Origin: Actinomycetota bacterium
GTDB taxonomy: Bacteria > Actinomycetota > Acidimicrobiia > Acidimicrobiales > VFJN01
Direction: 5' to 3'
NCBI GenBank assembly: GCA_049325515.1
Contig: JBMOLI010000004.1
Location: forward strand, 152,006 to 216,005
Length of the DNA: 64,000 bases
The position numbers and the translations under genes were made by a program. A model generated the notes under the pieces. It was not told the DNA's origin and made no database searches. It saw only the letters and a program-made list of their open reading frames with translations. Each line of letters opens with the position of its first letter. Positions within the stretch are counted from its first letter, which is position 1. Positions 1-64,000 of the stretch are shown piece after piece.

Positions 1-453
1 GATGATCGCCTCGATCTCGCCCGGGCCATGGGCGCCGACCACGTGCTCGACCTGCGCACCACGACCGCCGACGAGCGGGTGGCCGAGGTGAAGGAGCGCA
101 CGGGCGGGTGGGGGGCCGACGTGGTGTGCGAGCTGGTTGGCCGCGCAGAGGCCATCCCGGAGGGCTTGCGCATGGTCGGCATCGGTGGCCGCTACCTCGA
201 GATCGGCACCTTCTATCCGGGCACCTCCTTCGAGCTCGACCCGGGAGCCCTTGTCATGGCCAACCTTCGGATCGAGGCCGTGGCCTCCTACGACGCCCGC
301 AGCCTGGGCCAAGCCCTGGCCTTCCTGCAGCGCCACACTCACGACCTGCCCCTCGAGTCGGTGGTGGCCGACTATCCGCTGGAGCGCATCGACGACGCCT
401 TCGCAGACCAAGATGCCGGCAGGATCACCCGGGCGTCGCTGGTGACGACATGA
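1..453 (+). CDS. Zn-dependent alcohol dehydrogenase (MDR superfamily), C-terminal fragment; 5' end lies outside the window
   Basis: Frame 1 is open from base 1 to TGA 451-453. The tail (GADVVCELVGRAEAIPEGLRMVGIGGRYLEIG...DDAFADQDAGRITRASLV) looks like the cofactor-domain/C-terminal end of MDR dehydrogenases. Its stop overlaps the next start (ATGA). Confidence 0.75.
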   Translation, partial: DDRLDLARAMGADHVLDLRTTTADERVAEVKERTGGWGADVVCELVGRAEAIPEGLRMVGIGGRYLEIGTFYPGTSFELDPGALVMANLRIEAVASYDARSLGQALAFLQRHTHDLPLESVVADYPLERIDDAFADQDAGRITRASLVTT

Positions 454-2060
454 CGGAGGGGTGGCACTACGGGGACCTGTGGGACCTGGCGGCGGACGTG
501 CGCGGCGACCAGCCAGCAATGATCCTGGGCGACCTGCGCCGGTCGTGGTACGACCTGCGTGACCGGGCGGCCAGGCTGGCGAGCTCTCTGGTTGCCGGCG
601 GCGCCGGCCAGGGTGACCGGATCGCCCTCTACCTCTACAACGGGCCCGAGTACCTCGAGGGCACCTACGCCGCCTTCCAGGCCGGGCTCACGCCGGTGAA
701 CACCAACTACCGCTACCGCAGCGACGAGCTCGCCTACCTGTGGGACAACGCCGACGCGGTTGCCGTGGTGTTCCACGGCACCTTCAGCCATACGGTCGAC
801 GCAGTGCGGGACCGCGTCCCGACCGTGACCCGCTGGCTGTGGGTCGATGATGGGTCCGGGCCTTGCCCCCCGTGGGCCGAGCCTTACGAGCGAGTGCTTG
901 AAGAGGGGCCGCCCGGGCCGTTCTTCCCCTCGTGGGGCCGCAGCGGCGACGACGTGGTGATGATCTACACGGGCGGCACCACAGGGTTGCCCAAAGGCGT
1001 CATGTGGAGCCATCACGACATGTACCGGGCGTTCTCCACCGGCGGCGACGCCGACGAGCTCGACCTAGCTGCGGTGCGGCGTCGCCTCGAGGCCGCCGCC
1101 CACGGTCCGGTGGGCCTGCCCGGATCGCCGCTCATGCACGCGACCGGGTTCATGTTCGCTGTGAGCATCCTCACCCAGGGTGGGACGGTCGTCACTCTGC
1201 CCCAGCGCTCCTTCGACGCCGATGCCTTGCTCGACGCCGTGGCGCGGGAGCGGGTGGAGGCCCTGGCGATCGTGGGTGACGCCTTCGCGCGGCCCATGCT
1301 CGAGGCTCTCGACACCGCTGCAGCCCGTGATCTCTCGGCCTTGGCCATGGTGGTGTCGGCTGGAGTGATGTGGAGCGCTGAGACCAAGGCTGGCCTGGCC
1401 AAGCACCTGCCCGGAGCGCTGCTGGTCGACCTGCTCGGCTCGACGGAGGCCCATGGCCTCGGCTCGTCCGTGGCAGGCCCCGGGGAGGAGGCGTCCACCG
1501 CCCGCTTCCGCCTCGGCCACCACGCCATGGTCATCGACGAGCACGACCGCCGGCTCGGCCCCGGCGGCACCGGCAAGCTAGCGGTAGGCGGGCCTTGTCC
1601 CATCGGCTACCACAAGGATCCCGACAAGACGGCCCGCACCTTTCGCATGGTCGAAGGCCAGCGGGTGTCGGTGCCGGGCGACTGGGCCACGGTCGAGGCC
1701 GACGGAACGATCACCCTGTTGGGTCGCGGGTCCTTGTGCATCAACACCGGCGGGGAGAAGGTCTTTCCCGAGGAGGTGGAGGAGGCACTGGAGACCCACC
1801 CGGCTGTGCGCGACTCCACCGTCGTCGGGGTACCCGACCTCAAGTTGGGCGAAGCCGTGGCTGCTGTCGTTGAGCTGGTCGCCGGCGCTTCGGCAACGGA
1901 GGCGGACCTCGTTGCTCACGTGAAGGCGCAGCTGGCCGGGTACAAGGCGCCGCGCCATCTGCTGATTGTGGAGGATGTCGGGCGTTCGCCCAACGGCAAG
2001 GCCGACTACTCACGCGCCCGCACCCTGCTGCTCGACCGCCTCCCCTCCGTCACGACTTGA
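450..2060 (+). CDS. acyl-CoA synthetase / AMP-dependent ligase (FadD-like)
   Basis: AMP-binding motif IYTGGTTGLPKGV and C-terminal GYKAPR...PNGKADY. ATG 450 overlaps the preceding stop. The first 114 codons of the tracked ORF 108..2060 lie inside the upstream gene and read as junk. Confidence 0.9.
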   Translation: MTEGWHYGDLWDLAADVRGDQPAMILGDLRRSWYDLRDRAARLASSLVAGGAGQGDRIALYLYNGPEYLEGTYAAFQAGLTPVNTNYRYRSDELAYLWDNADAVAVVFHGTFSHTVDAVRDRVPTVTRWLWVDDGSGPCPPWAEPYERVLEEGPPGPFFPSWGRSGDDVVMIYTGGTTGLPKGVMWSHHDMYRAFSTGGDADELDLAAVRRRLEAAAHGPVGLPGSPLMHATGFMFAVSILTQGGTVVTLPQRSFDADALLDAVARERVEALAIVGDAFARPMLEALDTAAARDLSALAMVVSAGVMWSAETKAGLAKHLPGALLVDLLGSTEAHGLGSSVAGPGEEASTARFRLGHHAMVIDEHDRRLGPGGTGKLAVGGPCPIGYHKDPDKTARTFRMVEGQRVSVPGDWATVEADGTITLLGRGSLCINTGGEKVFPEEVEEALETHPAVRDSTVVGVPDLKLGEAVAAVVELVAGASATEADLVAHVKAQLAGYKAPRHLLIVEDVGRSPNGKADYSRARTLLLDRLPSVTT

Positions 2061-2205
2061 GGAGCGAACCGTTGATCACGTCCGGATTCACGTTCGACCA
2101 TCGTGTTCCCACGCCGCCTGAGGGCTCGGCAGATCTCGCAGACGGCCTGCGGGGCCACAGCCTGCACGACGCCGGCGTCAACCCTGCAGCCGTGACCATC
2201 TGACC

Positions 2206-3477
2206 GTGAGCGCCACCCCTGCCGAGGAGAGCGTGCGCGCCGAGGTGCAGGCATGGCTGGCCCGAGCCTGGGATCCGGAGCTTCCGTTGAGGCAGTGGCG
2301 CGAGATGCTGGCTGACTCGGGCTGGGCCTGCCCGTCCTGGCCCGTCGAGTGCCTGGGTCGTGGTCTGTCGGCGGATCTGGCCAAGGTGGTGGCGGAGGAG
2401 CTGCGATCCGCCGGAGCAGTGGGGCCCGCCATCGGTGTGGGGATGTCGCTCGCTGCTCCGACGCTCCTGGCCCACGGGTCCGACGAGCTGAAGGCGCGGC
2501 TGCTGCGACCCATCGTCACCGGGGAGGACACCTGGTGCCAGCTCTTCAGCGAGCCTGGCAACGGCTCCGACCTCGCCGGCCTCACGACGCGGGCCACCCG
2601 TGACGGTGATGAGTTCGTGGTGGAGGGGCAGAAGGTATGGACCACGGGAGCCCAGCACGCGGCGTTCGGGATGCTCCTGGCTCGCACCGATTGGGACGTG
2701 CCCAAGCATCGGGGCATCACGTTCTTCGCACTCCCGATGCGTCGGCCGGGGATCGAGGTGCGGCCCTTGCGTCAGATGAACGGGCGGTCGTCGTTCAACG
2801 AGGTGTTCATCACCGGCGCCCGAGTGCCGGCCACCAACGTGGTGGGCGATGTCCACGGAGGCTGGGCGGCCGCTCTCACCACCCTGGCACACGAGAGAGG
2901 GCTGGCGGCGGGCATCTTTGGAGGGCTGCCTCCCTCCGGCGGCGGCCGCACGCGGACCGAGGCGCTGGCCGAGGCCTCGGCGTACCTGACCACCTACGAG
3001 TGGTACCCGCAGCGGGCCGGTCGGGCTGACCTGGTGCCCGGGCGGGCCGCTGCCGCCGGGGTGGCGCAGGAGCCGACCGTGCGCCAGGTGGTGGCCCACT
3101 TGGCGGCAACCGAGCGCACGGCACGCTGGACGGCGGATCGGGCTGCGGCCGCCCGGCGGTCCGGGAGGCCGCCGGGGGCCGAGGGCTCGATCGGCAAGCT
3201 GGCTGCCAGCCTCATCGCCCGTGAGGCCGCCGCCGCCCACTCCACCATCGCCGGGGCCAGCGGGATGCTCACCGGGCCCGACTCGCCCGAGGGCGGGATC
3301 GTGGCCGAAGTGCTCGTCTCGGTGCCGGGGGCGTCGATAGCGGGCGGCACCGACGAGGTGCAGCGCAACATCGTCGGGGAGCGGGTCCTGGGGCTCCCCA
3401 AGGAGCCGTCGGTCGACGCCGACGTGCCGTTCCGGGCCGTCAAGGTCAACCAACGAGGTACGAGGGAGGACCGATGA
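2206..3477 (+). CDS. acyl-CoA dehydrogenase family protein (FadE-like), paralogue 1
   Basis: WCQLFSEPGNGSDLAGL...GQKVWTTGA and C-terminal GGTDEVQRNIVGERVLGLPKEP are typical ACAD strings. GTG start. Paralogous to 21757..23043 and 39985..41237. Confidence 0.9.
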   Translation: MSATPAEESVRAEVQAWLARAWDPELPLRQWREMLADSGWACPSWPVECLGRGLSADLAKVVAEELRSAGAVGPAIGVGMSLAAPTLLAHGSDELKARLLRPIVTGEDTWCQLFSEPGNGSDLAGLTTRATRDGDEFVVEGQKVWTTGAQHAAFGMLLARTDWDVPKHRGITFFALPMRRPGIEVRPLRQMNGRSSFNEVFITGARVPATNVVGDVHGGWAAALTTLAHERGLAAGIFGGLPPSGGGRTRTEALAEASAYLTTYEWYPQRAGRADLVPGRAAAAGVAQEPTVRQVVAHLAATERTARWTADRAAAARRSGRPPGAEGSIGKLAASLIAREAAAAHSTIAGASGMLTGPDSPEGGIVAEVLVSVPGASIAGGTDEVQRNIVGERVLGLPKEPSVDADVPFRAVKVNQRGTREDR

Positions 3478-4553
3478 AGGTCGGCGTGCAGATGGTGTTC
3501 CAGTCCCACGGCTACGGCCCGGAGGTGACGGATCGACAGGTGGTGCAGGAGGAGGTGCAGCTCGGGGTGCTCGCAGATGAGCTCGGGTTCGACGCCATCT
3601 GGCCGGTCGAGCACCACTTCGCCGACTACGCGTTCTGCCCCGACAACACGCTGTTCCTGGCCCACATGGCCGCTCGCACGCAACGCATCAGCCTGGGGAC
3701 CGGCGCGGTCATCCTGCCGTGGAACGACCCGCTGCGGGTAGCCGAGCGGATCGCGCTCCTCGACGACCTGGCGGACGGGCGGGTGCTCTTCGGCGTGGGC
3801 CGGGGGCTGGCCCGTCGGGAGTACGAGGGGTTCGGCATCCCGATGGACGAGTCCCGTGAGCGCTTCGACGAGGCCGCTCGCATGGTGATCGACGCACTGG
3901 AGACCGGGTGGATCGAGGGCGAGGGCCCCTTCTACCCGCAGGCCCGCACCCCGATACGCCCGGTTCCGGAGCGATCGTTCCGGGACCGCTTCTACTGCGT
4001 GGCCATGTCGCCCGACTCGGTGCTGGCGGCAGCCGACCTCGGTGCTCGCATGGTGGTGTTCAGCCAGCGTCCCTGGGAGGACCAGGCCGCCGCGATGGCC
4101 ACCTACCGGGAGCGCTTCACCAAGGTGCACGGCAGCCCGCCCGGACCGCCGATCACTTGCGACTTCGTCTTCTGCGACGACGATGCCGGCCGGGCGGAGG
4201 AGATGGCCCACCGGCACATCGCGGGCTACCTCGCGAGTGTGATGCAGCACTACGAGCTGGCCTCCGATCACTTCAAGGAGGCCAAGGGCTACGAGTCGTA
4301 CGGCAACGCCGTCGACCTTCTCCAGGCCATCGGCCTGGAGAAGATGTGCGACATGTACCTCAGCGTCAATGCATGGGGCACGCCCGAGCAGATCCTCGAG
4401 CGGCTGCACGCTCGTCGGGAGCTCATCGGCCCCTTCGACCTCACGGCCTGCTTCCGGTACTCGGGCCTCCCTCTGCGGGACGCCGAGCGGAGCATGCGAA
4501 CCTTTGCCCGCCAGGTTCTGCCGGCCCTGCATGAGGACAAGGTGATGGCGTGA
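3474..4553 (+). CDS. luciferase-like monooxygenase (LLM class flavin-dependent oxidoreductase)
   Basis: MKVGVQMVF...LGFDAIWPVEHHF...ISLGTGAVILPWNDPLRVAE...GRVLFGVGRG is an LLM/LuxA-like N-terminal pattern. ATGA overlap with the upstream ACAD. Confidence 0.85.
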   Translation: MKVGVQMVFQSHGYGPEVTDRQVVQEEVQLGVLADELGFDAIWPVEHHFADYAFCPDNTLFLAHMAARTQRISLGTGAVILPWNDPLRVAERIALLDDLADGRVLFGVGRGLARREYEGFGIPMDESRERFDEAARMVIDALETGWIEGEGPFYPQARTPIRPVPERSFRDRFYCVAMSPDSVLAAADLGARMVVFSQRPWEDQAAAMATYRERFTKVHGSPPGPPITCDFVFCDDDAGRAEEMAHRHIAGYLASVMQHYELASDHFKEAKGYESYGNAVDLLQAIGLEKMCDMYLSVNAWGTPEQILERLHARRELIGPFDLTACFRYSGLPLRDAERSMRTFARQVLPALHEDKVMA

Positions 4554-5116
4554 TGGGTGAAGGACGCGTGCCGCGCCTCGCACCCGAGGCCGCCCGGGCG
4601 GCGGCGACGGCGACCGGCATCCCCGAGTTCATGGCAGACCTGTCGGTGTTCCAGGTGTTGCTCCACAACCCGAACGTGGCTGCCGCCCTCAACGAGATGC
4701 TGCGCCGACTGCTGTGGGAGGGCACGCTCGACGCTCGCCTGCGCGAGCTGATCATCATGCGGCTGGGCTGGGCCACCGGCTCGGAGTACGAGTGGACCCA
4801 GCACTGGCGGGTCGCCAGGCAGCTGGGGGTGGAGGCGGAAGATCTCCTTGCTGTGCGCGATTGGCCGGCCTCCGACCGCTTCGGGCCGGTCGAGCAGGCG
4901 GTGCTGGCGGCCACCGACGACGTGCTGGAGCTGGGTGCGGTCAGCGACGAGTCGTGGCGTCGCTGCGAGGAGGCCCTGCCCGACCCGGCCGTGCAGGTGG
5001 AGCTGGTGGTGGCCATCGCCAACTGGCGGTTGTTCTCCACGCTCCTGCGGTCGCTGCAGGTGCCCCTCGAGGAGGGCGTTGAGTCGTGGCCGCCCGATGG
5101 CAAGCGCCCCGGTTGA
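4550..5116 (+). CDS. carboxymuconolactone decarboxylase (AhpD-like) family protein
   Basis: FQVLLHNPNVAAALNEM...RLRELIIMRLGWATGSEYEWTQHW matches the CMD-family pattern. GTGA/ATG overlap with the LLM stop. Confidence 0.75.
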   Translation: MMGEGRVPRLAPEAARAAATATGIPEFMADLSVFQVLLHNPNVAAALNEMLRRLLWEGTLDARLRELIIMRLGWATGSEYEWTQHWRVARQLGVEAEDLLAVRDWPASDRFGPVEQAVLAATDDVLELGAVSDESWRRCEEALPDPAVQVELVVAIANWRLFSTLLRSLQVPLEEGVESWPPDGKRPG

Positions 5117-5152
5117 GGCTGCCGATCACGAGGTGAGAGCTCTGCTGCGCCT

Positions 5153-6385
5153 CTAGCAAACGGCCGCAGCATCCCAACGAACAGGCAGGCAACGGGGTCC
5201 GCGCACCTGGCCACCAGTCCAGGCCACGTCGTTGGCCTCGATGTCGGCCAGCTCGAAGGTGGGCACCCGTCGCAGCCACTCCTCGATCGCGACGCGCAGC
5301 TCCATGCGAGCCAGGTTCGAGCCGAGGCACCGGTGGATGCCCGACCCGAAGGCGAAGTGACGGTTCCTGGTCCGGTCGATCACGAACTCGTCGGCCCGCT
5401 CGAACATGGCCGGATCGCGGTTGCCCGCCGGGAAGGTCATGAGCACCTTGTCACCCATGCGCATCGGGCACCCGCTGAACTCGGTGTCCTCGGTGACGTA
5501 CCGGGCCATGGTGACCGGGCTGTAGTACCGCAGGAACTCCTCGACGGCGGTCGTCATGAGCTCGGGCTCGGCGCGCAGCCGCGCCTGGTCCTGCGGATGG
5601 GTGGCCAGGTGCCAGATGCTCGAGCCGATCGCGCTCCACGTGGTGTCGATGCCGGCCAGCAGGAGCAGGAAGCAGGAGCCGATGATGTGGCGGTCGGTCA
5701 GGGGGTCGCCGTCGACCTCCGCCTCGATGAGCAACGTCAGGAGATCGTCGGGCCGCTCGTCGGCAGGGACAGCGCGTCGTTCAGCACTCCGCTCGCTGAA
5801 GTAGGTGATCAGCTCCATGACGGCGCCAGTGGCCTTGTCGATGTTGGTGAAGCCCTCCTGCAGGATGGTGACGGCCCACCCCGTGAAGATGGCTTCGTCG
5901 TCCGGCGGGATGCCCAACATCTGGGCGATCACCCGCACAGGGATGTGCTGCGCGTAGTCCGTCGCGGCATCCGCGTGGCCGTCGGCGATCACCGCATCGA
6001 TGAGCTCGTTCGCCAGCCCCCGGGTGACGGGGGTGACCGCCTCGATGGCGCTCGGGCCGAAGGCAGGGAGCAGGAGCCGTCGGGCCCAGGTGTGGACTGG
6101 CGGGTCTGAGGTGATCGGCGGCGCCTCGAGCATCATCGGCTGCAGCGGGTTGAGCTCGCGGTTCGGGGTGATCACCGCGATGTCGCGTGAGGAGAATCGC
6201 TCCACGTCGTGGGCGATCTTGGCCAGGTCGTCGTAGCTCACGGGCATCCAGGTGCGGCCGTACCGCTCGGTCTGTGCGATGGGGCAGGTGCCCCGAAGCT
6301 GTGACCAGATGCTCGCTGGGTCGAGGATGTAGCGCGGATCGAGGATGTCGAAGTCCGCCGCCCAATCCGTGGTGCTGCTTCTCAT
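5153..6385 (-). CDS. cytochrome P450
   Basis: Heme loop FGSGIHRCLGSNLA, ExxR (EEFLRYYSP) and I-helix LLLAGIDTTWS. Start taken at ATG 6383-6385 (MRSSTTDW), preceded by GAAGGG. The longer tracked ORF start is upstream junk overlapping the ferredoxin. Confidence 0.9.
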   Translation of the reverse strand: MRSSTTDWAADFDILDPRYILDPASIWSQLRGTCPIAQTERYGRTWMPVSYDDLAKIAHDVERFSSRDIAVITPNRELNPLQPMMLEAPPITSDPPVHTWARRLLLPAFGPSAIEAVTPVTRGLANELIDAVIADGHADAATDYAQHIPVRVIAQMLGIPPDDEAIFTGWAVTILQEGFTNIDKATGAVMELITYFSERSAERRAVPADERPDDLLTLLIEAEVDGDPLTDRHIIGSCFLLLLAGIDTTWSAIGSSIWHLATHPQDQARLRAEPELMTTAVEEFLRYYSPVTMARYVTEDTEFSGCPMRMGDKVLMTFPAGNRDPAMFERADEFVIDRTRNRHFAFGSGIHRCLGSNLARMELRVAIEEWLRRVPTFELADIEANDVAWTGGQVRGPRCLPVRWDAAAVC

Positions 6386-6401
6386 GGTGGGCCCTTCAGA
6401 C

Positions 6402-6599
6402 TCAGTCGGTGGACGTGCTGATGGCGTACTCGGGGCAGTTGTCGACGGCCAGGAGGGCGTCGCTCTCCAGCTCGGGAGGCACACGACCGTCACCGATCGG
6501 CGAGGCGGTGCCGAGGTCGTCGATCTGGAACAGCGAGGGCGCCAGCACGACGCATCGGTTGTGGCCCTGGCACTCGGCTTGGTCTACGTGAACGCGCAC
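6402..6599 (-). CDS. small [3Fe-4S]-type ferredoxin (P450 redox partner type)
   Basis: 65 aa. GTG start gives MRVHVDQAECQGHNRC...NCPEYAI (CxxHxxC...CP motif). It ends 16 nt upstream of the P450 start. The rest of tracked ORF 6402..7262 is antisense shadow of the ALDH gene. Confidence 0.8.
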   Translation of the reverse strand: MRVHVDQAECQGHNRCVVLAPSLFQIDDLGTASPIGDGRVPPELESDALLAVDNCPEYAISTSTD

Positions 6600-6661
6600 G
6601 TCGCTGATACTACATGGGTCGTAACGTGTCGCGTGTCGTCTGGGCCGCGCCGCTTCGTGGG

Positions 6662-8116
6662 TCAGGACAGGTCGACGTACACGTTCTTGGGCTGCGTGTA
6701 CAGGTCGATCCCCCAGCGACCGCCCTCCCGGCCGTGGCCGCTCTCCTTGACTCCGCCGAAGGGGGCGGTGTGGGGCACCACGCCGTAGCAGTTCACCCAC
6801 ACCGTGCCAGCCCGGAGACGACGGGCGACGCGGTGGGCGCGGCCGACATCGCGCGTCCAGACGCCTGCAGCAAGGCCGTAGGCGGTGTCGTTGGCCCGCC
6901 GCACGAGCTCGTCCTCGTCGCGGAAGGGGAGCACCGTGACCACGGGGCCGAACACCTCCTCCCGAGCGATCTCGGAGTCGTCCGAGGCGCCGACCACGAC
7001 GGCCGGGTTCAGGTACCAGCCCCCCGCCAGCGCTGGCGTGGAGGGCCGGTCGCCGCCGCACACGACCTCTGCGCCTGCGTCGGTGGCGCGCTCGAGCATC
7101 TCCTCCACCTTGCGGCGGTGGGCCGCGGTGATGAGGGGACCGAGCACCGTGCCCTCGGTGGCAGGGTGGCCCACGGGCAGAGTGCGAGCCACACCGCAGA
7201 CCTGGTCCACCACTTCGTCCACCAGCGGCTCCTCCACGAAGAGGCGGCTTCCCGCCACGCACGCCTGGCCTGTGAGGGCGAATGCCGCCAACGCCGCCCC
7301 CACGCCGATGCGGGAGGTGTCGGCGTCGGCGAACACCACGTTGGGCGATTTTCCGCCCAGCTCCAGCGCTACCGGCACGAGGTGGTCGGCGGCGAGCTTG
7401 GAGATGGCGACGCCGGCGGTCCGAGATCCGGTGAAGCTCACCCGGTCGACGTCGGGGTGAGACACCAGGGCCTGGCCCTGCTCCACGCCGCCCAGCACGA
7501 CGTTCACGGCACCGTCGGGGAGTCCCGCCTCCTGGCAGAGCTCGGCGAAGCGCAGGGCAGGGAGCGAGGCCAGGGGTGACGGCTTGATGACCACGGCGTT
7601 GCCGGCCGCCAGGGCCGGGCCCACCTTGGAACCGAGGAACAGGGATGGCGTGTTGTAGGCCGTGAGGATCGCAACCACGCCGTAGGGCTCCGGCACCACG
7701 TAGTCGAGTGCCCCCGTGGAGGTCAGCGGCACGACCTGGCCATCCAGCTTGTCGATCCAGGAGGCGTAGTAGGCGAGGTTCTTGCTCAGGGCGGCGACCG
7801 AGAACCGTCGCGCCAGCTCCAGCGGTACCCCGTTCTCCGAGCTCTCCAGAGCGCTGAGCTCATCCGTGCTCTCCGCCACCAGCGCCCCGAGGCGGGCCAG
7901 CATGTGCTGCCGGCGGCCGGGCGACACCTGGCCCCACGGGCCCTCGAAGGCGACCCGGGCGCAGGTGACGGCCCGGTCGACTCCGGCGGACGACGTCGCT
8001 GGCAGCTCGCAGAGCTGCTGGCCGGTCGCAGGGTCTTCGCATGCGAAGGGCAGGCCGTCCGCGTCCCACGACCCTCCGATACGCGCCGCGGCCCGTGGCA
8101 AGTGGTCTAGTGCCAT
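6662..8116 (-). CDS. aldehyde dehydrogenase (NAD(P)+)
   Basis: ELGGKSPNVVFADAD and LTGQACVAGSR catalytic strings plus FTGSRTAG. ATG 8114-8116 is preceded by GGGAG. An alternative GTG lies at 8140. Confidence 0.9.
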   Translation of the reverse strand: MALDHLPRAAARIGGSWDADGLPFACEDPATGQQLCELPATSSAGVDRAVTCARVAFEGPWGQVSPGRRQHMLARLGALVAESTDELSALESSENGVPLELARRFSVAALSKNLAYYASWIDKLDGQVVPLTSTGALDYVVPEPYGVVAILTAYNTPSLFLGSKVGPALAAGNAVVIKPSPLASLPALRFAELCQEAGLPDGAVNVVLGGVEQGQALVSHPDVDRVSFTGSRTAGVAISKLAADHLVPVALELGGKSPNVVFADADTSRIGVGAALAAFALTGQACVAGSRLFVEEPLVDEVVDQVCGVARTLPVGHPATEGTVLGPLITAAHRRKVEEMLERATDAGAEVVCGGDRPSTPALAGGWYLNPAVVVGASDDSEIAREEVFGPVVTVLPFRDEDELVRRANDTAYGLAAGVWTRDVGRAHRVARRLRAGTVWVNCYGVVPHTAPFGGVKESGHGREGGRWGIDLYTQPKNVYVDLS

Positions 8117-8133
8117 GTGACTCCCTGCTCGTG

Positions 8134-8162
8134 TTGACACTCATGGGTGACACAAGGATCAT
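8134..8162 (+). promoter_or_regulatory. candidate sigma-A-type promoter for the TetR gene (TTGACA-17 nt-GATCAT), with a TGACAC direct repeat
   Basis: TTGACA at 8134-8139, 17-nt spacer, GATCAT at 8157-8162. TGACAC recurs at 8135-8140 and 8148-8153. Pattern match only. Confidence 0.25.
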
Positions 8163-8227
8163 GCCGGGCGCGCGATCACCGTGCAATCGTTGGTCGCGTC
8201 TTGTTCGTCAACCTGGAGGAACCGCTG

Positions 8228-8842
8228 ATGGCCGTGCAGGCTCTGTCACCTGCGACGACACGGGCGCGCAGGGGCCTGGTGTCCGAGAAGATCCTGCGGG
8301 CGGCGAGGGTTGCGCTCGCCGAGCGGGGGCTGTCCGTGCGGGTGGAAGACGTTGCCGATGTCGCTGGCATCAGCAGACGGACCGTCTTCCGCCACTTCGC
8401 CTCGCGCGAGGAGCTGCTCGCCGCTGCGCTGCGGGATTCGATGCGCAGCTATGCAGACCACCTGCCCCGCTATGAACCCGGGCGGCCACTGGCCGAGTGG
8501 CTCGACGAGGCGTTCGTCGTCGCACACGAGATGAACGCCCGGCACGGGCGTGTGTACTTCGAGCTGGCGTTGGCCACCGAACTCGAGGGGCCCCTGGCGG
8601 AGGTGGCAGAGCTCCGCCGCTCAGCCCGTGCCGAGCTGGTGCGGCGGTTCTCCGACGCGGCGTGGACGGCCTCCGGGGCACGTGGCCGACCACCGGTGTG
8701 GCTGGTCGACACCGTGGCCATCCTGCTGTCGGCCTTCGCGACGGAAGCCTTGGTGGGCGACTTCGGACGGACGCCAGCGCAGGCCGGCCACGTGGCGGCC
8801 CGGGCGCTGGAGCACGCGATCGCCGCTGCGACGATCGACTGA
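8228..8842 (+). CDS. TetR/AcrR family transcriptional regulator
   Basis: HTH VEDVADVAGISRRTVFRHFASREELL. ATG 8228 is preceded by GGAGGA. Divergent from the ALDH-ferredoxin-P450 operon. Confidence 0.85.
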   Translation: MAVQALSPATTRARRGLVSEKILRAARVALAERGLSVRVEDVADVAGISRRTVFRHFASREELLAAALRDSMRSYADHLPRYEPGRPLAEWLDEAFVVAHEMNARHGRVYFELALATELEGPLAEVAELRRSARAELVRRFSDAAWTASGARGRPPVWLVDTVAILLSAFATEALVGDFGRTPAQAGHVAARALEHAIAAATID

Positions 8843-8864
8843 CCCGCCGGTCGGCGGCCTCAGC

Positions 8865-9269
8865 TCAGGTGGCGGGGCGGAAGAGGGGAAGGCGCCGACC
8901 GTCGCTCAGCTCTTCGTCCCAGCTGACCTCGACGCGCATGCCGCAACGCACCGCGGCCGGCTCGCACCCGACGATGTTGGTTGCCATGCGGTACCCGTCG
9001 TAGAGGTCGACCAAGGCCAGGACGAACGGGGCCATGTCCGCCAGCATCGGGTTGCCGGCCTTGTGCATGATGTTGAACGTGTAGACCTCGCCACGGCCCG
9101 TCGACTCGACCCATCGGAGGCGGTCGCCCAGGCACGACGTGCACCGCTCGCGTGGGTACCAGACGGTCGCGTTGCAGTCGTCGCATCGCTGCACCATGAG
9201 CTGCTGCGAGCGGGTGGCGTCCCAGAAGGGCTCGCTCAGCGGGGTCGGAGAGGGCTCGAGGCGCGGCAT
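8865..9269 (-). CDS. DUF35 OB-fold / Zn-ribbon protein (thiolase partner)
   Basis: CDDCNATVWYPRERCTSC zinc ribbon followed by an OB-fold-like GEVYTFNIMH...FVLALVDL. ATG 9267-9269 lies 14 nt after the thiolase stop. Confidence 0.8.
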   Translation of the reverse strand: MPRLEPSPTPLSEPFWDATRSQQLMVQRCDDCNATVWYPRERCTSCLGDRLRWVESTGRGEVYTFNIMHKAGNPMLADMAPFVLALVDLYDGYRMATNIVGCEPAAVRCGMRVEVSWDEELSDGRRLPLFRPAT

Positions 9270-9283
9270 GAGGGCTCCTGGGG

Positions 9284-10456
9284 TCAGAGGGTCGATCCGG
9301 TTCCGAGGACGATGGTCGAGGTGCAGGACAGCACGCCGCCGCATCCGTTGGCCACGGCGATCTCCGCCCCGTCCACCTGGCGGTCCACCACGTCGCCGCG
9401 CAGCTGGCGGACGGCCTCCACGAGCACGAACATCCCGTACATGCCCGGGTGGGTGTAGGAGAGGCCGCCGCCGTTGGTGTTGGTGGGGAAGTCGCCGCCC
9501 GGGCCCAGGCGGCCTCCCTCGACGAAGGCGCCTCCCTCGCCCTTCGGGCAGAAGCCGAGGTCCTCAAGGGTCATCAGCGCTGTGATGGTGAAGCTGTCGT
9601 AGAGCTCCACCACGTCGACGTCGGTGGGGGTGATCCCGGCCATGGCGAAGGCCTGGGGGCCCGAGACGGCCGCGCCGGTGGTGGTGACGTCCGGCATCTG
9701 GCTGATCGACATGCCGTGGGTGTGGGCCGTGCCCGCCCCGAGGACGTAGATGGGCGGTCGGCGCAGGTCGCGTGCTCGCTCCGCGCTCGTCATGACGAGC
9801 GCGCCGGCTCCGTCGGTGACGAGGCAGCAGTCGAGCTTGTGGAGGGGTTCGGCGATGAGCTTGGAGGTCAGGACGTCTTCGACGGTGATGGGATCCTGGT
9901 GGTATGCGTTGGGGTTCTTCGTGGCCCAGCCGCGGAAGGCGACGGCGATCTCGGCGAGCTGCTCGCTGGTCGTGCCGTAGTCGTGCATGTGGCGACGGGC
10001 GGCCAGGCTGTAGCTCGACGCAGGGAGGCCGAAGCCGAAGGGCAGGTCCCACTCGAAGAAGGGCAGCCCCTTGCCCATCGACGGCCCACCACCGGCGAAG
10101 GGGTTGTCCCCGCTTCGTGGGGTTGCCGCGTACACGATCACGGCGACGTCGCACAGGCCAGCCGTGATCGCAGCCGCGGCGTGCTCGACGTGCACCTCGA
10201 AGCTCGACCCGCCGGTCATCGTCGTGTCGGTGTATCGGCCCCGCACTCCCATGCGTTCGGCGAGGTCGAGAGAGGCCATCATCCCGGTTGTGGAGATGAC
10301 GGCGTCGACGTCGCCGATCGTCAGGCCCGCGTCGTCGAGGGCGGCGCGCACCATGTCCACCTCGAGCTGGGCGGCGGTGCGATCGAGGGCGCCGGTGGGT
10401 GAGACCGCGTCGACGGCACCGACGATGGCGGTGCTGCCGCGAAGGGGATGGGTCAC
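9284..10456 (-). CDS. thiolase-like protein, SCP-x / lipid-transfer (Ltp) type
   Basis: N-terminal STAIVGAV...AAQLEVDMVRAALDDAGL and C-terminal NTNGGGLSYTHPGMYGMFVLVEAVRQLRG are typical of non-specific lipid-transfer thiolases. Confidence 0.85.
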   Translation of the reverse strand: MTHPLRGSTAIVGAVDAVSPTGALDRTAAQLEVDMVRAALDDAGLTIGDVDAVISTTGMMASLDLAERMGVRGRYTDTTMTGGSSFEVHVEHAAAAITAGLCDVAVIVYAATPRSGDNPFAGGGPSMGKGLPFFEWDLPFGFGLPASSYSLAARRHMHDYGTTSEQLAEIAVAFRGWATKNPNAYHQDPITVEDVLTSKLIAEPLHKLDCCLVTDGAGALVMTSAERARDLRRPPIYVLGAGTAHTHGMSISQMPDVTTTGAAVSGPQAFAMAGITPTDVDVVELYDSFTITALMTLEDLGFCPKGEGGAFVEGGRLGPGGDFPTNTNGGGLSYTHPGMYGMFVLVEAVRQLRGDVVDRQVDGAEIAVANGCGGVLSCTSTIVLGTGSTL

Positions 10457-10523
10457 AAGCTACTCCTGCGTTCCACGGACCGGACGTCGGGTAAACGACA
10501 ACGTACGTAGGCCGTATGGTGTC

Positions 10524-12023
10524 TTACAACCTGACGCTCGTCGCTGGCTGGCCAGCGGCTCGCGGAAGGGGGCCGGTCACCGCCTGAGCGAGCTCCGGCA
10601 GCCGCGGCAGCAGCGGGAGGAGTGAGCCCGTGAGCGTGGCTCCGGGTGCGGCCACGGGGAGCGCCTCCTGCAGCGCAAACAGGCTGCGCATCAGGAGGAC
10701 GACTTCCAGCGGGGGTCGCAGCCGGTGGCGCAGCAGCACGGTGACGGCCTCGCGCAGCCCGCCAAGCAGAGCTGTGGAACCCTCGCGGCCCAGCAGCGCC
10801 ATGGGGTCGAGACCGCCCGTGGCGGCCAAGTCGGCGATCAGTGCCTCGGTGTCGGTCGCCTCCGGCACGGCGCCAGCAGCACGCATCGCCACCACCTGGC
10901 CACGGTGGTCGCCGCTCAGTACGGCCGTGAGGAAGTCGTAGCCGGACGTGCGCAGGAGTGGAGTGAGCCGTCCGAGCACTGGGCAGCCGACGAGTGTGGT
11001 GACGTCCCCGTCGCCGCGCAGCTGGAACTGGGGGTCGGGGTCGGCGAGGAACACGCCGGCTCCGATCGCCGCCAGCACGATGACGGACGCGAGCGCGGCG
11101 CCTACGGCACCCGGGTCGTTGGGGGTCGGACTGCTCGTGACGGGTTCGCCGTCGACCGACTCGAACACGGCTGCGGCTGCTGCCACACCGCCGGGCACCG
11201 GTCGGGCAACCGAGATGCCCTCGACGGCGAGGGTCTCCACTGCGAGGCCCAGCTCGATCGCGTTGAGCGCGTGGTTGCGGAGGTCGAGCGAGTCGAGCAG
11301 CTGCCGGACCGTGAGCTCCACGAAGCCCTGCGGGTGCGCATCCCGGAGGCCGGGAACGATCTGGGCCGCGGTCCACGCCAGGGTGCCCGTGAAGCGGGCA
11401 TCGGAGAGGAGCGCCCGTCGGGCCGACGGCCGGCGGACGCGCAGCAAGGCATCCGAGCCGTCCGCGAGCAGGCACCGGTGCGTCTGGAGAACCGGCGTGG
11501 CGCCGAGCACCTGGGGGCTGACGGAGCGCACGAGCCCAGGCAGAGCTCGGTCGGCCACGCGCTCCACGGTGTCGACCCCCATCGGCGCCCACGGGATCGG
11601 TGCGAGCCGGAGGCGGTCCGTGACGCGCCCGGGGGCCAGGCTCCCGCTTCCCGTCACCAGCCGGGCCACCTCGGCTCCGGGAGCACCGAGCAGGGCGAGG
11701 TGGTCTCGAAGTACGTCCGCGACCGTGTCCTTCAGCGCGTCACCGTCGCCCGATGTGGGACGAGCGCGACGGGTGGGCCCGGGGAGCCAGCCGACGACTG
11801 CCCGTAGCTGTGCGGCTTGGAGGGCGGCCGCCTGGTGCACGGTCCGCGGCACCGAGCCGAGACCGGGGGCGGCGAGCTGCTCTGCTCGTCGGGCGATGCC
11901 CTGTCGCCGAGGGGCGAGCTGGCGGGCGAGCCCGCACGCGGTCAGCTCCAGGCCGGGCATCTCCTTGATCCATTGGCTGCCGACCACCCGCCGTGTCAGC
12001 TCGGCCAGCCCCCCTGCGTCCAC
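10524..12023 (-). CDS. ABC1/UbiB-family atypical kinase homologue with degenerate catalytic motifs (pseudokinase candidate)
   Basis: Collinear by eye with the two intact ABC1 proteins in this window, but the key motifs are replaced (see finding). Start chosen at GTG 12021-12023 behind GGAGGTGG. The tracked ORF extends to TTG 12206. Confidence 0.6.
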   Translation of the reverse strand: MDAGGLAELTRRVVGSQWIKEMPGLELTACGLARQLAPRRQGIARRAEQLAAPGLGSVPRTVHQAAALQAAQLRAVVGWLPGPTRRARPTSGDGDALKDTVADVLRDHLALLGAPGAEVARLVTGSGSLAPGRVTDRLRLAPIPWAPMGVDTVERVADRALPGLVRSVSPQVLGATPVLQTHRCLLADGSDALLRVRRPSARRALLSDARFTGTLAWTAAQIVPGLRDAHPQGFVELTVRQLLDSLDLRNHALNAIELGLAVETLAVEGISVARPVPGGVAAAAAVFESVDGEPVTSSPTPNDPGAVGAALASVIVLAAIGAGVFLADPDPQFQLRGDGDVTTLVGCPVLGRLTPLLRTSGYDFLTAVLSGDHRGQVVAMRAAGAVPEATDTEALIADLAATGGLDPMALLGREGSTALLGGLREAVTVLLRHRLRPPLEVVLLMRSLFALQEALPVAAPGATLTGSLLPLLPRLPELAQAVTGPLPRAAGQPATSVRL

Positions 12024-12346
12024 TCGACCACCTCCGATCGCCGGCGTTGATGCGCGACACCGACACGACCTTGTCACATCGCTCGCCCGCCGTCGAACAG
12101 CAGGGCAGCGGGCCGCCACACGCGGCACGCAGACCCGTGACCGCGACCGGACGAAGACGTTGAGCCGCTCGAACGGCCCCGGCATGCCCCTCGGGGCGAC
12201 CGCCAAGTCATGCCGCGAGATCGCCGGCCAGATTCGCCCCTGGTGGAGTCCTCGGCCTCGCGCTCGCTGGCGAGTCCTTCGGCCTGCGTCCTTGCCATGG
12301 ACGAATCTGACTCGCCGATTCCTCAGCGGACTCGCAGCTCAGGTCA

Positions 12347-13267
12347 CTAGCTGCCGGTCGGAAGGTCCATCGGGAACGCCGCAGGCTTGGTCGGGCTATC
12401 GGCGAACAGCTCGGGCGCCTGCTGGATCAGCTCGTCCACCGTCCAACGGTCGCCTCGGTCGATCTTGGCGATCGGCGTCCAGCTCCGCACCAGATCGACC
12501 CGCCCGCCGCCGACGACGAAGCACTGCCCGGTGACGTCGGACGCCGCGTCGGTGCACAGGTAGGCGACCCAGGGAGCGATGTTGTCGGGGTTCCAGATGT
12601 CGAAGGTGCCGTGATCGACGCTGAAGGCTCCGAACGTGCCCTCGGTCAGGCGGGTGCGGGCCCGGGGGCAGATGGCGTTGGCGGTGACGCCGTACTTCTC
12701 GAGTTCGCGGGCCAGCACGAGGGCCATGGTTGCGATGCCTGACTTCGCCGCTGCGTAGTTGAGCTGTCCGGCATTGCCGTAGAGGCCCGACTCCGATGCG
12801 GTTAGCACGATCCGGCCGCCGTGGGGCTCACCGGTTGCCTTGGTTTGCTCGCGCCAGTGGGCGGCAGCGTGGCGCACGGGCACGAAGTGGCCCTTCAGGT
12901 GCACGCGGATCACCGAGTCCCACTCGTCCTCGGTCATGTTGGCGCTGAATCGGTCGCGCAGGATCCCAGCGTTGCACACCAGGATGTCGAGCCGTCCGAA
13001 CGCATCGAGGGCTTGTTCGACCATGCGCTCGCCACCAGCCCAGTCGGCCACGTCGTCATAGCTGGCCACCGCCGCGCCACCTGCCGCGACGATCTCATCG
13101 ACGACGAGCTGGGCGGGTCTCTCGTCCGCACCCGATCCGTCCCAGCCGCCGCCCAGGTCGTTCACGACCACCGATGCCCCTTCGGCGGCGAGAAGCAGGG
13201 CGTGACCACGCCCGACCCCGCGGGCACCTCCAGTGACGATCGCGACCTTGCCGTCAAGGTGTCCCAT
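12347..13267 (-). CDS. SDR family oxidoreductase, MFE-2/Hsd4-type (3-hydroxyacyl-CoA dehydrogenase-like)
   Basis: GKVAIVTGGARGVGRG, NAGILRD and YAAAKSG motifs. Paralogue of 44313..45197. Confidence 0.9.
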   Translation of the reverse strand: MGHLDGKVAIVTGGARGVGRGHALLLAAEGASVVVNDLGGGWDGSGADERPAQLVVDEIVAAGGAAVASYDDVADWAGGERMVEQALDAFGRLDILVCNAGILRDRFSANMTEDEWDSVIRVHLKGHFVPVRHAAAHWREQTKATGEPHGGRIVLTASESGLYGNAGQLNYAAAKSGIATMALVLARELEKYGVTANAICPRARTRLTEGTFGAFSVDHGTFDIWNPDNIAPWVAYLCTDAASDVTGQCFVVGGGRVDLVRSWTPIAKIDRGDRWTVDELIQQAPELFADSPTKPAAFPMDLPTGS

Positions 13268-13416
13268 GCGGTGCTTCCTCCGAACATGCTGCGGGCCCGG
13301 TGCCCGCTAGCGCAGGACCATGCTGTGGGTCGCGCATCGTCCGGTCAAGACAGCAAGTCCTCGGTGTCACATGGCGGAGGACTTTGGCTCCGCTCGTCTG
13401 CCAGCTCGACCTCCGC

Positions 13417-13974
13417 TCAGTAGGGGCGAGCGGTCGGGCGAGGCCGGTCGTGGCGGGCGCGCCGACGGCGCTCGCGACGGATGCTGAGGAGCTGCTCGCG
13501 CGCGCGCAGGGTGGCGGTCCGGACGGCCGACCCCCCGGCCTCCAGCTCGAGGCGTGCTCCGAGGGCCTGGCCCACACGAACGAGCACGTCGAGCTCGGCG
13601 CCGGGCAGCCCCAGCTCGACCGTGGCGATGGCGTCGTGTGTGGTGCCAGCGCGAACGGCCAGCTCGTCGATGCTCAGCTGCTGCTGCCGACGCAGGCGCG
13701 TCACCTGCCTACCCAAGCGAGAAGCGGCCGCGAGCCGGTCGTAGGCGGCCTGTGCCGCAGGGTCGACGACCTGAGCCCGCAACTCCCGCCACGGGAGCGC
13801 GGCCCCGGTGGACCGGGAGCGGCGCACGAAGCTCAGCACCGCCGCGCCGTCGTTCTCCCGCACCAGGCGAAGCTGGCGGGTGCGCCGACCGGCGGGGAGC
13901 GACATGGGTCCGTCGTCGAGGTCTGCGGCGAACATCCGGTGGTCGAGGACGAATGCGACGTGTCCCCGGTCCAC
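13417..13974 (-). CDS. XRE-family helix-turn-helix protein with an unassigned ~90-aa N-terminal part
   Basis: HTH: LGRQVTRLRRQQQLSIDELAVRAGTTHDAIATVELG. Third-position G+C favours this frame from about 13974 downward. GTG 13972-13974 is the first plausible start and has no clear RBS. It overlaps the tail of the MMPL ORF. Confidence 0.6.
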   Translation of the reverse strand: MDRGHVAFVLDHRMFAADLDDGPMSLPAGRRTRQLRLVRENDGAAVLSFVRRSRSTGAALPWRELRAQVVDPAAQAAYDRLAAASRLGRQVTRLRRQQQLSIDELAVRAGTTHDAIATVELGLPGAELDVLVRVGQALGARLELEAGGSAVRTATLRAREQLLSIRRERRRRARHDRPRPTARPY

Positions 13975-16249
13975 GGGGGGGCAGGGCACGCAGCCACTCA
14001 GCCACCGGAAGAGCGACCAGCGGCTGGCTGGCGGTCGTGACGGTGGCAGGCGCGGCCGACTCGAGGCTGACGTTGGGTATCCACCGCTCGAGCCAGGTTG
14101 GGAACCACCAGTTGGCGTCGCCGAGCAGCTCCATCGTGGCGGGAACCAGCACCATGCGCACGATGGTTGCGTCGATGAAGACAGCGATGGCCAGACCGAG
14201 CCCGAAGGTCTTGATGATCGGGTCATCGCCCAGCACGAAGGACAGGAAGATCGTCACCATGATGGCGGCAGCGGCAGTGATCACGCGCGCGGTGGCGGCG
14301 AGGCCGTCGGCGACCGCTGTCGCGTTGTCCCCGGAGCGGTCGTACTCCTCCCGGACCCGGGACAGCAGGAACACCTCGTAGTCCATCGACAAACCGAAGA
14401 GGATGGCGAAGAGCATCATGGGGATGAACGCCATCACCGGCCCCGGACGCGCCACCCCGATGAGGTCCTTGCCCCACCCCCACTGGAAGACAGCCACGAC
14501 CACGCCGTAGGCGGCGCCAATCGACAGCAGGTTGAGCAGTGCTGCCTTGAGTGGCACGAGCACCGACCGGAACACCACGAGGAGCAGCAGAAAGGAAAGG
14601 GCGAGCACCGAGCCGATGAACATCGGGAGGCGCCGGTTCAGCAGCTCGGCCATGTCCACGAAGAGGGCCGTGACCCCGGAGACGCCGACCCGTACCCCGG
14701 AGCCCTTCATCGCCGCCGGGATGACGTCGTGTCGGAGGCGGTCGACCAGGTCCTCGGTGTCCTGAGAGCTGGGCGCGGACGTGGGGATGACGGTGATGAC
14801 AGCGGTGTCACCCGCCGCGTTCACCACCGGCGGCGCCGCCATGAGCACCCCCGGTGTGCTGCCGAGCGGCTCGGCCAAGCGAGCCAGGGCATCGCGCTGG
14901 ACGGGCTGGGCAGGATCCAGCTCGGCGACCAGCACCAGCGGGCCGTTCAGCCCCTCCCCAAACCCCTCGGTGACCAGGTCGTACGCTCGTCGGCTGCTGT
15001 GGCTGGTGGGCCCGCCACCGAACTGGGGCCCGCCGAGGTCCATGCTGAGTACCGGGACCGACAGCCCGAGCAGGATCACGAGCGAGCCGATGCAGAACGG
15101 CCACGGGCGCCGCTGCACGGTCCGACTCCAACGGTGCCAGCTCGCCCCGACTCCGTCGCCTGTGGCGGACCGGGCGCGCCTGAGGGACAGCCGATCGAGC
15201 GACGTCCCGGCGAAGCCGAGCACCGCTGGAAGGAGGGTGATGGCCGCGACGACCGTGCACGCCACGGTCAGCGCCGCGCCGACCGCTAGCCCGACCAGCA
15301 TGGACGCGCCAGCCAAGACCATGCCGAGCATCGAGATCACGACCGTAGCGCCGGCGAAGATCACCGCCCGTCCCGAGGTCTGCAGTGCCAGGGCGGTGGC
15401 GTCCTCCGGATCGAGGTCGAGCCCGAGCCCCTCGCGGTAGCGGGTCACGATGAACAGGGCGTAGTCGATGCCTACGCCGAGCCCGATCATCGCCGCCATG
15501 GCCGGAGCGAAGGTGGAGATCTCGAAGATCCGCGTGGCCAGCAGCACGAGTGACATGCCCGCTCCGAGGCCGAAGAGGGCGACTGCGATCGGTAGTCCCG
15601 CGGCCACGACCGAGCCGAAGGTGGCGAGGAGGATCAGCAGAGCCACCGCCACACCTGCCCCCTCGCGCTTGCCGGGCCTTTCCATCTCGGCGAACATCAC
15701 GGTGGGCCCGCCCACGTTGATCTCCACCCCCTCGAGGGTGGAGGCCTCGTCGGCCAGCTCGATGATGCGGTGAACGAGCTCGGGATCGACCTCCGGGCCG
15801 AAGTCGTCGAGCATCACCTGAGCGATGCCGATGGTGCCGTCGGACGAGATGGGTAGCGCGGCGTTGTAGGGGCTAACCACCTGGCGTACGCGCTCCAGGC
15901 CCGCGATGGTCGAGAACAGGGCCTCGATCCTGGCTTGCGCCGCCGGGTCCCGCACCCCCGCGTCAGCCCGGAAGGCCACCATGATGGGGTCGCCGTAGAA
16001 GTCGGGGAAGCGCTCGCGCAGGATCTCGAGCGACTCCTGGGACTCCGCCCCGTCGATGCGGAAGTCGTTCTGGAACCTACCCCCGACGGTCCTGCCCCCG
16101 ACGGTCAGCGCGAGCAGCGCGAGCAACCAGAGGGCAACGACGAGTCGCCGGTTCCGGAAGCACCAGCGAGCGAGCTGCGACACGGCGTCCTGCCTTCCGC
16201 GTTTTCCCAGATCGGTGGAAGCCTGGGCATCTGGGACCGAGTGTCGCAT
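13709..16249 (-). CDS. MMPL/RND-superfamily membrane transporter
   Basis: MMPL-type layout: a TM segment, a soluble loop and a TM cluster, repeated twice. Strings include VAGLPIAVALFGLG, IGLGVGIDYALFIV, LFGLSMDYEVFLLSRVRE and GDANWWFPTWL. ATG 16247-16249. The recognisable protein ends near 13985. The last ~90 codons (Arg/Pro-rich) overlap the XRE frame. Confidence 0.85.
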   Translation of the reverse strand: MRHSVPDAQASTDLGKRGRQDAVSQLARWCFRNRRLVVALWLLALLALTVGGRTVGGRFQNDFRIDGAESQESLEILRERFPDFYGDPIMVAFRADAGVRDPAAQARIEALFSTIAGLERVRQVVSPYNAALPISSDGTIGIAQVMLDDFGPEVDPELVHRIIELADEASTLEGVEINVGGPTVMFAEMERPGKREGAGVAVALLILLATFGSVVAAGLPIAVALFGLGAGMSLVLLATRIFEISTFAPAMAAMIGLGVGIDYALFIVTRYREGLGLDLDPEDATALALQTSGRAVIFAGATVVISMLGMVLAGASMLVGLAVGAALTVACTVVAAITLLPAVLGFAGTSLDRLSLRRARSATGDGVGASWHRWSRTVQRRPWPFCIGSLVILLGLSVPVLSMDLGGPQFGGGPTSHSSRRAYDLVTEGFGEGLNGPLVLVAELDPAQPVQRDALARLAEPLGSTPGVLMAAPPVVNAAGDTAVITVIPTSAPSSQDTEDLVDRLRHDVIPAAMKGSGVRVGVSGVTALFVDMAELLNRRLPMFIGSVLALSFLLLLVVFRSVLVPLKAALLNLLSIGAAYGVVVAVFQWGWGKDLIGVARPGPVMAFIPMMLFAILFGLSMDYEVFLLSRVREEYDRSGDNATAVADGLAATARVITAAAAIMVTIFLSFVLGDDPIIKTFGLGLAIAVFIDATIVRMVLVPATMELLGDANWWFPTWLERWIPNVSLESAAPATVTTASQPLVALPVAEWLRALPPRGPGTRRIRPRPPDVRRRPRRRTHVAPRRSAHPPASPGAGERRRGGAELRAPLPVHRGRAPVAGVAGSGRRPCGTGRLRPARGRFSLG
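13975..13981 (-). repeat. C7 homopolymer (G7 on + strand) exactly at the MMPL / XRE frame junction
   Basis: Read directly: + strand 13975-13981 is ggggggg. Confidence 0.9.
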
Positions 16250-16397
16250 ATCGGTTGTTACGGAGCGAACCCGTCGGCCTGAAGGCGGCCCCTCGGCGAG
16301 CTTCGGACGGCTTGCGAGCGAGCCACAAGACACTTAGGCTCAGATGTCACATACCGGTCGGCGGCTCGTCGCCGGAGGATCATCGGAAGGGGACGTC

Positions 16398-17477
16398 ATG
16401 CGAGGCGCTGTGCTGCATTCGTTGGGAGACACGCTTGAGGTGCGCGACGACCTCGAGCTCGATGGCCTCGGCCCTGGGGAAGTGCGCATCCGCATCGCAG
16501 CCAGCGGCGTCTGCCACTCCGACCTGTCGCTGATGGACGGGACGCTGCCCCACCCCCTTCCTTGCGTGCCAGGCCACGAGGGGGCCGGCACGGTCGTCGC
16601 CGTAGGAGCGGGGGTGACTGACCTCGCCGAGGGCGACCACGTCATCATCTCGTGGGTGCCGCCGTGCGGGCGCTGCGCCACCTGCCTCGGCGGTCAGCCC
16701 AACCTGTGCACGGCCTTGGGGCTGGGCTCGATGCCGGCGCCGCACCTCAAGCTGGCCGATCAGATGGTGTTCGCCGGTATCGGTACGGCCACCTTCGCCG
16801 AGGAGACCGTGGTGTCAGCGTCGGCGGCCATCAAGATCCCCGACGACGTGCCATTCGACGTGGCGTCGCTCATCGGGTGCGGGGTCATGACCGGTGTCGG
16901 GGCTGCGATCAACACCGCCAAGGTTCGTCCTGGCTCGTCCGTGGTGGTCATCGGCTGTGGCGGTGTCGGCATCAACGTGATCCAGGGCGCCAAGATCGCG
17001 GGCGCGGCCGACATCGTCGCCGTCGACCTCGTCGACAAGAAGCTGGACTGGGCCCGGCAGTTCGGTGCGACCCACGCGGTCTCCCCGGACAAGCTGTCGG
17101 CCACGATGGCCGAGCTCACCGGCGGGCTCGGTGCCGACTACGCCTTCGAGGTGATCGGGCGGCCGGAGACGATCCGCTCGGCGTGGGACGCGACTCGGCG
17201 GGGAGGGACGACCGTCGTGGTTGGGGCCGGTCGCATGGATGCGCAGGTCAGCTTCAGCGCTTTCGAGCTGTTCTATTCGGAGAAGGCGCTGCTCGGCAGC
17301 GTCTATGGCTCGGCCGACGTGCGCACCGACTTCCACCGGCTGCTCCGGCTGTGGCGGTCCGGCCAGCTCGACCTCGAGGGCCTCATCAGCCGCCGCAGCG
17401 GGATCGACGGCATCAATGAGGCCTTCGACGCCATGAAGAAGGGCGAGGTGATCCGGACGGTCATCGAGCTGGCGTAG
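16398..17477 (+). CDS. Zn-dependent alcohol dehydrogenase (MDR, class III-like)
   Basis: GVCHSDLSLMDGTLPHPLPCVPGHEGAG, CGRCATCLGGQPNLC and GCGGVG. ATG 16398 is preceded by GGAAGGGGA. Confidence 0.9.
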   Translation: MRGAVLHSLGDTLEVRDDLELDGLGPGEVRIRIAASGVCHSDLSLMDGTLPHPLPCVPGHEGAGTVVAVGAGVTDLAEGDHVIISWVPPCGRCATCLGGQPNLCTALGLGSMPAPHLKLADQMVFAGIGTATFAEETVVSASAAIKIPDDVPFDVASLIGCGVMTGVGAAINTAKVRPGSSVVVIGCGGVGINVIQGAKIAGAADIVAVDLVDKKLDWARQFGATHAVSPDKLSATMAELTGGLGADYAFEVIGRPETIRSAWDATRRGGTTVVVGAGRMDAQVSFSAFELFYSEKALLGSVYGSADVRTDFHRLLRLWRSGQLDLEGLISRRSGIDGINEAFDAMKKGEVIRTVIELA

Positions 17478-17485
17478 CGATCGGT

Positions 17486-17505
17486 ACCCGCAACGCCAAG
17501 CGGGT
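17486..17505. terminator. short hairpin between convergent genes (ACCCGC-8 nt-GCGGGT)
   Basis: 6-bp perfect stem seen in the sequence, with no U-tract. It touches the stop codon of the minus-strand gene. Weak evidence. Confidence 0.3.
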
Positions 17506-19052
17506 CAGATGATGCGTGTGTCGCGGTCGGCCCAGTACTTCTCGCGGAGCTTGCCCTTGTAGAGCTTGCCGGTGGGCAGCCGCGGCAGCTCCTGCTCGAA
17601 GTCGATCGAGCGGGGGCACTTGTAGTGGGCCAGGTGCTCCCGGCAGTAGCTGAGCAGCTCGGCTTCCAGGCCAGGCCCTGCGTCATCCCAGCTGACGGGC
17701 TGCACGACCGCCTTGACCTCCTCGCCCATCTCCTCGTTGGGTACGCCGAGGACGGCCACGTCGGCCACCTTGGGGTGCACCACCAGCACGTTCTCCGTCT
17801 CCTGCGGGTAGATGTTCACGCCGCCGGAGATGATCATGAACGCCTTGCGGTCGGTGAGGAACAGCCACCCCTCCTCGTCGACGTAACCGACATCGCCCAG
17901 GGTGGTCCACCCGCGGCCGCCCGGGTCCTGCACCTCCTGCGTCTTCGTCGGGTCGTTGTGATACTCGTACTCCGGGCCGCCCCCGAAGTACACGGTGCCG
18001 GCCTCACCCGCAGGCAGCTCCTCGCCGTCGTCGCCAACAATGTGCAGCTGGCCGATCAGCGGCCGGCCCACGGTGCCCGGACGGTCGAGCCACTCCTTGG
18101 GGTTGACCAGGCAGAACCCGTTCATCTCCGTGCCGGCGTAGTACTCCCACAGGATGGGACCCCACCAGTTCATCATGGCGTGCTTCACCGCCACCGGGCA
18201 GGGAGCGGCGGCGTGGATGGCGGTTTCCAGCGAGGAGACGTCGAACGACCGTCGCTCGTCCTCAGGGAGCTTCAGCATCCGGCTGAACATGGTGGGCACC
18301 CACTGCGAGGAGGTGACCCGGTGGCGCTCGATGGAGCGCAACGCCAGCACGGGGTCGAAGCGCTCGAGCATCACGACTGTGCCCCCAAGGGTCTGGACCC
18401 CGAGCGAGAAGCCCAGCGGAGCCGAGTGGTAGATCGGCGCGGGGGACAGGTACACCGTGGACTCGGACACGCCGAACACGCCCCCGAGCAGCGCGCCGAC
18501 CATCTGGCCATCGGCGATCGAGGCGTCGCGGAGCGGGCGGCGGATGCCCTTGGGCCGGCCGGTCGTGCCCGAGCTGTAGAGCATGAGCTCGCCGGCGGGC
18601 TCCTCGGACAGCCTCTCGGTGGGCTGCCCCGCGACGGCGGTCTCGTAGCCCACGAGGCCCGGGCTGCCGCCATCGACGCACAGGGCCAGCTCGACCTCCG
18701 GAGCCTCCTGCAGGGCGCCGGTCAGGACGGCGGCCTTCTTCGGCGAGGTGACGACCACCCGGGCACCGGAGTCGGCCAGGATGTAGCCGACCTCCGAGGC
18801 CGTGAGGTACGAGTTCACGGTCGTGAGATAGAGACCCGAGCGCAGCGCCGCCCACACCACCTCGAAGTACCGAGGGTGGTTCTCCATGAACACGCAGACG
18901 TGGTCGCCCCGGCGCATGCCGTGGGCGTGCCACAACCAGGCCAGCTGGTTCGACCGCTCGTCGAGCTGCCGGTACGTGACCACCTCGCCCGACGGCTCGC
19001 TGATGATGGCCGGGTGGTCTGGTCTCGTCTGCGCGTGGTGACCTGGGTACAT
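17505..19052 (-). CDS. acyl-CoA synthetase / AMP-dependent ligase (FadD-like)
   Basis: LYSSGTTGRPKGI and C-terminal HYKCPRSIDFEQELPRLPTGKLYK. ATG 19050-19052 is preceded by GGAGGGAGG. The upstream part of the tracked ORF is junk. Confidence 0.9.
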   Translation of the reverse strand: MYPGHHAQTRPDHPAIISEPSGEVVTYRQLDERSNQLAWLWHAHGMRRGDHVCVFMENHPRYFEVVWAALRSGLYLTTVNSYLTASEVGYILADSGARVVVTSPKKAAVLTGALQEAPEVELALCVDGGSPGLVGYETAVAGQPTERLSEEPAGELMLYSSGTTGRPKGIRRPLRDASIADGQMVGALLGGVFGVSESTVYLSPAPIYHSAPLGFSLGVQTLGGTVVMLERFDPVLALRSIERHRVTSSQWVPTMFSRMLKLPEDERRSFDVSSLETAIHAAAPCPVAVKHAMMNWWGPILWEYYAGTEMNGFCLVNPKEWLDRPGTVGRPLIGQLHIVGDDGEELPAGEAGTVYFGGGPEYEYHNDPTKTQEVQDPGGRGWTTLGDVGYVDEEGWLFLTDRKAFMIISGGVNIYPQETENVLVVHPKVADVAVLGVPNEEMGEEVKAVVQPVSWDDAGPGLEAELLSYCREHLAHYKCPRSIDFEQELPRLPTGKLYKGKLREKYWADRDTRII

Positions 19053-19140
19053 CGCGGAACCTCCCTCCGATGGCGGCGCCACCCTACATGTGACAGATTG
19101 CGTTTGATGGATCGGAGCGGTGCGCGCGAGGTGTCGATCC

Positions 19141-20547
19141 TCAGCGTTGTGGTGCGGTGAGGGAACCCACCAGGTGCAGGAGGATCTGCGGGTCGGCCAG
19201 GACGGCATAGTCCGGGGCCAGCGCTTTGCCGTAGCGCTCGAAGTACAGCAGCTGCTTGACCACCAGCACGAGCTCCTTCGGGAGGCGCACGCCGTAACGA
19301 GAGGCCACCCGCAGCACCTGCCCGAGCACCTCGGCATAGTCGATGTCGGCCAGGCCCCTGGCCAGGAGTGGCGTCACGAGGGCCTCGAGATCCCGTGACG
19401 CGGCCGAGACGTCGATGGGCCGCTGCACGATACCCAGCTCGAAGACGGCGCGGACGGTTCGCTCGAAGTCGCGTTCGATGAGAAGCGCAGGGAGGGTCTC
19501 GCGCAGCACGTCGCGCGCCCGCTCATCGAGGTGACCCACGATGCCGAAGTCGAGCATCGCCACCTCACCCGACGGCGTGACGAAGAGGTTGCCTGCGTGC
19601 ACGTCGCCGTGGAAGTGACCATGTACCAAGGCGGCCTCCACCCAGGCTCGGATGGCGCGGCGCAGCACATCCTCGAGGTCGTGGCCCTGCGCTCGCAGGT
19701 GGTCGACGGCGTCGATTGTGATCCCGTCCACGAACGTCATCACGAGGACCCGGCGCGAGACCATCCCCGCGACTGGTGCGGGCACCAACACCCGACTGTT
19801 GTCCCCGAAGGCGCGCAGGTTGGTCTCGAAGCGCTCCATGGCAACGGCCTCGTTTCGGAAGTCGAGCTCGGCTCGGAGCGTCTCAGCGAAGTCGTCGACG
19901 ATGGCGCGCGGGTTGACGATCGTGCCGAGTGGACCCATGCGTTCGAGGGCGCTGGCGAGCAGCGCCAGCAGGCGGAGGTCGCGCTCGATGACCCGCCGCA
20001 ACCGGGGTCGGCGGATCTTGACCGCCACCACGGTCCCGTCGTGGAGGACCGCACGGTGGACCTGCGCGATCGATGCAGGGGCGATCGGCTCGTTGTCGAA
20101 GCTCCGGAACAGGTGCCGTACCTTGTGGCCCAGATCGAGTTCGATGATCCGCCGTACGTCGGCCAGCGGCTCCGCTGGGACGTCGTCGAGCAGCTTGCGA
20201 AGCTCATCGGAGAGCGTCGCCGGGAAGAGCCCTGGGCTCGAGGCGATGAGCTGCCCCAGCTTGATGAAGGTGGGGCCAAGATCAGCGAGCGATCGCCGGA
20301 TGGCCACGGCCATTGCACGCGGCGTGCGCCGACGGGGTTGCAGGACGATCACAGGCCCGCGCCGGACGACGATCATCACCCCATGGCGGGCGAAGGTGAC
20401 GGCGATCTCGCCGAGGCGGGCTGCGTCGAGGGGATGAAGCCGACGGAGGTCGATGGACGCGGACGCTGCGCCTGCGCCTGCGGCTCGGCTGCTGCGCCGG
20501 CCACGATCAGGGCTCGAGAAGCGGGATGAGGGTCGCTTCGAGGACAA
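19141..20547 (-). CDS. ABC1/UbiB-family atypical protein kinase
   Basis: LGPTFIKLGQLIASSPGLFP, VAVKIRRP, ELDFRNEA, HGDVHAGN and LDFG. The only in-frame start upstream of the conserved N-terminus is TTG 20545-20547, which overlaps the TetR 3' end by 41 nt. Confidence 0.85.
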   Translation of the reverse strand: MSSKRPSSRFSSPDRGRRSSRAAGAGAASASIDLRRLHPLDAARLGEIAVTFARHGVMIVVRRGPVIVLQPRRRTPRAMAVAIRRSLADLGPTFIKLGQLIASSPGLFPATLSDELRKLLDDVPAEPLADVRRIIELDLGHKVRHLFRSFDNEPIAPASIAQVHRAVLHDGTVVAVKIRRPRLRRVIERDLRLLALLASALERMGPLGTIVNPRAIVDDFAETLRAELDFRNEAVAMERFETNLRAFGDNSRVLVPAPVAGMVSRRVLVMTFVDGITIDAVDHLRAQGHDLEDVLRRAIRAWVEAALVHGHFHGDVHAGNLFVTPSGEVAMLDFGIVGHLDERARDVLRETLPALLIERDFERTVRAVFELGIVQRPIDVSAASRDLEALVTPLLARGLADIDYAEVLGQVLRVASRYGVRLPKELVLVVKQLLYFERYGKALAPDYAVLADPQILLHLVGSLTAPQR

Positions 20548-21055
20548 ACTGATCTCCCGTCGCCGACGGGACGATCACGTGGTTCACGACCTCCCGGGTG
20601 AACAGCTCAGCGAGGGCTCCCGGATCGCACTCGCGGATGAGCCCGAGGTCCATGGCCACCCGGAGCAGCGGCGAGGCGGCGGCCCGAACCTGCTCGATGA
20701 CGCCCGGGAGCTGGTGGACGAGGAAGGCACCTACCAGCTCAGGTTCGTCGGCGAGCACCTTGGAGATCACCGGATGCTGCCGGCAGAACCGGACCACGCC
20801 CACGAGCAGGCCCGTGATGGTGCGCGGGCCCTCGGTGCCTTCCAGGACGGCGGGCAGGGTCTCGAGCAGCCGGTGCAGGTCGCGCGCAAGGAGCAGGGCG
20901 GCGAGGTGCTCGATGCTGCCCACCCGCCGGTAGACGGTGGTACGGCTAACGCCGAGCTCCCGGGCGATGTCCGGGAGCGAGGTTCGGCCCACCCCGTGGC
21001 GAGCGAAGCACTGCGCGGCGGTGTCCAGGTAGGCGTCGAACGACGGAGAAGGCAC
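20507..21055 (-). CDS. TetR/AcrR family transcriptional regulator
   Basis: HTH TSLPDIARELGVSRTTVYRRV. Start placed at GTG 21053-21055 (MPSPSFDAYLDTAAQCF...). The upstream part of tracked ORF 20507..21532 is not protein-like. Start is uncertain. Confidence 0.75.
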   Translation of the reverse strand: MPSPSFDAYLDTAAQCFARHGVGRTSLPDIARELGVSRTTVYRRVGSIEHLAALLLARDLHRLLETLPAVLEGTEGPRTITGLLVGVVRFCRQHPVISKVLADEPELVGAFLVHQLPGVIEQVRAAASPLLRVAMDLGLIRECDPGALAELFTREVVNHVIVPSATGDQFVLEATLIPLLEP

Positions 21056-21229
21056 GGGAGGCAGCGACGAGCGAAGGGAGAGAACCGGAAGCGGCGGCTC
21101 GCTCGCTGTCTTGGTGCTCGCCGTCACTGGGAGCGCCCGACGCGATGAGACGATGATGACATGCTGTCGACGATACACGGCCGGTACCGGGCGCGAACCA
21201 ACACCGTCTCCCCAATGCGTCGACCGATG

Positions 21230-21255
21230 CAAGACAGTATCCACGATCTGTCTTG
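21230..21255. promoter_or_regulatory. perfect inverted repeat CAAGACAG-N10-CTGTCTTG (candidate TetR operator), overlapping a TTGACA hexamer
   Basis: Read directly. It lies in the 277-bp divergent gap between the TetR gene (20507..21055) and the SCP2-ACAD-ABC1 operon. TTGACA is at 21253-21258. Confidence 0.4.
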
Positions 21256-21332
21256 ACAGCTTGCGAGACCTCCCGCCAGACTGCGCGCCAACGCCCGGCT
21301 CATGGGGAGCCGGCGAGACCAAAGGGGGCGCT

Positions 21333-21719
21333 GTGGCGCACGACTTCCTGTCCGATGCATGGATGGATGCCATCGAGGCGCTGCGAGACGAGGCCCCTGA
21401 ACCTCCCGCGGTGATGAAGGACCTCGTCCTCAACGTCACCGTGGTCGACGGGCCCGACGGTCCGCGTGACATCCATCTGAGCGGGGGCCAGTTCGAGCGG
21501 GGGCACGCCGAGGTTGCTCCCACCAAGCTCACGGTCCCCTATGACGTGGCCAAGGCGCTCTTCATCGAGGGTAACCCGCAGGCCGCGATGCAGGCGTTCA
21601 TGTCGGGGCAGATCAAGGTGGAGGGCGACATGAGCAAGGTCATGGCGATGCAGGCCGCGGGAGCGCCGTCGCCCGAGCAGCAGGCCTTCCAGGAGAAGAT
21701 CCAGGCCTTGACGGCGTGA
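21333..21719 (+). CDS. SCP2 sterol-binding domain protein
   Basis: FLSDAWMDAIEAL...NVTVVDGPDGPRDIHL...AMQAFMSGQIKVEGDMSKVMAM is SCP2-like. GTG 21333 is preceded by AAAGGGGG. Confidence 0.8.
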   Translation: MAHDFLSDAWMDAIEALRDEAPEPPAVMKDLVLNVTVVDGPDGPRDIHLSGGQFERGHAEVAPTKLTVPYDVAKALFIEGNPQAAMQAFMSGQIKVEGDMSKVMAMQAAGAPSPEQQAFQEKIQALTA

Positions 21720-21756
21720 CCGGGTGCCGGACCGGTCAGCGCGGAGGAAGCACGCG

Positions 21757-23043
21757 ATGAGTGACGCATCGGACGGTGACGCCCGGATCCGTGACGGAGC
21801 CCAGCGATGGTTCGAGGAGAACTGGGACCCCGACCTCGACCTGGCCTCCTGGTGGGAGCGCTTGGCCGAATCGGGCTACGCCGTGCCCACCTGGTCGGCC
21901 GACTGGTTCGGAAGGGGGTTGACATCGCGCCAGGCCGGTGCCGTCCACGAGGCCCGCAAGAAGGTCGGCGCCTTCGGGGCCCCCAGCGGCATCGGGATCA
22001 TGATGGCCGGTCCCACCATTGTGACCCACGGCACCGATGAGCAGCGCAAGCGCTTACTTCCCAACATGGTGAACGGCAAGGAGGTGTGGTGCCAGCTGTT
22101 CAGTGAGCCGGGCTCAGGGTCTGACCTCGCCAGCCTCGCCACTCGCGCCGTGCGCGACGGCGACGAGTGGATCGTGAACGGCCAGAAGGTGTGGACGTCA
22201 GGTGCGCAGTTCTCCAAGTGGGGGATCCTGATCGCCCGTACGAACCCCGATCAGCCCAAGCACCGGGGCATCACCTACTTCGTCATCGACATGGAGCAGC
22301 CCGGCATCGAGGTGCGCCCGTTGAAGGAGATGACCGGGGGCACGACCTTCAACGAGGTCTTCTTCACCGACGCCAGGGTGCCGCACGAAAACGTGATCGG
22401 TGCGGTCGACGATGGGTGGGGCGTGGCCGTCACCACCCTCGCACACGAGCGAAACTCGCTCGGCGCCGGGGGGATGGGCGGGTTCGGGGGTGGCGAGATC
22501 ATCGGCAAGCCACCCCTCGACGCTCGGGTCGGCGACCTCGTCGGACGCTCGGGGGGCGGCGAGATGGCCGGCATGGCCGCCGCGCTCGGCGGCGGGGGAG
22601 GCTCGCTGATCAAGGCCCTGCCCCAGATGTTCGGGCGGGCCGAGGACCCGGTCGTGCGCCAAGACGTGGCCCGGATCTACTCGATGCTCGAGATCGCCCG
22701 CTACACGGGCCTCCGGGCGCAGGCCGCCGCCGCTCGCGGTGACGGCCCTGGCCCTGAGGTGTCCACGGGAAAGCTCGTGGCCTCCCACCTCGTCAGGGCG
22801 CTCCGTGATGTCGGGCTCGGAATCCAAGGGGCGCAGGGCATGCTCGTCGGGGCTGACGCGCCGATGGGGGGGATGCTTCAGGCCCTCGCCCTCTTCAGCC
22901 CAGCGGTGTCGATCGCCGGTGGGAGCGACCAGGTGCAGCGGAACATCATCGGGGAACGGGTGCTCGGCCTCCCAGCCGAGCCTCGCCTCGACAAGGACGT
23001 CGCCTACAAGGACACCTTGGTCGGCACCCAGGGCCGAGGCTGA
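21757..23043 (+). CDS. acyl-CoA dehydrogenase family protein (FadE-like), paralogue 2
   Basis: WCQLFSEPGSGSDLASL...GQKVWTSGAQ...GGSDQVQRNIIGERVLGLPAEP. ATG 21757 is preceded by GGAGGAAG. Confidence 0.9.
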   Translation: MSDASDGDARIRDGAQRWFEENWDPDLDLASWWERLAESGYAVPTWSADWFGRGLTSRQAGAVHEARKKVGAFGAPSGIGIMMAGPTIVTHGTDEQRKRLLPNMVNGKEVWCQLFSEPGSGSDLASLATRAVRDGDEWIVNGQKVWTSGAQFSKWGILIARTNPDQPKHRGITYFVIDMEQPGIEVRPLKEMTGGTTFNEVFFTDARVPHENVIGAVDDGWGVAVTTLAHERNSLGAGGMGGFGGGEIIGKPPLDARVGDLVGRSGGGEMAGMAAALGGGGGSLIKALPQMFGRAEDPVVRQDVARIYSMLEIARYTGLRAQAAAARGDGPGPEVSTGKLVASHLVRALRDVGLGIQGAQGMLVGADAPMGGMLQALALFSPAVSIAGGSDQVQRNIIGERVLGLPAEPRLDKDVAYKDTLVGTQGRG

Positions 23044-23191
23044 ATCGCGTTCGCGCCCGCCTGGGAGAGCCGAGGTTGCAGCTGGGATTACAGCGGTGCA
23101 ACTCTGTCTCATCGTCTATTCCATCGGTTGCAGCACTCGGGGTCCCCCGAACCGGCCTGCCACCGAACGTCAACCGGAGGGCACCAACAAC

Positions 23192-24568
23192 ATGGGACGA
23201 CCGCGCGGTCTGTCGATCGAGGCCATCAACGGGTTCGGCGCAGCGGAGATCGGTCGAGCTGCTCTAACCGCCGTCGTGCTGGGCCGCCACGGGGTGCGGG
23301 GCCTGCGCGGTGGCCGAGCCGGGCGAGGTCCTCGCGCGGCCCAGGAGCTGAAGGCGGCCTTCGCTGAGCTCGGGCCGACCTACGTCAAGCTGGCCCAGCT
23401 CATCGCGTCGAGTCCCGGGCTGTTCCCCGAGGTCCTGTCCGATGAGTTCCGCAGCCTTCTCGACGAAGTGCCGCCGATCGACGCGGCGACGGTGCGGGAG
23501 GTGATCGAGGCCGATCTCGGCGACATCCCCGAGCAGGTGTTCGCCGAGTTCGACTACACACCGCTGGCCTCCGCCTCCATCGCGCAGGTCCATGTGGCAC
23601 GCCTGCACAATGGTGAGGAGGTGGTGGTCAAGATCCAGCGGCCCGGGATCCGCGCTCGGCTGGAGGGGGACCTACGGATCCTGATGCAGCTCGCGAAGAC
23701 CCTCGAGCGACTGTCCAAGAAGGGTCGGATGGCCAATCCCATCGCGGTCGTCGAGGACTTCGCCGCCACCCTGAGAGAGGAGCTGAACTTCGTCAACGAG
23801 GCCCGCTCGATGGAGATGTTCGCCGCCAACCTCGCCGCATTCGGCACGAACGATCGGGTGCGCGTGCCCACCGTGCGCTGGGCCTTCACGACGCCTCGCG
23901 TGCTCACGATGGAGCGCATCCACGGATACAAGATCGATGACCTGGCCTCCCTAGGAGCGACCGGGTGGGACCTCGGCGGCGCACTGAAGCGGGGCGTGCG
24001 CGCATGGATGGAAGCCGCCCTCGAGCACGGCTTCTTCCACGGCGACGTGCACGCCGGTAACCTGATGCTCGACCAGGACGGCCATGTCGTGTTTCTCGAC
24101 TTCGGCATCGTCGGACGGCTTGACGACAAGACGCGAGAGATCGTCAGGCACGGCCTGCCAGCGCTCCTCGTCGACGGCGACTTCGTGGAGGTGGCCAAGG
24201 CCATCTACGAGATGGGTGCCGTGCTCAGCCCGATGGACCTCGAGCAGTCATCGAAGGACATCGCAGAGATCGTCGAGCCCATCCTCGGCAAGCCGCTCTC
24301 GGAGATCTCCTACGGCCAGGTGCTCGTCGACATCGTCCGCATCGGTACCCGCTACGAGGTGCGCCTGCCGCGCGAGCTGGTACTGGTCGCGAAGCAGATG
24401 CTCTACTTCGAGCGCTACGCCAAGCTCATGGCGCCTGATTGGAACATCCTCAACGACCCCGACCTGATCGGGTTCCTGTTCGAGGGCCTCGAGGACCACA
24501 CCGTCGGCGAGGAGTCGGCCGAGGCGGCGGCGTTCGCGGCCAAGATGGCCGACGCCATCGAGGGCTGA
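23192..24568 (+). CDS. ABC1/UbiB-family atypical protein kinase
   Basis: LGPTYVKLAQLIASSPGLFP, VVVKIQRPG, ELNFVNEA, HGDVHAGN and LDFG. ATG 23192 sits downstream of GGAGGG. Close paralogue of 19141..20547. Confidence 0.9.
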   Translation: MGRPRGLSIEAINGFGAAEIGRAALTAVVLGRHGVRGLRGGRAGRGPRAAQELKAAFAELGPTYVKLAQLIASSPGLFPEVLSDEFRSLLDEVPPIDAATVREVIEADLGDIPEQVFAEFDYTPLASASIAQVHVARLHNGEEVVVKIQRPGIRARLEGDLRILMQLAKTLERLSKKGRMANPIAVVEDFAATLREELNFVNEARSMEMFAANLAAFGTNDRVRVPTVRWAFTTPRVLTMERIHGYKIDDLASLGATGWDLGGALKRGVRAWMEAALEHGFFHGDVHAGNLMLDQDGHVVFLDFGIVGRLDDKTREIVRHGLPALLVDGDFVEVAKAIYEMGAVLSPMDLEQSSKDIAEIVEPILGKPLSEISYGQVLVDIVRIGTRYEVRLPRELVLVAKQMLYFERYAKLMAPDWNILNDPDLIGFLFEGLEDHTVGEESAEAAAFAAKMADAIEG

Positions 24569-24592
24569 TCGCGCGCCAGACGGCGAACGATG

Positions 24593-24964
24593 TCAGCGAC
24601 TGCGCATGAGGCGTGCCGGGCCTCCGACGAGGACCGTGCGGGTGAAGATCGCGAACGCCGGATCGGGATTACGGACCGTGCGGTGGTCGTCGCCACGGAC
24701 CAGCTCGACCACCGTCGGAGCTCCCCGTCGACCCACGGTGATCGACTCCACAGCGAACCCGGCGCGCAGCAGGCTGCGCACCTCGGCGGATGCCGGGTGG
24801 TTGCGGATGAGCTCAGGCGAGCGAATCACCGCACGAGCGATGGCCAGGGGGAGCACGGTGGCGCCACTTGCAAGGCGCAGCGCGCGGGGAGAGGCGGCTC
24901 TTGCCCGCCGAAGGGTGCTCGACAGCACGGATCGAGCGGCGGCCACGGGCAGCGGGGGCGTCAT
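24593..24964 (-). CDS. hypothetical protein (123 aa), no family recognised
   Basis: ATG 24962-24964 overlaps the stop of the upstream thiolase relic (ATGA). Hand count gives about 79% G/C at third codon positions. I see no recognisable motif. Confidence 0.4.
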   Translation of the reverse strand: MTPPLPVAAARSVLSSTLRRARAASPRALRLASGATVLPLAIARAVIRSPELIRNHPASAEVRSLLRAGFAVESITVGRRGAPTVVELVRGDDHRTVRNPDPAFAIFTRTVLVGGPARLMRSR

Positions 24965-25197
24965 CCGAGGCTCTCGATGATCGTGGCGTTCGCCATGCCG
25001 GCCCCAACACACATCGTCTGCAGGCCGTAACGCCCGCCCGCGCGCTCGTCGTCGATCGACGCGGGATCCTGGTCGTTGCGCTCCACGATCGACCGCAGGC
25101 CCGTAGCGGCGAGATCGACGGGGTGCGGTTCCTTGAGCGCTCGGTTCCTGCGGTCGAGCGGGCTGTGGACGATGTCGACGATGGCAGCGGATTCCAT
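24961..25197 (-). pseudogene. internally deleted classical thiolase (acetyl-CoA acyltransferase) relic, 78-aa in-frame mini-ORF
   Basis: The N-terminus MESAAIVDIVHSPLDRRNRALKEPHPVDLAATGLRSIVERNDQDPASIDD is fused directly to the thiolase C-terminus GGRYGLQTMCVGAGMANATIIESLG. A strong RBS (GAGGAGAA) precedes the ATG. Confidence 0.6.
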
Positions 25198-25359
25198 GGT
25201 TCTCCTCAGGGGGCGCTCGTCGGTTACCGACGCGGTGAAACAGAGTACCAGGCGCGTATTATCGCTACGACCCCATAAGCCTTGGCGGCCCCGGGTGGCA
25301 ACAGCACCGGCGCCACGCTAGACAGTCAACGTAGTTTGTCGATATGGGGGGTGATTTGC

Positions 25360-26964
25360 ATGACAGAACCGGCCTACGACGTCGTCATCGTGGGCGCCGG
25401 CTTCTCGGGCCTGTACATGCTGCACCGAGCCAGGGACGTCCTCGGGCTCCGAGCAGTGGTGCTCGAGGCGGGGGAGGGGGTCGGTGGCACCTGGTTCTGG
25501 AACCGTTACCCGGGCGCTCGCTGCGACTCGGAGAGCTACTACTACTCGTACTCGTTCTCGCCCGAGCTCGAGCAGGAATGGGAGTGGACGAGCAAGTACC
25601 CCGCCCAACCCGAGATCCTCAGCTACCTCGAGCACGTGGCGGACCGCTTCGACCTTCGGCGTGACATCGAACTTGGCGCGACTGTCGAGCGAGCCACCTT
25701 CGACGAGGCGGCGAACCGCTGGGTGGTCGCTACACGGGACGGTCGCGAGCGCACGGCACAGTTCCTGGTGACCGCCGTCGGCTGCCTGTCGGCTGCCAAC
25801 ATCCCGGACATTCCAGGCCTCGACCGGTTCGGAGGCGAGTGGTACCACACCGGGCGCTGGCCCCACGACGGAGTCGATTTCTCCGGCAAGCATGTGGGGC
25901 TGATCGGCACGGGCTCGACGGGGATCCAAGCCACCCCCGTGATCGCCGCAGAGGCGGCCTCGCTCACCGTGTTCCAGCGGACCCCGAACTACACCGTGCC
26001 CGCCCGGAACGCTCCCCTCACAAGGGAGCGGGCGGCGGAGATCAAGGCCGACTACCCCGCGATCCGCGAGCGCACCCGCAACTCCTACGGCGGATTCCCG
26101 TTCACGCCTGCGGCCCGCAGCGCGCTCGAGGCCACGCCCGAGGAGCGAGCGGCCGTCTACGAGGAGCTTTGGGAGGAAGGCGGCTTCAAGTTCCTGTTCG
26201 GGTCCTTCTACGATCTGCTGCTCAGCGAGGAGGCCAACGAAACGGCAGCCGAGTTCATCCGCGCCAAGATCCGCTCTATCGTGCACGATCCCGACGTGGC
26301 AGAGCTCCTCTCGCCCCGGAACCACCCCTACGGATCGAAGCGGCCCCCGATCGATACGGACTACTTCGAGACGTTCAACCGGCCCAACGTCACCCTCGTG
26401 GACCTCCGGGCCAATCCCATCGAGGAGATCGACGCGAGAGGCGTGCGCACCACCGCCGCCCACCACGACCTTGACGTCATCGTCTTTGCGACGGGCTTCG
26501 ACGCAATGACGGGAGCGCTGCTCGAGATGGACATCCGCGGCCGCGGCGGCCAGCAGCTCCGGGACCGATGGGCGGGCGGCCCCTCGACCTACCTCGGGTT
26601 GCAGGTGGCCGGCTTCCCGAACCTGTTCACCATCACCGGTCCCGGGAGTCCGTCGGTGCTGAGCAACATGCCCGTGTCCATCGAGCAGCACGTGGAATGG
26701 ATCGCTGACTGCATCGCCCACCTGCGTGTGTCGGGCAAGAGCACCATCGAGGCGACGCCGGACGCCGAGGAGGAGTGGGTCCGCCACGTTGCGGACATTG
26801 CCGGCCTGACGCTGTTCTCGAAGGCCGACTCCTGGTACTTGGGGGCGAACATCCCGGGTAAGCAGCGTGTGTTCATGCCCTACGTCGGCGGGGTGATGAT
26901 GTACCGCCAACGCTGCGACGAGGTCGCGGCGAAGGGCTACGAAGGCTTCGCCATATCCGCCTGA
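25360..26964 (+). CDS. type I Baeyer-Villiger monooxygenase (cyclohexanone-monooxygenase-like flavoprotein)
   Basis: GAGFSG, GGTWFWNRYPGARCD, BVMO fingerprint FGGEWYHTGRWP and GTGSTG. ATG 25360 is preceded by GGGGGG. Confidence 0.9.
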   Translation: MTEPAYDVVIVGAGFSGLYMLHRARDVLGLRAVVLEAGEGVGGTWFWNRYPGARCDSESYYYSYSFSPELEQEWEWTSKYPAQPEILSYLEHVADRFDLRRDIELGATVERATFDEAANRWVVATRDGRERTAQFLVTAVGCLSAANIPDIPGLDRFGGEWYHTGRWPHDGVDFSGKHVGLIGTGSTGIQATPVIAAEAASLTVFQRTPNYTVPARNAPLTRERAAEIKADYPAIRERTRNSYGGFPFTPAARSALEATPEERAAVYEELWEEGGFKFLFGSFYDLLLSEEANETAAEFIRAKIRSIVHDPDVAELLSPRNHPYGSKRPPIDTDYFETFNRPNVTLVDLRANPIEEIDARGVRTTAAHHDLDVIVFATGFDAMTGALLEMDIRGRGGQQLRDRWAGGPSTYLGLQVAGFPNLFTITGPGSPSVLSNMPVSIEQHVEWIADCIAHLRVSGKSTIEATPDAEEEWVRHVADIAGLTLFSKADSWYLGANIPGKQRVFMPYVGGVMMYRQRCDEVAAKGYEGFAISA

Positions 26965-26991
26965 CGACTGCAACCACGCGAGGAGCTCCCT

Positions 26992-27441
26992 GTGCCGATC
27001 CCCACCTTCGACGAGCGCTACGACGCGGATGTCGCGGAGACCTTCCTCAAGATGGGCAACGGTGCGGTGGGTGGCCTGCCGGAGTACCTAGGCATCGAGC
27101 TAGTGCGCTTCGAACCGGGCCGCCTCTGGTGCCGGGCCACCATCCGTGAGGAGCTGCTCACGCCGTTCGGCAACGCGCACGGTGGTGCAGTCGCCGCGAT
27201 CATCGACCACATCACCGGCGTAGTCGTGTACCCCCTGATGCGTCGCGGCCAGTGGGCGGCCACGACGGAGATCAAGCTCAACTACTTGGCACCGGTTCGG
27301 GCCGGCACGCTGGACACCGAGTCGACGGTTCTGGCCATGACCAACCGCAGCGCGGTCGTCCGTGGCGAGATCTACGCCGGCGATCGTCTGGTTTGCGCGG
27401 CCCAAGGCACACTCACGATCGTCGACCCGAAGCCGACCTGA
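26992..27441 (+). CDS. PaaI-family hotdog-fold thioesterase
   Basis: LPEYLGIELVRFEPGRLWCRATIREELLTPFGNAHGGAVAAIID. GTG 26992 is preceded by GAGGAG. Confidence 0.8.
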   Translation: MPIPTFDERYDADVAETFLKMGNGAVGGLPEYLGIELVRFEPGRLWCRATIREELLTPFGNAHGGAVAAIIDHITGVVVYPLMRRGQWAATTEIKLNYLAPVRAGTLDTESTVLAMTNRSAVVRGEIYAGDRLVCAAQGTLTIVDPKPT

Positions 27442-27450
27442 ACCCAGCGG

Positions 27451-28569
27451 TCAGTAGGACGGTGCGGCCCCGGTCCTGACAGGCGCTGGCTCGTTGATCA
27501 CAGGGTCGGGGGTCTCGAGGTCGTGGAAGCCGGACAGTATGTCGTTGCGGCGCGGGTGCCCGTCGAGCTGTGCCTCGATCACGGAGAGGAACAGCTTGCG
27601 GTTGCCCTGCCGCTTGCCTCCGAGGCCGAACATCGCTCGCATCGAGTAGTCCCAGCAGGCGTCGATCACGGTGGTTCCGGGGAGATGTCGGCCATCCTCG
27701 CCGATGAAGGTGCGGGCCCGCATCTCGGTGAGCGTGGTGCGGAGGTACTCCACGTGTGGAGCCTCGTCAGCACGGATGTAGCCCACCAGCCGCGCCGCCT
27801 CAGCGGCGTTTGAGCAGTAGCGCTCGTCGCCGACCACCTGCTCTGCCCAGCTGAAGGTGTTGGCGGCGAGGAGCTCGATGAGCAGCAGGCCTGTCATGCG
27901 AGTTATGGCCGACTCGAGCTGGAAGTCGATCGCTGGCACCACGGGGTCACCCATCCCCAGAGACTTGACCATGGAGGTCATGACCTCGCCGCCGTCGCCG
28001 TCAGCGCTCATCGTCTTCATGGTCAGCGCCAGCGGATCACCCACGTCGGGGTCGTCGAGCGCCAGGTCGCGCACGAGATACCACATCTGCTGGTGCCCGC
28101 CCTCGTCCTCGAAGCCTGACTCGTCGCGCGCGTGGGCCTCGTAAAGACCGCGGTTCAAGTGGTCCATCGCGGTGCCCTCGATCGGCTCGACGAACCGCGA
28201 CTGGAGATCCCCCAGCTCGACGAAGCGGATGATCGACCCGAACCCTTCGATCGTGCCGATGTGGGTCAGCACGTGAGCGAGCGGCGTGCGCACCCCCTCC
28301 GACAGCAGGTACTTCGTCTGCTCCACGTTCGGGTAGAACTCCGCGAAGAAGTCGGGCGGGCAGTCGATGAGCGGCATGCCTCCCGAGTCCTTCTCCAACT
28401 GCACCTGCCACGCCCGGATGGCGGGCCAGCGGTGCAGCGTCCGCGGCGACACGTAGGTGCCGGTGGCATCGAACCCACCGTGCATGCGCCGGCCACTGAG
28501 CACGAGCGGCTCCTCGTAGACGTGGCTGGCGAGAAGCTCTTCGGGGTCGTACGAGAGCTGGTCCGTCAT
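27451..28569 (-). CDS. hypothetical protein (372 aa) with a duplicated E...ExxH di-iron-carboxylate-like signature
   Basis: ATG 28567-28569 is preceded by GAAGGAGA. E118-x37-E156GGH159 and E232-x36-E269APH272 (hand-counted). I recognise no named family. Confidence 0.7.
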   Translation of the reverse strand: MTDQLSYDPEELLASHVYEEPLVLSGRRMHGGFDATGTYVSPRTLHRWPAIRAWQVQLEKDSGGMPLIDCPPDFFAEFYPNVEQTKYLLSEGVRTPLAHVLTHIGTIEGFGSIIRFVELGDLQSRFVEPIEGTAMDHLNRGLYEAHARDESGFEDEGGHQQMWYLVRDLALDDPDVGDPLALTMKTMSADGDGGEVMTSMVKSLGMGDPVVPAIDFQLESAITRMTGLLLIELLAANTFSWAEQVVGDERYCSNAAEAARLVGYIRADEAPHVEYLRTTLTEMRARTFIGEDGRHLPGTTVIDACWDYSMRAMFGLGGKRQGNRKLFLSVIEAQLDGHPRRNDILSGFHDLETPDPVINEPAPVRTGAAPSY

Positions 28570-28729
28570 CTGTTGGTCTCCTTCACGTCCGTCGGGCTCG
28601 TGCGGCCACGATGTCGTGGCAACTGCATTGGCGGTTATGACACTGTATCGTCCTTGTAGTATCGCGTCGGCGCGCCCGCGTCGCGGGAGGCCGTCATCGG
28701 GACGACCGGCGTCAGAGGAGGGAACCCCC

Positions 28730-29575
28730 ATGGAAGTGCTCGACGGCAAGGTGGCGGTGGTGACGGGCGCCGCAAGTGGGATCGGAGCGGCTCTCGCGGG
28801 TCGGTTCGCCTCGGAGGGGATGCGGGTGGTTCTGGCAGATGTGGAGGTCGACCCACTCCACGCGGCCGCCGAGAAGCTGGAGGCCGACGGTGCCGACGTG
28901 CTGGCCGTGCGCACTGATGTGTCCCGCGGGGACGACGTCGACCGCCTCGCCGCCGCGGCCGCTGAGGCGTTCGGGCCCGTTCACGTGCTCTGCAACAACG
29001 CTGGCGTGGGCGCTGGCGGCCTGCTCTCCGACCTCACCACCGAGGACTGGGAATGGGTGCTGGGGGTGAACCTCTGGGGCGTGATCCACGGCCTGCGGGC
29101 CTTCCTGCCCGGCATGCTGGCCCACGGTGAGCCCGGGCACATCGTCAACACAGCCTCGCTCGCCGGCCTGGTGTCGGCGCCGATGATGGGCCCCTACGGC
29201 GCCAGCAAGTTCGCGGTGGTGGGCATCAGCGAGGCGCTCTACCACGAGCTGCAGCTCACCGGGTCCCGGATCGGCGCCTCGGTGCTCTGCCCCGGGTGGG
29301 TCAACACGCAGATCTACGCCTCCGAGCGGAACCGGCCGGCCGGGTTGGGCAGCGCTGATGCGGGACAAGGTGTGCACGGCGATCCCCGAGCCGAGATGCT
29401 CCGCGCGATCCTGGCCTCCGGAATGGCCCCCGACGCGGTGGCCGACCTCGTGCTCGGCGCGATCCGGGACAGTCGCTTCTACGTGCTCACCCATCCGGAG
29501 ATGACGCCCGCGGTCGAGGCCCGCATGCGCGCCATCCTCGACGGCCAAAACCCCAACCTGTCTCTGACCCTCTGA
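28730..29575 (+). CDS. SDR family oxidoreductase
   Basis: GKVAVVTGAASGIGAA, NNAGV and YGASKFAV. ATG 28730 is preceded by GGAGGG. Confidence 0.9.
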   Translation: MEVLDGKVAVVTGAASGIGAALAGRFASEGMRVVLADVEVDPLHAAAEKLEADGADVLAVRTDVSRGDDVDRLAAAAAEAFGPVHVLCNNAGVGAGGLLSDLTTEDWEWVLGVNLWGVIHGLRAFLPGMLAHGEPGHIVNTASLAGLVSAPMMGPYGASKFAVVGISEALYHELQLTGSRIGASVLCPGWVNTQIYASERNRPAGLGSADAGQGVHGDPRAEMLRAILASGMAPDAVADLVLGAIRDSRFYVLTHPEMTPAVEARMRAILDGQNPNLSLTL

Positions 29576-29593
29576 TGTCTGCGCGGGCCGAGA

Positions 29594-29612
29594 CCGCCGG
29601 CGGCTTCGGCGG
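29594..29612. terminator. hairpin CCGCCG-7 nt-CGGCGG followed by AAAA, between convergent genes
   Basis: Read directly. There is no canonical U-tract for either transcript, so this is only a candidate. Confidence 0.25.
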
Positions 29613-29651
29613 AAAAGCGCGACCTTGAGCTCGCCGTCGAGATCAGGCCCG

Positions 29652-31460
29652 TCAGCGGAACTCGAGTCCCTCGAAGTCGCCGGACGAGCACCACTTCTTC
29701 AGGTACTCGAAGTAGGCAACGGGACCGGCCGGGTAGGCGAGGAGCAGCTCTTTGCCGAGACCACCTGGCTGGCCCTCGTTGTTGTAATAGCCGGGCGTGC
29801 AGTCCGAGGAACCGATGATCCCGGCCATGGCCCCGAGACCCGAACCTCCGTGCAGCAGCTCCATCCACCCGTCTTCTGCTGCCTTGGTGACCTCGACCTC
29901 GTCGTAGCCGCCCTTCACAGCGTGGCGGACTGTGGCGGCAATGGCCCGGCCCGCCTCGGTGAAGTTGTGGGGCACGTTGGAGATCAGGTTGGCGGCATGG
30001 GTGAGCTGCACGATGAACAGGTTCGGGAACCCGTGCACGTGGATTCCATGCTTGCTCTTCATGCCGTCGGCCCAGTACTCGGAGAGACGCACCCCATCGC
30101 GCCCGGTGGCGTCATAGCCCGACCGGGCCGTCAGCGAGGTGCCCACCTCGAAGCCAGTAGCGAAGATGATGCAGTCGAGCTCGTACTCCTTGCCGGCGAC
30201 CACGACGCCGTGCTCGGTGATGCGCTCGACGCCCTTGCCGTCAGTATCCACCAGCGTGACGCTCGGCTCGTTGTAAGCATGCAGGTACTCGTCGTGGAAG
30301 CAGGGCCGCTTGCAGAGCTGGCGGTACCACGCCTTCAGCTTCTGCGCAGTGTCCGGGTCCTCGACGATCGTGTCGACCCGGGCCCGGATCTCCTCCATCT
30401 TCTCGAAGTCGGAGTCCTCGAAGGCCGTCATGAGCCCTTCGGGCGTGAGCTGCTCGGCCGGCAGGCTCATGATCTTGCTGATGACGCGACGGGCCAGGTC
30501 GGTCCACCCGTCCATCACCAGATCCTCGGCGGTCAGACCACCCGTCTGGTTGAGTGTGAAGTTCTCAAGCCAGCGCTGCTGCCAACCCGGCTCGTTGATG
30601 GTGGCGAACCACTCGGGGTCGGTCGGCTGGTTGGCCCGCACGTCGACCGATGACGGGGTGCGCTGGAACACGTAGAGCTCACTCGCGTCCGTGGCCAGGT
30701 GGGGTATGCACTGCACGGCCGTGGCGCCGGTTCCGATGATGCCGACGCGCTTGTCGGCCAAGTTCGTCATCGGGGCGCCGTCGGCGTCGCCTCCTGTGTA
30801 GGCGTAGTCCCAGCGGCTTGTGTGGAAGGAGTGCCCGGCGAAGTCGTCGATGCCGGGGATGCCGGGGAGCTTGGCCACGTGCAGCGGGCCGGTGCCCATC
30901 CCGAGGAACTGCGCCGTGAACTCGTCGCCCCGGTTCGTGCAGATCACCCAACGCGAGGCGGCCTCGTCCCAGGTGAGGTCGGTGACCTCGGTGTGGAAGA
31001 GCGCCTCGTCGTAGAGGCCGTACTGGTTGGCGATGCGCCGGCAGTGCTCGCGGATCTCGGGACCGTGGGCATACTTCTCGGTGGGCATGTGCCCGGTCTC
31101 CTCGAGGAGCGGCATGTACACGAATGAGGCCGTGTCGCACTGAGCGCCCGGATACCGGTTCCAGTACCACGTGCCGCCGACGTCGCCAGCCTTGTCGATG
31201 AGCCTGACATCGGTGATGCCGGCCTCGACGAGGCGGGCCGCGGTCACGAGGCCGGCGAAGCCGGCACCGATGAAGGCGAACGTGACGTGGTCGGTCGTGG
31301 GCTCGCGCTCGACGAAGGGGGTGTGCGGGTCGACCGCGTAGTGGGCGAACCGACCGGTGAGGCGCTGGTATTGCTCGTTGCCGTCAGGTCGGAGTCGCTT
31401 GTCGCGCTCGGCGCGGTACTTGCCCTTCAGGGCCTCCTTATCGATGCTTGCATCCGTCAC
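29652..31460 (-). CDS. type I Baeyer-Villiger monooxygenase (long N-terminal extension, HAPMO-like)
   Basis: GAGFAG, GGTWYWNRYPGAQCD, FAGHSFHTSRWD and GTGATAVQ. GTG start at 31458-31460 is preceded by GAGG. Confidence 0.9.
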   Translation of the reverse strand: MTDASIDKEALKGKYRAERDKRLRPDGNEQYQRLTGRFAHYAVDPHTPFVEREPTTDHVTFAFIGAGFAGLVTAARLVEAGITDVRLIDKAGDVGGTWYWNRYPGAQCDTASFVYMPLLEETGHMPTEKYAHGPEIREHCRRIANQYGLYDEALFHTEVTDLTWDEAASRWVICTNRGDEFTAQFLGMGTGPLHVAKLPGIPGIDDFAGHSFHTSRWDYAYTGGDADGAPMTNLADKRVGIIGTGATAVQCIPHLATDASELYVFQRTPSSVDVRANQPTDPEWFATINEPGWQQRWLENFTLNQTGGLTAEDLVMDGWTDLARRVISKIMSLPAEQLTPEGLMTAFEDSDFEKMEEIRARVDTIVEDPDTAQKLKAWYRQLCKRPCFHDEYLHAYNEPSVTLVDTDGKGVERITEHGVVVAGKEYELDCIIFATGFEVGTSLTARSGYDATGRDGVRLSEYWADGMKSKHGIHVHGFPNLFIVQLTHAANLISNVPHNFTEAGRAIAATVRHAVKGGYDEVEVTKAAEDGWMELLHGGSGLGAMAGIIGSSDCTPGYYNNEGQPGGLGKELLLAYPAGPVAYFEYLKKWCSSGDFEGLEFR

Positions 31461-31525
31461 GTCGTGCCTCGGTCATCGCTCGCTCCGTTGCCGGCCCGTC
31501 GGCCAGCCCGGCCTCAATACATTGA

Positions 31526-31560
31526 GACGCAGTTGTAGTAATGATACACAAGGCTGCGTC
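31526..31560. promoter_or_regulatory. 35-bp imperfect palindrome in an AT-rich island (GACGCAG TTGTAGTA ATGA TACACAA GG CTGCGTC)
   Basis: The outer 7-bp arms are perfect (31526-31532 / 31554-31560). The inner arms match with one bulge. It lies in the divergent gap between the BVMO gene (29652..31460) and the thiolase-DUF35 operon. Confidence 0.3.
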
Positions 31561-31779
31561 GGCTGGCTCAGGGCGTGCCGCCCTGGCCAAGCTCGGCCGG
31601 TCAACCCAACCTGGCGGCCGTCGCGATGTTCCGCCAGCAGACCACTTCGTCTCCCCGGGCCGGGGGCGGAGAGGGGCGTGATTGGCTGCCTGCAGCTATG
31701 CCACATGGTATGAATCGTGTCGCACGACGCGCGATCGGCGCGCTGCCGGGCAACAGGTGATCCTGTGAAGGGAGAGCGA

Positions 31780-32955
31780 GTGAGCGTTGCCGGGACGGCG
31801 GCCATCGTTGGTGTCGGTGAGTCGGACTACGTGCGCGGCAGCGACCGCCACGTCTGCGAGCTCATCCTCGACGCGGCGATGGAGGCGATCAGCGATGCGG
31901 GGATGCGGCCCGCCGACGTCGACGGCATCATCCCGCCCCCCGGTTTCATCAGCTCCGAGGAGCTGGCGGGCCACCTCGGGGTGCCCGACGTCGCCTACAC
32001 CGTGTCGGTGCTGATGGGTGGTGCATCGCCCACAGCGGCGTTGCAGAGCGCGGCGATGGCGGTGTCCTGCGGCGTGGCGCGGGCCGTGCTGGTGTGCATG
32101 GGGTGGAACGGGTACAGCGCCCTGCGCCCCCGGCCCGACGCGCGCCCAACCCGACGCACGATGAACCTCGGTCCGATGGGCGAGACGGTCCGCAACTACT
32201 ACGCACCCTACGGACTCATGTCGGCTGCTCAGCAGTACAGCTTGTACCTGCGTCGCTACGTCGACACGTACTCCGTATCGACCGATGCCGCGGCCGAGGT
32301 GGCGCTGGCCTGCCGAGCCCACGCCCAGTTGAATCGCAAGGCCTTGATGCGTGGTCGTCCCCTCACCCGCGAGGAATACGACGCGGCGCCGTTCATCGCA
32401 GAGCCGCTACGCAAGTACGACTGCTGTCTCGAGACGGACTGCGCCACGGCTGTGATAGTGACCTCGCTCGAGCGCGCCCGAGACCTGCCCCACCGGCCAG
32501 TGGTGTACCTCGGCGGGGCGGAGGGCCACCCTGCTCCTGCCGACGAGATCACGAACCGCCCCGACCTGCTCGAGCTCGGCATCCACCGTGCCGCTCCGCG
32601 GGCGTTCGCCATGGCTGGGATCACACCGGGTGATGTCGACGTCCTCGAGATCTACGACTGCTTCACCTACGTAGTGCTCCTCCAGCTCGAAGCGCTGGGG
32701 TATGCCGAGCCGGGCGGGGCGGCGGAGTTCGTAGCCGGTGGAACCATCGGCCCAGGAGGGCGCTTCCCCATGAACACCCACGGTGGCCTGCTCTCGCAGG
32801 GCCACTGCTGGGGCCTCAACCACGTCGTCGAGGCGGCGCGCCAGCTCCGCCATGAGGCGGGGGAGGCGCAGGTCGCCGGTGCTGAGGTGGCCCTTGTCAC
32901 CGGCTACGGAGACTTCGGAGACGGCAGCATCGCCATCTTCGGGAGGGATCGATGA
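31780..32955 (+). CDS. thiolase-like protein, SCP-x / lipid-transfer (Ltp) type
   Basis: [12 protein letters not shown]...[30 protein letters not shown] 31780 is preceded by GGGAG. Confidence 0.85.
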
Positions 32956-33368
32956 AGGCCCACACCTACGTCCCCGAGCCCGAGTGGCTCAACCTCCAAT
33001 GGCACCAGGCCTCGATCGGCGCAGGGGCGCTCTGCGTCCAGAGGTGCACCGATTGCGGCCGCTGGAGGCAACCCCCGCGCCGGTTCTGCGCGTCCTGCTC
33101 GTCGATGGCGTGCGCCTTCGAGGCGGTGTCGGGTCGAGGCCGCGTGCTGACCTTCGCTGTCAGCTACCGCAGCCTGGATCCCGGCTGGGCCGCGTCGCTG
33201 CCCTTTGCCACTCTTGTGGTCGAGCTCGACGAGGGCCCCCGCGTCGTCGCCGCCACGGAGCTCGACCCGACCCACGTCCGCATTGGCATGCCAGTCGAGC
33301 TACGCATCGATCCCTGTGGCGAGGACTTCGCCTTGATCTGGGCCGACGCCAGCACCACGGATACCTGA
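32952..33368 (+). CDS. DUF35 OB-fold / Zn-ribbon protein (thiolase partner)
   Basis: [18 protein letters not shown] followed by [10 protein letters not shown]...[15 protein letters not shown] overlap with the thiolase gene. Confidence 0.8.
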
Positions 33369-33496
33369 ATCCGGGACAGAGCTCGTCCACCGGACCGCGT
33401 TGGAGGCCGACCGCGCTCTCGATCTGGCGGCCGCGTGACGCGTGACGCGCTCCCGAGCGTCCCGGCCACCCCGGGGGCGTCACTGCCGATGCGTGC

Positions 33497-34591
33497 TCAC
33501 GGAACCAGGACGCCATGCACCGGCGGTGTGGCGCGCTCGCCTGCCATCGTCTCGAGGAGCTCGGCCGCGCCGTCCAGACCGACGACGCGCCGGGGCAGCT
33601 CGGCGAACGGGTAGGTGCCTCGGGACAGCAGCTCGAGGGCGGCCCGGTAGGCGACGACGTCGACGCCGAGTGCACCGTGGAGGGTGACCTCCTTGTACAC
33701 GACGAGATCGGGGTTGAAGCCTCGGACCTCTTGCCCGCCACGGGTGCCGGCGACGACCATCGTGCCGCCCGCCCGGACGAGGGAGAGACCCTGGACGAAC
33801 GCGTCTGGCGCCTTGGCGGTGACGTCGACGACCACGTCAGCCCCCGCGGCGCCCGACTCACGGCGCAGTAGGGCGACGGCGTCCTCCTCGAACACATCCA
33901 CGACGAGATCGGCTCCGAAGTGCTTCGCCTGCTCGAGCCTCGGGTGGTCGCGCTCTCCCGCGCCGGTGACCATCACGAACGACGCGCCGGCCTCCTTGGC
34001 TGCGGCGGCTGCCGAGAGCCCGCGGATGCCGCACCCGAGGACAGCCACCACGTCCCCCACCTTGGTGCCGGGCACGGTGACCCCCCAGCGGATGCCCGCG
34101 CCCAGCGGGTTGAACGCCACCGCCAGCTCGGGGGTCAGCTCGGGGGGCACGGGCAGCACCATCGAGTCGGGATGGAGGTACTGGTGCGTGGCGTACCCAC
34201 CCCACAGCCCCGGCTTCCGCTCGACGTTGATCATCCCGTACATGTCGGCCAGCCCGTGCCGCTCGCAGCGGCGGTACTCCCCACGGCCGCAGGGAGGGCA
34301 TGCTCGGCACGACAGGAACACCTCCACCGCGACACGGTCACCCTGCCCGACGCCCCACCGCTCCGCGGCTCGATCCCCGATCGCCTCGATCACGCCGACC
34401 GTCTCATGGCCCGGCACGAAGGCGAACCCCGGGGCGATCGCTCCCGTGAAGAGCTCGTGGTCTGTGCCGCAGAGTCCGCAAGCTTCGACGCGCAGGAGCC
34501 CGTCGTCCTCCCCGATCTCGGGAAGGGGCAACTCGCGCGGCACGAGCGAGCGCGGCGCGTTGAGGACCAGCGCTTCAACAGTGCGGTTCAT
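33497..34591 (-). CDS. Zn-dependent alcohol dehydrogenase (MDR superfamily)
   Basis: CGLCGTDHELF, GHETVGVIEAIG, CRACPPCGRGEYRRC and GCGIRG. ATG 34589-34591 lies 6 nt after GAGGG (alternative ATG at 34597). The rest of tracked ORF 33497..35749 is antisense shadow. Confidence 0.85.
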   Translation of the reverse strand: MNRTVEALVLNAPRSLVPRELPLPEIGEDDGLLRVEACGLCGTDHELFTGAIAPGFAFVPGHETVGVIEAIGDRAAERWGVGQGDRVAVEVFLSCRACPPCGRGEYRRCERHGLADMYGMINVERKPGLWGGYATHQYLHPDSMVLPVPPELTPELAVAFNPLGAGIRWGVTVPGTKVGDVVAVLGCGIRGLSAAAAAKEAGASFVMVTGAGERDHPRLEQAKHFGADLVVDVFEEDAVALLRRESGAAGADVVVDVTAKAPDAFVQGLSLVRAGGTMVVAGTRGGQEVRGFNPDLVVYKEVTLHGALGVDVVAYRAALELLSRGTYPFAELPRRVVGLDGAAELLETMAGERATPPVHGVLVP

Positions 34592-34975
34592 GCGCATCCC
34601 TCGTTGAGATCGGACGGCGTCGTGACCTCCGGACCGGACACGGCGGTCGGGCCGTCGTCGTCTCCGCGCCCGTCGGCACTCATTAGGTGCAGAGACTAAG
34701 GGGAAGGTTTGCCGATGACACCCTCGACGCAGTGGAACGCTGAAGGCGGTTGCCGCCGGGACCGCCTTCCTGGCGGACGTACTCGCCGGGAACCACGACC
34801 TCGACGACGTGGCCGGGTGCGCCATGGCGGTCGCCGAAGGCCTGACCTCTCCGACGGACGTGCGCGGGTGCACAGCTTCAACTCGCCCGTGCCGGCACTC
34901 ATGCGACAGGATGTAGATGCTGTCTCGTAGAGCTGGGCTCGCCGGCTGGGGACGCCACGACAGAAGGGGGATCCA

Positions 34976-37685
<2,710 letters not shown>

Positions 37686-37945
37686 CTACGGTCTCGAGCG
37701 GCGTTGTGCGACACGTTGCATTGTCTGTCTCGTCCGGCAGGATGGCGGTTCGCCGGGCGGAGGCCGACCGAACCGGGGCGAGCATCGCCGCCACCTCACG
37801 AGGAGGAGCCCCCCACCAAGGGAGAACTCGGAACGACCCAAGCGCGGGTTGTGAGACATACCCTAGATGCAGTCGTGTGGCTCACCTCGGGGCCTCGTCA
37901 GCCGGAATGGAGGAGGGCCAGGTCTATGGCTTCGGGAGGGGCGGC

Positions 37946-38875
37946 GTGAGTCCGCCGATTCGAGTCGGCACCATCCCTCCGATGGCATTCGGCGGCCACC
38001 CCGAGGCGGCCGCCGCCGAGCTGCGGGCGCTCGCCGAGGCTGGCGTCGACCACCTTGTCGTCGGCGACCATGTGAGCTTCTTCGGCGGCTTCGGCGTCGA
38101 CGGCCTGGTCCACGCGACCGCTCTGTCGGTGTTGGTACCGGACTTGCCGATCCACACGAGCGTGTACCTGCTCGTGCTCCGGCACCCTGTGGTGGTGGCC
38201 CGGCAGCTCGCCACGCTGGCTTCACTCGCGCCGGGGCGGCTTGTGTTCGGGGTGGGCATCGGGGGCGAGGACCGCAACGAGGTGGCCTGCTGCGGAGTGG
38301 ACCCGTCCACTCGAGGCCGGCGCATGGACGAGTCGCTGACGCTGCTCCGGCGGCTTCTCGCGGCTGAGTCCGTGACGCACCGAGGGGAGTTCTTCGCCAT
38401 GGAGAGCACTGCAGTGCTCCCAGCCCCGAGCGAGCCGATCCCGCTCGTGATCGGCGGTCGCTCAGATGCTGCGGTCCGGCGGGCGGGCCTGCTCGGTGAC
38501 GGGTGGCTCGGGATCTGGGTGTCGCCGGAGCGCTTCGCGACCGCTACCGCCATGGCCGCTGACACCGCCGCGCGATCCGGTCGGCACGGTGTCTCGTGGC
38601 ACCACGGGATGACGGTCTGGTGTGGGTTCGGTCAGGACCGGTCGGATGGTGAGCGCGTCGTTGCCAGCGCGATGGAGTCCCTCTACGGACTCCCGTTCGG
38701 GAAGTTCGACCGCTACGTGCCTCGTGGCACCCCGCAAGATGTCGCAACGGCCCTGCGGCCGTACGTGGAGGCGGGTTGCACCACCTTCAACCTGCTTGCA
38801 CAATGCCGCGATCCGAGCGGGCTGGGCGCCGCCGTGGGCGAGGTCCGGCGACTCCTCAACGTGCCGTTGAGCTGA
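37946..38875 (+). CDS. LLM class oxidoreductase (FMN- or F420-dependent)
   Basis: VDHLVVGDHVSF...GRLVFGVGIGGEDRNE...PIPLVIGGRSDAAVRRAG. Start placed at GTG 37946 behind GGGAGGGG (alternative ATG at 37907). The upstream part of tracked ORF 37322.. is antisense to the BVMO gene. Confidence 0.8.
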   Translation: MSPPIRVGTIPPMAFGGHPEAAAAELRALAEAGVDHLVVGDHVSFFGGFGVDGLVHATALSVLVPDLPIHTSVYLLVLRHPVVVARQLATLASLAPGRLVFGVGIGGEDRNEVACCGVDPSTRGRRMDESLTLLRRLLAAESVTHRGEFFAMESTAVLPAPSEPIPLVIGGRSDAAVRRAGLLGDGWLGIWVSPERFATATAMAADTAARSGRHGVSWHHGMTVWCGFGQDRSDGERVVASAMESLYGLPFGKFDRYVPRGTPQDVATALRPYVEAGCTTFNLLAQCRDPSGLGAAVGEVRRLLNVPLS

Positions 38876-38981
38876 GAGCGGGACGCTGACCCTTCTCGTG
38901 GTCCCACGTGAAGACCGCGCCGGCGTTGTTCCGCGCGGCGGGTTTCAGCCCCGCGAGGGAGGCCGGGTACGGTCCCCCGGC

Positions 38982-39905
38982 GTGACAGAGATATCACGGC
39001 GTCTCACATCGGCGACCCCCCAGTGGTTCGTGGATGCGCTAGGGGTGCCGTTTGCGCAGCGTGCGGTCGAGGTGGGCGGCGCGAGCATCAGCTACCTCGC
39101 GTGGGGCGAGCCGGGCCGGCGTGGCCTGGTGTTCGTGCACGGGGGAGCCGCCCACGCGCACTGGTGGACACATGTGGCTGCGCCGTTCGCAGCAGACTTC
39201 CGCGTGCTCGCGATCGACCTGTCGGGGCACGGGGACAGCGACCATCGCCCGACCTACAGCCTCGACCAGTGGGCCGAGGAGGTCATGGCCGTGGCCGGCC
39301 ATGGCGAGGTGGCGGCACAGCCGGTCGTCGTGGGTCACAGCATGGGCGGGTTCGTCACGATCGTGACGGCCGCGCGCCACGGGTCCGAGCTGGGAGGGGT
39401 GATCGTGTGCGACTCGCCGGTCACCGAGCCGGATCCGGAGATCGAGCCCAGCGCCACCCAGGCCTTCGGGCGCGGCGGGCGCGTGTATGACGACGTGGAG
39501 GAGGCCGTGCGTCGGTTCCGCACCGTCCCACCCCAGGATGACTACCTGGACTACGTCCTCGATCATGTCGCCCGCCGCTCACTCCGTGCTCGGGAGGCAG
39601 GATGGGCGTGGAAGTTCGATCGGCGCGTGTTCGAGCAGTTCTCGGGCCAGCTGCGTCACGTTTCGCTGCCCTACCTTCGCAAGGTCACCTGCCGCTTCGC
39701 CCTGCTTCGCTCGCAGCGAGGTCTCGTCACCCCCGACATCAGCGCCACGATGTACGAGGCGCTCGGCCGACGGGCTCCGCTGATCGAGCTCCCTGAGGCA
39801 GGGCACCACGCCATGCTCGACCAGCCACTCGTGCTGATCACCGCCCTTCGCTCGCTGCTCGCGGACTGGGACCACTCGACGCCGCTCGACCTCCCCGAGA
39901 TGTGA
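38982..39905 (+). CDS. alpha/beta hydrolase
   Basis: LVFVHGGAAHAHWW...DLSGHGDSD...VVGHSMGG (nucleophile elbow)...EAGHHAMLDQP. Start is uncertain (GTG 38982 or GTG 38898). Confidence 0.8.
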   Translation: MTEISRRLTSATPQWFVDALGVPFAQRAVEVGGASISYLAWGEPGRRGLVFVHGGAAHAHWWTHVAAPFAADFRVLAIDLSGHGDSDHRPTYSLDQWAEEVMAVAGHGEVAAQPVVVGHSMGGFVTIVTAARHGSELGGVIVCDSPVTEPDPEIEPSATQAFGRGGRVYDDVEEAVRRFRTVPPQDDYLDYVLDHVARRSLRAREAGWAWKFDRRVFEQFSGQLRHVSLPYLRKVTCRFALLRSQRGLVTPDISATMYEALGRRAPLIELPEAGHHAMLDQPLVLITALRSLLADWDHSTPLDLPEM

Positions 39906-39984
39906 CAGCAACAAGATGTGTTGCATGTTGCACTCCGGCTAGCCTCGGCCGAACGAGCGCAGGAACTGGATACGGAGGGATCCG

Positions 39985-41237
39985 ATGACGACCACGATGC
40001 CGGGAACCGCGACGGAGATCGATGTCGAGGTGTGGCTGGATGATCACTGGGACCCTGATCGCACCGTCTCGCAGTGGTGGGCGGACCTCGCTGCCGCCGG
40101 CCTGTCCAACCCGATGCTGCCGCCGCCATGGGGGCGGGGGTGGGACCGAACCGGGGCGATGTGCTTCGCCGACGCCATGCAGCGCCGTGGGGCGCTCGGA
40201 CCGCCGTCGGGCATCGGGATGATGCTGGCGGTCCCCACGCTCCTCGCCCACGGCTCGCCTGAGGTCATCGAGCGGTACGTCCCGAAGATCCTCAACGGCC
40301 GCACGGTTGGTGCCAGCTATTCAGCGAGCCTGGCGCCGGCTCCGACCTCGCGGGCCTGCAGACGGCCGCCGTGCGCGACGGCGAGCAGTGGATCGTCAAC
40401 GGGCAGAAGGTCTGGACCTCTGGTGGGCAGTACGCAGACTTCGGGATCCTGATCGCCCGCACCTCGCCCGACGCGCCGAAGCACCGTGGCATCACCTACT
40501 TCGCGTGCCCCATGCGGCAGCCCGGGGTCGAGGTGCGCCCCTTGCGGGAGATGACCGGTCATGCGCTCTTCAACGAGGTGTTCCTCGATGAAGCCCGAGT
40601 CGCAGACTCGGACCGCATCGGTGACATCGATGACGGGTGGCGGGTGGCCAACACCACGCTCATGGTGGAGCGCTCGAGCATCGGCGGCGGCGCTGTCGCC
40701 GCCCGTTCGGCAGCGATCCCCGGGACCGTGGCCGGGCACCTCGACCGCCCCTCGGGCAGCTTCACCGACGAGCGGCCCATGATCAACGTGGCGATGGTCG
40801 GGCCAGGCCGCGTCGCACAGCTGAGGGAGCTGGCGGTCGAACGCGGGATGGATCGCGATCCGACGATCCGTCAGGGCCTGGCACGTCTGCACACGTTGGT
40901 CCAGCTCAACACCTGGCACCTCGGGCGGATGAAGTCCGGCAACGCCTCCACCGGCGGCGAGGGAAACCTGGCCAAGCTCCGCAACAGCGAGATGCTTCGC
41001 CAAGCCCGCGACCTCGGCTGCGCGATCCTCGGCGCCGGGGCCACCCTGGTCGGTCCCGGATCACCGAGCGGCGGCGACGTGCAGGAGCTCACGTTGATGT
41101 CACCGGCCCCGGCGATCTACGGCGGTACCGACCAGGTGCAACGGAACATCATCGGGGAGCGGGTGCTCGGGCTGCCCAAGGAGCCGGGGCCTTCGAGCGA
41201 CACCCCGTTCAGGGAGCTCCTCCACAACCGCGGCTGA
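39985..41237 (+). pseudogene. acyl-CoA dehydrogenase (FadE-like), paralogue 3, disrupted by a 1-nt frameshift near 40306-40310
   Basis: ORF 39985..40452 carries the ACAD N-terminus up to KILNGRTV. The conserved WCQLFSEPGAGSDLAGL...GQKVWTSGG continues in another frame (the tracked ORF 40371..41237 frame) from 40308. The observed ACGGTTGGTGCC differs from the expected ACGGTTTGGTGCC. Confidence 0.75.
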
Positions 41238-41270
41238 TGCCGGAGGGCCCCGGCCCCGGTCGGTCGACGG

Positions 41271-42422
41271 CTAGCGCGGCACCCGCTCGGCCGCCAGCAG
41301 CCGCTCCATCCGTTGGAACGAGTCGATCATCTCGTCCACCATCTCGAGCACCACGCGAGCCGCCGGCTGCACGGAGTTCATGGCGCCCACGATCTGGCCC
41401 ACGAAGTAGGTCACCAGCTCCTCGGCACCGCTGCCAGGGTGGTGGGCGACGCGGTTGATCCTGCGCAGGGCCTCGCCCACGAGCATCGGCTGCAGCGGCA
41501 TGGGCAGGGGGCCGGGGCCGGAGGGGTCCTCCCAGGCGTCGCTCCAGGCGGTGCGCAGCATGCGTGCGGGCTTTCCCGTGATCGAGCGCGACCGGACCGT
41601 GTCGCTGGAGCCGGCGGCCAGGTACTTCTTCTGCACCACGGGCGGCGTCTCAGCCTCTTGGGTGGTGAGCCACACCGACCCGCACCACACGCCCTCTGCG
41701 CCGAGGGCCAGCGAGGCGGCCACCTGCCGGCCCCGCCCGATGCCGCCGGCCGCGAGCACGGGCACCGGTGCCACGGCGTCTACCACCTCGGGCACGAGCA
41801 CCATGGTGGCAACCTGCCCCGTGTGGCCTCCGGCCTCGGTGCCCTGGGCGATGATCAGGTCCGCACCCGCCTCCGCGTGGCGGACGGCGTGAGCCGTGGC
41901 GCCGGCGAGCGCGGCGACGACCACACCCGCGGACCGGGCGCGGTCGATCAGATGCGGGGGCGGCGGGCCCAGCGCGCTGGCGATCAGCGCGATCGAGTGG
42001 TCGAAGGCGACGTCGAGCAACGGCGCCATGCTCTTCGGGTCGATGCGCATCCCGGCGAACTCCCGGACCTCGTCGTCGCCGTCCTTGACCGGCAGTGCCG
42101 GGATGTCGAACCGCTCCAAGAGCGCGTCGAGCCATCGCCGGTGCTCCTCGGGCAGGAGCGAGGCCAGCGTGCCCGCGTCGAATCCGCCGCTCTCCTCCCC
42201 CACGTAGTGGGTGGGGATCAGCAGGTCCACCCCGTAGGGCTTCCCCTGCACTTGCTCTTCGATCCAGTGGAGGTCGACCTCCAGCTGCTCGGCGCTGTGG
42301 GCCACAGCCCCGAGCACCCCGAGGCCGCCGGCGTTGGTGACCGCCGCCACGACATCTCGGCAGTGGCTGAAGGCCAGTATCGGGAACTCCACATCGAGCA
42401 TGTCTGTCACGGCGGTTCGCAT
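41271..42422 (-). CDS. nitronate monooxygenase / NAD(P)H-dependent flavin oxidoreductase (2-nitropropane dioxygenase-like)
   Basis: FPILAFSH...NAGGLGVLG...IAQGTEAGGHTG...VLAAGGIGRGRQVAASLALGAEGVW. ATG 42420-42422 is preceded by GAGGGGAA. Confidence 0.85.
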   Translation of the reverse strand: MRTAVTDMLDVEFPILAFSHCRDVVAAVTNAGGLGVLGAVAHSAEQLEVDLHWIEEQVQGKPYGVDLLIPTHYVGEESGGFDAGTLASLLPEEHRRWLDALLERFDIPALPVKDGDDEVREFAGMRIDPKSMAPLLDVAFDHSIALIASALGPPPPHLIDRARSAGVVVAALAGATAHAVRHAEAGADLIIAQGTEAGGHTGQVATMVLVPEVVDAVAPVPVLAAGGIGRGRQVAASLALGAEGVWCGSVWLTTQEAETPPVVQKKYLAAGSSDTVRSRSITGKPARMLRTAWSDAWEDPSGPGPLPMPLQPMLVGEALRRINRVAHHPGSGAEELVTYFVGQIVGAMNSVQPAARVVLEMVDEMIDSFQRMERLLAAERVPR

Positions 42423-42748
42423 GTCGTTCCCCTCGGGCGGTGGCACCCACATCCAAGCGCACGAGCAGGAAGACATGCAACGTCGCTCGTCATGGTGCGA
42501 TCCACGGCTCCCCGAGCAGACCTGATCGGAAGGGAGCGGCCACATTCAGTGGGGGTGATCGCCAGACACGACAGACTCTACTCCTTGTCTCATCAAGATC
42601 GACCCGTGGAGAACCGCCGAATCGTGCTGGACACGTTCCTCGACCGGGCCGTCCGGCTCGTTCCCGCGGGTGGCGCCGAGCCCCTGGCCAACGCCGTCCT
42701 TCGAGGGTTCCGGACCTTTCCGGTTCGCCGGTCGGGGTCGGTACCCGA

Positions 42749-44305
42749 TCAGATCTTGCGGCCGGCGCCCACCCAGTAGCGATCGCGCAGGAGGCGCTTG
42801 TAGAGCTTGCCCGTCGGATGGCGGGGAAGCTCCTCCTCGAAGTCGATGGACCGCGGGACCTTGTAGGCGGCGAGTGCCGCTCGGCAGTGCTCCATGAGGG
42901 CACCGGAGAGCTCCTCGGACGGTTGGTGCCCGGGGAGCAGCTCGACGGCGGCCTTCACCTCCTCGCCCCACTCCTCGTTGGGGATGCCGAAGACGGCGAC
43001 GTCGGCGACGGCGTCGTGTGCGGACAGGACCTGTTCGATCTCCGCCGGGTAGATGTTGACGCCCCCGGAGATGATCAGGTCGTTCTTGCGATCGGTGAGC
43101 CAGACGTATCCCTCGGCATCGATGTGCCCGATGTCGCCCAGGGTGAAGACCCCGGGCTCGGCGTGGGCGGCGGCCGTCTTGGCCTCGTCGTTGTGGTATC
43201 GGAACGTCTCACCGAGAAGCGACCGGAAGTAGATGGTGCCGGTCTCCCCTGGCGGGAGCGTCGCGCCGTCGTCGTCGTGCGCCTCGACCGTGTAGACGGG
43301 AAGGGGTCGACCCACTGAGCCCCGGTGGGTGAGCCAGTCCTCTGCCCCGATGACGGTGATGCCTCCCTCGGTGGCGCCGTAGTACTCGGTTATCACGGGA
43401 CCCCACCACTCGATCATGCGCTCCTTCACCCACCGGGGGCAGGGTGCGGCGCCGTGCAGCACGCACTCCAGGTGCTTGGGGTCGAACGCGGCCCGGGTGG
43501 CGTCGTCGAGGCGGAGCAACCGGATGAACATCGTGGGGACCAGGTGCGTGCTCGTGATGCGGTGCTCGTCCAGCAGCTCCAGGCAGGACTCTGGCGTCCA
43601 GCGCTCCATCATCACGAGCGTGGCGCCCAGGTTGAACGCCATCGTGGAGAACCCCAGCGGAGCCGCGTGGTACAGCGGCCCAGTCACCAGGTGCGCACCT
43701 CCCGGCTGGACGCCGAGCGCAGAGCCGAGCAGCGTCATCCCCGTGACGAGCGACTCAGCGGTCGCCCCGCTCCCCGCCATGTTCCGCTCCACGCCCTTGG
43801 GGCGTCCGGTCGTCCCGGACGTGTAGAGCATGAAGCCGCCGGCTGGCCCGTCGAGTGGCAGGGGCGCTGGTGAGTGGGCGGCAACCGCGCCCTCGTAGCT
43901 GCGGAACGGACCGTCGTCGTCGTCGCCGGTGACGAGCGCGAGCTCTGGGCGGATGGCCTCGAGTGCGGGGAGCCCCAGGGCGGTGTAAGCCGCATCGACC
44001 ACGACGGCCCGGGCACCGCAGTCCTGGATCACGTAGGCAGCCTCATCAGGTGTGAAGTGCCAGTTGACGGGTGTCACCACGATGCCGGTCTTCATGCAGG
44101 CGCCAAGGACCTCGGCGAATTCGGCGCGGTTGCCCATGACCATCGCGATGTGGTCGCCGATGCCGAGGCCGCTGGCCTGGAGGAGCCTCGCGAGCTGGTT
44201 CACGCGGGCGTCGAACTGGCTCCATGAGAGCTGCCGGTGCGCGTCGATCACCGCGGCGTCGTCGGGGCGGGCCTGGGCGAGCTGGAAGAACCCGATGGGA
44301 GGCAT
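42749..44305 (-). CDS. acyl-CoA synthetase / AMP-dependent ligase (FadD-like)
   Basis: LYTSGTTGRPKGV and C-terminal AYKVPRSIDFEEELPRHPTGKLYK. Confidence 0.9.
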   Translation of the reverse strand: MPPIGFFQLAQARPDDAAVIDAHRQLSWSQFDARVNQLARLLQASGLGIGDHIAMVMGNRAEFAEVLGACMKTGIVVTPVNWHFTPDEAAYVIQDCGARAVVVDAAYTALGLPALEAIRPELALVTGDDDDGPFRSYEGAVAAHSPAPLPLDGPAGGFMLYTSGTTGRPKGVERNMAGSGATAESLVTGMTLLGSALGVQPGGAHLVTGPLYHAAPLGFSTMAFNLGATLVMMERWTPESCLELLDEHRITSTHLVPTMFIRLLRLDDATRAAFDPKHLECVLHGAAPCPRWVKERMIEWWGPVITEYYGATEGGITVIGAEDWLTHRGSVGRPLPVYTVEAHDDDGATLPPGETGTIYFRSLLGETFRYHNDEAKTAAAHAEPGVFTLGDIGHIDAEGYVWLTDRKNDLIISGGVNIYPAEIEQVLSAHDAVADVAVFGIPNEEWGEEVKAAVELLPGHQPSEELSGALMEHCRAALAAYKVPRSIDFEEELPRHPTGKLYKRLLRDRYWVGAGRKI

Positions 44306-44312
44306 GGCGCGC

Positions 44313-45197
44313 TCAGGCGATGTGCGAGAAGAGCAGACCGAGCTCTTCGCTGGCGTTGGACGGCACGAGGTAGCCCTCTCGGTCGCACATCTCGTCCCAC
44401 CGCTCGGCGATGGCCTCCATCGACAGGTCCGGGTCGAAGATGCCTCGAGTCACCCCGATGAAGATCTCGGCCAGCCTCCCCCCGGCGACCGAGAAGAGGC
44501 GGCCGGTCGCCGAGCAGGCCTCGGACGCCAGATAGCCCACGATGGGGCTTACGAGGCGCGGCTCGAGCTTGTCGGCGGCGCCGCCCAGGATGTCCTCGGT
44601 CATGCGCGTCTTGGCCCCGGGAGCGATCGCGTTGGCGAGGACCCCGTACTTGGCGCCCTCCTGGGCGAGGACCCGGGTGAATCCCACCACGCCCATCTTG
44701 GCGGCGCCGTAGTTCGTCTGGCCGAAGTTGCCGAAGATCCCGGCAGCGGAGGAGGTGTTGACCACACGGCCGTACCCCTGGTCGCGCATCAGCCGCCATG
44801 CTGGCTGGGTGACGTAGAAGGCGCCCCGCAGGTGCACGTCGAGCACCGGATCGAGCAGGTCGTCGGTCAGGTTGTGGAACGCCTTGTCCCGCAGGATCCC
44901 CGCGTTGTTGACGACGATGTCGACCCTGCCGAACGCCTCCACTGCCGTGCGGACAATGTCCTCGCCTCCCGCCCGGGTCGACACGGAGGCAGTGCTCGCC
45001 ACGGCGACGCCCCCGGCCGCCTCGATCTCCTCGGCGATCCGCTGCGCCGGGCCGGCATCCCCGCCGTCTCCGGCGACCGATCCGCCGAGGTCGTTCACCA
45101 CGACCTGTGCGCCCCGGCTGGCCAGGAGGAGCGCGTGCTCCCGACCGAGGCCGTTGCCTGCTCCCGTCACGATCGCCACACGTCCGTCGAATCCCAT
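44313..45197 (-). CDS. SDR family oxidoreductase, MFE-2/Hsd4-type
   Basis: GRVAIVTGAGNGLGRE, NNAGILRD and YGAAKMG. Paralogue of 12347..13267. Start taken at ATG 45195-45197. Confidence 0.9.
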   Translation of the reverse strand: MGFDGRVAIVTGAGNGLGREHALLLASRGAQVVVNDLGGSVAGDGGDAGPAQRIAEEIEAAGGVAVASTASVSTRAGGEDIVRTAVEAFGRVDIVVNNAGILRDKAFHNLTDDLLDPVLDVHLRGAFYVTQPAWRLMRDQGYGRVVNTSSAAGIFGNFGQTNYGAAKMGVVGFTRVLAQEGAKYGVLANAIAPGAKTRMTEDILGGAADKLEPRLVSPIVGYLASEACSATGRLFSVAGGRLAEIFIGVTRGIFDPDLSMEAIAERWDEMCDREGYLVPSNASEELGLLFSHIA

Positions 45198-45336
45198 GTC
45201 GCTCACGGCCTCTTCCCTTCGCTGGTTGCACGGGCTGGTTCGCCTCGGGTCACTGTTTTGTGAGACACTAGGCGCAAATCGTCTTGCGTCGTCAAGGCGA
45301 ACGTCGTTCGGTGGCCCCAGCGAGGAGGACGATGCG

Positions 45337-45765
45337 GTGGCAGCAGGTCGTGCGCTGGAGGAGGGGTACTTCACGGTGCCGGCAGACGGCGGCGAGCGGC
45401 CTCGACTGCTCGGTTCGTTCAGCCCCGCCGCGGACCTCCACTTCTTCCCGCGGCGCCGGCGTTGCCCCGTGAGCCAGGAGCCCGTGGTGGACGTGGAGCT
45501 CTCGCCCGTCGGCGTGCTCTACTCGTGGACCTTCGTGGTCTCGCCCTGGATGGGTAAGAACCGCATGGGCGGCCTCGAGGGCCACGGTGTCGGCCAGGTC
45601 GATCTCCCGGAGGGCGTGCGGGTGCAGACCATTCTCCGAGGCGACATGGGGGACTGGGAGATCGGCATGCCGATGGTGCTGGAGCTCTATCCCGTCATGC
45701 AGGACAAGGACGGGACCGACCTGCTCACGTTCCGGTTCGCTCCGACGCAGGGAGGTTCTGCCTGA
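45337..45765 (+). CDS. DUF35 OB-fold protein lacking the four-Cys zinc ribbon
   Basis: GVLYSWTFVV...GVGQVDLPEGVRVQTIL...MVLELYPV is OB-fold-like, but only one Cys remains where the other two copies have CxxC...CxxC. GTG 45337 lies 7 nt after GAGGAGGA. Confidence 0.75.
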   Translation: MAAGRALEEGYFTVPADGGERPRLLGSFSPAADLHFFPRRRRCPVSQEPVVDVELSPVGVLYSWTFVVSPWMGKNRMGGLEGHGVGQVDLPEGVRVQTILRGDMGDWEIGMPMVLELYPVMQDKDGTDLLTFRFAPTQGGSA

Positions 45766-46913
45766 TGAGAGAGGACGTCTACGTCGTCGGGGTTGGCATG
45801 ACGCGTTTCGGGCTGCACGAGGGACGGGTGGGCGACCTCGCCTTCGAGGCCGGTACCAGCGCTCTCGGCGACGCCGGAATCCGGTTCGACGAGGTCGGGG
45901 CGCTCTACAACGGGTACATCGGTGGTGGCGGCCTGCTGGCAGGCATCACGGTCGCCAAGGACCTCGGTCTCACCGGGCTCCCGATCGTGCACGTGGAGAA
46001 CGCTTCGGCGACCGGCTCCTCGGCCTTCCGAGAGGCCGTCCTCAACGTGGCCGGTGGCCACTCGGAGGTGGCCATGGCGCTCGGCTTCGACGACATGAAC
46101 CGAATGGGCGGCACCACGGGGTTGTTCAAGCCGGGCGTCGAGACCGTGATGCTGCCGGCGGCCTTCTTCGCCATGTGGGCGACACGGCGCATGCACGATC
46201 ACGGGACCACGGTCGAGACCTTCGCCAAGATCGCGGCCAAGAACTGGAACCACGCACGGCACAACCCGCTGGCCCAGCGCCGCGCCGACCACGAGGTCAC
46301 CGTCGAGGAAGTCCTCGCGTCGAAGATGATCGCCTACCCGCACACGTCCAAGATGGCGTGCGCGGCGGGTGCCGGTGCCGCCTGCGCCATCGTGGCGAGC
46401 CGCGCCGTCGCTGAGCGCCTCGCCAACGGTCGGCCGCTCGTGCGGGTCGCCGCGTCCGCCCAGCAGACCGAGCGCTACACCGACGGGCACATCTTCATGG
46501 GTGCGGTGGTCGGGCCGGGTGAGCTCACTCGCACCACTGCGGTGGCGGCCTACGAGGAGGCTGGGCTCGGCCCCACCGACCTCGACCTCGTGCACGTCCA
46601 CGACGCCTTCCCGATCGAGGAGCTCATGTACTACGAGCTGCTCGGCATCTGCGGCGTCGGGGAGGGCGACAAGCTCGTGGCCGAAGGTGCGACGTCCATC
46701 GGTGGCCGCATCCCGTTCTCCACGGACGGAGGGCTGACCGCTCGAGGTCACCCCGGCGGGCCCACGGGCCTCGCCCAGATCTACGACGTGGTGCGGCAGC
46801 TGCGGGGCGAAGCCGGGCCAGCTCAGGTCGACGGGGCGCGCGTGGGGCTGGCACACATGATGGGTGCCGGCTCGGTCTGTGTGATCCACGTCCTCCAGCG
46901 GGGGGCGAGCTGA
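45765..46913 (+). CDS. thiolase-like protein, SCP-x / lipid-transfer (Ltp) type
   Basis: VYVVGVGMTRFG...VENASATGSSAF...STDGGLTARGHPGGPTGLAQIYDVVRQLRG. TGATG overlap with the DUF35 gene. Confidence 0.85.
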   Translation: MREDVYVVGVGMTRFGLHEGRVGDLAFEAGTSALGDAGIRFDEVGALYNGYIGGGGLLAGITVAKDLGLTGLPIVHVENASATGSSAFREAVLNVAGGHSEVAMALGFDDMNRMGGTTGLFKPGVETVMLPAAFFAMWATRRMHDHGTTVETFAKIAAKNWNHARHNPLAQRRADHEVTVEEVLASKMIAYPHTSKMACAAGAGAACAIVASRAVAERLANGRPLVRVAASAQQTERYTDGHIFMGAVVGPGELTRTTAVAAYEEAGLGPTDLDLVHVHDAFPIEELMYYELLGICGVGEGDKLVAEGATSIGGRIPFSTDGGLTARGHPGGPTGLAQIYDVVRQLRGEAGPAQVDGARVGLAHMMGAGSVCVIHVLQRGAS

Positions 46914-47039
46914 CAGGAGCGACGTCACTAGCAGGATGTCTTGCCGTCGACGGCGCCGAACGGGCAGGACGTGGGAGCCCGGTGCTCTATGAGCCAGCGT
47001 GCCGGCTAGCCCCATGGCAGTCGAGCGTGGACCGCAACC

Positions 47040-47068
47040 TTGACCGTAAGACGAACGGTGCATAGTGT
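47040..47068 (+). promoter_or_regulatory. candidate sigma-A-type promoter TTGACC-17 nt-TAGTGT upstream of the ALDH/ferredoxin/di-iron operon
   Basis: TTGACC at 47040-47045, exact 17-nt spacer, TAGTGT at 47063-47068, about 47 nt upstream of ATG 47115. Pattern match only. Confidence 0.35.
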
Positions 47069-47114
47069 CGCATGAGTGCGGCTGGCGGTCGCCGCCACCG
47101 ACCTGAGGAGTGTC

Positions 47115-48569
47115 ATGACCATCGAACGTGGCGAGCTGTTCATCGACGGTGGGTTCGTGTCACCGTCCTCGTCGAGCATCATCGAGGTGCGTTCTCCAGC
47201 CGACGGCCAGCTGATCGGCTCGGTGCCCGAAGCCGATCTGACCGACCTCGACATTGCCGTCGCGGCGGCTCGCCGGGCCTTCGACGAGGGCCCATGGCCC
47301 CGCCTCACGATGGCCGAGCGGGCCGAGTGCCTCGGCCAGCTCCATGCCGAGCTCAACGGCCGGCAGGCCGAGCTGGCCGCTCTCGTGACCGACGAGGTCG
47401 GCACGCCGATCTCGTTCTCCACCATGGTTCAAGCCATGGTGCCGATGATGTTCCTCGACTACTACGTCGACCTCGGCCGCTCCTACGCCACCGAGGAGCT
47501 GCGGCCGGGAATGCTGGGGCCGAGCATCGTGGTCCGGGAGCCCGTGGGCGTTGTAGGCGCCATCGTGCCGTGGAACTACCCCTTCTACCTCACCATCGCC
47601 AAGGTCGCCCCGGCCCTCCTTGCGGGATGTACGGTCGTGGTCAAGCCCGCCCCCGAAACTCCGCTCGACACCTACCTGCTGGCTGAGGCGGCGGTCGCCG
47701 TCGGCCTGCCCCCCGGGGTCCTGAACATCCTTCCCGCCGGCCGAGAGGTCAGCGAGGCGCTGGTGGGCCATCCAGGGATCGACAAGATCAGCTTCACGGG
47801 CAGCACGGCCACTGGCAAGCGGATCATGGGGATCTGCGCTGAGTCGGTGCGCCGCGTCACCCTGGAGCTCGGCGGCAAGTCGGCGTGCATCCTGCTCGAC
47901 GATGCCGACCTCGACCTCGCGGTGCCGGGCGCCGTCCAGGCGGCCACCCTGAACTCGGGCCAGACGTGCGTAGCCCAGACGCGCCTGCTCGTCCCCCGCT
48001 CCCGTCACGACGAGGTGGTCGACCGGGTGGTTGGCCTCTTCGAGTCGATGGTCGTGGGGGATCCCAAGGACCCCAGCACCACCGTCGGTCCCATGGTCTC
48101 GGCCCGCCAGCAGGAACGGGTCCTCGGCTACATCGAGGTCGGCGAGCGCGAGGGCGCCAAGGTTGTCACCGGTGGCGGGGTGCCTCGGGGCCTCGACGGC
48201 GGCCACTTCGTTGAGCCCACCGTGTTCGTGGGCGTCGAGAACCAGATGCGCATCGCCCAGGAGGAGATCTTCGGTCCGGTCCTCGCCGTCATCCCCTACG
48301 ACGGCGAGGACGATGCCGTGGAGCTGGCCAACGACAGCATCTACGGCCTGTCCGGGGCGGTGTGGTCCAGCGACACCGACCGCGGTGTCGCCGTTGCTCG
48401 ACGGATCCGGACCGGCACCTTCGCCGTGAACGGCCTCGGGATGAACCCGGCGGCGCCCTTCGGCGGGTTCAAGCAGTCGGGGATCGGGCGAGAGCTGGGG
48501 CCGGAGGGCCTGAGCCCCTACCTCGAGTACAAGTCGATCTCCGTCCCCGCCACCTACACGGGCAGCTGA
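47115..48569 (+). CDS. aldehyde dehydrogenase (NAD(P)+)
   Basis: ELGGKSACILLDDAD, NSGQTCVAQTR, FTGSTATG and EEIFGPV. ATG 47115 lies 4 nt after GAGGAG. Confidence 0.9.
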   Translation: MTIERGELFIDGGFVSPSSSSIIEVRSPADGQLIGSVPEADLTDLDIAVAAARRAFDEGPWPRLTMAERAECLGQLHAELNGRQAELAALVTDEVGTPISFSTMVQAMVPMMFLDYYVDLGRSYATEELRPGMLGPSIVVREPVGVVGAIVPWNYPFYLTIAKVAPALLAGCTVVVKPAPETPLDTYLLAEAAVAVGLPPGVLNILPAGREVSEALVGHPGIDKISFTGSTATGKRIMGICAESVRRVTLELGGKSACILLDDADLDLAVPGAVQAATLNSGQTCVAQTRLLVPRSRHDEVVDRVVGLFESMVVGDPKDPSTTVGPMVSARQQERVLGYIEVGEREGAKVVTGGGVPRGLDGGHFVEPTVFVGVENQMRIAQEEIFGPVLAVIPYDGEDDAVELANDSIYGLSGAVWSSDTDRGVAVARRIRTGTFAVNGLGMNPAAPFGGFKQSGIGRELGPEGLSPYLEYKSISVPATYTGS

Positions 48570-48642
48570 CGCAGGTGCCCGCCCCGCCCGGATCGTGTCG
48601 AGGTGGTTGCGACAGAAGACGGAATCTGTCACAGTCCTTGTG

Positions 48643-48936
48643 ATGGCCCGCTCCTTCTCGAAGCGCCACGGCGCCCCTTATGTGATCATCGACGGTTGCA
48701 TCGAGTGCGGCATCTGCGAGCGTGTCTGCCCGTACGACGCCATCTTCATGAGCGACGACCTCGAGTACGTGGTCGACGGCTCGCTCTGCCCGAGCTGCAA
48801 CCGGTGCCTCGACCCGTGTCCCGTCGACGCCATCATCCCGATGGATGCGCCGGGGGCGGCGGCGATCCGCGAATCGAACCGACCGTTCGTGCTCGAAGAC
48901 TGGCAATCGATCCTGGCCAACCACGGAGGCAACTGA
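48643..48936 (+). CDS. 2x[4Fe-4S] ferredoxin
   Basis: CIECGICERVCP and CPSCNRCLDPCP (two CxxCxxCxxxCP motifs). ATG 48643. An alternative GTG lies at 48595. Confidence 0.8.
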   Translation: MARSFSKRHGAPYVIIDGCIECGICERVCPYDAIFMSDDLEYVVDGSLCPSCNRCLDPCPVDAIIPMDAPGAAAIRESNRPFVLEDWQSILANHGGN

Positions 48937-49814
48937 TGAAGAAGTTCATGGTCCCCGACGAGCTGCAGCGAGATGAGAGGTTCACCCGCACGCCGGTGCC
49001 GCTCGACTTCCTGATGGCGGAGGAGGTCACGGTCGAGCAGGTCGAAGAGACGATGATGAACCTTCTCGCCAACGACGAGGTCCGTCAGATGATGGAGGAG
49101 GGCACCGCAACCGGTGGCGCTCCCAACATCCTCAAGCGGGTCAGGCCGGACGAAGACGACGCACCCGTGTTCATCAAGACCCAGATGCACGGGATCTTCA
49201 TGGGCGAGATGCAGGCCCTCGAAGCGGCTGGTCGGAGCGCGTGGGACTTCACAGATGACGAGGAGCTGCCGTGGAAGTTCCAGCTCGACATGGCCCGGCA
49301 GTGCTGGGACGAGACGCGCCACGTGGAGATCTACTCGGCGCTCCTCGATCATGTCGGCTGCGAGATCGGGGAGTTCTCGGAGAACCTCTTCCTGTTCGAG
49401 TTCGGCTGCTCCGATGATCCAGCGGAGCGCGTCGTCGGCGTCAACCGGTGCCTCGAGGGCCTAGCCCTCGACGTCTTCAACGATACGATCCGGTTCGGCA
49501 AGCAGGCTGACGACGACGCCATCTGGCGGTCGGTCGACTACGTCGCCGCTGACGAAGTCACCCACGTGCGGTTCGGCCAGGTTTGGTCGAAGGCGCTGAC
49601 CGAGAACGACCCCGAGCGACGCAAGAAGGTCGTGGACTTCCAGCGCAAGGTCGACCGAGCCTTCAGCCTGGGGGGCCTGCGCGGCTCCTACGACGGCGCC
49701 AACGCCGAGAAGTTCCTTCCCCTTGCCGTCGAGTTCCGCAAGCTGGCTGGCTTCACTGACGAGGACATCGCCGATGTCGCCGGTGCTGGCCCCAGGGTGG
49801 TGGAGGCCCAGTGA
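48936..49814 (+). CDS. ferritin-like di-iron carboxylate protein, DUF455-like
   Basis: E96-x29-E126TRH129 and E174-x32-E207VTH210 (GEMQALE / WDETRH / CLEGLALD / ADEVTHV). TGATG overlap with the ferredoxin gene. Confidence 0.75.
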   Translation: MKKFMVPDELQRDERFTRTPVPLDFLMAEEVTVEQVEETMMNLLANDEVRQMMEEGTATGGAPNILKRVRPDEDDAPVFIKTQMHGIFMGEMQALEAAGRSAWDFTDDEELPWKFQLDMARQCWDETRHVEIYSALLDHVGCEIGEFSENLFLFEFGCSDDPAERVVGVNRCLEGLALDVFNDTIRFGKQADDDAIWRSVDYVAADEVTHVRFGQVWSKALTENDPERRKKVVDFQRKVDRAFSLGGLRGSYDGANAEKFLPLAVEFRKLAGFTDEDIADVAGAGPRVVEAQ

Positions 49815-50566
49815 CGGCCAACGGCAACGGCACCGCCAACGGCGAAGTCGTCTCCGGTTACGGCACGGCTCGTCGCGCGCAGCCCTTCCCCTACTGGGAC
49901 CGCCGGCGGCTGATCGGCGAGTGGACAGTGGAGGAGTCGGTCGAGCGGATCGTGCACTACAAGTTCGCCGAGCAGCAGCTCTCCGCCGCGCTCGGCGGCT
50001 GGGTCGCGACCATCCCCGAGCTGGATGTCAAGGCGATGCTGGGCACACACTGCTACCAGCATGCCTGGCACGCCGACCTGTGGCGGCTGCGGTTGCCCGA
50101 GCTGCGCGAGACGCGTGAGGACCGCGCCGAACCCGCCAACCCAGAGTTCGAAGCGTTCATGACGGAGCTGACGAGCCCGGGGGAGCCCGACGAGACGATA
50201 GAGAAGCTGGTCGGGATCTACCGGGTGCTCGTGCCGCACCTCCTCGCTACCTACAGCTTTCACCAGAGGGTGACATCGGACATCGTGGACGCACCGACGG
50301 TGCGGATCCTGAAGTTCATGATCGACGACGACGTCGAGCAGCTCATCACGGGCGAGATGATGATCCAGGACCTCGCCCGCGCGCCCGAGCTCCGCGAACG
50401 GGCGGGGAAGTGGCAGACGCACCTCGATGTCATGTTGGCCAGGTCCGGGGGCGTGGCCGGTGAGCGCACCCTGGGTGGCCGGTCGGAGATCGTGAAGCCG
50501 GCCCGCGCCGTCCTGGGCCAGGCGTTGCGGAGCCGTCGCGAGGGCGCCAAGGCCACCACCTCCTGA
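49811..50566 (+). CDS. hypothetical protein (251 aa), no family recognised
   Basis: GTGA overlap with the upstream gene and TGATG overlap with the downstream gene. Composition is protein-like. The HCYQHAWH motif sits about 30 residues after E54. Confidence 0.65.
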   Translation: MTANGNGTANGEVVSGYGTARRAQPFPYWDRRRLIGEWTVEESVERIVHYKFAEQQLSAALGGWVATIPELDVKAMLGTHCYQHAWHADLWRLRLPELRETREDRAEPANPEFEAFMTELTSPGEPDETIEKLVGIYRVLVPHLLATYSFHQRVTSDIVDAPTVRILKFMIDDDVEQLITGEMMIQDLARAPELRERAGKWQTHLDVMLARSGGVAGERTLGGRSEIVKPARAVLGQALRSRREGAKATTS

Positions 50567-50874
50567 TGGAGGATCCGGTGCCCGTATCACGAGACCTGTA
50601 CGAGGGCGACGCCACGGTCGCTGAGACCCTGCAGATCGAGCAGCGCCTCCGCGACGCCGGCTATGCCGCGTTGCCAAAGGTCCTCAGCTATGGAGGGGAC
50701 TTCGACTTCAAGGGTGCCTCAGTTGAGCAGGTGGTCGACGAGGCTCTCCGGTACCTGCGGCACCAGCAGACCGTGGAGCTGGCGGGCGCGACCATTCTGG
50801 CCGCCCTCGGCGAGACCGCTGTGAAGGCGCAGGCCTTCGACGCGATTCTCCGGTTGGTGCGGCGCGGGCGGTGA
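50566..50874 (+). CDS. hypothetical small protein (102 aa)
   Basis: Translationally coupled on both sides. Hand count gives about 84% G/C at third codon positions. No motif recognised. Confidence 0.55.
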   Translation: MEDPVPVSRDLYEGDATVAETLQIEQRLRDAGYAALPKVLSYGGDFDFKGASVEQVVDEALRYLRHQQTVELAGATILAALGETAVKAQAFDAILRLVRRGR

Positions 50875-51749
50875 GCGAGCCGGAGGAGATCGAGTTCGTC
50901 GCTGGCTCCCTTGTTCTCAGGGGCACGGTCCGGGGGCCTAGCGACGGGTTGCACGTCGTGCTCCTCCACGGCGGTGGCCAGACGCGCCACTCCTGGGGGA
51001 CGGTCGCAGAACACCTCGCACGCCGTGGATGCCGCGCCATAGCCATGGACTTGCGGGGCCATGGACGAAGCGACTGGGCACCCGATGGCGACTACCGGAT
51101 CAGCGCCTTCGCCGCCGACCTGCTGTCGGTCGTCGCGCAGCTCAACGACGCGCCGATAGTGATCGGGGCATCCCTGGGCGGCATGGCCGCCCTGATCGCC
51201 GAGGGGGAGGCCCGGCAGCAGGTGAGCAGTGGGCTGGTGCTCGTCGACATAGCCCCTCGCGTGGAGGTGAGCGGCGTCGCCCGGATCGTCGGGTTCATGA
51301 CGTCGAACTTGGACGGCTTCGACTCGCTCGAGGAGGCAGCGGACGCGATCGCCGCCTACAGACCTGACCGGCCACGGTCGACCGATCTCGACGGCTTGTC
51401 GAAGAACCTGCGTCAACTCCCTGATGGTCGGTGGAGGTGGCACTGGGACCCGGCCTTCATGAGTCTCGAGCGGGGCGCGGCAAGCGAGGGTACGGGCGAC
51501 CGCCTGGCGCACGCGGCTCGGCAAGTCGACGTCCCCACCTTGTTGGTGCGGGGCAAGCGGAGTGATCTGCTGAGCGAGAGCGGCGCGCAGCACTTTCTCG
51601 AGCTGGTGCCGCACGCGCAGTTCGTCGACGTGGCCGATGCTGGACACATGGTGGTGGGGGATCGCAACGACGCGTTCGCGGCTGCGATCCTGGGCTTCGT
51701 CGACGAGATCTGCACTACGACAAAGGACGTTGGGCACACCGCCGGCTGA
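50871..51749 (+). CDS. alpha/beta hydrolase
   Basis: VVLLHGGGQTRHSW...DLRGHGRSD...VIGASLGG (nucleophile elbow)...DAGHMVVGD. GTGA overlap with the upstream ORF. Confidence 0.85.
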   Translation: MSEPEEIEFVAGSLVLRGTVRGPSDGLHVVLLHGGGQTRHSWGTVAEHLARRGCRAIAMDLRGHGRSDWAPDGDYRISAFAADLLSVVAQLNDAPIVIGASLGGMAALIAEGEARQQVSSGLVLVDIAPRVEVSGVARIVGFMTSNLDGFDSLEEAADAIAAYRPDRPRSTDLDGLSKNLRQLPDGRWRWHWDPAFMSLERGAASEGTGDRLAHAARQVDVPTLLVRGKRSDLLSESGAQHFLELVPHAQFVDVADAGHMVVGDRNDAFAAAILGFVDEICTTTKDVGHTAG

Positions 51750-51874
51750 TCGCGCCCGGTGTCAGCGACAGGTCGGGACCCAGGCAGGCAGGTCGCCGGA
51801 CCGCTGTGCCTCACGCCACCCGGCCCGCACCCACGAGCACGAGAGTGCTTGGTCCGACGCTGGGGCGGCGGTGG

Positions 51875-52543
51875 TCAACCGCCGTTGGCCGATCGGGTTC
51901 GCTGGCGGGATCGACGGCGGGGTTCGACTGGCCTCGGATCGGCGATGAGCGCCGGCACCAGGAACGTCTGCAGGTAGTGGTACATGTCAGCCTCCGTGCG
52001 CTGGCGCGGCCCGGCCACCGTGAGGAGTGACAGGATCGTCCTCAGTGTCCATTCCGCGGCGTCGTCGAGGTCGATCCCGACTCTGATCTCGCCGGTCTGC
52101 TGGGCGGCCTCGAACAGTGGCCCGAGGAACTGGGCGGTGAGGTCGAAGAGCGCCTCGGACGCACCGGCCACCGCACCGGTGAGCCCTGCGGCTTCCGGAG
52201 CAAAGAGGAGGGCCAGGTTCTCGTCCGTTCGCACGGCCTTCACGGTGAAGAGAACCCCGGACACCAAGGCCGTCTCGAGGTCCGGCTGGGCGTTCAGCCG
52301 GTCGCTCAGGCGCTCGAGGAACCGGCCGGCTTCGCGCATCAGCACCGCCAGGATGATCGCGTCGCGCCCGTCGAAGTAGCGGTACACCGTCGCCCGAGAC
52401 ACCTTGGCTGTGGCGGCTACATCCTCGACCGTGGTCTTCATGACGCCATAGCGGTGGAAGCACGCTTCGGCAGCGTCTATAAGGCGTTCCCGTGCGGCGC
52501 TGGTGCTGTTCGGCGCATCGGCGCCCCATCGGAGCTTGGTCAC
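51875..52543 (-). CDS. TetR/AcrR family transcriptional regulator
   Basis: HTH TTVEDVAATAKVSRATVYRYFDGRDAII. GTG start. Confidence 0.85.
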   Translation of the reverse strand: MTKLRWGADAPNSTSAARERLIDAAEACFHRYGVMKTTVEDVAATAKVSRATVYRYFDGRDAIILAVLMREAGRFLERLSDRLNAQPDLETALVSGVLFTVKAVRTDENLALLFAPEAAGLTGAVAGASEALFDLTAQFLGPLFEAAQQTGEIRVGIDLDDAAEWTLRTILSLLTVAGPRQRTEADMYHYLQTFLVPALIADPRPVEPRRRSRQRTRSANGG

Positions 52544-53017
52544 TGACCGATCCTACCGAGTCCGCGACTCCGGCTTGCGCCATCGCGAGCAGGAGCCGCG
52601 CTGGTGCTCGTGGAGCCAGAAGCCATCGTCACGCCGCCACGATGGTCGAAGCCGGTCCGCCGGAACGCTGCGGTCTTGGGGTATGACCTGGTTCGCCGAG
52701 CGGACCGGCCCCGATCGTGGCGCACGCCGACTGGGTTGCACCACGCGCTGCGCGCCCGGGGGAGGGCAGGCAGCTCGATTGTCGGCAGGACCTCATCTTC
52801 ACCCATGCTAACACAAATCACAGATCCCGCCTCATGTCGTGGGCCGTTCTAGTTTTCTCCCGCGATCGGAGATCTCGAGCGGATCCTGACGCATCGTGAG
52901 CACGTGCGGGGCTCCGAGGCATCGACCGTCGAGGTGCTTGCCTGCCGCCAGCCGCCGAGCTCGACGGGTCACGGAGGGCTGCGGTCACTGCGCCACGGAG
53001 CGGGCTCCTCGGCGAAT

Positions 53018-53046
53018 GTGACAAACGACACGAGTTGTACTAGTCT
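53018..53046 (+). promoter_or_regulatory. candidate promoter GTGACA-17 nt-TAGTCT upstream of the ABC importer operon
   Basis: GTGACA at 53018-53023, 17-nt spacer, TAGTCT at 53041-53046, in an AT-rich island about 40 nt before TTG 53087. Pattern match only. Confidence 0.35.
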
Positions 53047-53086
53047 CCTCTAATCAGTCACCGAGACCGAAAGGGGGGATCTCGGC

Positions 53087-55087
53087 TTGATCTACGTAAA
53101 CGGTGCACTTGTCGGGATCCTCACGGGCGCGGCGTACTCGCTCGTCGCCGTCAGCATCACGCTCATGTTCCGGTCCACCGGCGTGCTGTCCTTCGCACAC
53201 GCCGCGTTCGCGGCGGTCGGCGCCTACGTCTACGCCGATCTCGCCGGCGGCGGCATGCAGCCGGTGGCGGCGATGTTTCTGGCTCTGCTCGTCACGGTCA
53301 CCTACGGGTTGGTCATCGAGCGGCTCGCCATCCGGCCCGTGCGGTCGGCGTCAGCCACCACGAAGCTGATCGTCACCCTCGGCGTGTTGTCGATGACCAC
53401 CGGGCTGCTGTTGCAGTTCTACGGGTTCGAGCCGACGAGCGCTCCGCTGCTCCTCCCGAACCGAACCGTCACCATCGGCGACGTAGCGTTCTCCTACCAG
53501 CAGATCGCGATCTTCGTCGTCGCTGCTGTGCTGGCCGCGGCGCTCGGCTGGTTCCTTCGAGCCACTCGCTTCGGTCTCGCGGTGCGCGCCGTGGCCGAGA
53601 ACGGCGAGGCGGCCCGCCTCATGGGCGTTCCGTTGGTGCAGGTGGCCCGGTTCAACTGGGCGCTCGGCGCGTTCCTCGCCGGGCTGACGGGCATCCTGGT
53701 CGCACCCCTGTCGGTCATCACGGTAGCGACGTTCCCGCTGCTGTTGACCAAGGCGCTCACCGCCACACTCTTCGGCGGTCTCGTATCGCTTCCCCTCACG
53801 CTGGCCGGGGGTCTCGTCGTGGGCGTGGTGGAGAGCATCACCACCCTGAAGACCTCGTTCTCGGGCTCCAAGGAGCTCGCCACGCTGTTCCTGGTCATCG
53901 CGCTGCTGGTGCTACGGCGACGCTGGCCAGCAGAGGCGACCGAGGAGACGGTCTTCGCTCGCCGTGCTCCGCTGCGGACCATCGAACCGCTGATGCGGCG
54001 CCTTTCGTCGGGCTTGGAGCGAGCTCGGCCCGTCCTCGTGGCCGTGGCAGTGCCATTTGCTGCCTACGGCCTCTACCTCGCCAGCACCCGCAACTACTGG
54101 GGCTTCGTCGGCGCCCGGGGATTGTTCTACGTGATCGAGGCGCTCAGCCTGGTGCTGCTCGTGGGCTGGGGTGGCCAGGTCAGCCTCATGCACGGCGCCT
54201 ACGTAGGCATCGGTGCCTTCATGACCGCATACCTCGTGACCGAGCACGGTCTTCCGCTCCCGGTCGCGATCATTGTCGCCGCGTTGACGGGCATGGCGAT
54301 GGGCGCGGTGGCCGGCCTCCCGGCGCTGCGGCTCAGCGGTCTGCAGTTCGGGATCGCGTCGTTGGCGTTCGCCGCGGCCGCGTCTGAGTGGCTCTTCAAG
54401 CGGCCCGAGTTCCCGAAGAGCCTGCCACGAGGGGAGCTGTTCGGCCTCGACCTGTTCGAGGACACGACCGTCTTCCTGGTGATGCTGCCCGTCACGGTCG
54501 CGCTCTACCTCTTGGTGTGGAACGTCCGGCGCTCCACGTTCGGGCCGCTGTTGATCTCGGCGCGCGATGCCGGGTCGACCGTCGCCCACTTCGGCGCCAA
54601 CCCCAAGCGCACCCGCATGTGGGCGTTCATGCTCGCCTCGTTCATCGCCGCGCTGGGAGGAGCGTTCTACGGCGTCCTGCTCAGTGGCTTCCAGCCGTTC
54701 GACTTCTCGTTCTTCTTGTCCATTGCCCTGTTGCTGTACGTGGTCGTCGGCGGGGTGCAATCGCTGAGCGGGCCGCTGCTGGCCGGGTTCCTCTTCGGCA
54801 TCGTGCCGCAGCTGCTGCAGCGGGGGTCCTCGGGGACCAGCGCCAGCGCCATTCCGGACATCGTCGCCGGCGCGGTCGTCGTGGTGCTCATGGCGGCCCG
54901 GCCGGGTGGGCTGGCCGAGCTCCTCGGCCGAGGGGGTGGTGAGGCGCCGGGGGGGAGCCGCCTGCGTGCAGGACGGTTCGATCTAGTGGTCGCGTCACAC
55001 CACCGACGACCTGCGACCGACCGAAGCGATGCGCAGGGCCAGCGTGCCCCCGCTGCCGAGGACACCGAGGAGCTGGTCACACGATGA
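53087..55087 (+). CDS. branched-chain-amino-acid-type (Liv/HAAT family) ABC transporter permease, fused LivH-like + LivM-like halves
   Basis: The N-half (LTGAAYSLVAVSITLMFRSTGVLSFAHAAF) is LivH-like. The C-half (EALSLVLLVGWGGQVSLMHGAYVGIGAF) is LivM-like. TTG start lies 7 nt after GAAAGGGGGGA. Confidence 0.85.
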   Translation: MIYVNGALVGILTGAAYSLVAVSITLMFRSTGVLSFAHAAFAAVGAYVYADLAGGGMQPVAAMFLALLVTVTYGLVIERLAIRPVRSASATTKLIVTLGVLSMTTGLLLQFYGFEPTSAPLLLPNRTVTIGDVAFSYQQIAIFVVAAVLAAALGWFLRATRFGLAVRAVAENGEAARLMGVPLVQVARFNWALGAFLAGLTGILVAPLSVITVATFPLLLTKALTATLFGGLVSLPLTLAGGLVVGVVESITTLKTSFSGSKELATLFLVIALLVLRRRWPAEATEETVFARRAPLRTIEPLMRRLSSGLERARPVLVAVAVPFAAYGLYLASTRNYWGFVGARGLFYVIEALSLVLLVGWGGQVSLMHGAYVGIGAFMTAYLVTEHGLPLPVAIIVAALTGMAMGAVAGLPALRLSGLQFGIASLAFAAAASEWLFKRPEFPKSLPRGELFGLDLFEDTTVFLVMLPVTVALYLLVWNVRRSTFGPLLISARDAGSTVAHFGANPKRTRMWAFMLASFIAALGGAFYGVLLSGFQPFDFSFFLSIALLLYVVVGGVQSLSGPLLAGFLFGIVPQLLQRGSSGTSASAIPDIVAGAVVVVLMAARPGGLAELLGRGGGEAPGGSRLRAGRFDLVVASHHRRPATDRSDAQGQRAPAAEDTEELVTR

Positions 55088-56349
55088 GGCGGACGCGGGT
55101 CCTTGTCGGGTTCGTGCTGGTGGTCGCAGCGACATTGCCGCAGGCCGGCGCGCAGGGCGCCGCAGGCCCACCTGACACGTTCGACATCGACGTGTCCGCC
55201 GCCCCCGTCTACAGCAGCTCGTCGGCCACCGCTGCCCTGCCCCTCGCCGTGGACGCGGCGGCTGGGTTCAGCCGGGTGCAGCTCAACAGCCAACCGAATG
55301 CCATCGCCACGGCCGGCCCTGGTTACACACCGCTCGCCGACGCCGCGCCGGTGCTGTTCGGCCTACCGGCGCCACCCGCGAGCGTCTCCTGCGCGTCGTA
55401 CTTCCCGGGCCAGCCGCACGAGGCATCCTGCGGTGGACCCGCCCAGGGAACCGGTGGGTTGAGCACCGCTGCCGCCAGCGGGCATGCCAGCAGCGCCGGT
55501 GACCCGCGCGATCCGACCCAGCTCCGTTCAGAGGCCTCCACCCGCGGGGCGGACCTGCGCTCCGGGCCCGAGGTCCCGGCGGCGATCCTCATCGGGCAGG
55601 CCTCATCGGCGGCGGCCGCGGCAGCCGAGGGCGACCGCATGGCGGCGGGCGCGTCCAGCGAGGTCTCCGACATCGCGGTGGCCGGTGTGCTGACCATCGA
55701 GAGCGTCACCTCGTCGGTGAGCGGCGCAGTCGGTGGCAGGCCGGGAACCGCAAGTCAGGAGGCGACCCTGACGATCTCGGGGGCCGAAGTTGCGGGGGTC
55801 CCGGTGACCATCGACAACGAGGGTGTCACGGTCAGCGACCAGGGCACCCCCGGGCCGCTTGGCGCCGCCACCCAGGAACAGGTCAACGCCGCCCTGGCAG
55901 CAGCCGGGTTGCAGGTGCGCACCGTCCCCGGCGCCGAGCCCGTGGCAGCGCCCGACGGCACCAGGGTGCAGGTCGCGTCGGGAGGGTTGCAGATCAGCTT
56001 CGCAGACCCGCAGGGCGCGCTCGCGTTCACGATGAGCATCGGCGAGAGCGTGCTGCGCATGCAGGGATTCCGGGCCGCGACCCTGGCGCAGCTACCGAGC
56101 CCAGCCGCGACCACTGACGTGCCCGTCACCGTACCGGCTGCCGACCTGCCCACCCGTCCCGCTCTGCCCGCACCGCCACCGCCGCCGCCCGCGCCAGGGG
56201 CCACCAGTCCCGCGCCGTCCACCCAGCCATTCGTCCAGGCCGCGGCCATTCCGATCGGCTGGCGCATTCCATTCGCACCGTTTGCACTCCTGGCCCTGGC
56301 GCTGCCCGTGCTCGCCCGTGGCCGCCGCTTCACGTTCACCCCGAGGTGA
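55084..56349 (+). CDS. secreted Ala/Pro/Gly-rich protein with a C-terminal membrane anchor, function unknown
   Basis: Signal peptide MRRTRVLVGFVLVVAATLPQAGAQG, a poly-Pro linker (PAPPPPPPAPG), then a hydrophobic tail FAPFALLALALPVLARGRRF. ATGA overlap with the permease gene. Confidence 0.65.
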   Translation: MRRTRVLVGFVLVVAATLPQAGAQGAAGPPDTFDIDVSAAPVYSSSSATAALPLAVDAAAGFSRVQLNSQPNAIATAGPGYTPLADAAPVLFGLPAPPASVSCASYFPGQPHEASCGGPAQGTGGLSTAAASGHASSAGDPRDPTQLRSEASTRGADLRSGPEVPAAILIGQASSAAAAAAEGDRMAAGASSEVSDIAVAGVLTIESVTSSVSGAVGGRPGTASQEATLTISGAEVAGVPVTIDNEGVTVSDQGTPGPLGAATQEQVNAALAAAGLQVRTVPGAEPVAAPDGTRVQVASGGLQISFADPQGALAFTMSIGESVLRMQGFRAATLAQLPSPAATTDVPVTVPAADLPTRPALPAPPPPPPAPGATSPAPSTQPFVQAAAIPIGWRIPFAPFALLALALPVLARGRRFTFTPR

Positions 56350-56353
56350 CCCC

Positions 56354-56788
56354 ATGACGACCATTGACCTTGCCGAACATCCACTGAGCTCTCCCGGCGA
56401 CGAGCGCAGGGGGGTCGCCAGCCCGACGCGCTGGCGACCTTCCGGCGCCGGACGACTCGACTGGCGCCAGTCGCTCGGTGGAGGGCTCGTTGCCGTCGGC
56501 GCGGTGGCCATCATCATCGCCTGGTGGGGGATCTCGGGGACGCTCGACCCCGGCAAGCAGATGCCCTACCTCGGATCTGGCGGCATCGGTGGCGCCGCTC
56601 TCATCGCGTTGGGCGTGACACTGCTGATCTCCTATGAGCACGTCCGGGACCGGGCCGCCCTCGCGGAGGTGCTCGACCGTCTCGAAGCACTCGAGGCCCG
56701 CCTCGACCGCCAGGACCCGGCCATCGCCAGCAACGGTCGGCGCGGCTCGACCCGGCGTGCGAACTCGACCGCCAAGGCGAGCCCGTGA
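56354..56788 (+). CDS. small membrane protein (2 predicted TM helices) with a C-terminal coiled-coil-like segment
   Basis: GGLVAVGAVAIIIAWWGI and GGIGGAALIALGVTLLI, then RAALAEVLDRLEALEARLDR. ATG 56354 lies 4 nt after the upstream stop. GTGA overlap with the next gene. Confidence 0.6.
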   Translation: MTTIDLAEHPLSSPGDERRGVASPTRWRPSGAGRLDWRQSLGGGLVAVGAVAIIIAWWGISGTLDPGKQMPYLGSGGIGGAALIALGVTLLISYEHVRDRAALAEVLDRLEALEARLDRQDPAIASNGRRGSTRRANSTAKASP

Positions 56789-57576
56789 CCGAAGCCGACC
56801 CGGCACTGTTGGAGGTCGTCGGCGTGACCGTGAAGTTCGGCGGGCTGGTGGCCAATGACCAGGTCGACCTCACCGTGCGCGAAGGCGAGCTCGCCGCGCT
56901 CATCGGGCCGAACGGGGCCGGCAAGACGACCCTGTTCAACGTCATAACCGGTGCGCAGGCCCCGACCTCAGGTCGTGTTCGCTTCGCTGGCGTCGACATC
57001 AGCGACCTGCCCCGAGTCGCCCGGGCCCGGGCGGGGATGGGCCGCACCTTCCAGAACCTCTCGCTGGTGTCCTCCCTCTCGGTGCTCGATAACGCCACCG
57101 TGGGCCTCGGGCGGTTCCGACGCCAGGGGCTGCTCGCCGCGATGCTGCGGGTGCCCGGCTCGGTCCGCCAGGACGAACGGATCCGCGACATCGCCGCCAG
57201 TGCGCTCGAGTTCGTGGGTCTGTCCGTCGCCGCGAATCGCACCACAGGAGACCTCCCCTACGGCGATCGCCGCCGGCTCGAGCTCGCACGAGCCCTCGCG
57301 TTGGCCCCGCGGCTGCTTCTTCTCGATGAGCCCTCCGCCGGCATGGGCCCAGCCGAGACAGCCGAGCTTGCGGCCACGATCCGCCGGGCCCGAGACCGGC
57401 TGGGGATCAGCGTGCTCGTCGTCGAGCACGACATGTCCTTCGTGCGCTCCCTGGCCGAACGCACCACGGTACTGGACTTCGGGCGGGTCATCGCCGCCGG
57501 CCCGACCGCCGAGGTTCTCAGGGACTCGCAAGTCGTCGAGGCGTACCTCGGGACGACAGGAGCCCGAAGTGCTTGA
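56785..57576 (+). CDS. ABC transporter ATP-binding protein (LivG-like)
   Basis: Walker A GPNGAGKTT, a YGDRRRLELARAL signature region and Walker B LLLLDEPSAG. Confidence 0.9.
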   Translation: MTEADPALLEVVGVTVKFGGLVANDQVDLTVREGELAALIGPNGAGKTTLFNVITGAQAPTSGRVRFAGVDISDLPRVARARAGMGRTFQNLSLVSSLSVLDNATVGLGRFRRQGLLAAMLRVPGSVRQDERIRDIAASALEFVGLSVAANRTTGDLPYGDRRRLELARALALAPRLLLLDEPSAGMGPAETAELAATIRRARDRLGISVLVVEHDMSFVRSLAERTTVLDFGRVIAAGPTAEVLRDSQVVEAYLGTTGARSA

Positions 57577-58297
57577 GGTCACCGGCCTCCACGTCTCGTA
57601 CGGGCCGGTGCCCGCCGTACGCGGTGTGGACATGGTCATCGGCGCAGGCGAGGCGGTGGCGCTGCTCGGCCGCAACGGAGCTGGCAAGACCACCACGCTG
57701 CGCGCCCTGGCCGGGCTGCTTCCCGCGGACCGGGGGATCATCAGCTTCGACTCCCACAACATCGGCGCAATGCCCGCCGAGCGGCGCGTGCGCCGCGGGA
57801 TCGCGCTCGTACCGGAGGGCCGGGGCATGTTCCCGCAGCTCACGGTGCGGGAGAACCTGGCCATGGGCGCCTACGGCCGTCGGCTGAGGGGCAGCGAGAT
57901 CAGCTCGGAGATCGATCGGGTCACCGACCACTTTCCACGGCTGAGGGAACGACTGAAGCAGTCGGCTGGGAGTCTGTCCGGTGGCGAGCAGCAGATGCTC
58001 GCCGTCGCTCGCGGTCTGATGGCCGCGCCCAGGCTCTTGATGCTCGACGAACCGTCGTTGGGTCTGGCTCCGGTCATCGTCGAGCAGCTCTACGAGCAGT
58101 TCGACAAACTTCGCCGTGACGGCCTCACCATCCTGGTGGTCGAGCAGTACGTCGAAGTCGCCCTGGGGTTCGTCGACCGAGCCTACGTGCTCGACAAGGG
58201 CGTCGTCGCCCTTGAGGGCGCGGCGCATGAGCTGGCGGCGTCGCCCGAGCTGATCGAGGCCTACCTGTCGGCCGCTCCCGAGGAGGTCAAAGCGTGA
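57569..58297 (+). CDS. ABC transporter ATP-binding protein (LivF-like)
   Basis: Walker A GRNGAGKTT, signature LSGGEQQ and Walker B LLMLDEPS. GTG 57569 overlaps the upstream gene by 8 nt. Confidence 0.9.
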   Translation: MLEVTGLHVSYGPVPAVRGVDMVIGAGEAVALLGRNGAGKTTTLRALAGLLPADRGIISFDSHNIGAMPAERRVRRGIALVPEGRGMFPQLTVRENLAMGAYGRRLRGSEISSEIDRVTDHFPRLRERLKQSAGSLSGGEQQMLAVARGLMAAPRLLMLDEPSLGLAPVIVEQLYEQFDKLRRDGLTILVVEQYVEVALGFVDRAYVLDKGVVALEGAAHELAASPELIEAYLSAAPEEVKA

Positions 58298-59790
58298 GAA
58301 GGTCAACCCGGCGCCTGAACCTGCACCCCAAGTTGGTGGTGGCAGTCGCCGCCTGCGCCCTGGTGGCGGCGGCATGCGGCACCCGAGTCACCGATAGCGG
58401 CACGATGGCTGCCGGTACCAATGGCCTCGGGGCTGCTCGGACCGGGCGGGCCTCGATCGACGGGGCCACGGGGGCCAACGACCAATCCGCACAGGCCGCC
58501 GGCGCAGACACTGGGACGGGCGCCGGCAGCGGAGCTGGCGCCGGTGGCGCTGACACCGGCGGCGGTGAGGCCGGTGGCGGCAGCAGCGGGGTGTCCGGTC
58601 AAGGCGTCACCGACACTGAGATCCTGATCGGCGCGTCGGGCCCGTTGTCAGGTGTCACCGGTTTTCTCGGCGAGGAGGCGTTCGGCGCGATCGACGCCTA
58701 CTTCCAGCTCGTCAACTCCCAGGGCGGGATCAACGGGCGTCGCCTCCGGCTCATCGCGCTCGATGATCGCTTCGACTCCTCCCAGACCCTGGCCAACGTG
58801 CGCAAGCTCTGGGAGGAAGAGCGTGTCCACGCCCTCTTCCTCACGTTCGGCGATCCCGTCGCCGATTACGCGACTCGCAACAAGATCCCCACACTGGTCT
58901 TCGGAGTGACGCCCGGGTCGTTCTCCTCCCGCTACCCCACGATCTTCCCCCTGGTCGGCAACGCGCTGCTGTGGACCCAGGAGATCATCGTCGGTCTCAA
59001 GGACCAGGGCGTCTTCCGGCAGGGCATGCGCGTTGGCATCCAGTACGACACCCAGATCCTCGACGTGAGCCCCTACGTCCCCTTCTTGAAGGAATCGTGG
59101 GAGGCGGCCGGTGCGGAGGTCGTGTCGACCGATCCGTTCAACCTCTCCGACGGCGACTGCACGAGCCTCGTGCTCAAGATGCGCCAAGCCAACATCGACT
59201 GGTGGGACTTCCAGGGGCTGGGTTGGGTGCTGTGCGCGTCGGCCGCCAGCCGCCAGGAGTACCGCCCCAACATAGGCTGGGGTGGCTGGCCGACCAGCGT
59301 CGCCGGCCTGGCCTCCCAGGTGGGCCCATGGGTCGACGGCATCTGGGGCGGCGCGCAAGGCGACCAACCCAACGGCAAGCCCCGTCAGATGACGCCGGCG
59401 CACCAGGAGTACGCCGATGCCATCAACCGCTACCACCCCAACATCGGCAGCTTCAACCATCTCGAGTCACCAGCGACGATCGGCTACTGGTCCGGGGCGC
59501 GGCTTCTCGTCGAAGCGCTCCGCGCCCAAGGCGATGTCATCACACCCGAGGGAACCAGTTCTTGGATCGCCGGTATCGAGAACTTCGACACGGGGATCAC
59601 CCCGCCGATCATCTCCATGGCCCCCGACTGCAAGACGGGTTCCGAGGTGGTGTGGATCGGCCAGTGGCGCTGGGACGCACAGCAACGCCAAGCGGTGCGG
59701 GAACCGGCGACGGGCTACTTCACGAGCGATCAGAAAGAGCGCTACGGCGGCAAGTGCTTCCTCACCAAGATCTCCGACGATCTGGGCTAG
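58294..59790 (+). CDS. ABC transporter substrate-binding lipoprotein (Liv/periplasmic-binding type I)
   Basis: Lipobox LVAAAC after a basic N-terminus, then a Gly/Ala/Ser-rich linker, then IGASGPLSGVTGFLGEEAF...GGINGRRL typical of Liv-type binding proteins. GTGA overlap with the upstream gene. Confidence 0.85.
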   Translation: MRRSTRRLNLHPKLVVAVAACALVAAACGTRVTDSGTMAAGTNGLGAARTGRASIDGATGANDQSAQAAGADTGTGAGSGAGAGGADTGGGEAGGGSSGVSGQGVTDTEILIGASGPLSGVTGFLGEEAFGAIDAYFQLVNSQGGINGRRLRLIALDDRFDSSQTLANVRKLWEEERVHALFLTFGDPVADYATRNKIPTLVFGVTPGSFSSRYPTIFPLVGNALLWTQEIIVGLKDQGVFRQGMRVGIQYDTQILDVSPYVPFLKESWEAAGAEVVSTDPFNLSDGDCTSLVLKMRQANIDWWDFQGLGWVLCASAASRQEYRPNIGWGGWPTSVAGLASQVGPWVDGIWGGAQGDQPNGKPRQMTPAHQEYADAINRYHPNIGSFNHLESPATIGYWSGARLLVEALRAQGDVITPEGTSSWIAGIENFDTGITPPIISMAPDCKTGSEVVWIGQWRWDAQQRQAVREPATGYFTSDQKERYGGKCFLTKISDDLG

Positions 59791-60005
59791 TACGGGGCCT
59801 CATCGACGACGCACGGCTCGCCCGGTGTGGTTCCGGGAGGCGACGGACGGGTTCCCACCATGACCTGCCCACGTGGGCGGGGGCGTGCGGCTCGTGAAGC
59901 TGGCAGCGGGGTGTGGAATGGGATCTGAATCATCTGTCTAGATAGGCTGTCCAAAGTGATGCCATTGAGCAGCTCCCCGCGAGCCATGAACAGCAAGGCG
60001 GCAGC

Positions 60006-60617
60006 GTGACCACGCGCGCTCTCCCGGTGGAGCTGGGCGACAAGCTCGCGGCGGCGGCTGGCGAGTTCGCTTCGGCGTTCGACGACGTCCGCATGGACGA
60101 CATCGCCAGGGCGAGCGGCATTCCCCGAGCGACGCTGTACTACTACTTCGCCGGGAAGGACGACGTGCTCGCCTTCCTATTGCAGTCGATGCTCGACGAC
60201 CTGCGCGTCTCGGTGGCCATAGCGGCGGCCACTGAGGGTGACCCGGTGACGCGCCTTTCGGCTGTCGTCCGCGCTCAGCTCGCCCACCTCGCGGCCAATC
60301 CAGCAGCTGGTCGGCTGCTGCTCACCAACCTCGGTCGGACCGGCCGCATTGGCCTGATCGCGGCAGGAGTCGACGAAGGCTTCCATGCTCCCGTCAGGAG
60401 CATTCTTGCCGACGGCATCGTTCGGGGCGTCCTCGCCGACGTGGACGTCGAGATAGCGACGACCGCCCTCTACGGCGCCGTCACCATCGTCGGTCTCAGG
60501 TCTCTGCTCATGGACGGCCGGATAGATGTCGACCGTGTCGCGGACGCCCTCTTCCCGATCTTTTCGTCGGGGCTCGTTCGTCAGAGCCCCCTCCGCTCGC
60601 CACGACCGAAGCCGTGA
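60006..60617 (+). CDS. TetR/AcrR family transcriptional regulator
   Basis: HTH MDDIARASGIPRATLYYYFAGKDDVL. GTG start. Paralogue of the partial gene at 63453. Confidence 0.85.
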   Translation: MTTRALPVELGDKLAAAAGEFASAFDDVRMDDIARASGIPRATLYYYFAGKDDVLAFLLQSMLDDLRVSVAIAAATEGDPVTRLSAVVRAQLAHLAANPAAGRLLLTNLGRTGRIGLIAAGVDEGFHAPVRSILADGIVRGVLADVDVEIATTALYGAVTIVGLRSLLMDGRIDVDRVADALFPIFSSGLVRQSPLRSPRPKP

Positions 60618-61606
60618 GCACCCACGCGCTCGCCCCCATCGAGGGGCAGCTGCCCGAAGGCATCCTCCACGTCCCGCTTCCAACCCCATTCCCGGTGGGA
60701 CCCGTGAACTGCTACGTCCTTCTCGATGCACCCATGACGGTTGTAGATCCCGGGATGATCTGGGCCGACAGCACTGCCCAGCTCAAAGCCGCTCTTGCGG
60801 CCGCCGGCCGGTCGGTGACCGACATCGACCGGGTGCTTGTCACCCACGGTCATCCCGACCACTTCGGTGCTGCGGGATGGTTGGCGGACGAGGCCGACGC
60901 CATCGTGCTGTGTGGCAGGGCTGAGCAGTCCAAGCTCACCGGTCAGGTGGACCGCGCTCGCATGGTCGATGTCGTCGGACGCCTCGGCATCCCCGACGAG
61001 ATGCAGAGCACCTTCCGGTTGTTCTACGAGGGGGTCCGCGATCTCGTGCACCCGATCCGCGTGGATCGCCTCGTTCTCCTCGACGACGGCGACGTGCTGT
61101 CCGCTGGCGGCCGGGATTGGCAGGTCCACGTCACGCCCGGCCACTCCGTTGGGCACGTGTCGCTTTACAACTCCGAAACCCGCGTGCTCGTGTCCGGTGA
61201 TCACCTGCTTGCCTGCATCACGCCGAACCCCGTGCTCGAACCGGACCTCGACAGCCCAGACGGGCGCCGCCGCAGCCTCGTCGAGTACCTCGCCTCCCTC
61301 GACCGGTTCGTCCGGATCGATCCGCTGGTCGTCCTCCCTGGTCACGGTCCGCGCTTCCGCGACGTCCCCGCTCTCACGGAGTCGATGCGACACCACCACA
61401 CGGAGCGCGCCGATGAGATCCTTGCGATCGTCCGACGCCTCGGTGAGGCCACCCCCTTCGAGCTGTCCGGTCATCTGTTTCCTCACATCGCCGACTTCGC
61501 GGTCATGCTCGGCGTGTCCGAGGTCGTCGGTCACCTCGACGTACTTGAGGACGATGGCCGCCTGGTCCGCAGCTCGGACGCCCCCCATCGGTACGCCGTC
61601 GCATGA
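60614..61606 (+). CDS. MBL-fold metallo-hydrolase
   Basis: VLVTHGHPDHFG (HxHxDH) and a later SGDHLL. GTGA overlap with the TetR gene. Confidence 0.85.
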   Translation: MSTHALAPIEGQLPEGILHVPLPTPFPVGPVNCYVLLDAPMTVVDPGMIWADSTAQLKAALAAAGRSVTDIDRVLVTHGHPDHFGAAGWLADEADAIVLCGRAEQSKLTGQVDRARMVDVVGRLGIPDEMQSTFRLFYEGVRDLVHPIRVDRLVLLDDGDVLSAGGRDWQVHVTPGHSVGHVSLYNSETRVLVSGDHLLACITPNPVLEPDLDSPDGRRRSLVEYLASLDRFVRIDPLVVLPGHGPRFRDVPALTESMRHHHTERADEILAIVRRLGEATPFELSGHLFPHIADFAVMLGVSEVVGHLDVLEDDGRLVRSSDAPHRYAVA

Positions 61607-61659
61607 AGGACGCCACACAGCGGCAAGTCTTCGACAGCAGTGCTCCCGCCGCCGACCTC

Positions 61660-61805
61660 ATGATGGCGGCACCCCTGTGGTGGCCGGCATTCCCGACTAC
61701 CTCGGCATCCGTACCACTGACGTCGGGCCCGGCACGATGACCGCGGAGCTCGACGTCCGCCCCGATCCGCTCACCATCGGCGAACCCAAGATGGCCCGGT
61801 CGTGA
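61660..61805 (+). pseudogene. truncated PaaI-type thioesterase remnant (N-terminal ~45 residues only)
   Basis: GIPDYLGIRTTDVGPGTMTAELDVRPDPL parallels GLPEYLGIELVRFEPGRLWCRATIREELL of the intact PaaI gene at 26992. It stops before the HGG core. A possible extra frameshift lies near 61675. Confidence 0.35.
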
Positions 61806-62836
61806 AGGTCGACCTCATGACCGGCGGGCTGCCGCTGCGACGCATGCAGCAGCTCGCCCAGGATGCCCAGGCCGCAGGGTTCTCCGGACTCGTCATCACC
61901 GAGGCCGGACGTACCGCCTACCTCGGTTGCGCCGCGGCTGCACTAGCCGCCGACATCGACGTGCTCACAGGCGTCGCTGTCGCCTTCCCGCGCAGCCCGA
62001 TGGTTACGGCTCAGGTCGCCTGGGAGCTGGCCGAAACCACCGGTGGGCGCTTCCGCCTTGGCCTCGGCACCCAGGTCCGAGCCCACATCGAACGTCGCTA
62101 CGGGACCGCCTTTGACCGGCCGGGCCCTCGGATGCGTGATTATGTGCTGGCCCTGCGGGCGATCTTCGCCGCCTTCGGCGAGCGGAGCCCGTTGCAGCAC
62201 GAAGGCGAGTTCTGGAGCTTCTCGCTCCTGCCTGAGATGTGGTCGCCGCGTCCGATCGCGGCGCCCGACCCGCCGATCGATGTCGCTGCCGTGAACCCGT
62301 GGATGTTGCGGATGGCCGGTGAGATCGCGGATGGGGTTCACGTGCACCCGTTGAACACGCCGACGTACCTGCGCGACACCGTGACCCCGAACCTCCATGC
62401 CGGTGCGACCCGTGCGGGCCGCAACCGCACCGACCTCGAGGTCATCGTTCCGACCTTCGCCGCACCGGGGTCGACCAGTGACGAGGCGGGGGAGTGGCGC
62501 GAGATGGCCCGCATGCAGGTCGCGTTCTACGGGTCGACCCCGAACTACGCCTTCATCTTCGACCAGCTCGGTCGTGAGGGCACCACTGAACGCATCCGTG
62601 ATCGCCAGAAGGCCGGTGACATCGCCGGGATGGCGGCGCAGATCGACGACGACCTCCTCGAGCACTTCTGCATCAGTGGCGACTGGGCCACGGTGGCCGA
62701 CGGGCTGATCGAGCGCTACCGGGGCACGGCCACCCGGCTCGTCTCGTACTTCGCGGGCATGGCGTGGGCGCGCGACGAGCGGGCCCTTGGACCCTGGGGA
62801 GAGCTGGCCCGGGCCCTCCAGCATCCTCCCCGCTAG
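61802..62836 (+). CDS. LLM class oxidoreductase (probably F420-dependent type)
   Basis: MKVDLM...FSGLVITEAGRTAY...GRFRLGLGTQVRAHIERRYG...VHVHPLNTP resembles the F420-dependent LLM subfamily. GTG start. Confidence 0.85.
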   Translation: MKVDLMTGGLPLRRMQQLAQDAQAAGFSGLVITEAGRTAYLGCAAAALAADIDVLTGVAVAFPRSPMVTAQVAWELAETTGGRFRLGLGTQVRAHIERRYGTAFDRPGPRMRDYVLALRAIFAAFGERSPLQHEGEFWSFSLLPEMWSPRPIAAPDPPIDVAAVNPWMLRMAGEIADGVHVHPLNTPTYLRDTVTPNLHAGATRAGRNRTDLEVIVPTFAAPGSTSDEAGEWREMARMQVAFYGSTPNYAFIFDQLGREGTTERIRDRQKAGDIAGMAAQIDDDLLEHFCISGDWATVADGLIERYRGTATRLVSYFAGMAWARDERALGPWGELARALQHPPR

Positions 62837-63180
62837 GACCGCTGACGTCGGACCAACCAAACGACACCGGCTGCTAGCACCACTGCGCTGGCGACGCCTG
62901 CCGCAGCCCCCATCGCCAGGCTGGCGTCGAGCTCGTCGAGCACGCTGTCCTGCGCCTGGGCCCCGGCCCGGGCGACCATGTCGTCGACGAGCGGAACATC
63001 GAGCACCGCCTCGGGGACACCGAGATCGGCGACCACCTCCCGTCGGAGCTCGTCGTCACTTGGCCGCGTCAAACCCACGACCGCTAGAGCGACGCCAACA
63101 GCTACCAGGGCCACGCCCACGATCGCTGCCCCCAGCAGTACACCTCGGAACGACCCTGGCGAAGTGGGCAAAGACGACAT
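62833..63180 (-). CDS. small membrane protein (N- and C-terminal hydrophobic helices), function unknown
   Basis: VLLGAAIVGVALVAVGVALAVVGL ... AAAGVASAVVLAAGVVWLV. 4-nt convergent overlap with the LLM gene. Confidence 0.5.
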   Translation of the reverse strand: MSSLPTSPGSFRGVLLGAAIVGVALVAVGVALAVVGLTRPSDDELRREVVADLGVPEAVLDVPLVDDMVARAGAQAQDSVLDELDASLAMGAAAGVASAVVLAAGVVWLVRRQRS

Positions 63181-63452
63181 CGCGAACTGACTTTAGAGTC
63201 CAGACAACAGGAACAATTGGAGCGGCGCCACCCACTGCGTGTGCTGCTGCACTCGGTACCCGTGTTGCTGGTCGGCTTCGCCCCGGCGTGCTTCCTGACG
63301 ACGCCGCCACGGCGGGACAGCATCAACGTCGGCGCGGACGAGGTGTGAGGGTGCGCGAACGGGACCATCTCGGCTGATCTGGACAGTGCAGCAGGATTGG
63401 AGCAATAGTTTGGACCAGCGGTTCAAAGCCCGTCCTATCTTGGGGAGCGCCA

Positions 63453-64000
63453 GTGCGCGAGGTGCCCAGCTCAATCGCTCAGAAGGTGCTGCGGGCTGGC
63501 GCCCTGTTCGCTGAGCGCGGGTTGGACCAGACCAAGATCGACGATGTCGCTGAGATCACCGGGGTGCCCAAGGCGACGCTCTACTACTACTTCGCCGGCA
63601 AGGAGGAGATCCTCGCCTTCCTCCTGCGCGACACCCTCGTGGCGGTGGCTGACGCTGTCGCGATCGCCGTAGACGCGGCCGGCGCGGCGCGGGACCGGCT
63701 GCTCGGTGTGATCGCCGCCCAGCTGCAGGTCATGGCTGACCAGCCCGATGTGTGCCGCGCTCTCATCAGCGACTTGGGCCGGGCCGGGCGCATCCCCGAC
63801 GTCGCCGTCGCGATCACGGAGGGCTTCTACGCACCGCTCGAGCAGCTGCTTCGCGAGGGCGAGGCGGACGGCTCGCTGCGCCGGCTCACCGACCCGACCG
63901 CCACCGCGGTCGCGATCTTCGGTGCCGTCACCGTCAGCGGACTTTCGCACCTTGTCGTCGGCGGCGGCGGTGTGTCGGTCTCGGACGTCGTCGCGCGGCT
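63453..64000 (+). CDS. TetR/AcrR family transcriptional regulator, 3' end outside the window
   Basis: Absent from the ORF track because there is no stop inside the window. My own translation from GTG 63453 (behind GGGGAG) gives VREVPSSIAQKVLRAGALFAERGLDQTKIDDVAEITGVPKATLYYYFAGKEEILAFLL... The tracked ORF 63471..63950(-) is its antisense shadow. Confidence 0.8.
   Translation, partial: MREVPSSIAQKVLRAGALFAERGLDQTKIDDVAEITGVPKATLYYYFAGKEEILAFLLRDTLVAVADAVAIAVDAAGAARDRLLGVIAAQLQVMADQPDVCRALISDLGRAGRIPDVAVAITEGFYAPLEQLLREGEADGSLRRLTDPTATAVAIFGAVTVSGLSHLVVGGGGVSVSDVVAR

What the first reader, a model, noticed from the sequence alone, without database searches (positions are those of the whole stretch)
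10524..12023. ABC1/UbiB-like pseudokinase embedded in an SDR-thiolase-DUF35 operon
Seen: this ORF is collinear with the two intact ABC1 kinases in the same window, but every diagnostic motif is replaced.
- Nucleotide/A-rich loop: LGPTFIKLGQ becomes LGAPGAEVARL.
- VAVKIRRP becomes ALLRVRRP (Lys to Arg).
- ELDFRNEA becomes SLDLRNHA.
- HGDVHAGN becomes LADPDPQF.
- LDFG becomes LVGC.
The ORF stays open for about 500 codons and keeps operon spacing: it lies 67 nt upstream of the thiolase start. Established: UbiB/ABC1/COQ8 proteins are atypical kinase-fold ATPases linked to lipid and quinone handling. Inference: this is a catalytically dead paralogue retained as a lipid-binding or scaffolding subunit next to a thiolase/DUF35 pair. 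Pseudokinases of this family are, to my knowledge, not described in bacteria.
Basis: partly seen in the sequence, partly recalled or inferred. Interest (0 to 1): 0.65.

Follow-up and report, generated by a model that had tools for sequence, protein, structure and literature searches.

The report
Catalytically dead UbiB-fold protein clade
This gene encodes an intact, selectively maintained copy of the UbiB/ABC1 lipid-handling ATPase fold that has lost the residues needed to bind and split ATP; it belongs to a small, undescribed Acidimicrobiia clade whose normal partner gene, a lipid-binding LmeA-like protein, was recently deleted in this genome.

Summary
Window 10524-12023 (minus strand, 499 aa, GGAGG 7 nt before the GTG) is a real UbiB/ABC1-fold protein: Pfam ABC1 28 bits (cut-off 22.9), AlphaFold pLDDT 82, and Foldseek best hits to MSMEG_1954, Rv3197 and COQ8A. 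It is collinear with the two intact ABC1 genes in the window.

The catalytic signatures are replaced:
- KxGQ Lys/Gln to Glu/Arg
- beta3 Lys to Arg
- alphaC Glu to His
- Mg-binding Asn to Phe
- DFG Asp to Gly

It is not a private pseudogene. About 20 cluster representatives (50% identity) out of 1.84 billion proteins share the core substitutions. They form one clade (100/100 support, long stem) nested among canonical ABC1s, and I found them only in Acidimicrobiia. dN/dS is 0.19-0.34, against 0.07-0.25 for neighbouring genes.

The operon reading is only partly right. The SDR neighbour is not conserved, and the thiolase/DUF35 link holds only in the close relatives. The recurrent partner is an LmeA-like phospholipid-binding gene immediately downstream (11 loci), often with a canonical ABC1 alongside. 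In this window that gene was lost in two deletions (about 28 and 675 nt), leaving a 19-residue tail and the "67-nt spacing".

My reading: a non-catalytic UbiB-fold adaptor or ligand-binding subunit. No biochemistry or expression data were available.

The parts
10524..12023 (-). Pseudo-UbiB (degenerate ABC1-fold) gene, 499 aa, GTG start
   Evidence: Pfam ABC1 28 bits. Profile hits to Rv3197, MSMEG_1954 and COQ8A. AF2 pLDDT 82.2, pTM 0.85. Foldseek top hits are UbiB-family structures. 22 full-length homologues. dN/dS 0.19-0.34.
12031..12035 (-). Shine-Dalgarno GGAGG, 7 nt upstream of the GTG start
   Evidence: Read directly from the sequence. Homologues begin at the same position.
10524..10583 (-). 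C-terminal 19-residue tail (AVTGPLPRAAGQPATSVRL) plus stop: the remnant of the deleted LmeA-like gene
   Evidence: Three-way DNA alignment with L044 (91% aa identity) and L015 (86%). The window lacks about 28 nt that carry the ancestral TGA stop and spacer, and about 675 nt of the LmeA-like ORF. Its TAA stop aligns with the LmeA-like stop.
10457..10523 (-). 67-nt spacer before the thiolase: the native LmeA-like/thiolase intergenic region
   Evidence: Aligns with the spacer between the LmeA-like gene and the thiolase in L015.
9284..10456 (-). SCP-x-type thiolase-like gene (Thiolase_C_1)
   Evidence: Pfam PF22691, 210 bits. 96% aa identity to the L015 orthologue, dN/dS 0.07.
8865..9344 (-). DUF35 / ChsH2-like zinc-ribbon plus OB-fold gene (true start probably near 9269)
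   Evidence: Pfam PF12172 and PF01796. Orthologues are 134 aa.
12347..13267 (-). SDR gene. This neighbour is specific to the window and is not part of the conserved unit
   Evidence: Pfam adh_short. L015 and L044 have a Metal_hydrol gene upstream instead; homology to L015 ends at window 12096.
19141..20547 (-). Canonical ABC1/UbiB paralogue with all motifs intact. It groups with the canonical ABC1 that sits directly upstream of the pseudo-UbiB in L013
   Evidence: Pfam ABC1 225 bits; motif table; tree.
22739..24568 (+). Second canonical ABC1/UbiB paralogue
   Evidence: Pfam ABC1 239 bits; motif alignment.

Best explanation
The gene encodes a non-catalytic ('pseudo') member of the UbiB/ABC1 atypical-kinase/ATPase family. 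It keeps the whole fold, including the N-terminal KxGQ helical domain, but cannot bind or hydrolyse Mg-ATP in the canonical way.

It arose once, from a canonical ABC1 paralogue within Acidimicrobiia, probably by tandem duplication. Since then it has been maintained as a nucleotide-independent adaptor or hydrophobic-ligand-binding subunit.

Its usual module is [canonical ABC1] - pseudo-UbiB - LmeA-like phospholipid-binding protein, with stop and start often overlapping, sometimes followed by [canonical ABC1 - di-iron protein]. In the window's genus-level lineage this module sits in a TetR-controlled island for oxidising hydrophobic substrates (P450-ferredoxin-ALDH, SCPx-thiolase/DUF35, MMPL).

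In this genome the LmeA-like partner was recently deleted. The pseudo-UbiB now abuts the thiolase and carries a 19-residue remnant tail.

Shown: fold, motif loss, single origin, purifying selection, synteny and the deletion. Inferred: absence of ATPase activity, lipid or ligand binding, and physical partnership with LmeA-like or canonical ABC1 proteins.
For: Fold and homology:
- Pfam ABC1 above the cut-off.
- Family profile against PDB: Rv3197 1.5e-13, MSMEG_1954 3e-11, COQ8A 1e-4.
- AF2 pLDDT 82, pTM 0.85.
- The 12 best Foldseek hits are all UbiB-family structures, TM up to 0.68.

Motif loss is clade-wide and discrete:
- In 27 clade members against 12 canonical proteins, KxGQ K->E (93%), Q->R (89%), beta3 K->R (85%) and DFG D->G (93%). 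The Mg-binding Asn (invariant in the canonical set) is replaced in most members: His in 59%, Phe in the window. Each of these is 100% canonical in the control set.
- In COQ8A, the DFG mutant D507N lacks ATP binding and activity, and KxGQ mutants lose ATPase activity and function (bioRxiv 10.1101/149823).

Single origin: the clade is monophyletic at 100/100 with a stem of 1.35 substitutions per site, nested among canonical ABC1s.

Selection:
- dN/dS is 0.205 (vs L044), 0.187 (vs L015) and 0.30-0.34 (vs L011 and L045). Neighbouring genes give 0.07-0.25.
- All homologues are full length without stops.
- Former active-site columns are more conserved within the clade (0.66) than the rest of the protein (0.52).

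Partners:
- An LmeA-like gene lies directly downstream in 11 loci.
- A canonical ABC1 is directly adjacent in L013, L042, L048, L054 and L040.

Deletion of the partner in this window.
Against:
- The catalytic-loop Asp is retained in 96% of the clade, as are the Gln and His of the A-rich loop, so a non-canonical activity is not excluded.
- dN/dS is higher than for the thiolase, DUF35 and TetR neighbours, and comparable to the P450 and MMPL genes.
- The window's sub-clade has lost further residues: His of FHAD, the alphaC Glu, and the His that replaces Asn elsewhere in the clade.
- The window copy has lost its usual partner, which could mean its function is already compromised in this genome.
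- Contexts are heterogeneous. A sub-clade (G045, G039, G049) pairs with an inositol-monophosphatase gene instead of LmeA-like.
- Distribution is patchy (1 of 29 other species of the genus), so the gene is dispensable.
Confidence: 0.6

Rival explanations
1. In this particular genome the gene is a relic on its way to becoming a pseudogene. The module was broken by deletion of the LmeA-like partner, and the ORF is still open only because too little time has passed.
For: - The partner gene was deleted and the original stop codon lost.
- This sub-clade is the most degenerate in motifs.
- Nucleotide identity to L015 is 85%, against 91% for the flanking DNA.
- The gene is absent from 28 of 29 other species of the genus.
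Against: - dN/dS against the closest relative L044, which keeps the LmeA-like gene, is 0.205. That is no higher than L044 vs L015 (0.184), so no relaxation is detectable on the window branch.
- The ORF is intact over 499 codons, with a good Shine-Dalgarno sequence.
- The deletion kept the reading frame and ends at a stop codon.
Confidence: 0.12
2. It is still an enzyme or nucleotide sensor with a rewired active site. The clade-invariant Arg (beta3), retained catalytic-loop Asp, His (at the Asn position) and Cys (at the DFG+1 position) would bind a nucleotide or another phospho-ligand non-canonically, possibly with a different metal.
For: - The replacements are not random but clade-conserved: E118, R121, R195, G346; His at the Asn position in 59%; 'GC' at DFG in most members.
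- D328 is kept in 96% of the clade.
- Active-site columns are more conserved than the rest of the protein.
- Some pseudokinases are known to bind nucleotide without the canonical residues (review PMC4718504, listed; I did not read it in detail).
Against: - Three independent Mg-ATP contacts are gone together: beta3 Lys, Asn and the DFG Asp.
- The KxGQ Gln proposed to hold the hydrolytic water is also gone.
- The window's own sub-clade has in addition lost the His (to Phe) and the alphaC Glu (to His), so any rewired site is not kept here.
Confidence: 0.15
3. It is a dedicated subunit of the thiolase/DUF35 enzyme, delivering or holding lipid substrate for that pair.
For: Pseudo-UbiB, LmeA-like, thiolase and DUF35 genes are collinear and on the same strand in the window clade and its 62-65% identical relatives (L011, L015, L045, L046).
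Against: - In every one of those loci except the window, the LmeA-like gene lies between the pseudo-UbiB and the thiolase.
- Deeper clade members (L013, L042, L048, L051-54, L037-39) have no thiolase or DUF35 next to them.
Confidence: 0.1

Closest known systems
Mycobacterial UbiB-family ATPases Rv3197 (MABP-1) and MSMEG_1954 (PDB 5yjz, 7cy2, 7cyr)
   Same: Best sequence-profile hits (E=1.5e-13 and 3e-11) and best structural matches (Foldseek E=3e-10, TM 0.68). Same soluble actinobacterial ABC1 fold with no transmembrane segment.
   Different: Those proteins are active ATPases that bind ADP/AMPPNP and macrolides (PMC6208485, PMC8696161). They keep VAVKIQYP, HGDAHPGN and IDFG. The window protein has Arg, Phe and Gly at those catalytic positions.
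COQ8A/ADCK3, yeast Coq8 and E. coli UbiB (the archetypal UbiB family, Pfam PF03109)
   Same: Same fold, including the KxGQ helical domain that closes over the active site. Same theme of pairing with lipid-binding helpers and lipid or quinone metabolism (established knowledge: UbiB with UbiJ/UbiK).
   Different: The invariant KxGQ Lys and Gln, the A-rich loop, the beta3 Lys, the Asn and the DFG Asp are lost. COQ8A D507N (the DFG Asp) lacks ATP binding and activity, and KxGQ mutants lose ATPase and in vivo function (10.1101/149823). There is no link to ubiquinone genes here.
Bacterial Hanks-type pseudokinase families (ActPs1-3, GLW, CP1, DYD, DLHK)
   Same: The same evolutionary pattern: a conserved clade, common in actinobacteria, derived from active kinases. 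ActPs2 also replaces the beta3 Lys with a conserved Arg (PMC12599244).
   Different: Those are eukaryote-like Ser/Thr kinase domains. The review does not mention UbiB or ABC1 at all (0 occurrences). This clade belongs to a different branch of the kinase-like superfamily, with the KxGQ domain.
Live/dead UbiB gene pairs noted earlier in this scan in Acidobacteriota (AI notes e1-2136764, e1-2136765, e1-4907531)
   Same: A canonical ABC1 encoded next to a conserved, catalytically degenerate ABC1-fold paralogue inside lipid-metabolism modules. This matches L013, L042, L048 and L054 here.
   Different: Different phylum. No sequence-level similarity was found by the word search, so this is probably an independent loss. 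Those modules carry other third partners, not an LmeA-like protein. The notes are unpublished and unchecked.

Membership tests
UbiB/ABC1 family (Pfam PF03109) | Significant match to the ABC1 HMM above the gathering score | tested here: met
   28.0 bits against a cut-off of 22.9, E=1.5e-6, profile positions 32-238 of 244. The match is weak; canonical paralogues score 205-242 bits.
UbiB/ABC1 family (Pfam PF03109) | Kinase-like bilobal fold with the N-terminal KxGQ helical domain | tested here: met
   AF2 model pLDDT 82.2, pTM 0.85. The top 12 Foldseek PDB hits are all UbiB-family structures: 7cyr, 5yjz, 4ped, 5i35 and others.
UbiB/ABC1 family (Pfam PF03109) | Invariant KxGQ motif (Lys and Gln) | tested here: not met
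   KLGQ -> EVAR. Glu in 93% and Arg in 89% of the clade, against Lys and Gln in 100% of canonical controls.
UbiB/ABC1 family (Pfam PF03109) | Ala-rich nucleotide-binding loop (AAASIAQVH) | tested here: not met
   GATPVLQTH: the Ala/Ser run is replaced by Thr-Pro, and only Gln and His are retained.
UbiB/ABC1 family (Pfam PF03109) | beta3 (VAIK-type) Lys and its alphaC Glu partner | tested here: not met
   Lys->Arg (R195; 85% of the clade). Glu->His in the window sub-clade; the Glu is kept in deeper members.
UbiB/ABC1 family (Pfam PF03109) | Catalytic loop HxDxxxxN: Asp base and Mg-binding Asn | tested here: inconclusive
   Asp retained (D328, 96% of the clade). Asn replaced by Phe here, and by His in 59% of the clade. 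The His of the loop is replaced by Leu here.
UbiB/ABC1 family (Pfam PF03109) | DFG Asp (Mg-ATP binding) | tested here: not met
   DFG -> GCP. Gly in 93% of the clade, Asp in 100% of canonical controls.
UbiB/ABC1 family (Pfam PF03109) | ATPase or autophosphorylation activity | not testable with these tools
   Needs purified protein.
Pseudoenzyme (pseudokinase-type) clade | Derived from, and nested within, a catalytically active family | tested here: met
   ML tree: 31 degenerate sequences form one clade (100/100) inside canonical ABC1s, sister to the P0043-P0055 group.
Pseudoenzyme (pseudokinase-type) clade | Maintained by purifying selection as an intact ORF across species | tested here: met
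   dN/dS 0.19-0.34 in the near clade. Full-length ORFs in all 22 homologues and all genome hits. Deep comparisons are saturated at synonymous sites.
Pseudoenzyme (pseudokinase-type) clade | Demonstrated lack of catalysis or nucleotide binding | not testable with these tools
   Inferred from motif loss and from COQ8A mutant data.
   No SDR in that position in L015, L044, L045 or L011. An LmeA-like gene separates the pseudo-UbiB from the thiolase in all of them. There is no thiolase or DUF35 in L013, L042, L048, L051-54 or L037-39.

The most novel reading that the evidence does not exclude
Acidimicrobiia carry a previously unrecognised three-part lipid-handling machine: a live UbiB-type ATPase, an obligate dead UbiB-fold paralogue and a translationally coupled LmeA-like (TULIP-type) phospholipid-binding protein, sometimes with an AurF-like di-iron oxygenase. 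In this machine the pseudo-UbiB would gate or present membrane-embedded hydrophobic substrates to soluble enzymes. Together with the independently evolved live/dead UbiB pairs noted in Acidobacteriota, this would make regulation by a pseudo-subunit a general feature of UbiB biology. It would also give a tractable bacterial system for the unsolved question of what UbiB/COQ8 proteins do.
Probability: 0.3. Interest if true: 0.8.

Novelty: new variant of a known kind. Interest (0 to 1): 0.55.

Why it matters
What UbiB/COQ8/ADCK proteins do biochemically is a long-standing open question: ATPase, lipid extractor or kinase. These proteins matter for coenzyme Q deficiency in humans and for plastoglobule biology in plants.

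This clade is natural, conserved and apparently catalytically dead. It keeps the fold, keeps a constrained former active site, and is encoded next to a phospholipid-binding protein and live paralogues. That argues the fold has a nucleotide-independent function such as ligand binding, scaffolding or allosteric pairing.

It also offers simple bacterial proteins on which to test that idea. In the literature I could search, bacterial pseudokinase surveys cover only Hanks-type kinases; this would extend the concept to the UbiB branch.

The window copy adds a natural experiment: the pseudo-UbiB persists after its partner gene was deleted.

Tried and rejected
- **Chance ORF in 70% G+C DNA:** rejected. 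Codon-position G+C fits coding sequence, 22 full-length homologues exist, and dN/dS is below 1.
- **The longer TTG start at 12206:** rejected. All homologues begin at the 12023 GTG, and a GGAGG sits 7 nt upstream.
- **Two further weak ABC1 hits in the genome (C13:326884, C19:20291) as more pseudo-UbiBs:** rejected. They are PknB-like Ser/Thr kinases with PASTA-type tails.
- **An LmeA-like gene elsewhere in the window:** not found. The only Pfam LmeA hit in the genome is on contig C18, away from any ABC1 gene.
- **'1 TGA inside' reported for the G021 paralogue:** the alignment simply runs past the terminal stop. The 560-aa ORF is intact.
- **Promoter and terminator scan of 10300-12500:** nothing found, so uninformative.
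- **Sequence look-up of earlier scan findings:** no look-alike pseudo-UbiB elsewhere.
- **Hydrophobic stretch at residues 309-327 (KD 2.46) as a transmembrane helix:** rejected. It is the buried alphaE helix of the C-lobe in a confident part of the model.
- **A salt-bridge 'charge swap' explanation for K->E and Q->R:** not pursued, because model coordinates cannot be inspected with these tools.
Full report
**1. What is at the coordinates.**
The window is about 70% G+C and lies on contig C4 of a 3.9-Mb genome that is 99% complete. Relatives are labelled Acidimicrobiales or Acidimicrobiia MAGs.

On the minus strand an ORF runs from 12206 (first TTG) to the stop at 10524. All 22 homologues are 477-487 aa when complete, and they begin where the GTG at 12023 lies. 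A GGAGG sits at 12035-12031, 7 nt upstream of that GTG. Codon-position G+C (0.80/0.57/0.84) fits a coding frame in this genome.

**2.
Pfam ABC1 (PF03109) matches at 28.0 bits (cut-off 22.9), covering profile positions 32-238 of 244. The seven canonical ABC1 genes of the same genome score 205-242 bits. Two further weak hits are PknB-type kinases, not ABC1 proteins.

BLASTP against the two intact ABC1 genes of the window gives collinear alignments of about 380 residues at 25-26% identity.

A profile of the family finds the mycobacterial UbiB-family ATPases Rv3197 (E=1.5e-13) and MSMEG_1954 (3e-11), then COQ8A. An AlphaFold2 model built on the family alignment is confident (pLDDT 82.2, pTM 0.85). 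Its 12 best PDB matches are all UbiB-family structures (MSMEG_1954, Rv3197, COQ8A; TM up to 0.68), followed by RIO and PknB kinases.

| Motif | Canonical | Window protein |
|---|---|---|
| KxGQ | LGPTFIKLGQ | LGAPGAEVAR (K->E, Q->R) |
| A-rich loop | AAASIAQVH | GATPVLQTH |
| beta3 | VAVKIRRP | ALLRVRRP (K->R) |
| ExD / alphaC | ELDFRNEA | SLDLRNHA (E->H) |
| Catalytic loop | FHGDVHAGN | FLADPDPQF (Asp kept, Asn->Phe) |
| DFG | LDFG | LVGC (by HMM alignment Asp->Gly) |

The first motif is KxGQ, not the A-rich loop. The catalytic-loop Asp is retained.

**3. It is a clade, not a private degenerate copy.**
An exhaustive profile search of 1.84 billion cluster representatives, followed by a motif read-out, shows a sharp boundary. 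About 20 representatives (roughly 250-780 bits) share AE[VIL]AR, R[VI]RRP and [VA]G[C]. The next-best proteins (from P0043 at 268 bits downward) all carry the complete canonical set.

In 27 clade members against 12 canonical controls, the clade-specific switches are K->E (93%), Q->R (89%), beta3 K->R (85%) and DFG D->G (93%). The Asn is replaced by His in 59%. The catalytic-loop Asp is kept in 96%.

Columns of the former active-site motifs are more conserved within the clade (mean top-residue frequency 0.66) than the rest of the domain (0.52).

A maximum-likelihood tree puts all 31 degenerate sequences on one side of a branch with 100/100 support and a length of 1.35 substitutions per site. 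The clade is nested among canonical ABC1s. That indicates a single loss followed by long diversification. The window's sub-clade (window, P0002, P0003, P0005) has lost further residues: His of FHAD, the alphaC Glu, and the His that replaces Asn in the rest of the clade.

**4. Selection.**
I used Nei-Gojobori estimates on codon alignments.

| Comparison | dN/dS |
|---|---|
| Window vs L044 (91% aa identity) | 0.205 |
| Window vs L015 (86%) | 0.187 |
| Window vs L011 / L045 (64-65%) | 0.34 / 0.30 |
| L044 vs L015 | 0.184 |
| Thiolase (same genome pairs) | 0.07-0.08 |
| DUF35 | 0.10-0.22 |
| TetR | 0.09-0.15 |
| ALDH | 0.13-0.16 |
| P450 | 0.18 |
| MMPL | 0.25 |

The gene is under purifying selection. 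That selection is weaker than on the core enzymes and within the range of its neighbours. No extra relaxation is detectable on the window branch. Comparisons at 42-44% identity are saturated at synonymous sites and say nothing.

**5. Distribution.**
- Among 60 relatives, clear clade members (E of 1e-43 or better) occur in G021 (same genus; 1 of 29 other species), G056, G045, G039 and G049.
- In 400 genomes drawn evenly from the class, only a handful carry one.
- In 400 drawn from the phylum, the only clade member beyond the window's own genome is G144, in the same order. The one hit in another class (G563) is canonical.
- All nine loci found in the species-genome collection are Acidimicrobiales or Acidimicrobiia MAGs, some labelled only 'Actinomycetes bacterium'.

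The clade is therefore rare, patchy and, as far as sampled, restricted to Acidimicrobiia.

**6. Genomic context: the operon reading has to be revised.**
The window is collinear with L015 at 85-91% nucleotide identity, with two exceptions.

- Upstream, homology stops at 12096. L015 and L044 carry a Metal_hydrol gene there, not the SDR. The SDR is 323 nt away and is not a conserved neighbour.
- Downstream, every close relative has an LmeA-like gene (Pfam PF11209, 'LmeA-like phospholipid-binding') between the pseudo-UbiB and the thiolase. This holds for L044, L015, L045, L046 and L011.

A three-way alignment shows two deletions in the window. One of about 28 nt removed the ancestral TGA stop and the spacer. 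One of about 675 nt removed almost the whole LmeA-like ORF. The reading frame continues through about 16 LmeA-like codons and ends at the position of the LmeA-like stop. This explains the 19-residue tail AVTGPLPRAAGQPATSVRL that no homologue has. The 67 nt before the thiolase are the native LmeA-like/thiolase spacer. The genome's only other Pfam LmeA hit is on another contig.

**7. The conserved partners.**
I built an HMM from three LmeA-like neighbours. It finds an LmeA-like ORF directly downstream of the pseudo-UbiB, often overlapping its end, in 11 loci spanning 40-91% identity: L044, L015, L045/46, L011, L013, L042, L048, L051, L052, L053 and L054.

A canonical ABC1 is directly adjacent in several loci:
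- L013: on both sides, with the order ABC1 - pseudo - LmeA-like - ABC1 - 372-aa protein.
- L054: the same order downstream.
- L042: directly upstream.
- L048: two copies upstream.
- L040: the G021 paralogue.

A canonical ABC1 lies 7-11 kb away in the window, L011 and L014. The window's canonical ABC1 at 19141-20547 groups with the one upstream of the pseudo gene in L013.

A separate sub-clade (G045, G039, G049) lacks the LmeA-like gene. It sits next to an inositol-monophosphatase-family gene, and in G039 the two domains lie in one 681-aa ORF.

The thiolase/DUF35-TetR-ALDH-ferredoxin-P450 block accompanies only the window's near clade, at 62% identity or more.

**8. Mechanism.**
*Shown:* UbiB fold; loss of five canonical nucleotide or catalysis residues; single origin; purifying selection; recurrent LmeA-like and canonical-ABC1 neighbours; partner deletion in this window.

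*From the literature:* COQ8A D507N (the DFG Asp) lacks ATP binding and activity. The KxGQ Gln holds a candidate hydrolytic water, and KxGQ mutants lose ATPase activity and in vivo function (bioRxiv 10.1101/149823). Rv3197 and MSMEG_1954 are ATPases that also bind macrolides (PMC6208485, PMC8696161). LmeA is a mycobacterial envelope protein tied to lipomannan maintenance (PMC7643837), and Pfam names its family phospholipid-binding.

*Inferred:* the protein cannot bind or hydrolyse Mg-ATP canonically. It acts as a nucleotide-independent ligand-binding or scaffolding subunit, ancestrally with an LmeA-like lipid-binding protein and a live UbiB paralogue. This is analogous to UbiB working with the lipid-binding UbiJ/UbiK (established knowledge, not tested here). 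In the window's lineage this would serve an island for oxidising hydrophobic substrates: P450, ALDH, SCPx-thiolase/DUF35, MMPL, acyl-CoA synthetase, ACAD and BVMO.

I put about 0.85 on 'selected, catalytically dead UbiB-fold protein' and about 0.6 on the whole statement including the adaptor role.

*Rivals:* early-stage decay in this genome (0.12); a rewired active site that still binds a ligand or nucleotide (0.15); a dedicated thiolase/DUF35 subunit (0.10).

**9. Comparison with what is known.**
The protein meets the HMM and fold criteria of PF03109 and fails the catalytic-motif criteria. I file it as a pseudoenzyme branch of the UbiB family rather than as a UbiB ATPase.

Full-text searches found no description of dead UbiB-family proteins in bacteria. 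A 2025 review of bacterial pseudokinase families treats Hanks-type kinases only and never mentions UbiB or ABC1.

Earlier AI notes of this scan report live/dead UbiB pairs in Acidobacteriota. They share no detectable sequence words with this clade. They are unpublished leads. They agree with the pairing seen here in L013, L042, L048 and L054, but they are not independent evidence.

**10. Limits.**
- dN/dS is a pairwise NG86 estimate in a 70% G+C genome, used only relative to neighbouring genes.
- Synteny counts rest on six-frame HMM hits in MAG contigs.
- Protein-protein contacts could not be modelled.

**Verdict.** This is a new variant (a dead clade) of a known family, with a window-specific twist: the partner gene has been deleted.

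Noticed in passing
Own genome G000:C4:104828-107278 (locus L004 1087-3537, +), outside the window: An 817-aa fusion of a canonical ABC1 domain (PF03109, 222 bits) with a C-terminal AurF-like di-iron oxygenase domain (PF11583, 56 bits). AurF-type or Pfam-less di-iron-like proteins also flank ABC1 and pseudo-ABC1 genes in L045/L046, L013 and L054. This recalls UbiB/COQ8 working with the di-iron hydroxylase COQ7.
   Followed up: partly
window 27451-28914 (-): This Pfam-less protein is a strong homologue (phmmer 6e-210) of the 372-aa protein that follows the canonical ABC1 in the L013 and L054 pseudo-UbiB operons. An earlier first-reader note (e1-4965459) sees a duplicated ExxH di-iron signature in it.
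   Followed up: partly
L038 6759-8804 (-) (G039:C14), also L037 and L039: In one Acidimicrobiales genome a single 681-aa ORF joins a pseudo-UbiB domain to an inositol-monophosphatase domain. In two other genomes the two are separate neighbouring genes, with a DUF4436 gene upstream in two of the three. This is a second, distinct context for the clade.
   Followed up: partly
G000 contigs C4, C13, C18 (loci L001-L007): A 3.9-Mb genome carries seven canonical ABC1 paralogues. Two pairs sit in mirror orientation on C4 (103234 minus / 105242 plus, and 171458 minus / 175461 plus). That is an unusually large complement for a bacterium.
   Followed up: no
L015 15848-17452 and L014 9169-10657: Transposase genes (rve, IS110-type) lie next to the pseudo-UbiB islands in two relatives. 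This fits the patchy distribution and possible lateral movement of the island.
   Followed up: no
window 10524-12023 (-): The protein has only 2 Lys in 499 residues (0.4%), against 9% Arg. Its alphaE helix (residues 309-327) is unusually hydrophobic (KD 2.46) compared with canonical paralogues.
   Followed up: partly
L011 2651-6089 (G021): The same-genus relative has the thiolase/DUF35 pair duplicated in tandem downstream of the pseudo-UbiB and LmeA-like genes.
   Followed up: no

What the first reader, a model, noticed from the sequence alone, without database searches (positions are those of the whole stretch)
48643..51749. Five-gene translationally coupled cassette: 2x[4Fe-4S] ferredoxin, DUF455-like di-iron protein, two orphan proteins and a hydrolase (candidate undescribed oxygenase system)
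Seen: five same-strand ORFs are joined by TGATG (48934-48938), GTGA (49811-49814), TGATG (50564-50568) and GTGA (50871-50874), so they look obligately co-translated.
- ORF1 has two CxxCxxCxxxCP motifs.
- ORF2 (292 aa) carries E96-x29-E126TRH129 and E174-x32-E207VTH210. This is the duplicated E...ExxH ligand set of ferritin-like di-iron carboxylate proteins. By eye it resembles the DUF455 branch, for which I know no characterised member.
- ORF3 (251 aa) and ORF4 (102 aa) match nothing I recognise.
- ORF5 is an alpha/beta hydrolase (GASLGG).
Inference: this is a compact, ferredoxin-fed di-iron oxygenase/oxidase with two accessory subunits. The layout loosely parallels multicomponent di-iron monooxygenases (catalytic subunit, second helical subunit, ~100-aa effector, ferredoxin), but the proteins are much smaller and look unrelated. 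The hydrolase, together with the ALDH immediately upstream (47115-48569, behind a TTGACC-17-TAGTGT promoter-like element), suggests oxidation of a lipid-like substrate to an ester or aldehyde. No reductase gene is adjacent.
Basis: partly seen in the sequence, partly recalled or inferred. Interest (0 to 1): 0.8.

Follow-up and report, generated by a model that had tools for sequence, protein, structure and literature searches.

The report
Ferredoxin-fed DUF455 di-iron operon
An uncultured Acidimicrobiales bacterium carries a conserved four-gene operon (ferredoxin, an uncharacterised DUF455 di-iron protein, its ligand-less paralogue and a small helical protein) that is built like a multicomponent oxygenase but belongs to no characterised enzyme family; the hydrolase and aldehyde dehydrogenase beside it are variable neighbours.

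Summary
Every sequence-level statement in the finding checks out: the five ORFs, the four overlapping junctions, the two CxxCxxCxxxCP motifs, the E…ExxH pairs and GASLGG.

- **ORF2** is a true DUF455 (PF04305) protein. Its six proposed ligands are invariant in 82 homologues from several phyla.
- **ORF3** has no family. It is a helical, ferritin-like protein and a remote DUF455 paralogue (hhalign E=7e-5), and it lacks a conserved ligand set. It sits next to the DUF455 gene in 77 of 86 loci, so it is probably a structural partner, like PaaC or a BMM (bacterial multicomponent monooxygenase) β subunit.
- **ORF4** is an Acidimicrobiia-only, all-helical orphan. Nothing supports an MmoB-like effector.
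- **The conserved unit** is ORF1–ORF4, not five genes. It has its own conserved promoter, placed for a leaderless ferredoxin mRNA, and usually an orthologous TetR gene nearby.
- **Variable neighbours:** the hydrolase recurs in only two other loci, and the ALDH lies directly upstream of the cassette in one other genome.
- **Context:** the neighbours are mostly acyl-CoA and lipid catabolism genes, including a PaaI-type thioesterase that recurs across phyla.

Most likely this is a ferredoxin-dependent heteromeric di-iron oxygenase acting on a hydrophobic substrate, probably an acyl-CoA. No member has been characterised. I rate it a new variant of a known kind, of moderate to high interest.

The parts
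48607..48635 (+). Promoter-like element: TTGCGA (48607-48612), 17-nt spacer, CACAGT (48630-48635), ending 7 nt before the ORF1 ATG, which implies a leaderless or near-leaderless mRNA. The spacer holds the inverted repeat GACAGA (48611-48616) / TCTGTC (48625-48630), a possible TetR operator.
   Evidence: TTGnnn-N16-18-TAnnnT ends 5-8 nt before the ferredoxin start in 16 of 20 non-redundant cassette loci. The background rate is 22 of 14020 start-codon positions. The window's -10 hexamer is degenerate and fails the strict pattern. Function is inferred, not shown.
48643..48936 (+). ORF1: 97-aa 2x[4Fe-4S] ferredoxin, the inferred electron donor.
   Evidence: Two CxxCxxCxxxCP motifs. Fer4_9, Fer4 and Fer4_21 hits. 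Found directly upstream of the DUF455 gene at 66-90% identity in about 20 Acidimicrobiia loci.
48936..49814 (+). ORF2: 292-aa DUF455 ferritin-like protein, the inferred catalytic di-iron subunit. Ligands: E96, E126, H129, E174, E207, H210.
   Evidence: PF04305 at E=1.2e-21, above the gathering score. 2113 homologues, all unnamed or 'DUF455 family'. The six ligands plus E91, R171 and D206 are invariant in 82 homologues.
49811..50566 (+). ORF3: 251-aa ligand-degenerate DUF455 paralogue, the inferred non-catalytic structural partner of ORF2.
   Evidence: No Pfam family. 1758 homologues, none given any name other than 'hypothetical protein'. AF2 helical bundle, pLDDT 73. Foldseek top hits are ferritin-like proteins, including the T4mo hydroxylase beta chain, PaaA/PaaC and MMOH. 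hhalign against ORF2: E=0.0015, improving to E=7e-5 and 63% probability with deeper alignments. Adjacent to the DUF455 gene on the same strand in 77 of 86 loci, in reversed order in 3 of them. Positions equivalent to the ligands are not conserved.
50566..50874 (+). ORF4: 102-aa (or 98-aa from GTG 50578) all-helical orphan, the inferred third subunit or adaptor.
   Evidence: 81 homologues, the named ones all from Acidimicrobiia-type bacteria. An exhaustive HMM search of 1.84 billion representatives gave 17 hits, of which I judge about 7 to be real. Present after ORF3 in 17 distinct cassette loci. AF2 model: helices 16-33, 36-42 and 53-101, pTM 0.35. No Foldseek, PDB or Pfam match. The invariant small-residue helix 72-93 suggests a packing interface.
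50871..51749 (+). ORF5: 292-aa alpha/beta hydrolase. It is a variable accessory gene of this lineage, not part of the conserved core.
   Evidence: Abhydrolase_1 at E=8e-26. A homologue sits in the same position only in L085 (59% identity) and after the ORF3 homologue in L072 (49%). It is absent from the other cassette loci.
51875..52543 (-). TetR-family regulator, the probable regulator of the cassette.
   Evidence: TetR_N at E=1.4e-13. Homologues at 35-73% identity flank the cassette in 13 of 24 Acidimicrobiia loci, in varying orientation. TetR genes also precede the pair in L082/L083 and L052.

Best explanation
**What it is.** This is a self-contained, probably TetR-controlled operon. Its conserved core is four genes encoding a ferredoxin-dependent, heteromeric di-iron carboxylate enzyme of an uncharacterised family.

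**Shown**
- ORF2 is a DUF455 ferritin-like protein with a complete and invariant E/ExxH/E/ExxH ligand set.
- ORF3 is a helical, ferritin-like protein and a remote paralogue of ORF2 without a conserved ligand set. It is almost always encoded next to the DUF455 gene.
- In Acidimicrobiia a 2x[4Fe-4S] ferredoxin gene precedes the pair and a lineage-specific helical 100-aa gene follows it.
- A conserved promoter sits directly upstream of the ferredoxin start codon.

**Inferred**
- ORF2 and ORF3 form an alpha/beta heterodimer, as PaaA/PaaC and the BMM alpha/beta subunits do.
- ORF4 is a third subunit or docking adaptor.
- The ferredoxin reduces the diferric site of ORF2, which then activates O2.
- The activated site hydroxylates, epoxidises or desaturates a hydrophobic substrate.
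- That substrate is most likely an acyl-CoA thioester or a lipid-derived compound, judging from the neighbours: a PaaI-type thioesterase, acyl-CoA synthetase, thiolase/OB_ChsH2 pairs, ACADs, MaoC, Mce genes and BVMO-like genes.
- The ferredoxin is recharged by a reductase encoded elsewhere.
- The ORF5 hydrolase and the ALDH are local accessory steps, not components.
For: **ORF2**
- DUF455 hit above the gathering score.
- Six ligands invariant in 82 homologues at 43-97% identity from Acidimicrobiia, Myxococcota, Binatia, Spirochaetales-type and other MAGs.

**ORF3**
- Ferritin-like fold.
- Remote homology to ORF2 that includes a shared C-terminal GG motif.
- Sub-threshold MiaE_2 and DUF892 hits.
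- Ligand positions not conserved.

**Gene linkage**
- Pair adjacency in 77 of 86 loci, with both gene orders seen.
- ORF1-ORF4 synteny in about 20 species-level genomes.
- Overlapping stop/start junctions recur in L085, L084 and L082.

**Regulation**
- Conserved promoter at a fixed distance from the ORF1 start.
- TetR homologue in 13 of 24 loci.

**Context**
- A PaaI/MenI-type hotdog thioesterase (TIGR00369, 75.6 bits) lies beside the pair in 13 distinct loci. It is 51-57% identical across phyla and sits directly after the ORF3 homologue in four Myxococcota-type loci.
- Acyl-CoA and lipid genes occur in the window and in related loci.

**Precedent**
- PaaA (catalytic), PaaC (structural, same fold, 17% identity), PaaB (small bridging subunit) and PaaE make up one known system.
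- In another, the reductase BoxA carries two [4Fe-4S] clusters (PMC4498308).
Against: - No DUF455 protein has a known function. Pfam still names the family as unknown, and no characterisation turned up in the literature held. O2 activation is therefore inferred from the ligand motif alone.
- The ORF3-ORF2 homology is only moderately supported (63% probability). The Foldseek E-values for ORF3 are weak (0.006-0.06).
- Seven stand-alone DUF455 paralogues at 66-77% identity have no ORF3, ORF4 or ferredoxin gene beside them. The partner may not be obligatory.
- The non-Acidimicrobiia loci have no adjacent ferredoxin or ORF4.
- No reductase gene is nearby.
- Apart from TetR, the neighbours vary, and they belong to families that are abundant in these genomes. 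The substrate class is a weak inference.
Confidence: 0.55

Rival explanations
1. One reading: all five genes, together with the upstream ALDH, form one oxygenase-ester/aldehyde pathway unit. The hydrolase would be an integral step and ORF4 an MmoB-like effector.
For: - ORF4/ORF5 overlap by GTGA.
- A 59%-identical hydrolase follows ORF4 in L085, and a 49%-identical one follows the ORF3 homologue in L072.
- The ALDH lies directly upstream of the cassette in L023/L084.
- BVMO-like genes, an ADH and esterase-type genes in the window fit subterminal oxidation chemistry.
Against: - The hydrolase is absent from all of about 20 species-representative cassettes.
- The position after ORF4 is instead occupied by an MBL-fold gene, a TetR gene or a thioesterase gene.
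- The ALDH is rarely adjacent.
- The cassette has its own promoter.
- ORF4 is predicted all-helical and matches no effector family.
Confidence: 0.12
2. A rubrerythrin- or ferritin-like protective system. The ferredoxin would reduce the di-iron site, which would remove H2O2 or O2, or handle iron, with no organic substrate.
For: - Ferritin-like di-iron proteins fed by small Fe-S proteins include peroxidases such as rubrerythrin (established knowledge).
- The best Foldseek hit for ORF3 is the stress protein YciF, and Dps-like proteins also appear in the list.
- No substrate-specific gene is strictly conserved beside the cassette.
Against: - ORF2 hits no rubrerythrin, ferritin or Dps family.
- A TetR-type regulator and acyl-CoA, thioesterase and P450 neighbours point to small hydrophobic molecules.
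- A ligand-less paralogous partner is the hallmark of substrate-oxidising multicomponent enzymes (PMC4498308).
Confidence: 0.12
3. A macromolecule-modifying hydroxylase, such as a MiaE-like tRNA or protein hydroxylase, rather than a catabolic enzyme.
For: Eight of 28 ORF3 homologues give sub-threshold MiaE_2 hits, the best at E=1.7e-4. MiaE is a ferritin-like di-iron hydroxylase (established knowledge).
Against: - All those hits are below the gathering score, and they fall on the ligand-less subunit.
- No tRNA or translation genes are linked.
- TetR control and a catabolic context argue against it.
- Having two copies per genome, one full cassette and one stand-alone paralogue, is unusual for a housekeeping modifier.
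Confidence: 0.05
4. ORF2 acts alone as a homodimer. ORF3 and ORF4 would be chaperone or metal-insertion factors, or unrelated co-regulated proteins, and not subunits.
For: - Stand-alone DUF455 paralogues at 66-77% identity lack any partner gene.
- ORF4 is restricted to one class.
- Small assembly proteins are known in BMM and Paa operons, for example PaaD (PMC4498308).
Against: - ORF3 is a paralogue of ORF2 and is adjacent in 77 of 86 loci across phyla, in both gene orders. That is the pattern of PaaA/PaaC-type heterodimers.
- At least six of the seven stand-alone paralogues lie in assemblies that also hold a full cassette, so a partner could be supplied in trans.
Confidence: 0.13

Closest known systems
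Phenylacetyl-CoA 1,2-epoxidase PaaABC(D)E
   Same: - Subunit plan: a catalytic ferritin-like di-iron subunit of about 300 aa (PaaA; ORF2 is 292 aa).
- A structural subunit of about 250 aa with the same fold, low identity and no iron (PaaC; ORF3 is 251 aa).
- A small bridging subunit (PaaB; ORF4 is 102 aa).
- An Fe-S electron donor.
- A PaaI-type thioesterase and acyl-CoA genes nearby (PMC4498308).
   Different: - Neither ORF2 nor ORF3 hits a Paa or BMM family in Pfam or NCBIfam.
- ORF4 shows no similarity to any family, and its role is unknown.
- The electron donor is a free 2x[4Fe-4S] ferredoxin, not an NADPH-FAD-[2Fe-2S] reductase.
- The substrate is unknown.
Benzoyl-CoA 2,3-epoxidase BoxAB
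   Same: A di-iron oxygenase acting on a CoA thioester receives electrons through two [4Fe-4S] clusters (PMC4498308). ORF1 aligns with the ferredoxin domain of BoxA at E=4.6e-10.
   Different: - The BoxA hit scores far below the family cutoff (39 against 459 bits) and reflects generic dicluster similarity.
- BoxA also carries the FAD/NADPH reductase, which is absent here.
- BoxB has no ligand-less partner subunit.
Bacterial multicomponent monooxygenases (toluene-4-monooxygenase, soluble methane monooxygenase)
   Same: A catalytic alpha subunit pairs with a ligand-less paralogous beta subunit of ferritin-like fold. The T4mo hydroxylase chain B and MMOH are among the best structural matches to ORF3, with TM-scores of 0.50-0.57. 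A dedicated ferredoxin occurs in some of these systems.
   Different: - The proteins here are about half the size of BMM alpha subunits.
- There is no Pfam membership.
- There is no MmoB/DmpM-type effector, and ORF4 is predicted all-helical.
- There is no reductase gene.
- The ferredoxin is a 2x[4Fe-4S] type, not a Rieske or [2Fe-2S] type.
DUF455 (PF04305) family of the ferritin-like superfamily
   Same: ORF2 is a member by the Pfam gathering score, and the di-iron ligand motif is conserved.
   Different: The family has no characterised member. This branch is distinguished by a paralogous partner gene and, in Acidimicrobiia, by a ferredoxin gene and ORF4.
Soluble acyl-ACP desaturases, MiaE and rubrerythrin (other ferredoxin- or rubredoxin-fed ferritin-like di-iron proteins)
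   Same: They share the four-helix-bundle E/ExxH di-iron site, reduced by a small Fe-S protein (established knowledge). ORF3 gives weak MiaE_2 hits, and ORF2 gives weak R2-type hits.
   Different: All those hits are below threshold. These enzymes are homo-oligomers without a degenerate partner subunit.

Membership tests
DUF455 (PF04305), ferritin-like superfamily | Match to the family HMM above the curated gathering score | tested here: met
   ORF2 scores 77.9 bits against a cutoff of 34.3, E=1.2e-21, over residues 84-253. All listed homologues carry PF04305.
DUF455 (PF04305), ferritin-like superfamily | Duplicated E...ExxH di-iron carboxylate ligand set, conserved among homologues | tested here: met
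   E96, E126, H129, E174, E207 and H210 are invariant in all 82 homologues. Metal binding itself was not tested.
Bacterial multicomponent monooxygenase / PaaA-PaaC family | Sequence membership of the hydroxylase subunits in the family's Pfam models | tested here: not met
   Pfam scans of ORF2 and ORF3 at E<=1 return no BMM or Paa family. PDB sequence searches return no BMM or Paa chain.
Bacterial multicomponent monooxygenase / PaaA-PaaC family | A catalytic di-iron subunit paired with a paralogous subunit of the same fold that lacks the metal ligands | tested here: inconclusive
   Fold, remote homology, ligand loss and adjacency all fit. A physical heterodimer was not tested, because no multimer prediction was available.
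Bacterial multicomponent monooxygenase / PaaA-PaaC family | An MmoB/DmpM-type effector or a PaaB-type bridging subunit | tested here: not met
   ORF4 has no Pfam or NCBIfam hit at E<=1, no PDB sequence match and no Foldseek match. Its model is all-helical with pTM 0.35.
Bacterial multicomponent monooxygenase / PaaA-PaaC family | A dedicated NAD(P)H-dependent reductase encoded with the hydroxylase | tested here: not met
   No reductase appears among the annotated genes within about 10 kb in the window, or in L084-L086.
2x[4Fe-4S] dicluster ferredoxin | Two CxxCxxCxxxCP motifs and Fer4 dicluster HMM matches | tested here: met
   Both motifs are present. Fer4_9, Fer4 and Fer4_21 score above their cutoffs.
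Alpha/beta hydrolase fold (ORF5) | HMM match and the GxSxG nucleophile elbow | tested here: met
   Abhydrolase_1 at E=8e-26. GASLGG is in the translation.
Rubrerythrin / ferritin / Dps | Match to the family HMMs | tested here: not met
   ORF2 gives no such hit. The only link is a weak structural resemblance of ORF3 to YciF and Dps-like proteins.
Di-iron oxygenase (functional class) | Iron content, reduction by the ferredoxin, O2-dependent substrate turnover | not testable with these tools
   This needs protein expression, metal analysis, spectroscopy and assays.

The most novel reading that the evidence does not exclude
DUF455 plus its ligand-less paralogue would be a previously unrecognised class of heteromeric di-iron oxygenase. 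It would have arrived independently at the PaaAC/BMM alpha-beta architecture. In Acidimicrobiia it would have its own leaderless 2x[4Fe-4S] ferredoxin and a unique helical third subunit. It would oxidise acyl-CoA-bound or lipid-derived substrates in widespread uncultured soil and water bacteria.
Probability: 0.35. Interest if true: 0.75.

Novelty: new variant of a known kind. Interest (0 to 1): 0.58.

Why it matters
- **A route to a function for DUF455.** DUF455 is a widespread ferritin-like family with no known function. Here a branch of it comes with defined partners: a dedicated ferredoxin, a degenerate paralogue, a small helical protein and a TetR regulator. It also comes with a recurrent thioesterase and acyl-CoA context. 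Together these turn a 'domain of unknown function' into a biochemical hypothesis that can be tested by co-expression, iron and O2 chemistry, TetR ligand screening and acyl-CoA substrate screening.
- **Scale.** The homologue searches returned about 2100 proteins for ORF2 and about 1760 for ORF3, so the system is common in uncultured Acidimicrobiia and Myxococcota-type bacteria.
- **If it is an oxygenase.** It would add a new family to the di-iron oxygenases. It would also be a second example, besides PaaAC and the BMMs, of a catalytic subunit paired with a dead paralogue.

Tried and rejected
- **PDB sequence searches.** Single-sequence and profile searches for ORF2, ORF3 and ORF4 gave only spurious repeat or low-score hits.
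- **Foldseek with the ORF4 model.** No match at E<=10. The model is too uncertain (pTM 0.35) to draw any fold conclusion.
- **Exhaustive HMM search with the ORF4 profile.** 17 hits, mostly fragments of the same family or giant repetitive proteins. I rejected any link to a known family.
- **Literature searches** for DUF455, PF04305, IPR007402 and COG2833 found no functional study. The mentions were either 'ferritin-like, unknown function' or unrelated DUF455x names.
- **Consensus promoter and terminator scan** of 46800-52700 found nothing. The ORF1 promoter emerged only from the cross-locus comparison.
- **Search for perfect palindromes of 7 nt or more** upstream of ORF1 found none in most loci. 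Only a 6-nt inverted repeat is present in the window.
- **Conserved neighbours beyond the core.** All-against-all clustering of the ORFs in 83 loci found none. I rejected the hydrolase, ALDH, MBL-fold, P450, Mce and ABC1 genes as core components because each occurs in a minority of loci.
- **The 188-aa third gene of the reversed-order locus L082.** No family and no similarity to ORF4.
- **One call failed** because of a frame error and was repeated without that sequence.

Full report
**1. Observation**

The window has 69% G+C. Named homologues of its proteins come from uncultured Acidimicrobiales. The five same-strand ORFs and their four overlapping junctions are exactly as described.

- **ORF1 (48643-48936)** has two CxxCxxCxxxCP motifs and hits the Fer4 dicluster families.
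- **ORF2 (48936-49814)** hits Pfam DUF455 (PF04305) at E=1.2e-21, 77.9 bits against a gathering score of 34.3.
- **ORF3 (49811-50566)** has only sub-threshold hits (TetR_C_31, MiaE_2).
- **ORF4 (50566-50874)** has none, in Pfam or NCBIfam.
- **ORF5** is an alpha/beta hydrolase, and the upstream gene is an ALDH.
- ORF1, ORF3, ORF4 and ORF5 have coding-type GC3 of 0.84-0.91.

Two qualifications apply.
- Overlaps of 4 nt or 1 nt are frequent in this window. They indicate an operon, not an obligate mechanism.
- ORF4 may begin at GTG 50578, which has a good GGAGG and is the start chosen by a gene caller.

**2. The catalytic candidate**

ORF2 has 2113 homologues in the protein collection. Every source name given is 'DUF455 family' or 'uncharacterized ferritin-like protein', apart from one 'hypothetical protein'.

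E96, E126, H129, E174, E207 and H210 are invariant in a 15-sequence alignment. They are also invariant in 82 homologues drawn from 86 loci, down to 43% identity. E91, R171 and D206 are invariant as well.

No PDB entry is related by sequence. No paper in the library characterises DUF455. One calls a member 'ferritin-like superfamily … DUF455' without a function.

**3. Synteny**

A scan of species-representative genomes gave 80 loci. tblastn and HMM searches divide them into classes.

- **(a) About 20 Acidimicrobiia loci with ferredoxin-DUF455-ORF3-ORF4.** Identities to the window are 66-90% for ORF1, 74-92% for ORF2, 63-83% for ORF3 and 49-79% for ORF4.
- **(b) Seven Acidimicrobiia stand-alone DUF455 paralogues** at 66-77% identity, with no partner genes. 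At least six lie in assemblies that also hold a class (a) cassette.
- **(c) 53 loci from Myxococcota, 'Deltaproteobacteria', Binatia, Spirochaetales-type and other MAGs** at 43-47% identity. Here only the DUF455-ORF3 pair is conserved.
- **(d) A further group in which the order is reversed:** TetR, ORF3-like, DUF455, then a 188-aa orphan.

Overall, ORF3 is adjacent to the DUF455 gene on the same strand in 77 of 86 loci.

The ORF5 hydrolase is absent from every species-representative cassette. It recurs only in L085 (59% identity, same position) and in L072 (49%, right after the ORF3 homologue). The ALDH lies directly upstream only in L023/L084. The conserved unit is therefore ORF1-ORF4, and the cross-phylum core is ORF2+ORF3.

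**4. ORF3**

ORF3 has 1758 homologues. None has a Pfam domain, and none carries any name other than 'hypothetical protein'.

The AF2 model has pLDDT 73.4 and pTM 0.69. It is a bundle of long helices at 40-67, 71-92, 126-153, 161-188 and 192-212.

Foldseek against the PDB returns only ferritin-like or haem-oxygenase-like bundles, at E=0.006-0.06 and TM-scores (normalised to the query) of 0.27-0.57. They include YciF, toluene-4-monooxygenase hydroxylase chain B, TenA, PaaA/PaaC and MMOH.

The evidence that ORF3 is a remote paralogue of ORF2:
- Profile-profile comparison gives E=0.0015 over 139 columns.
- With 71 ORF3 and 82 ORF2 homologues, this improves to 63% probability and E=7e-5 over 145 columns. 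The alignment puts the helices in register and includes a shared C-terminal 'GG' motif.
- The ORF3 HMM weakly hits the DUF455 ORFs themselves in ten loci.

At the positions aligned with the ORF2 ligands, ORF3 has H84, H87, V141, D174 and Q177. None is conserved across the family. Only E70, E131, H143 and D160 are invariant or nearly so. ORF3 is therefore best read as a duplicated DUF455 that has lost its di-iron site.

**5. ORF4**

- The word-indexed search found only 81 homologues. The ten that carry a source name all come from Acidimicrobiales or other actinobacterial MAGs.
- An exhaustive HMM search of 1.84 billion representatives gave 17 hits. I judge about seven to be genuine.
- ORF4 follows ORF3 in 17 distinct cassette loci and is absent from every other class.
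- The AF2 model is all-helical with a long helix at 53-101, but pTM is only 0.35.
- Foldseek and PDB sequence searches find nothing.
- The most conserved stretch is helix 72-93, which is rich in invariant Gly and Ala. That suggests a helix-packing interface.

There is no support for an MmoB-type effector. A PaaB-like bridging or adaptor role is an analogy only.

**6. Transcription and regulation**

Comparing the DNA upstream of ORF1 across loci revealed a conserved motif, TTG(C/A)(G/C)AC-N16-18-TAnnnT. It ends 5-8 nt before the ferredoxin start codon in 16 of 20 non-redundant loci. The background rate is 22 of 14020 start-codon positions.

This places the transcription start at or next to the start codon. 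Leaderless mRNAs of this kind are common in Actinobacteria (established knowledge).

The window copy is TTGCGA (48607-48612), N17, CACAGT (48630-48635). Its -10 hexamer is degenerate. Its spacer contains the inverted repeat GACAGA-N8-TCTGTC.

A homologue of the window's TetR (35-73% identity) flanks the cassette in 13 of 24 loci. TetR genes also precede the pair in the reversed-order group and in L052.

**7. Context**

The window from 29 kb to 47 kb encodes:
- two BVMO-like flavoproteins;
- two thiolase/OB_ChsH2 pairs;
- a Zn-ADH;
- another alpha/beta hydrolase;
- an ACAD;
- an NMO-type enzyme;
- an acyl-CoA synthetase;
- an SDR;
- the ALDH.

Related loci show:
- **L085:** the cassette followed by hydrolase, OB_ChsH2, thiolase, two ACADs and MaoC.
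- **L084:** four Mce genes, the ALDH, the cassette, then MBL-fold, AMP-binding and FMO-like genes.
- **L086:** an ABC1 gene, the cassette, then TetR, a 4HBT thioesterase, OB_ChsH2 and thiolase.

P450 genes occur in 11 of 53 class (c) loci.

The most specific recurrent neighbour is a PaaI/MenI-type hotdog thioesterase (TIGR00369, 75.6 bits against a cutoff of 36.6). It is present in 13 distinct loci and is 51-57% identical across phyla. It sits directly downstream of the ORF3 homologue in L036, L043, L074 and L077.

These families are abundant in such genomes. The inference of an acyl-CoA or lipid substrate is therefore suggestive, not strong.

**8. Mechanism**

- **Shown:** the ligand set, the paralogue without ligands, the linkage, the ferredoxin and the promoter.
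- **Inferred:** ORF2/ORF3 form a heterodimer. ORF1 reduces the di-iron site. O2 is activated, and a hydrophobic substrate, probably CoA-bound, is hydroxylated, epoxidised or desaturated.

The closest working analogue is PaaABCE. There, PaaA is catalytic, PaaC has the same fold at 17% identity and plays a structural role, PaaB is a small bridging subunit, and a PaaI thioesterase belongs to the pathway. In BoxAB, electrons pass through two [4Fe-4S] clusters (PMC4498308).

Membership of those families fails. There is no HMM hit, no effector, and no reductase gene encoded nearby.

**9. Verdict**

It is right on the ferredoxin, the DUF455 di-iron site, the orphan status of ORF3 and ORF4, and the multicomponent analogy. 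It is wrong on the five-gene unit, the ALDH promoter and the effector.
- This is a new variant of a known kind: a heteromeric ferritin-like di-iron enzyme in an uncharacterised family.

**Limits**
- No multimer prediction was available.
- All functional statements are inferences.

Noticed in passing
window 48596-48645; L002, L003, L005-L008, L010-L016, L085 upstream of the ferredoxin gene: A conserved promoter-like motif (TTGnnn-N16-18-TAnnnT) ends 5-8 nt before the ferredoxin start codon in 16 of 20 loci, against a background of 0.16%. This implies a leaderless mRNA and a transcription unit that starts at ORF1.
   Followed up: yes
window 48611-48616 / 48625-48630: The inverted repeat GACAGA-N8-TCTGTC lies in the promoter spacer. 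A looser ACA…TGT dyad recurs in other loci (for example ACAAAC-AAC-GTTTGT in L010). It may be the TetR operator.
   Followed up: partly
L019, L021, L022, L024-L027: Stand-alone DUF455 paralogues (66-77% identical to ORF2) have no ferredoxin, ORF3 or ORF4 beside them. At least six of the seven lie in assemblies that also carry a full cassette; L010 and L026 are on the same contig.
   Followed up: partly
L082 7389-10094; L083: This is a reversed-order variant: TetR, an ORF3-like gene (227 aa, 53-57% identity), DUF455 (281 aa), then a 188-aa orphan with no family and no similarity to ORF4.
   Followed up: partly
L036 7655-8074, L043, L074, L077, L014 8061-8510 (-), L086 10348-10797: A PaaI/MenI-type hotdog thioesterase, 51-57% identical between Acidimicrobiia and Myxococcota-type loci, recurs next to the DUF455/ORF3 pair. 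That cross-phylum identity is higher than for the pair itself (43-47% and 34-47%).
   Followed up: partly
window 29652-46913: This is a dense catabolic island: two BVMO-like flavoproteins (29652-31460 -, 36051-37676 -), thiolase+OB_ChsH2 pairs (31717-33368 +, 45340-46913 +), a Zn-ADH, an alpha/beta hydrolase (38898-39905), an NMO-type enzyme, an acyl-CoA synthetase and an SDR. It resembles subterminal alkyl, ketone or steroid side-chain oxidation pathways.
   Followed up: partly
window 40371-41237: This acyl-CoA dehydrogenase ORF is only 288 aa and starts inside the middle domain, so the N-terminal domain is missing. About 460 nt upstream are unassigned. It may be a frameshift, a pseudogene or a miscalled start.
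   Followed up: no
window 33497-35749 (-): This 750-aa ORF has Zn-ADH domains only in residues 414-709. The N-terminal 400 aa match nothing, so the start is probably over-extended.
   Followed up: no
window 53087-59790: A branched-chain-type ABC transporter operon (fused permease, two ATPases, Peripla_BP_6) is interrupted by a 421-aa Ala/Pro-rich protein (55084-56349) and a 144-aa protein. Neither has a Pfam family.
   Followed up: no
window 50566-50580: ORF4 has two candidate starts. ATG 50566 overlaps the ORF3 stop and has no Shine-Dalgarno sequence. GTG 50578 has GGAGG 5 nt upstream. Homologues do not settle it, because the first 12 residues are not conserved.
   Followed up: partly
L052 7600-10227; 11 of 53 class (c) loci: Cytochrome P450 genes lie beside the DUF455/ORF3 pair in Myxococcota-type loci, two in tandem in L052. 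These loci have no adjacent ferredoxin gene.
   Followed up: no
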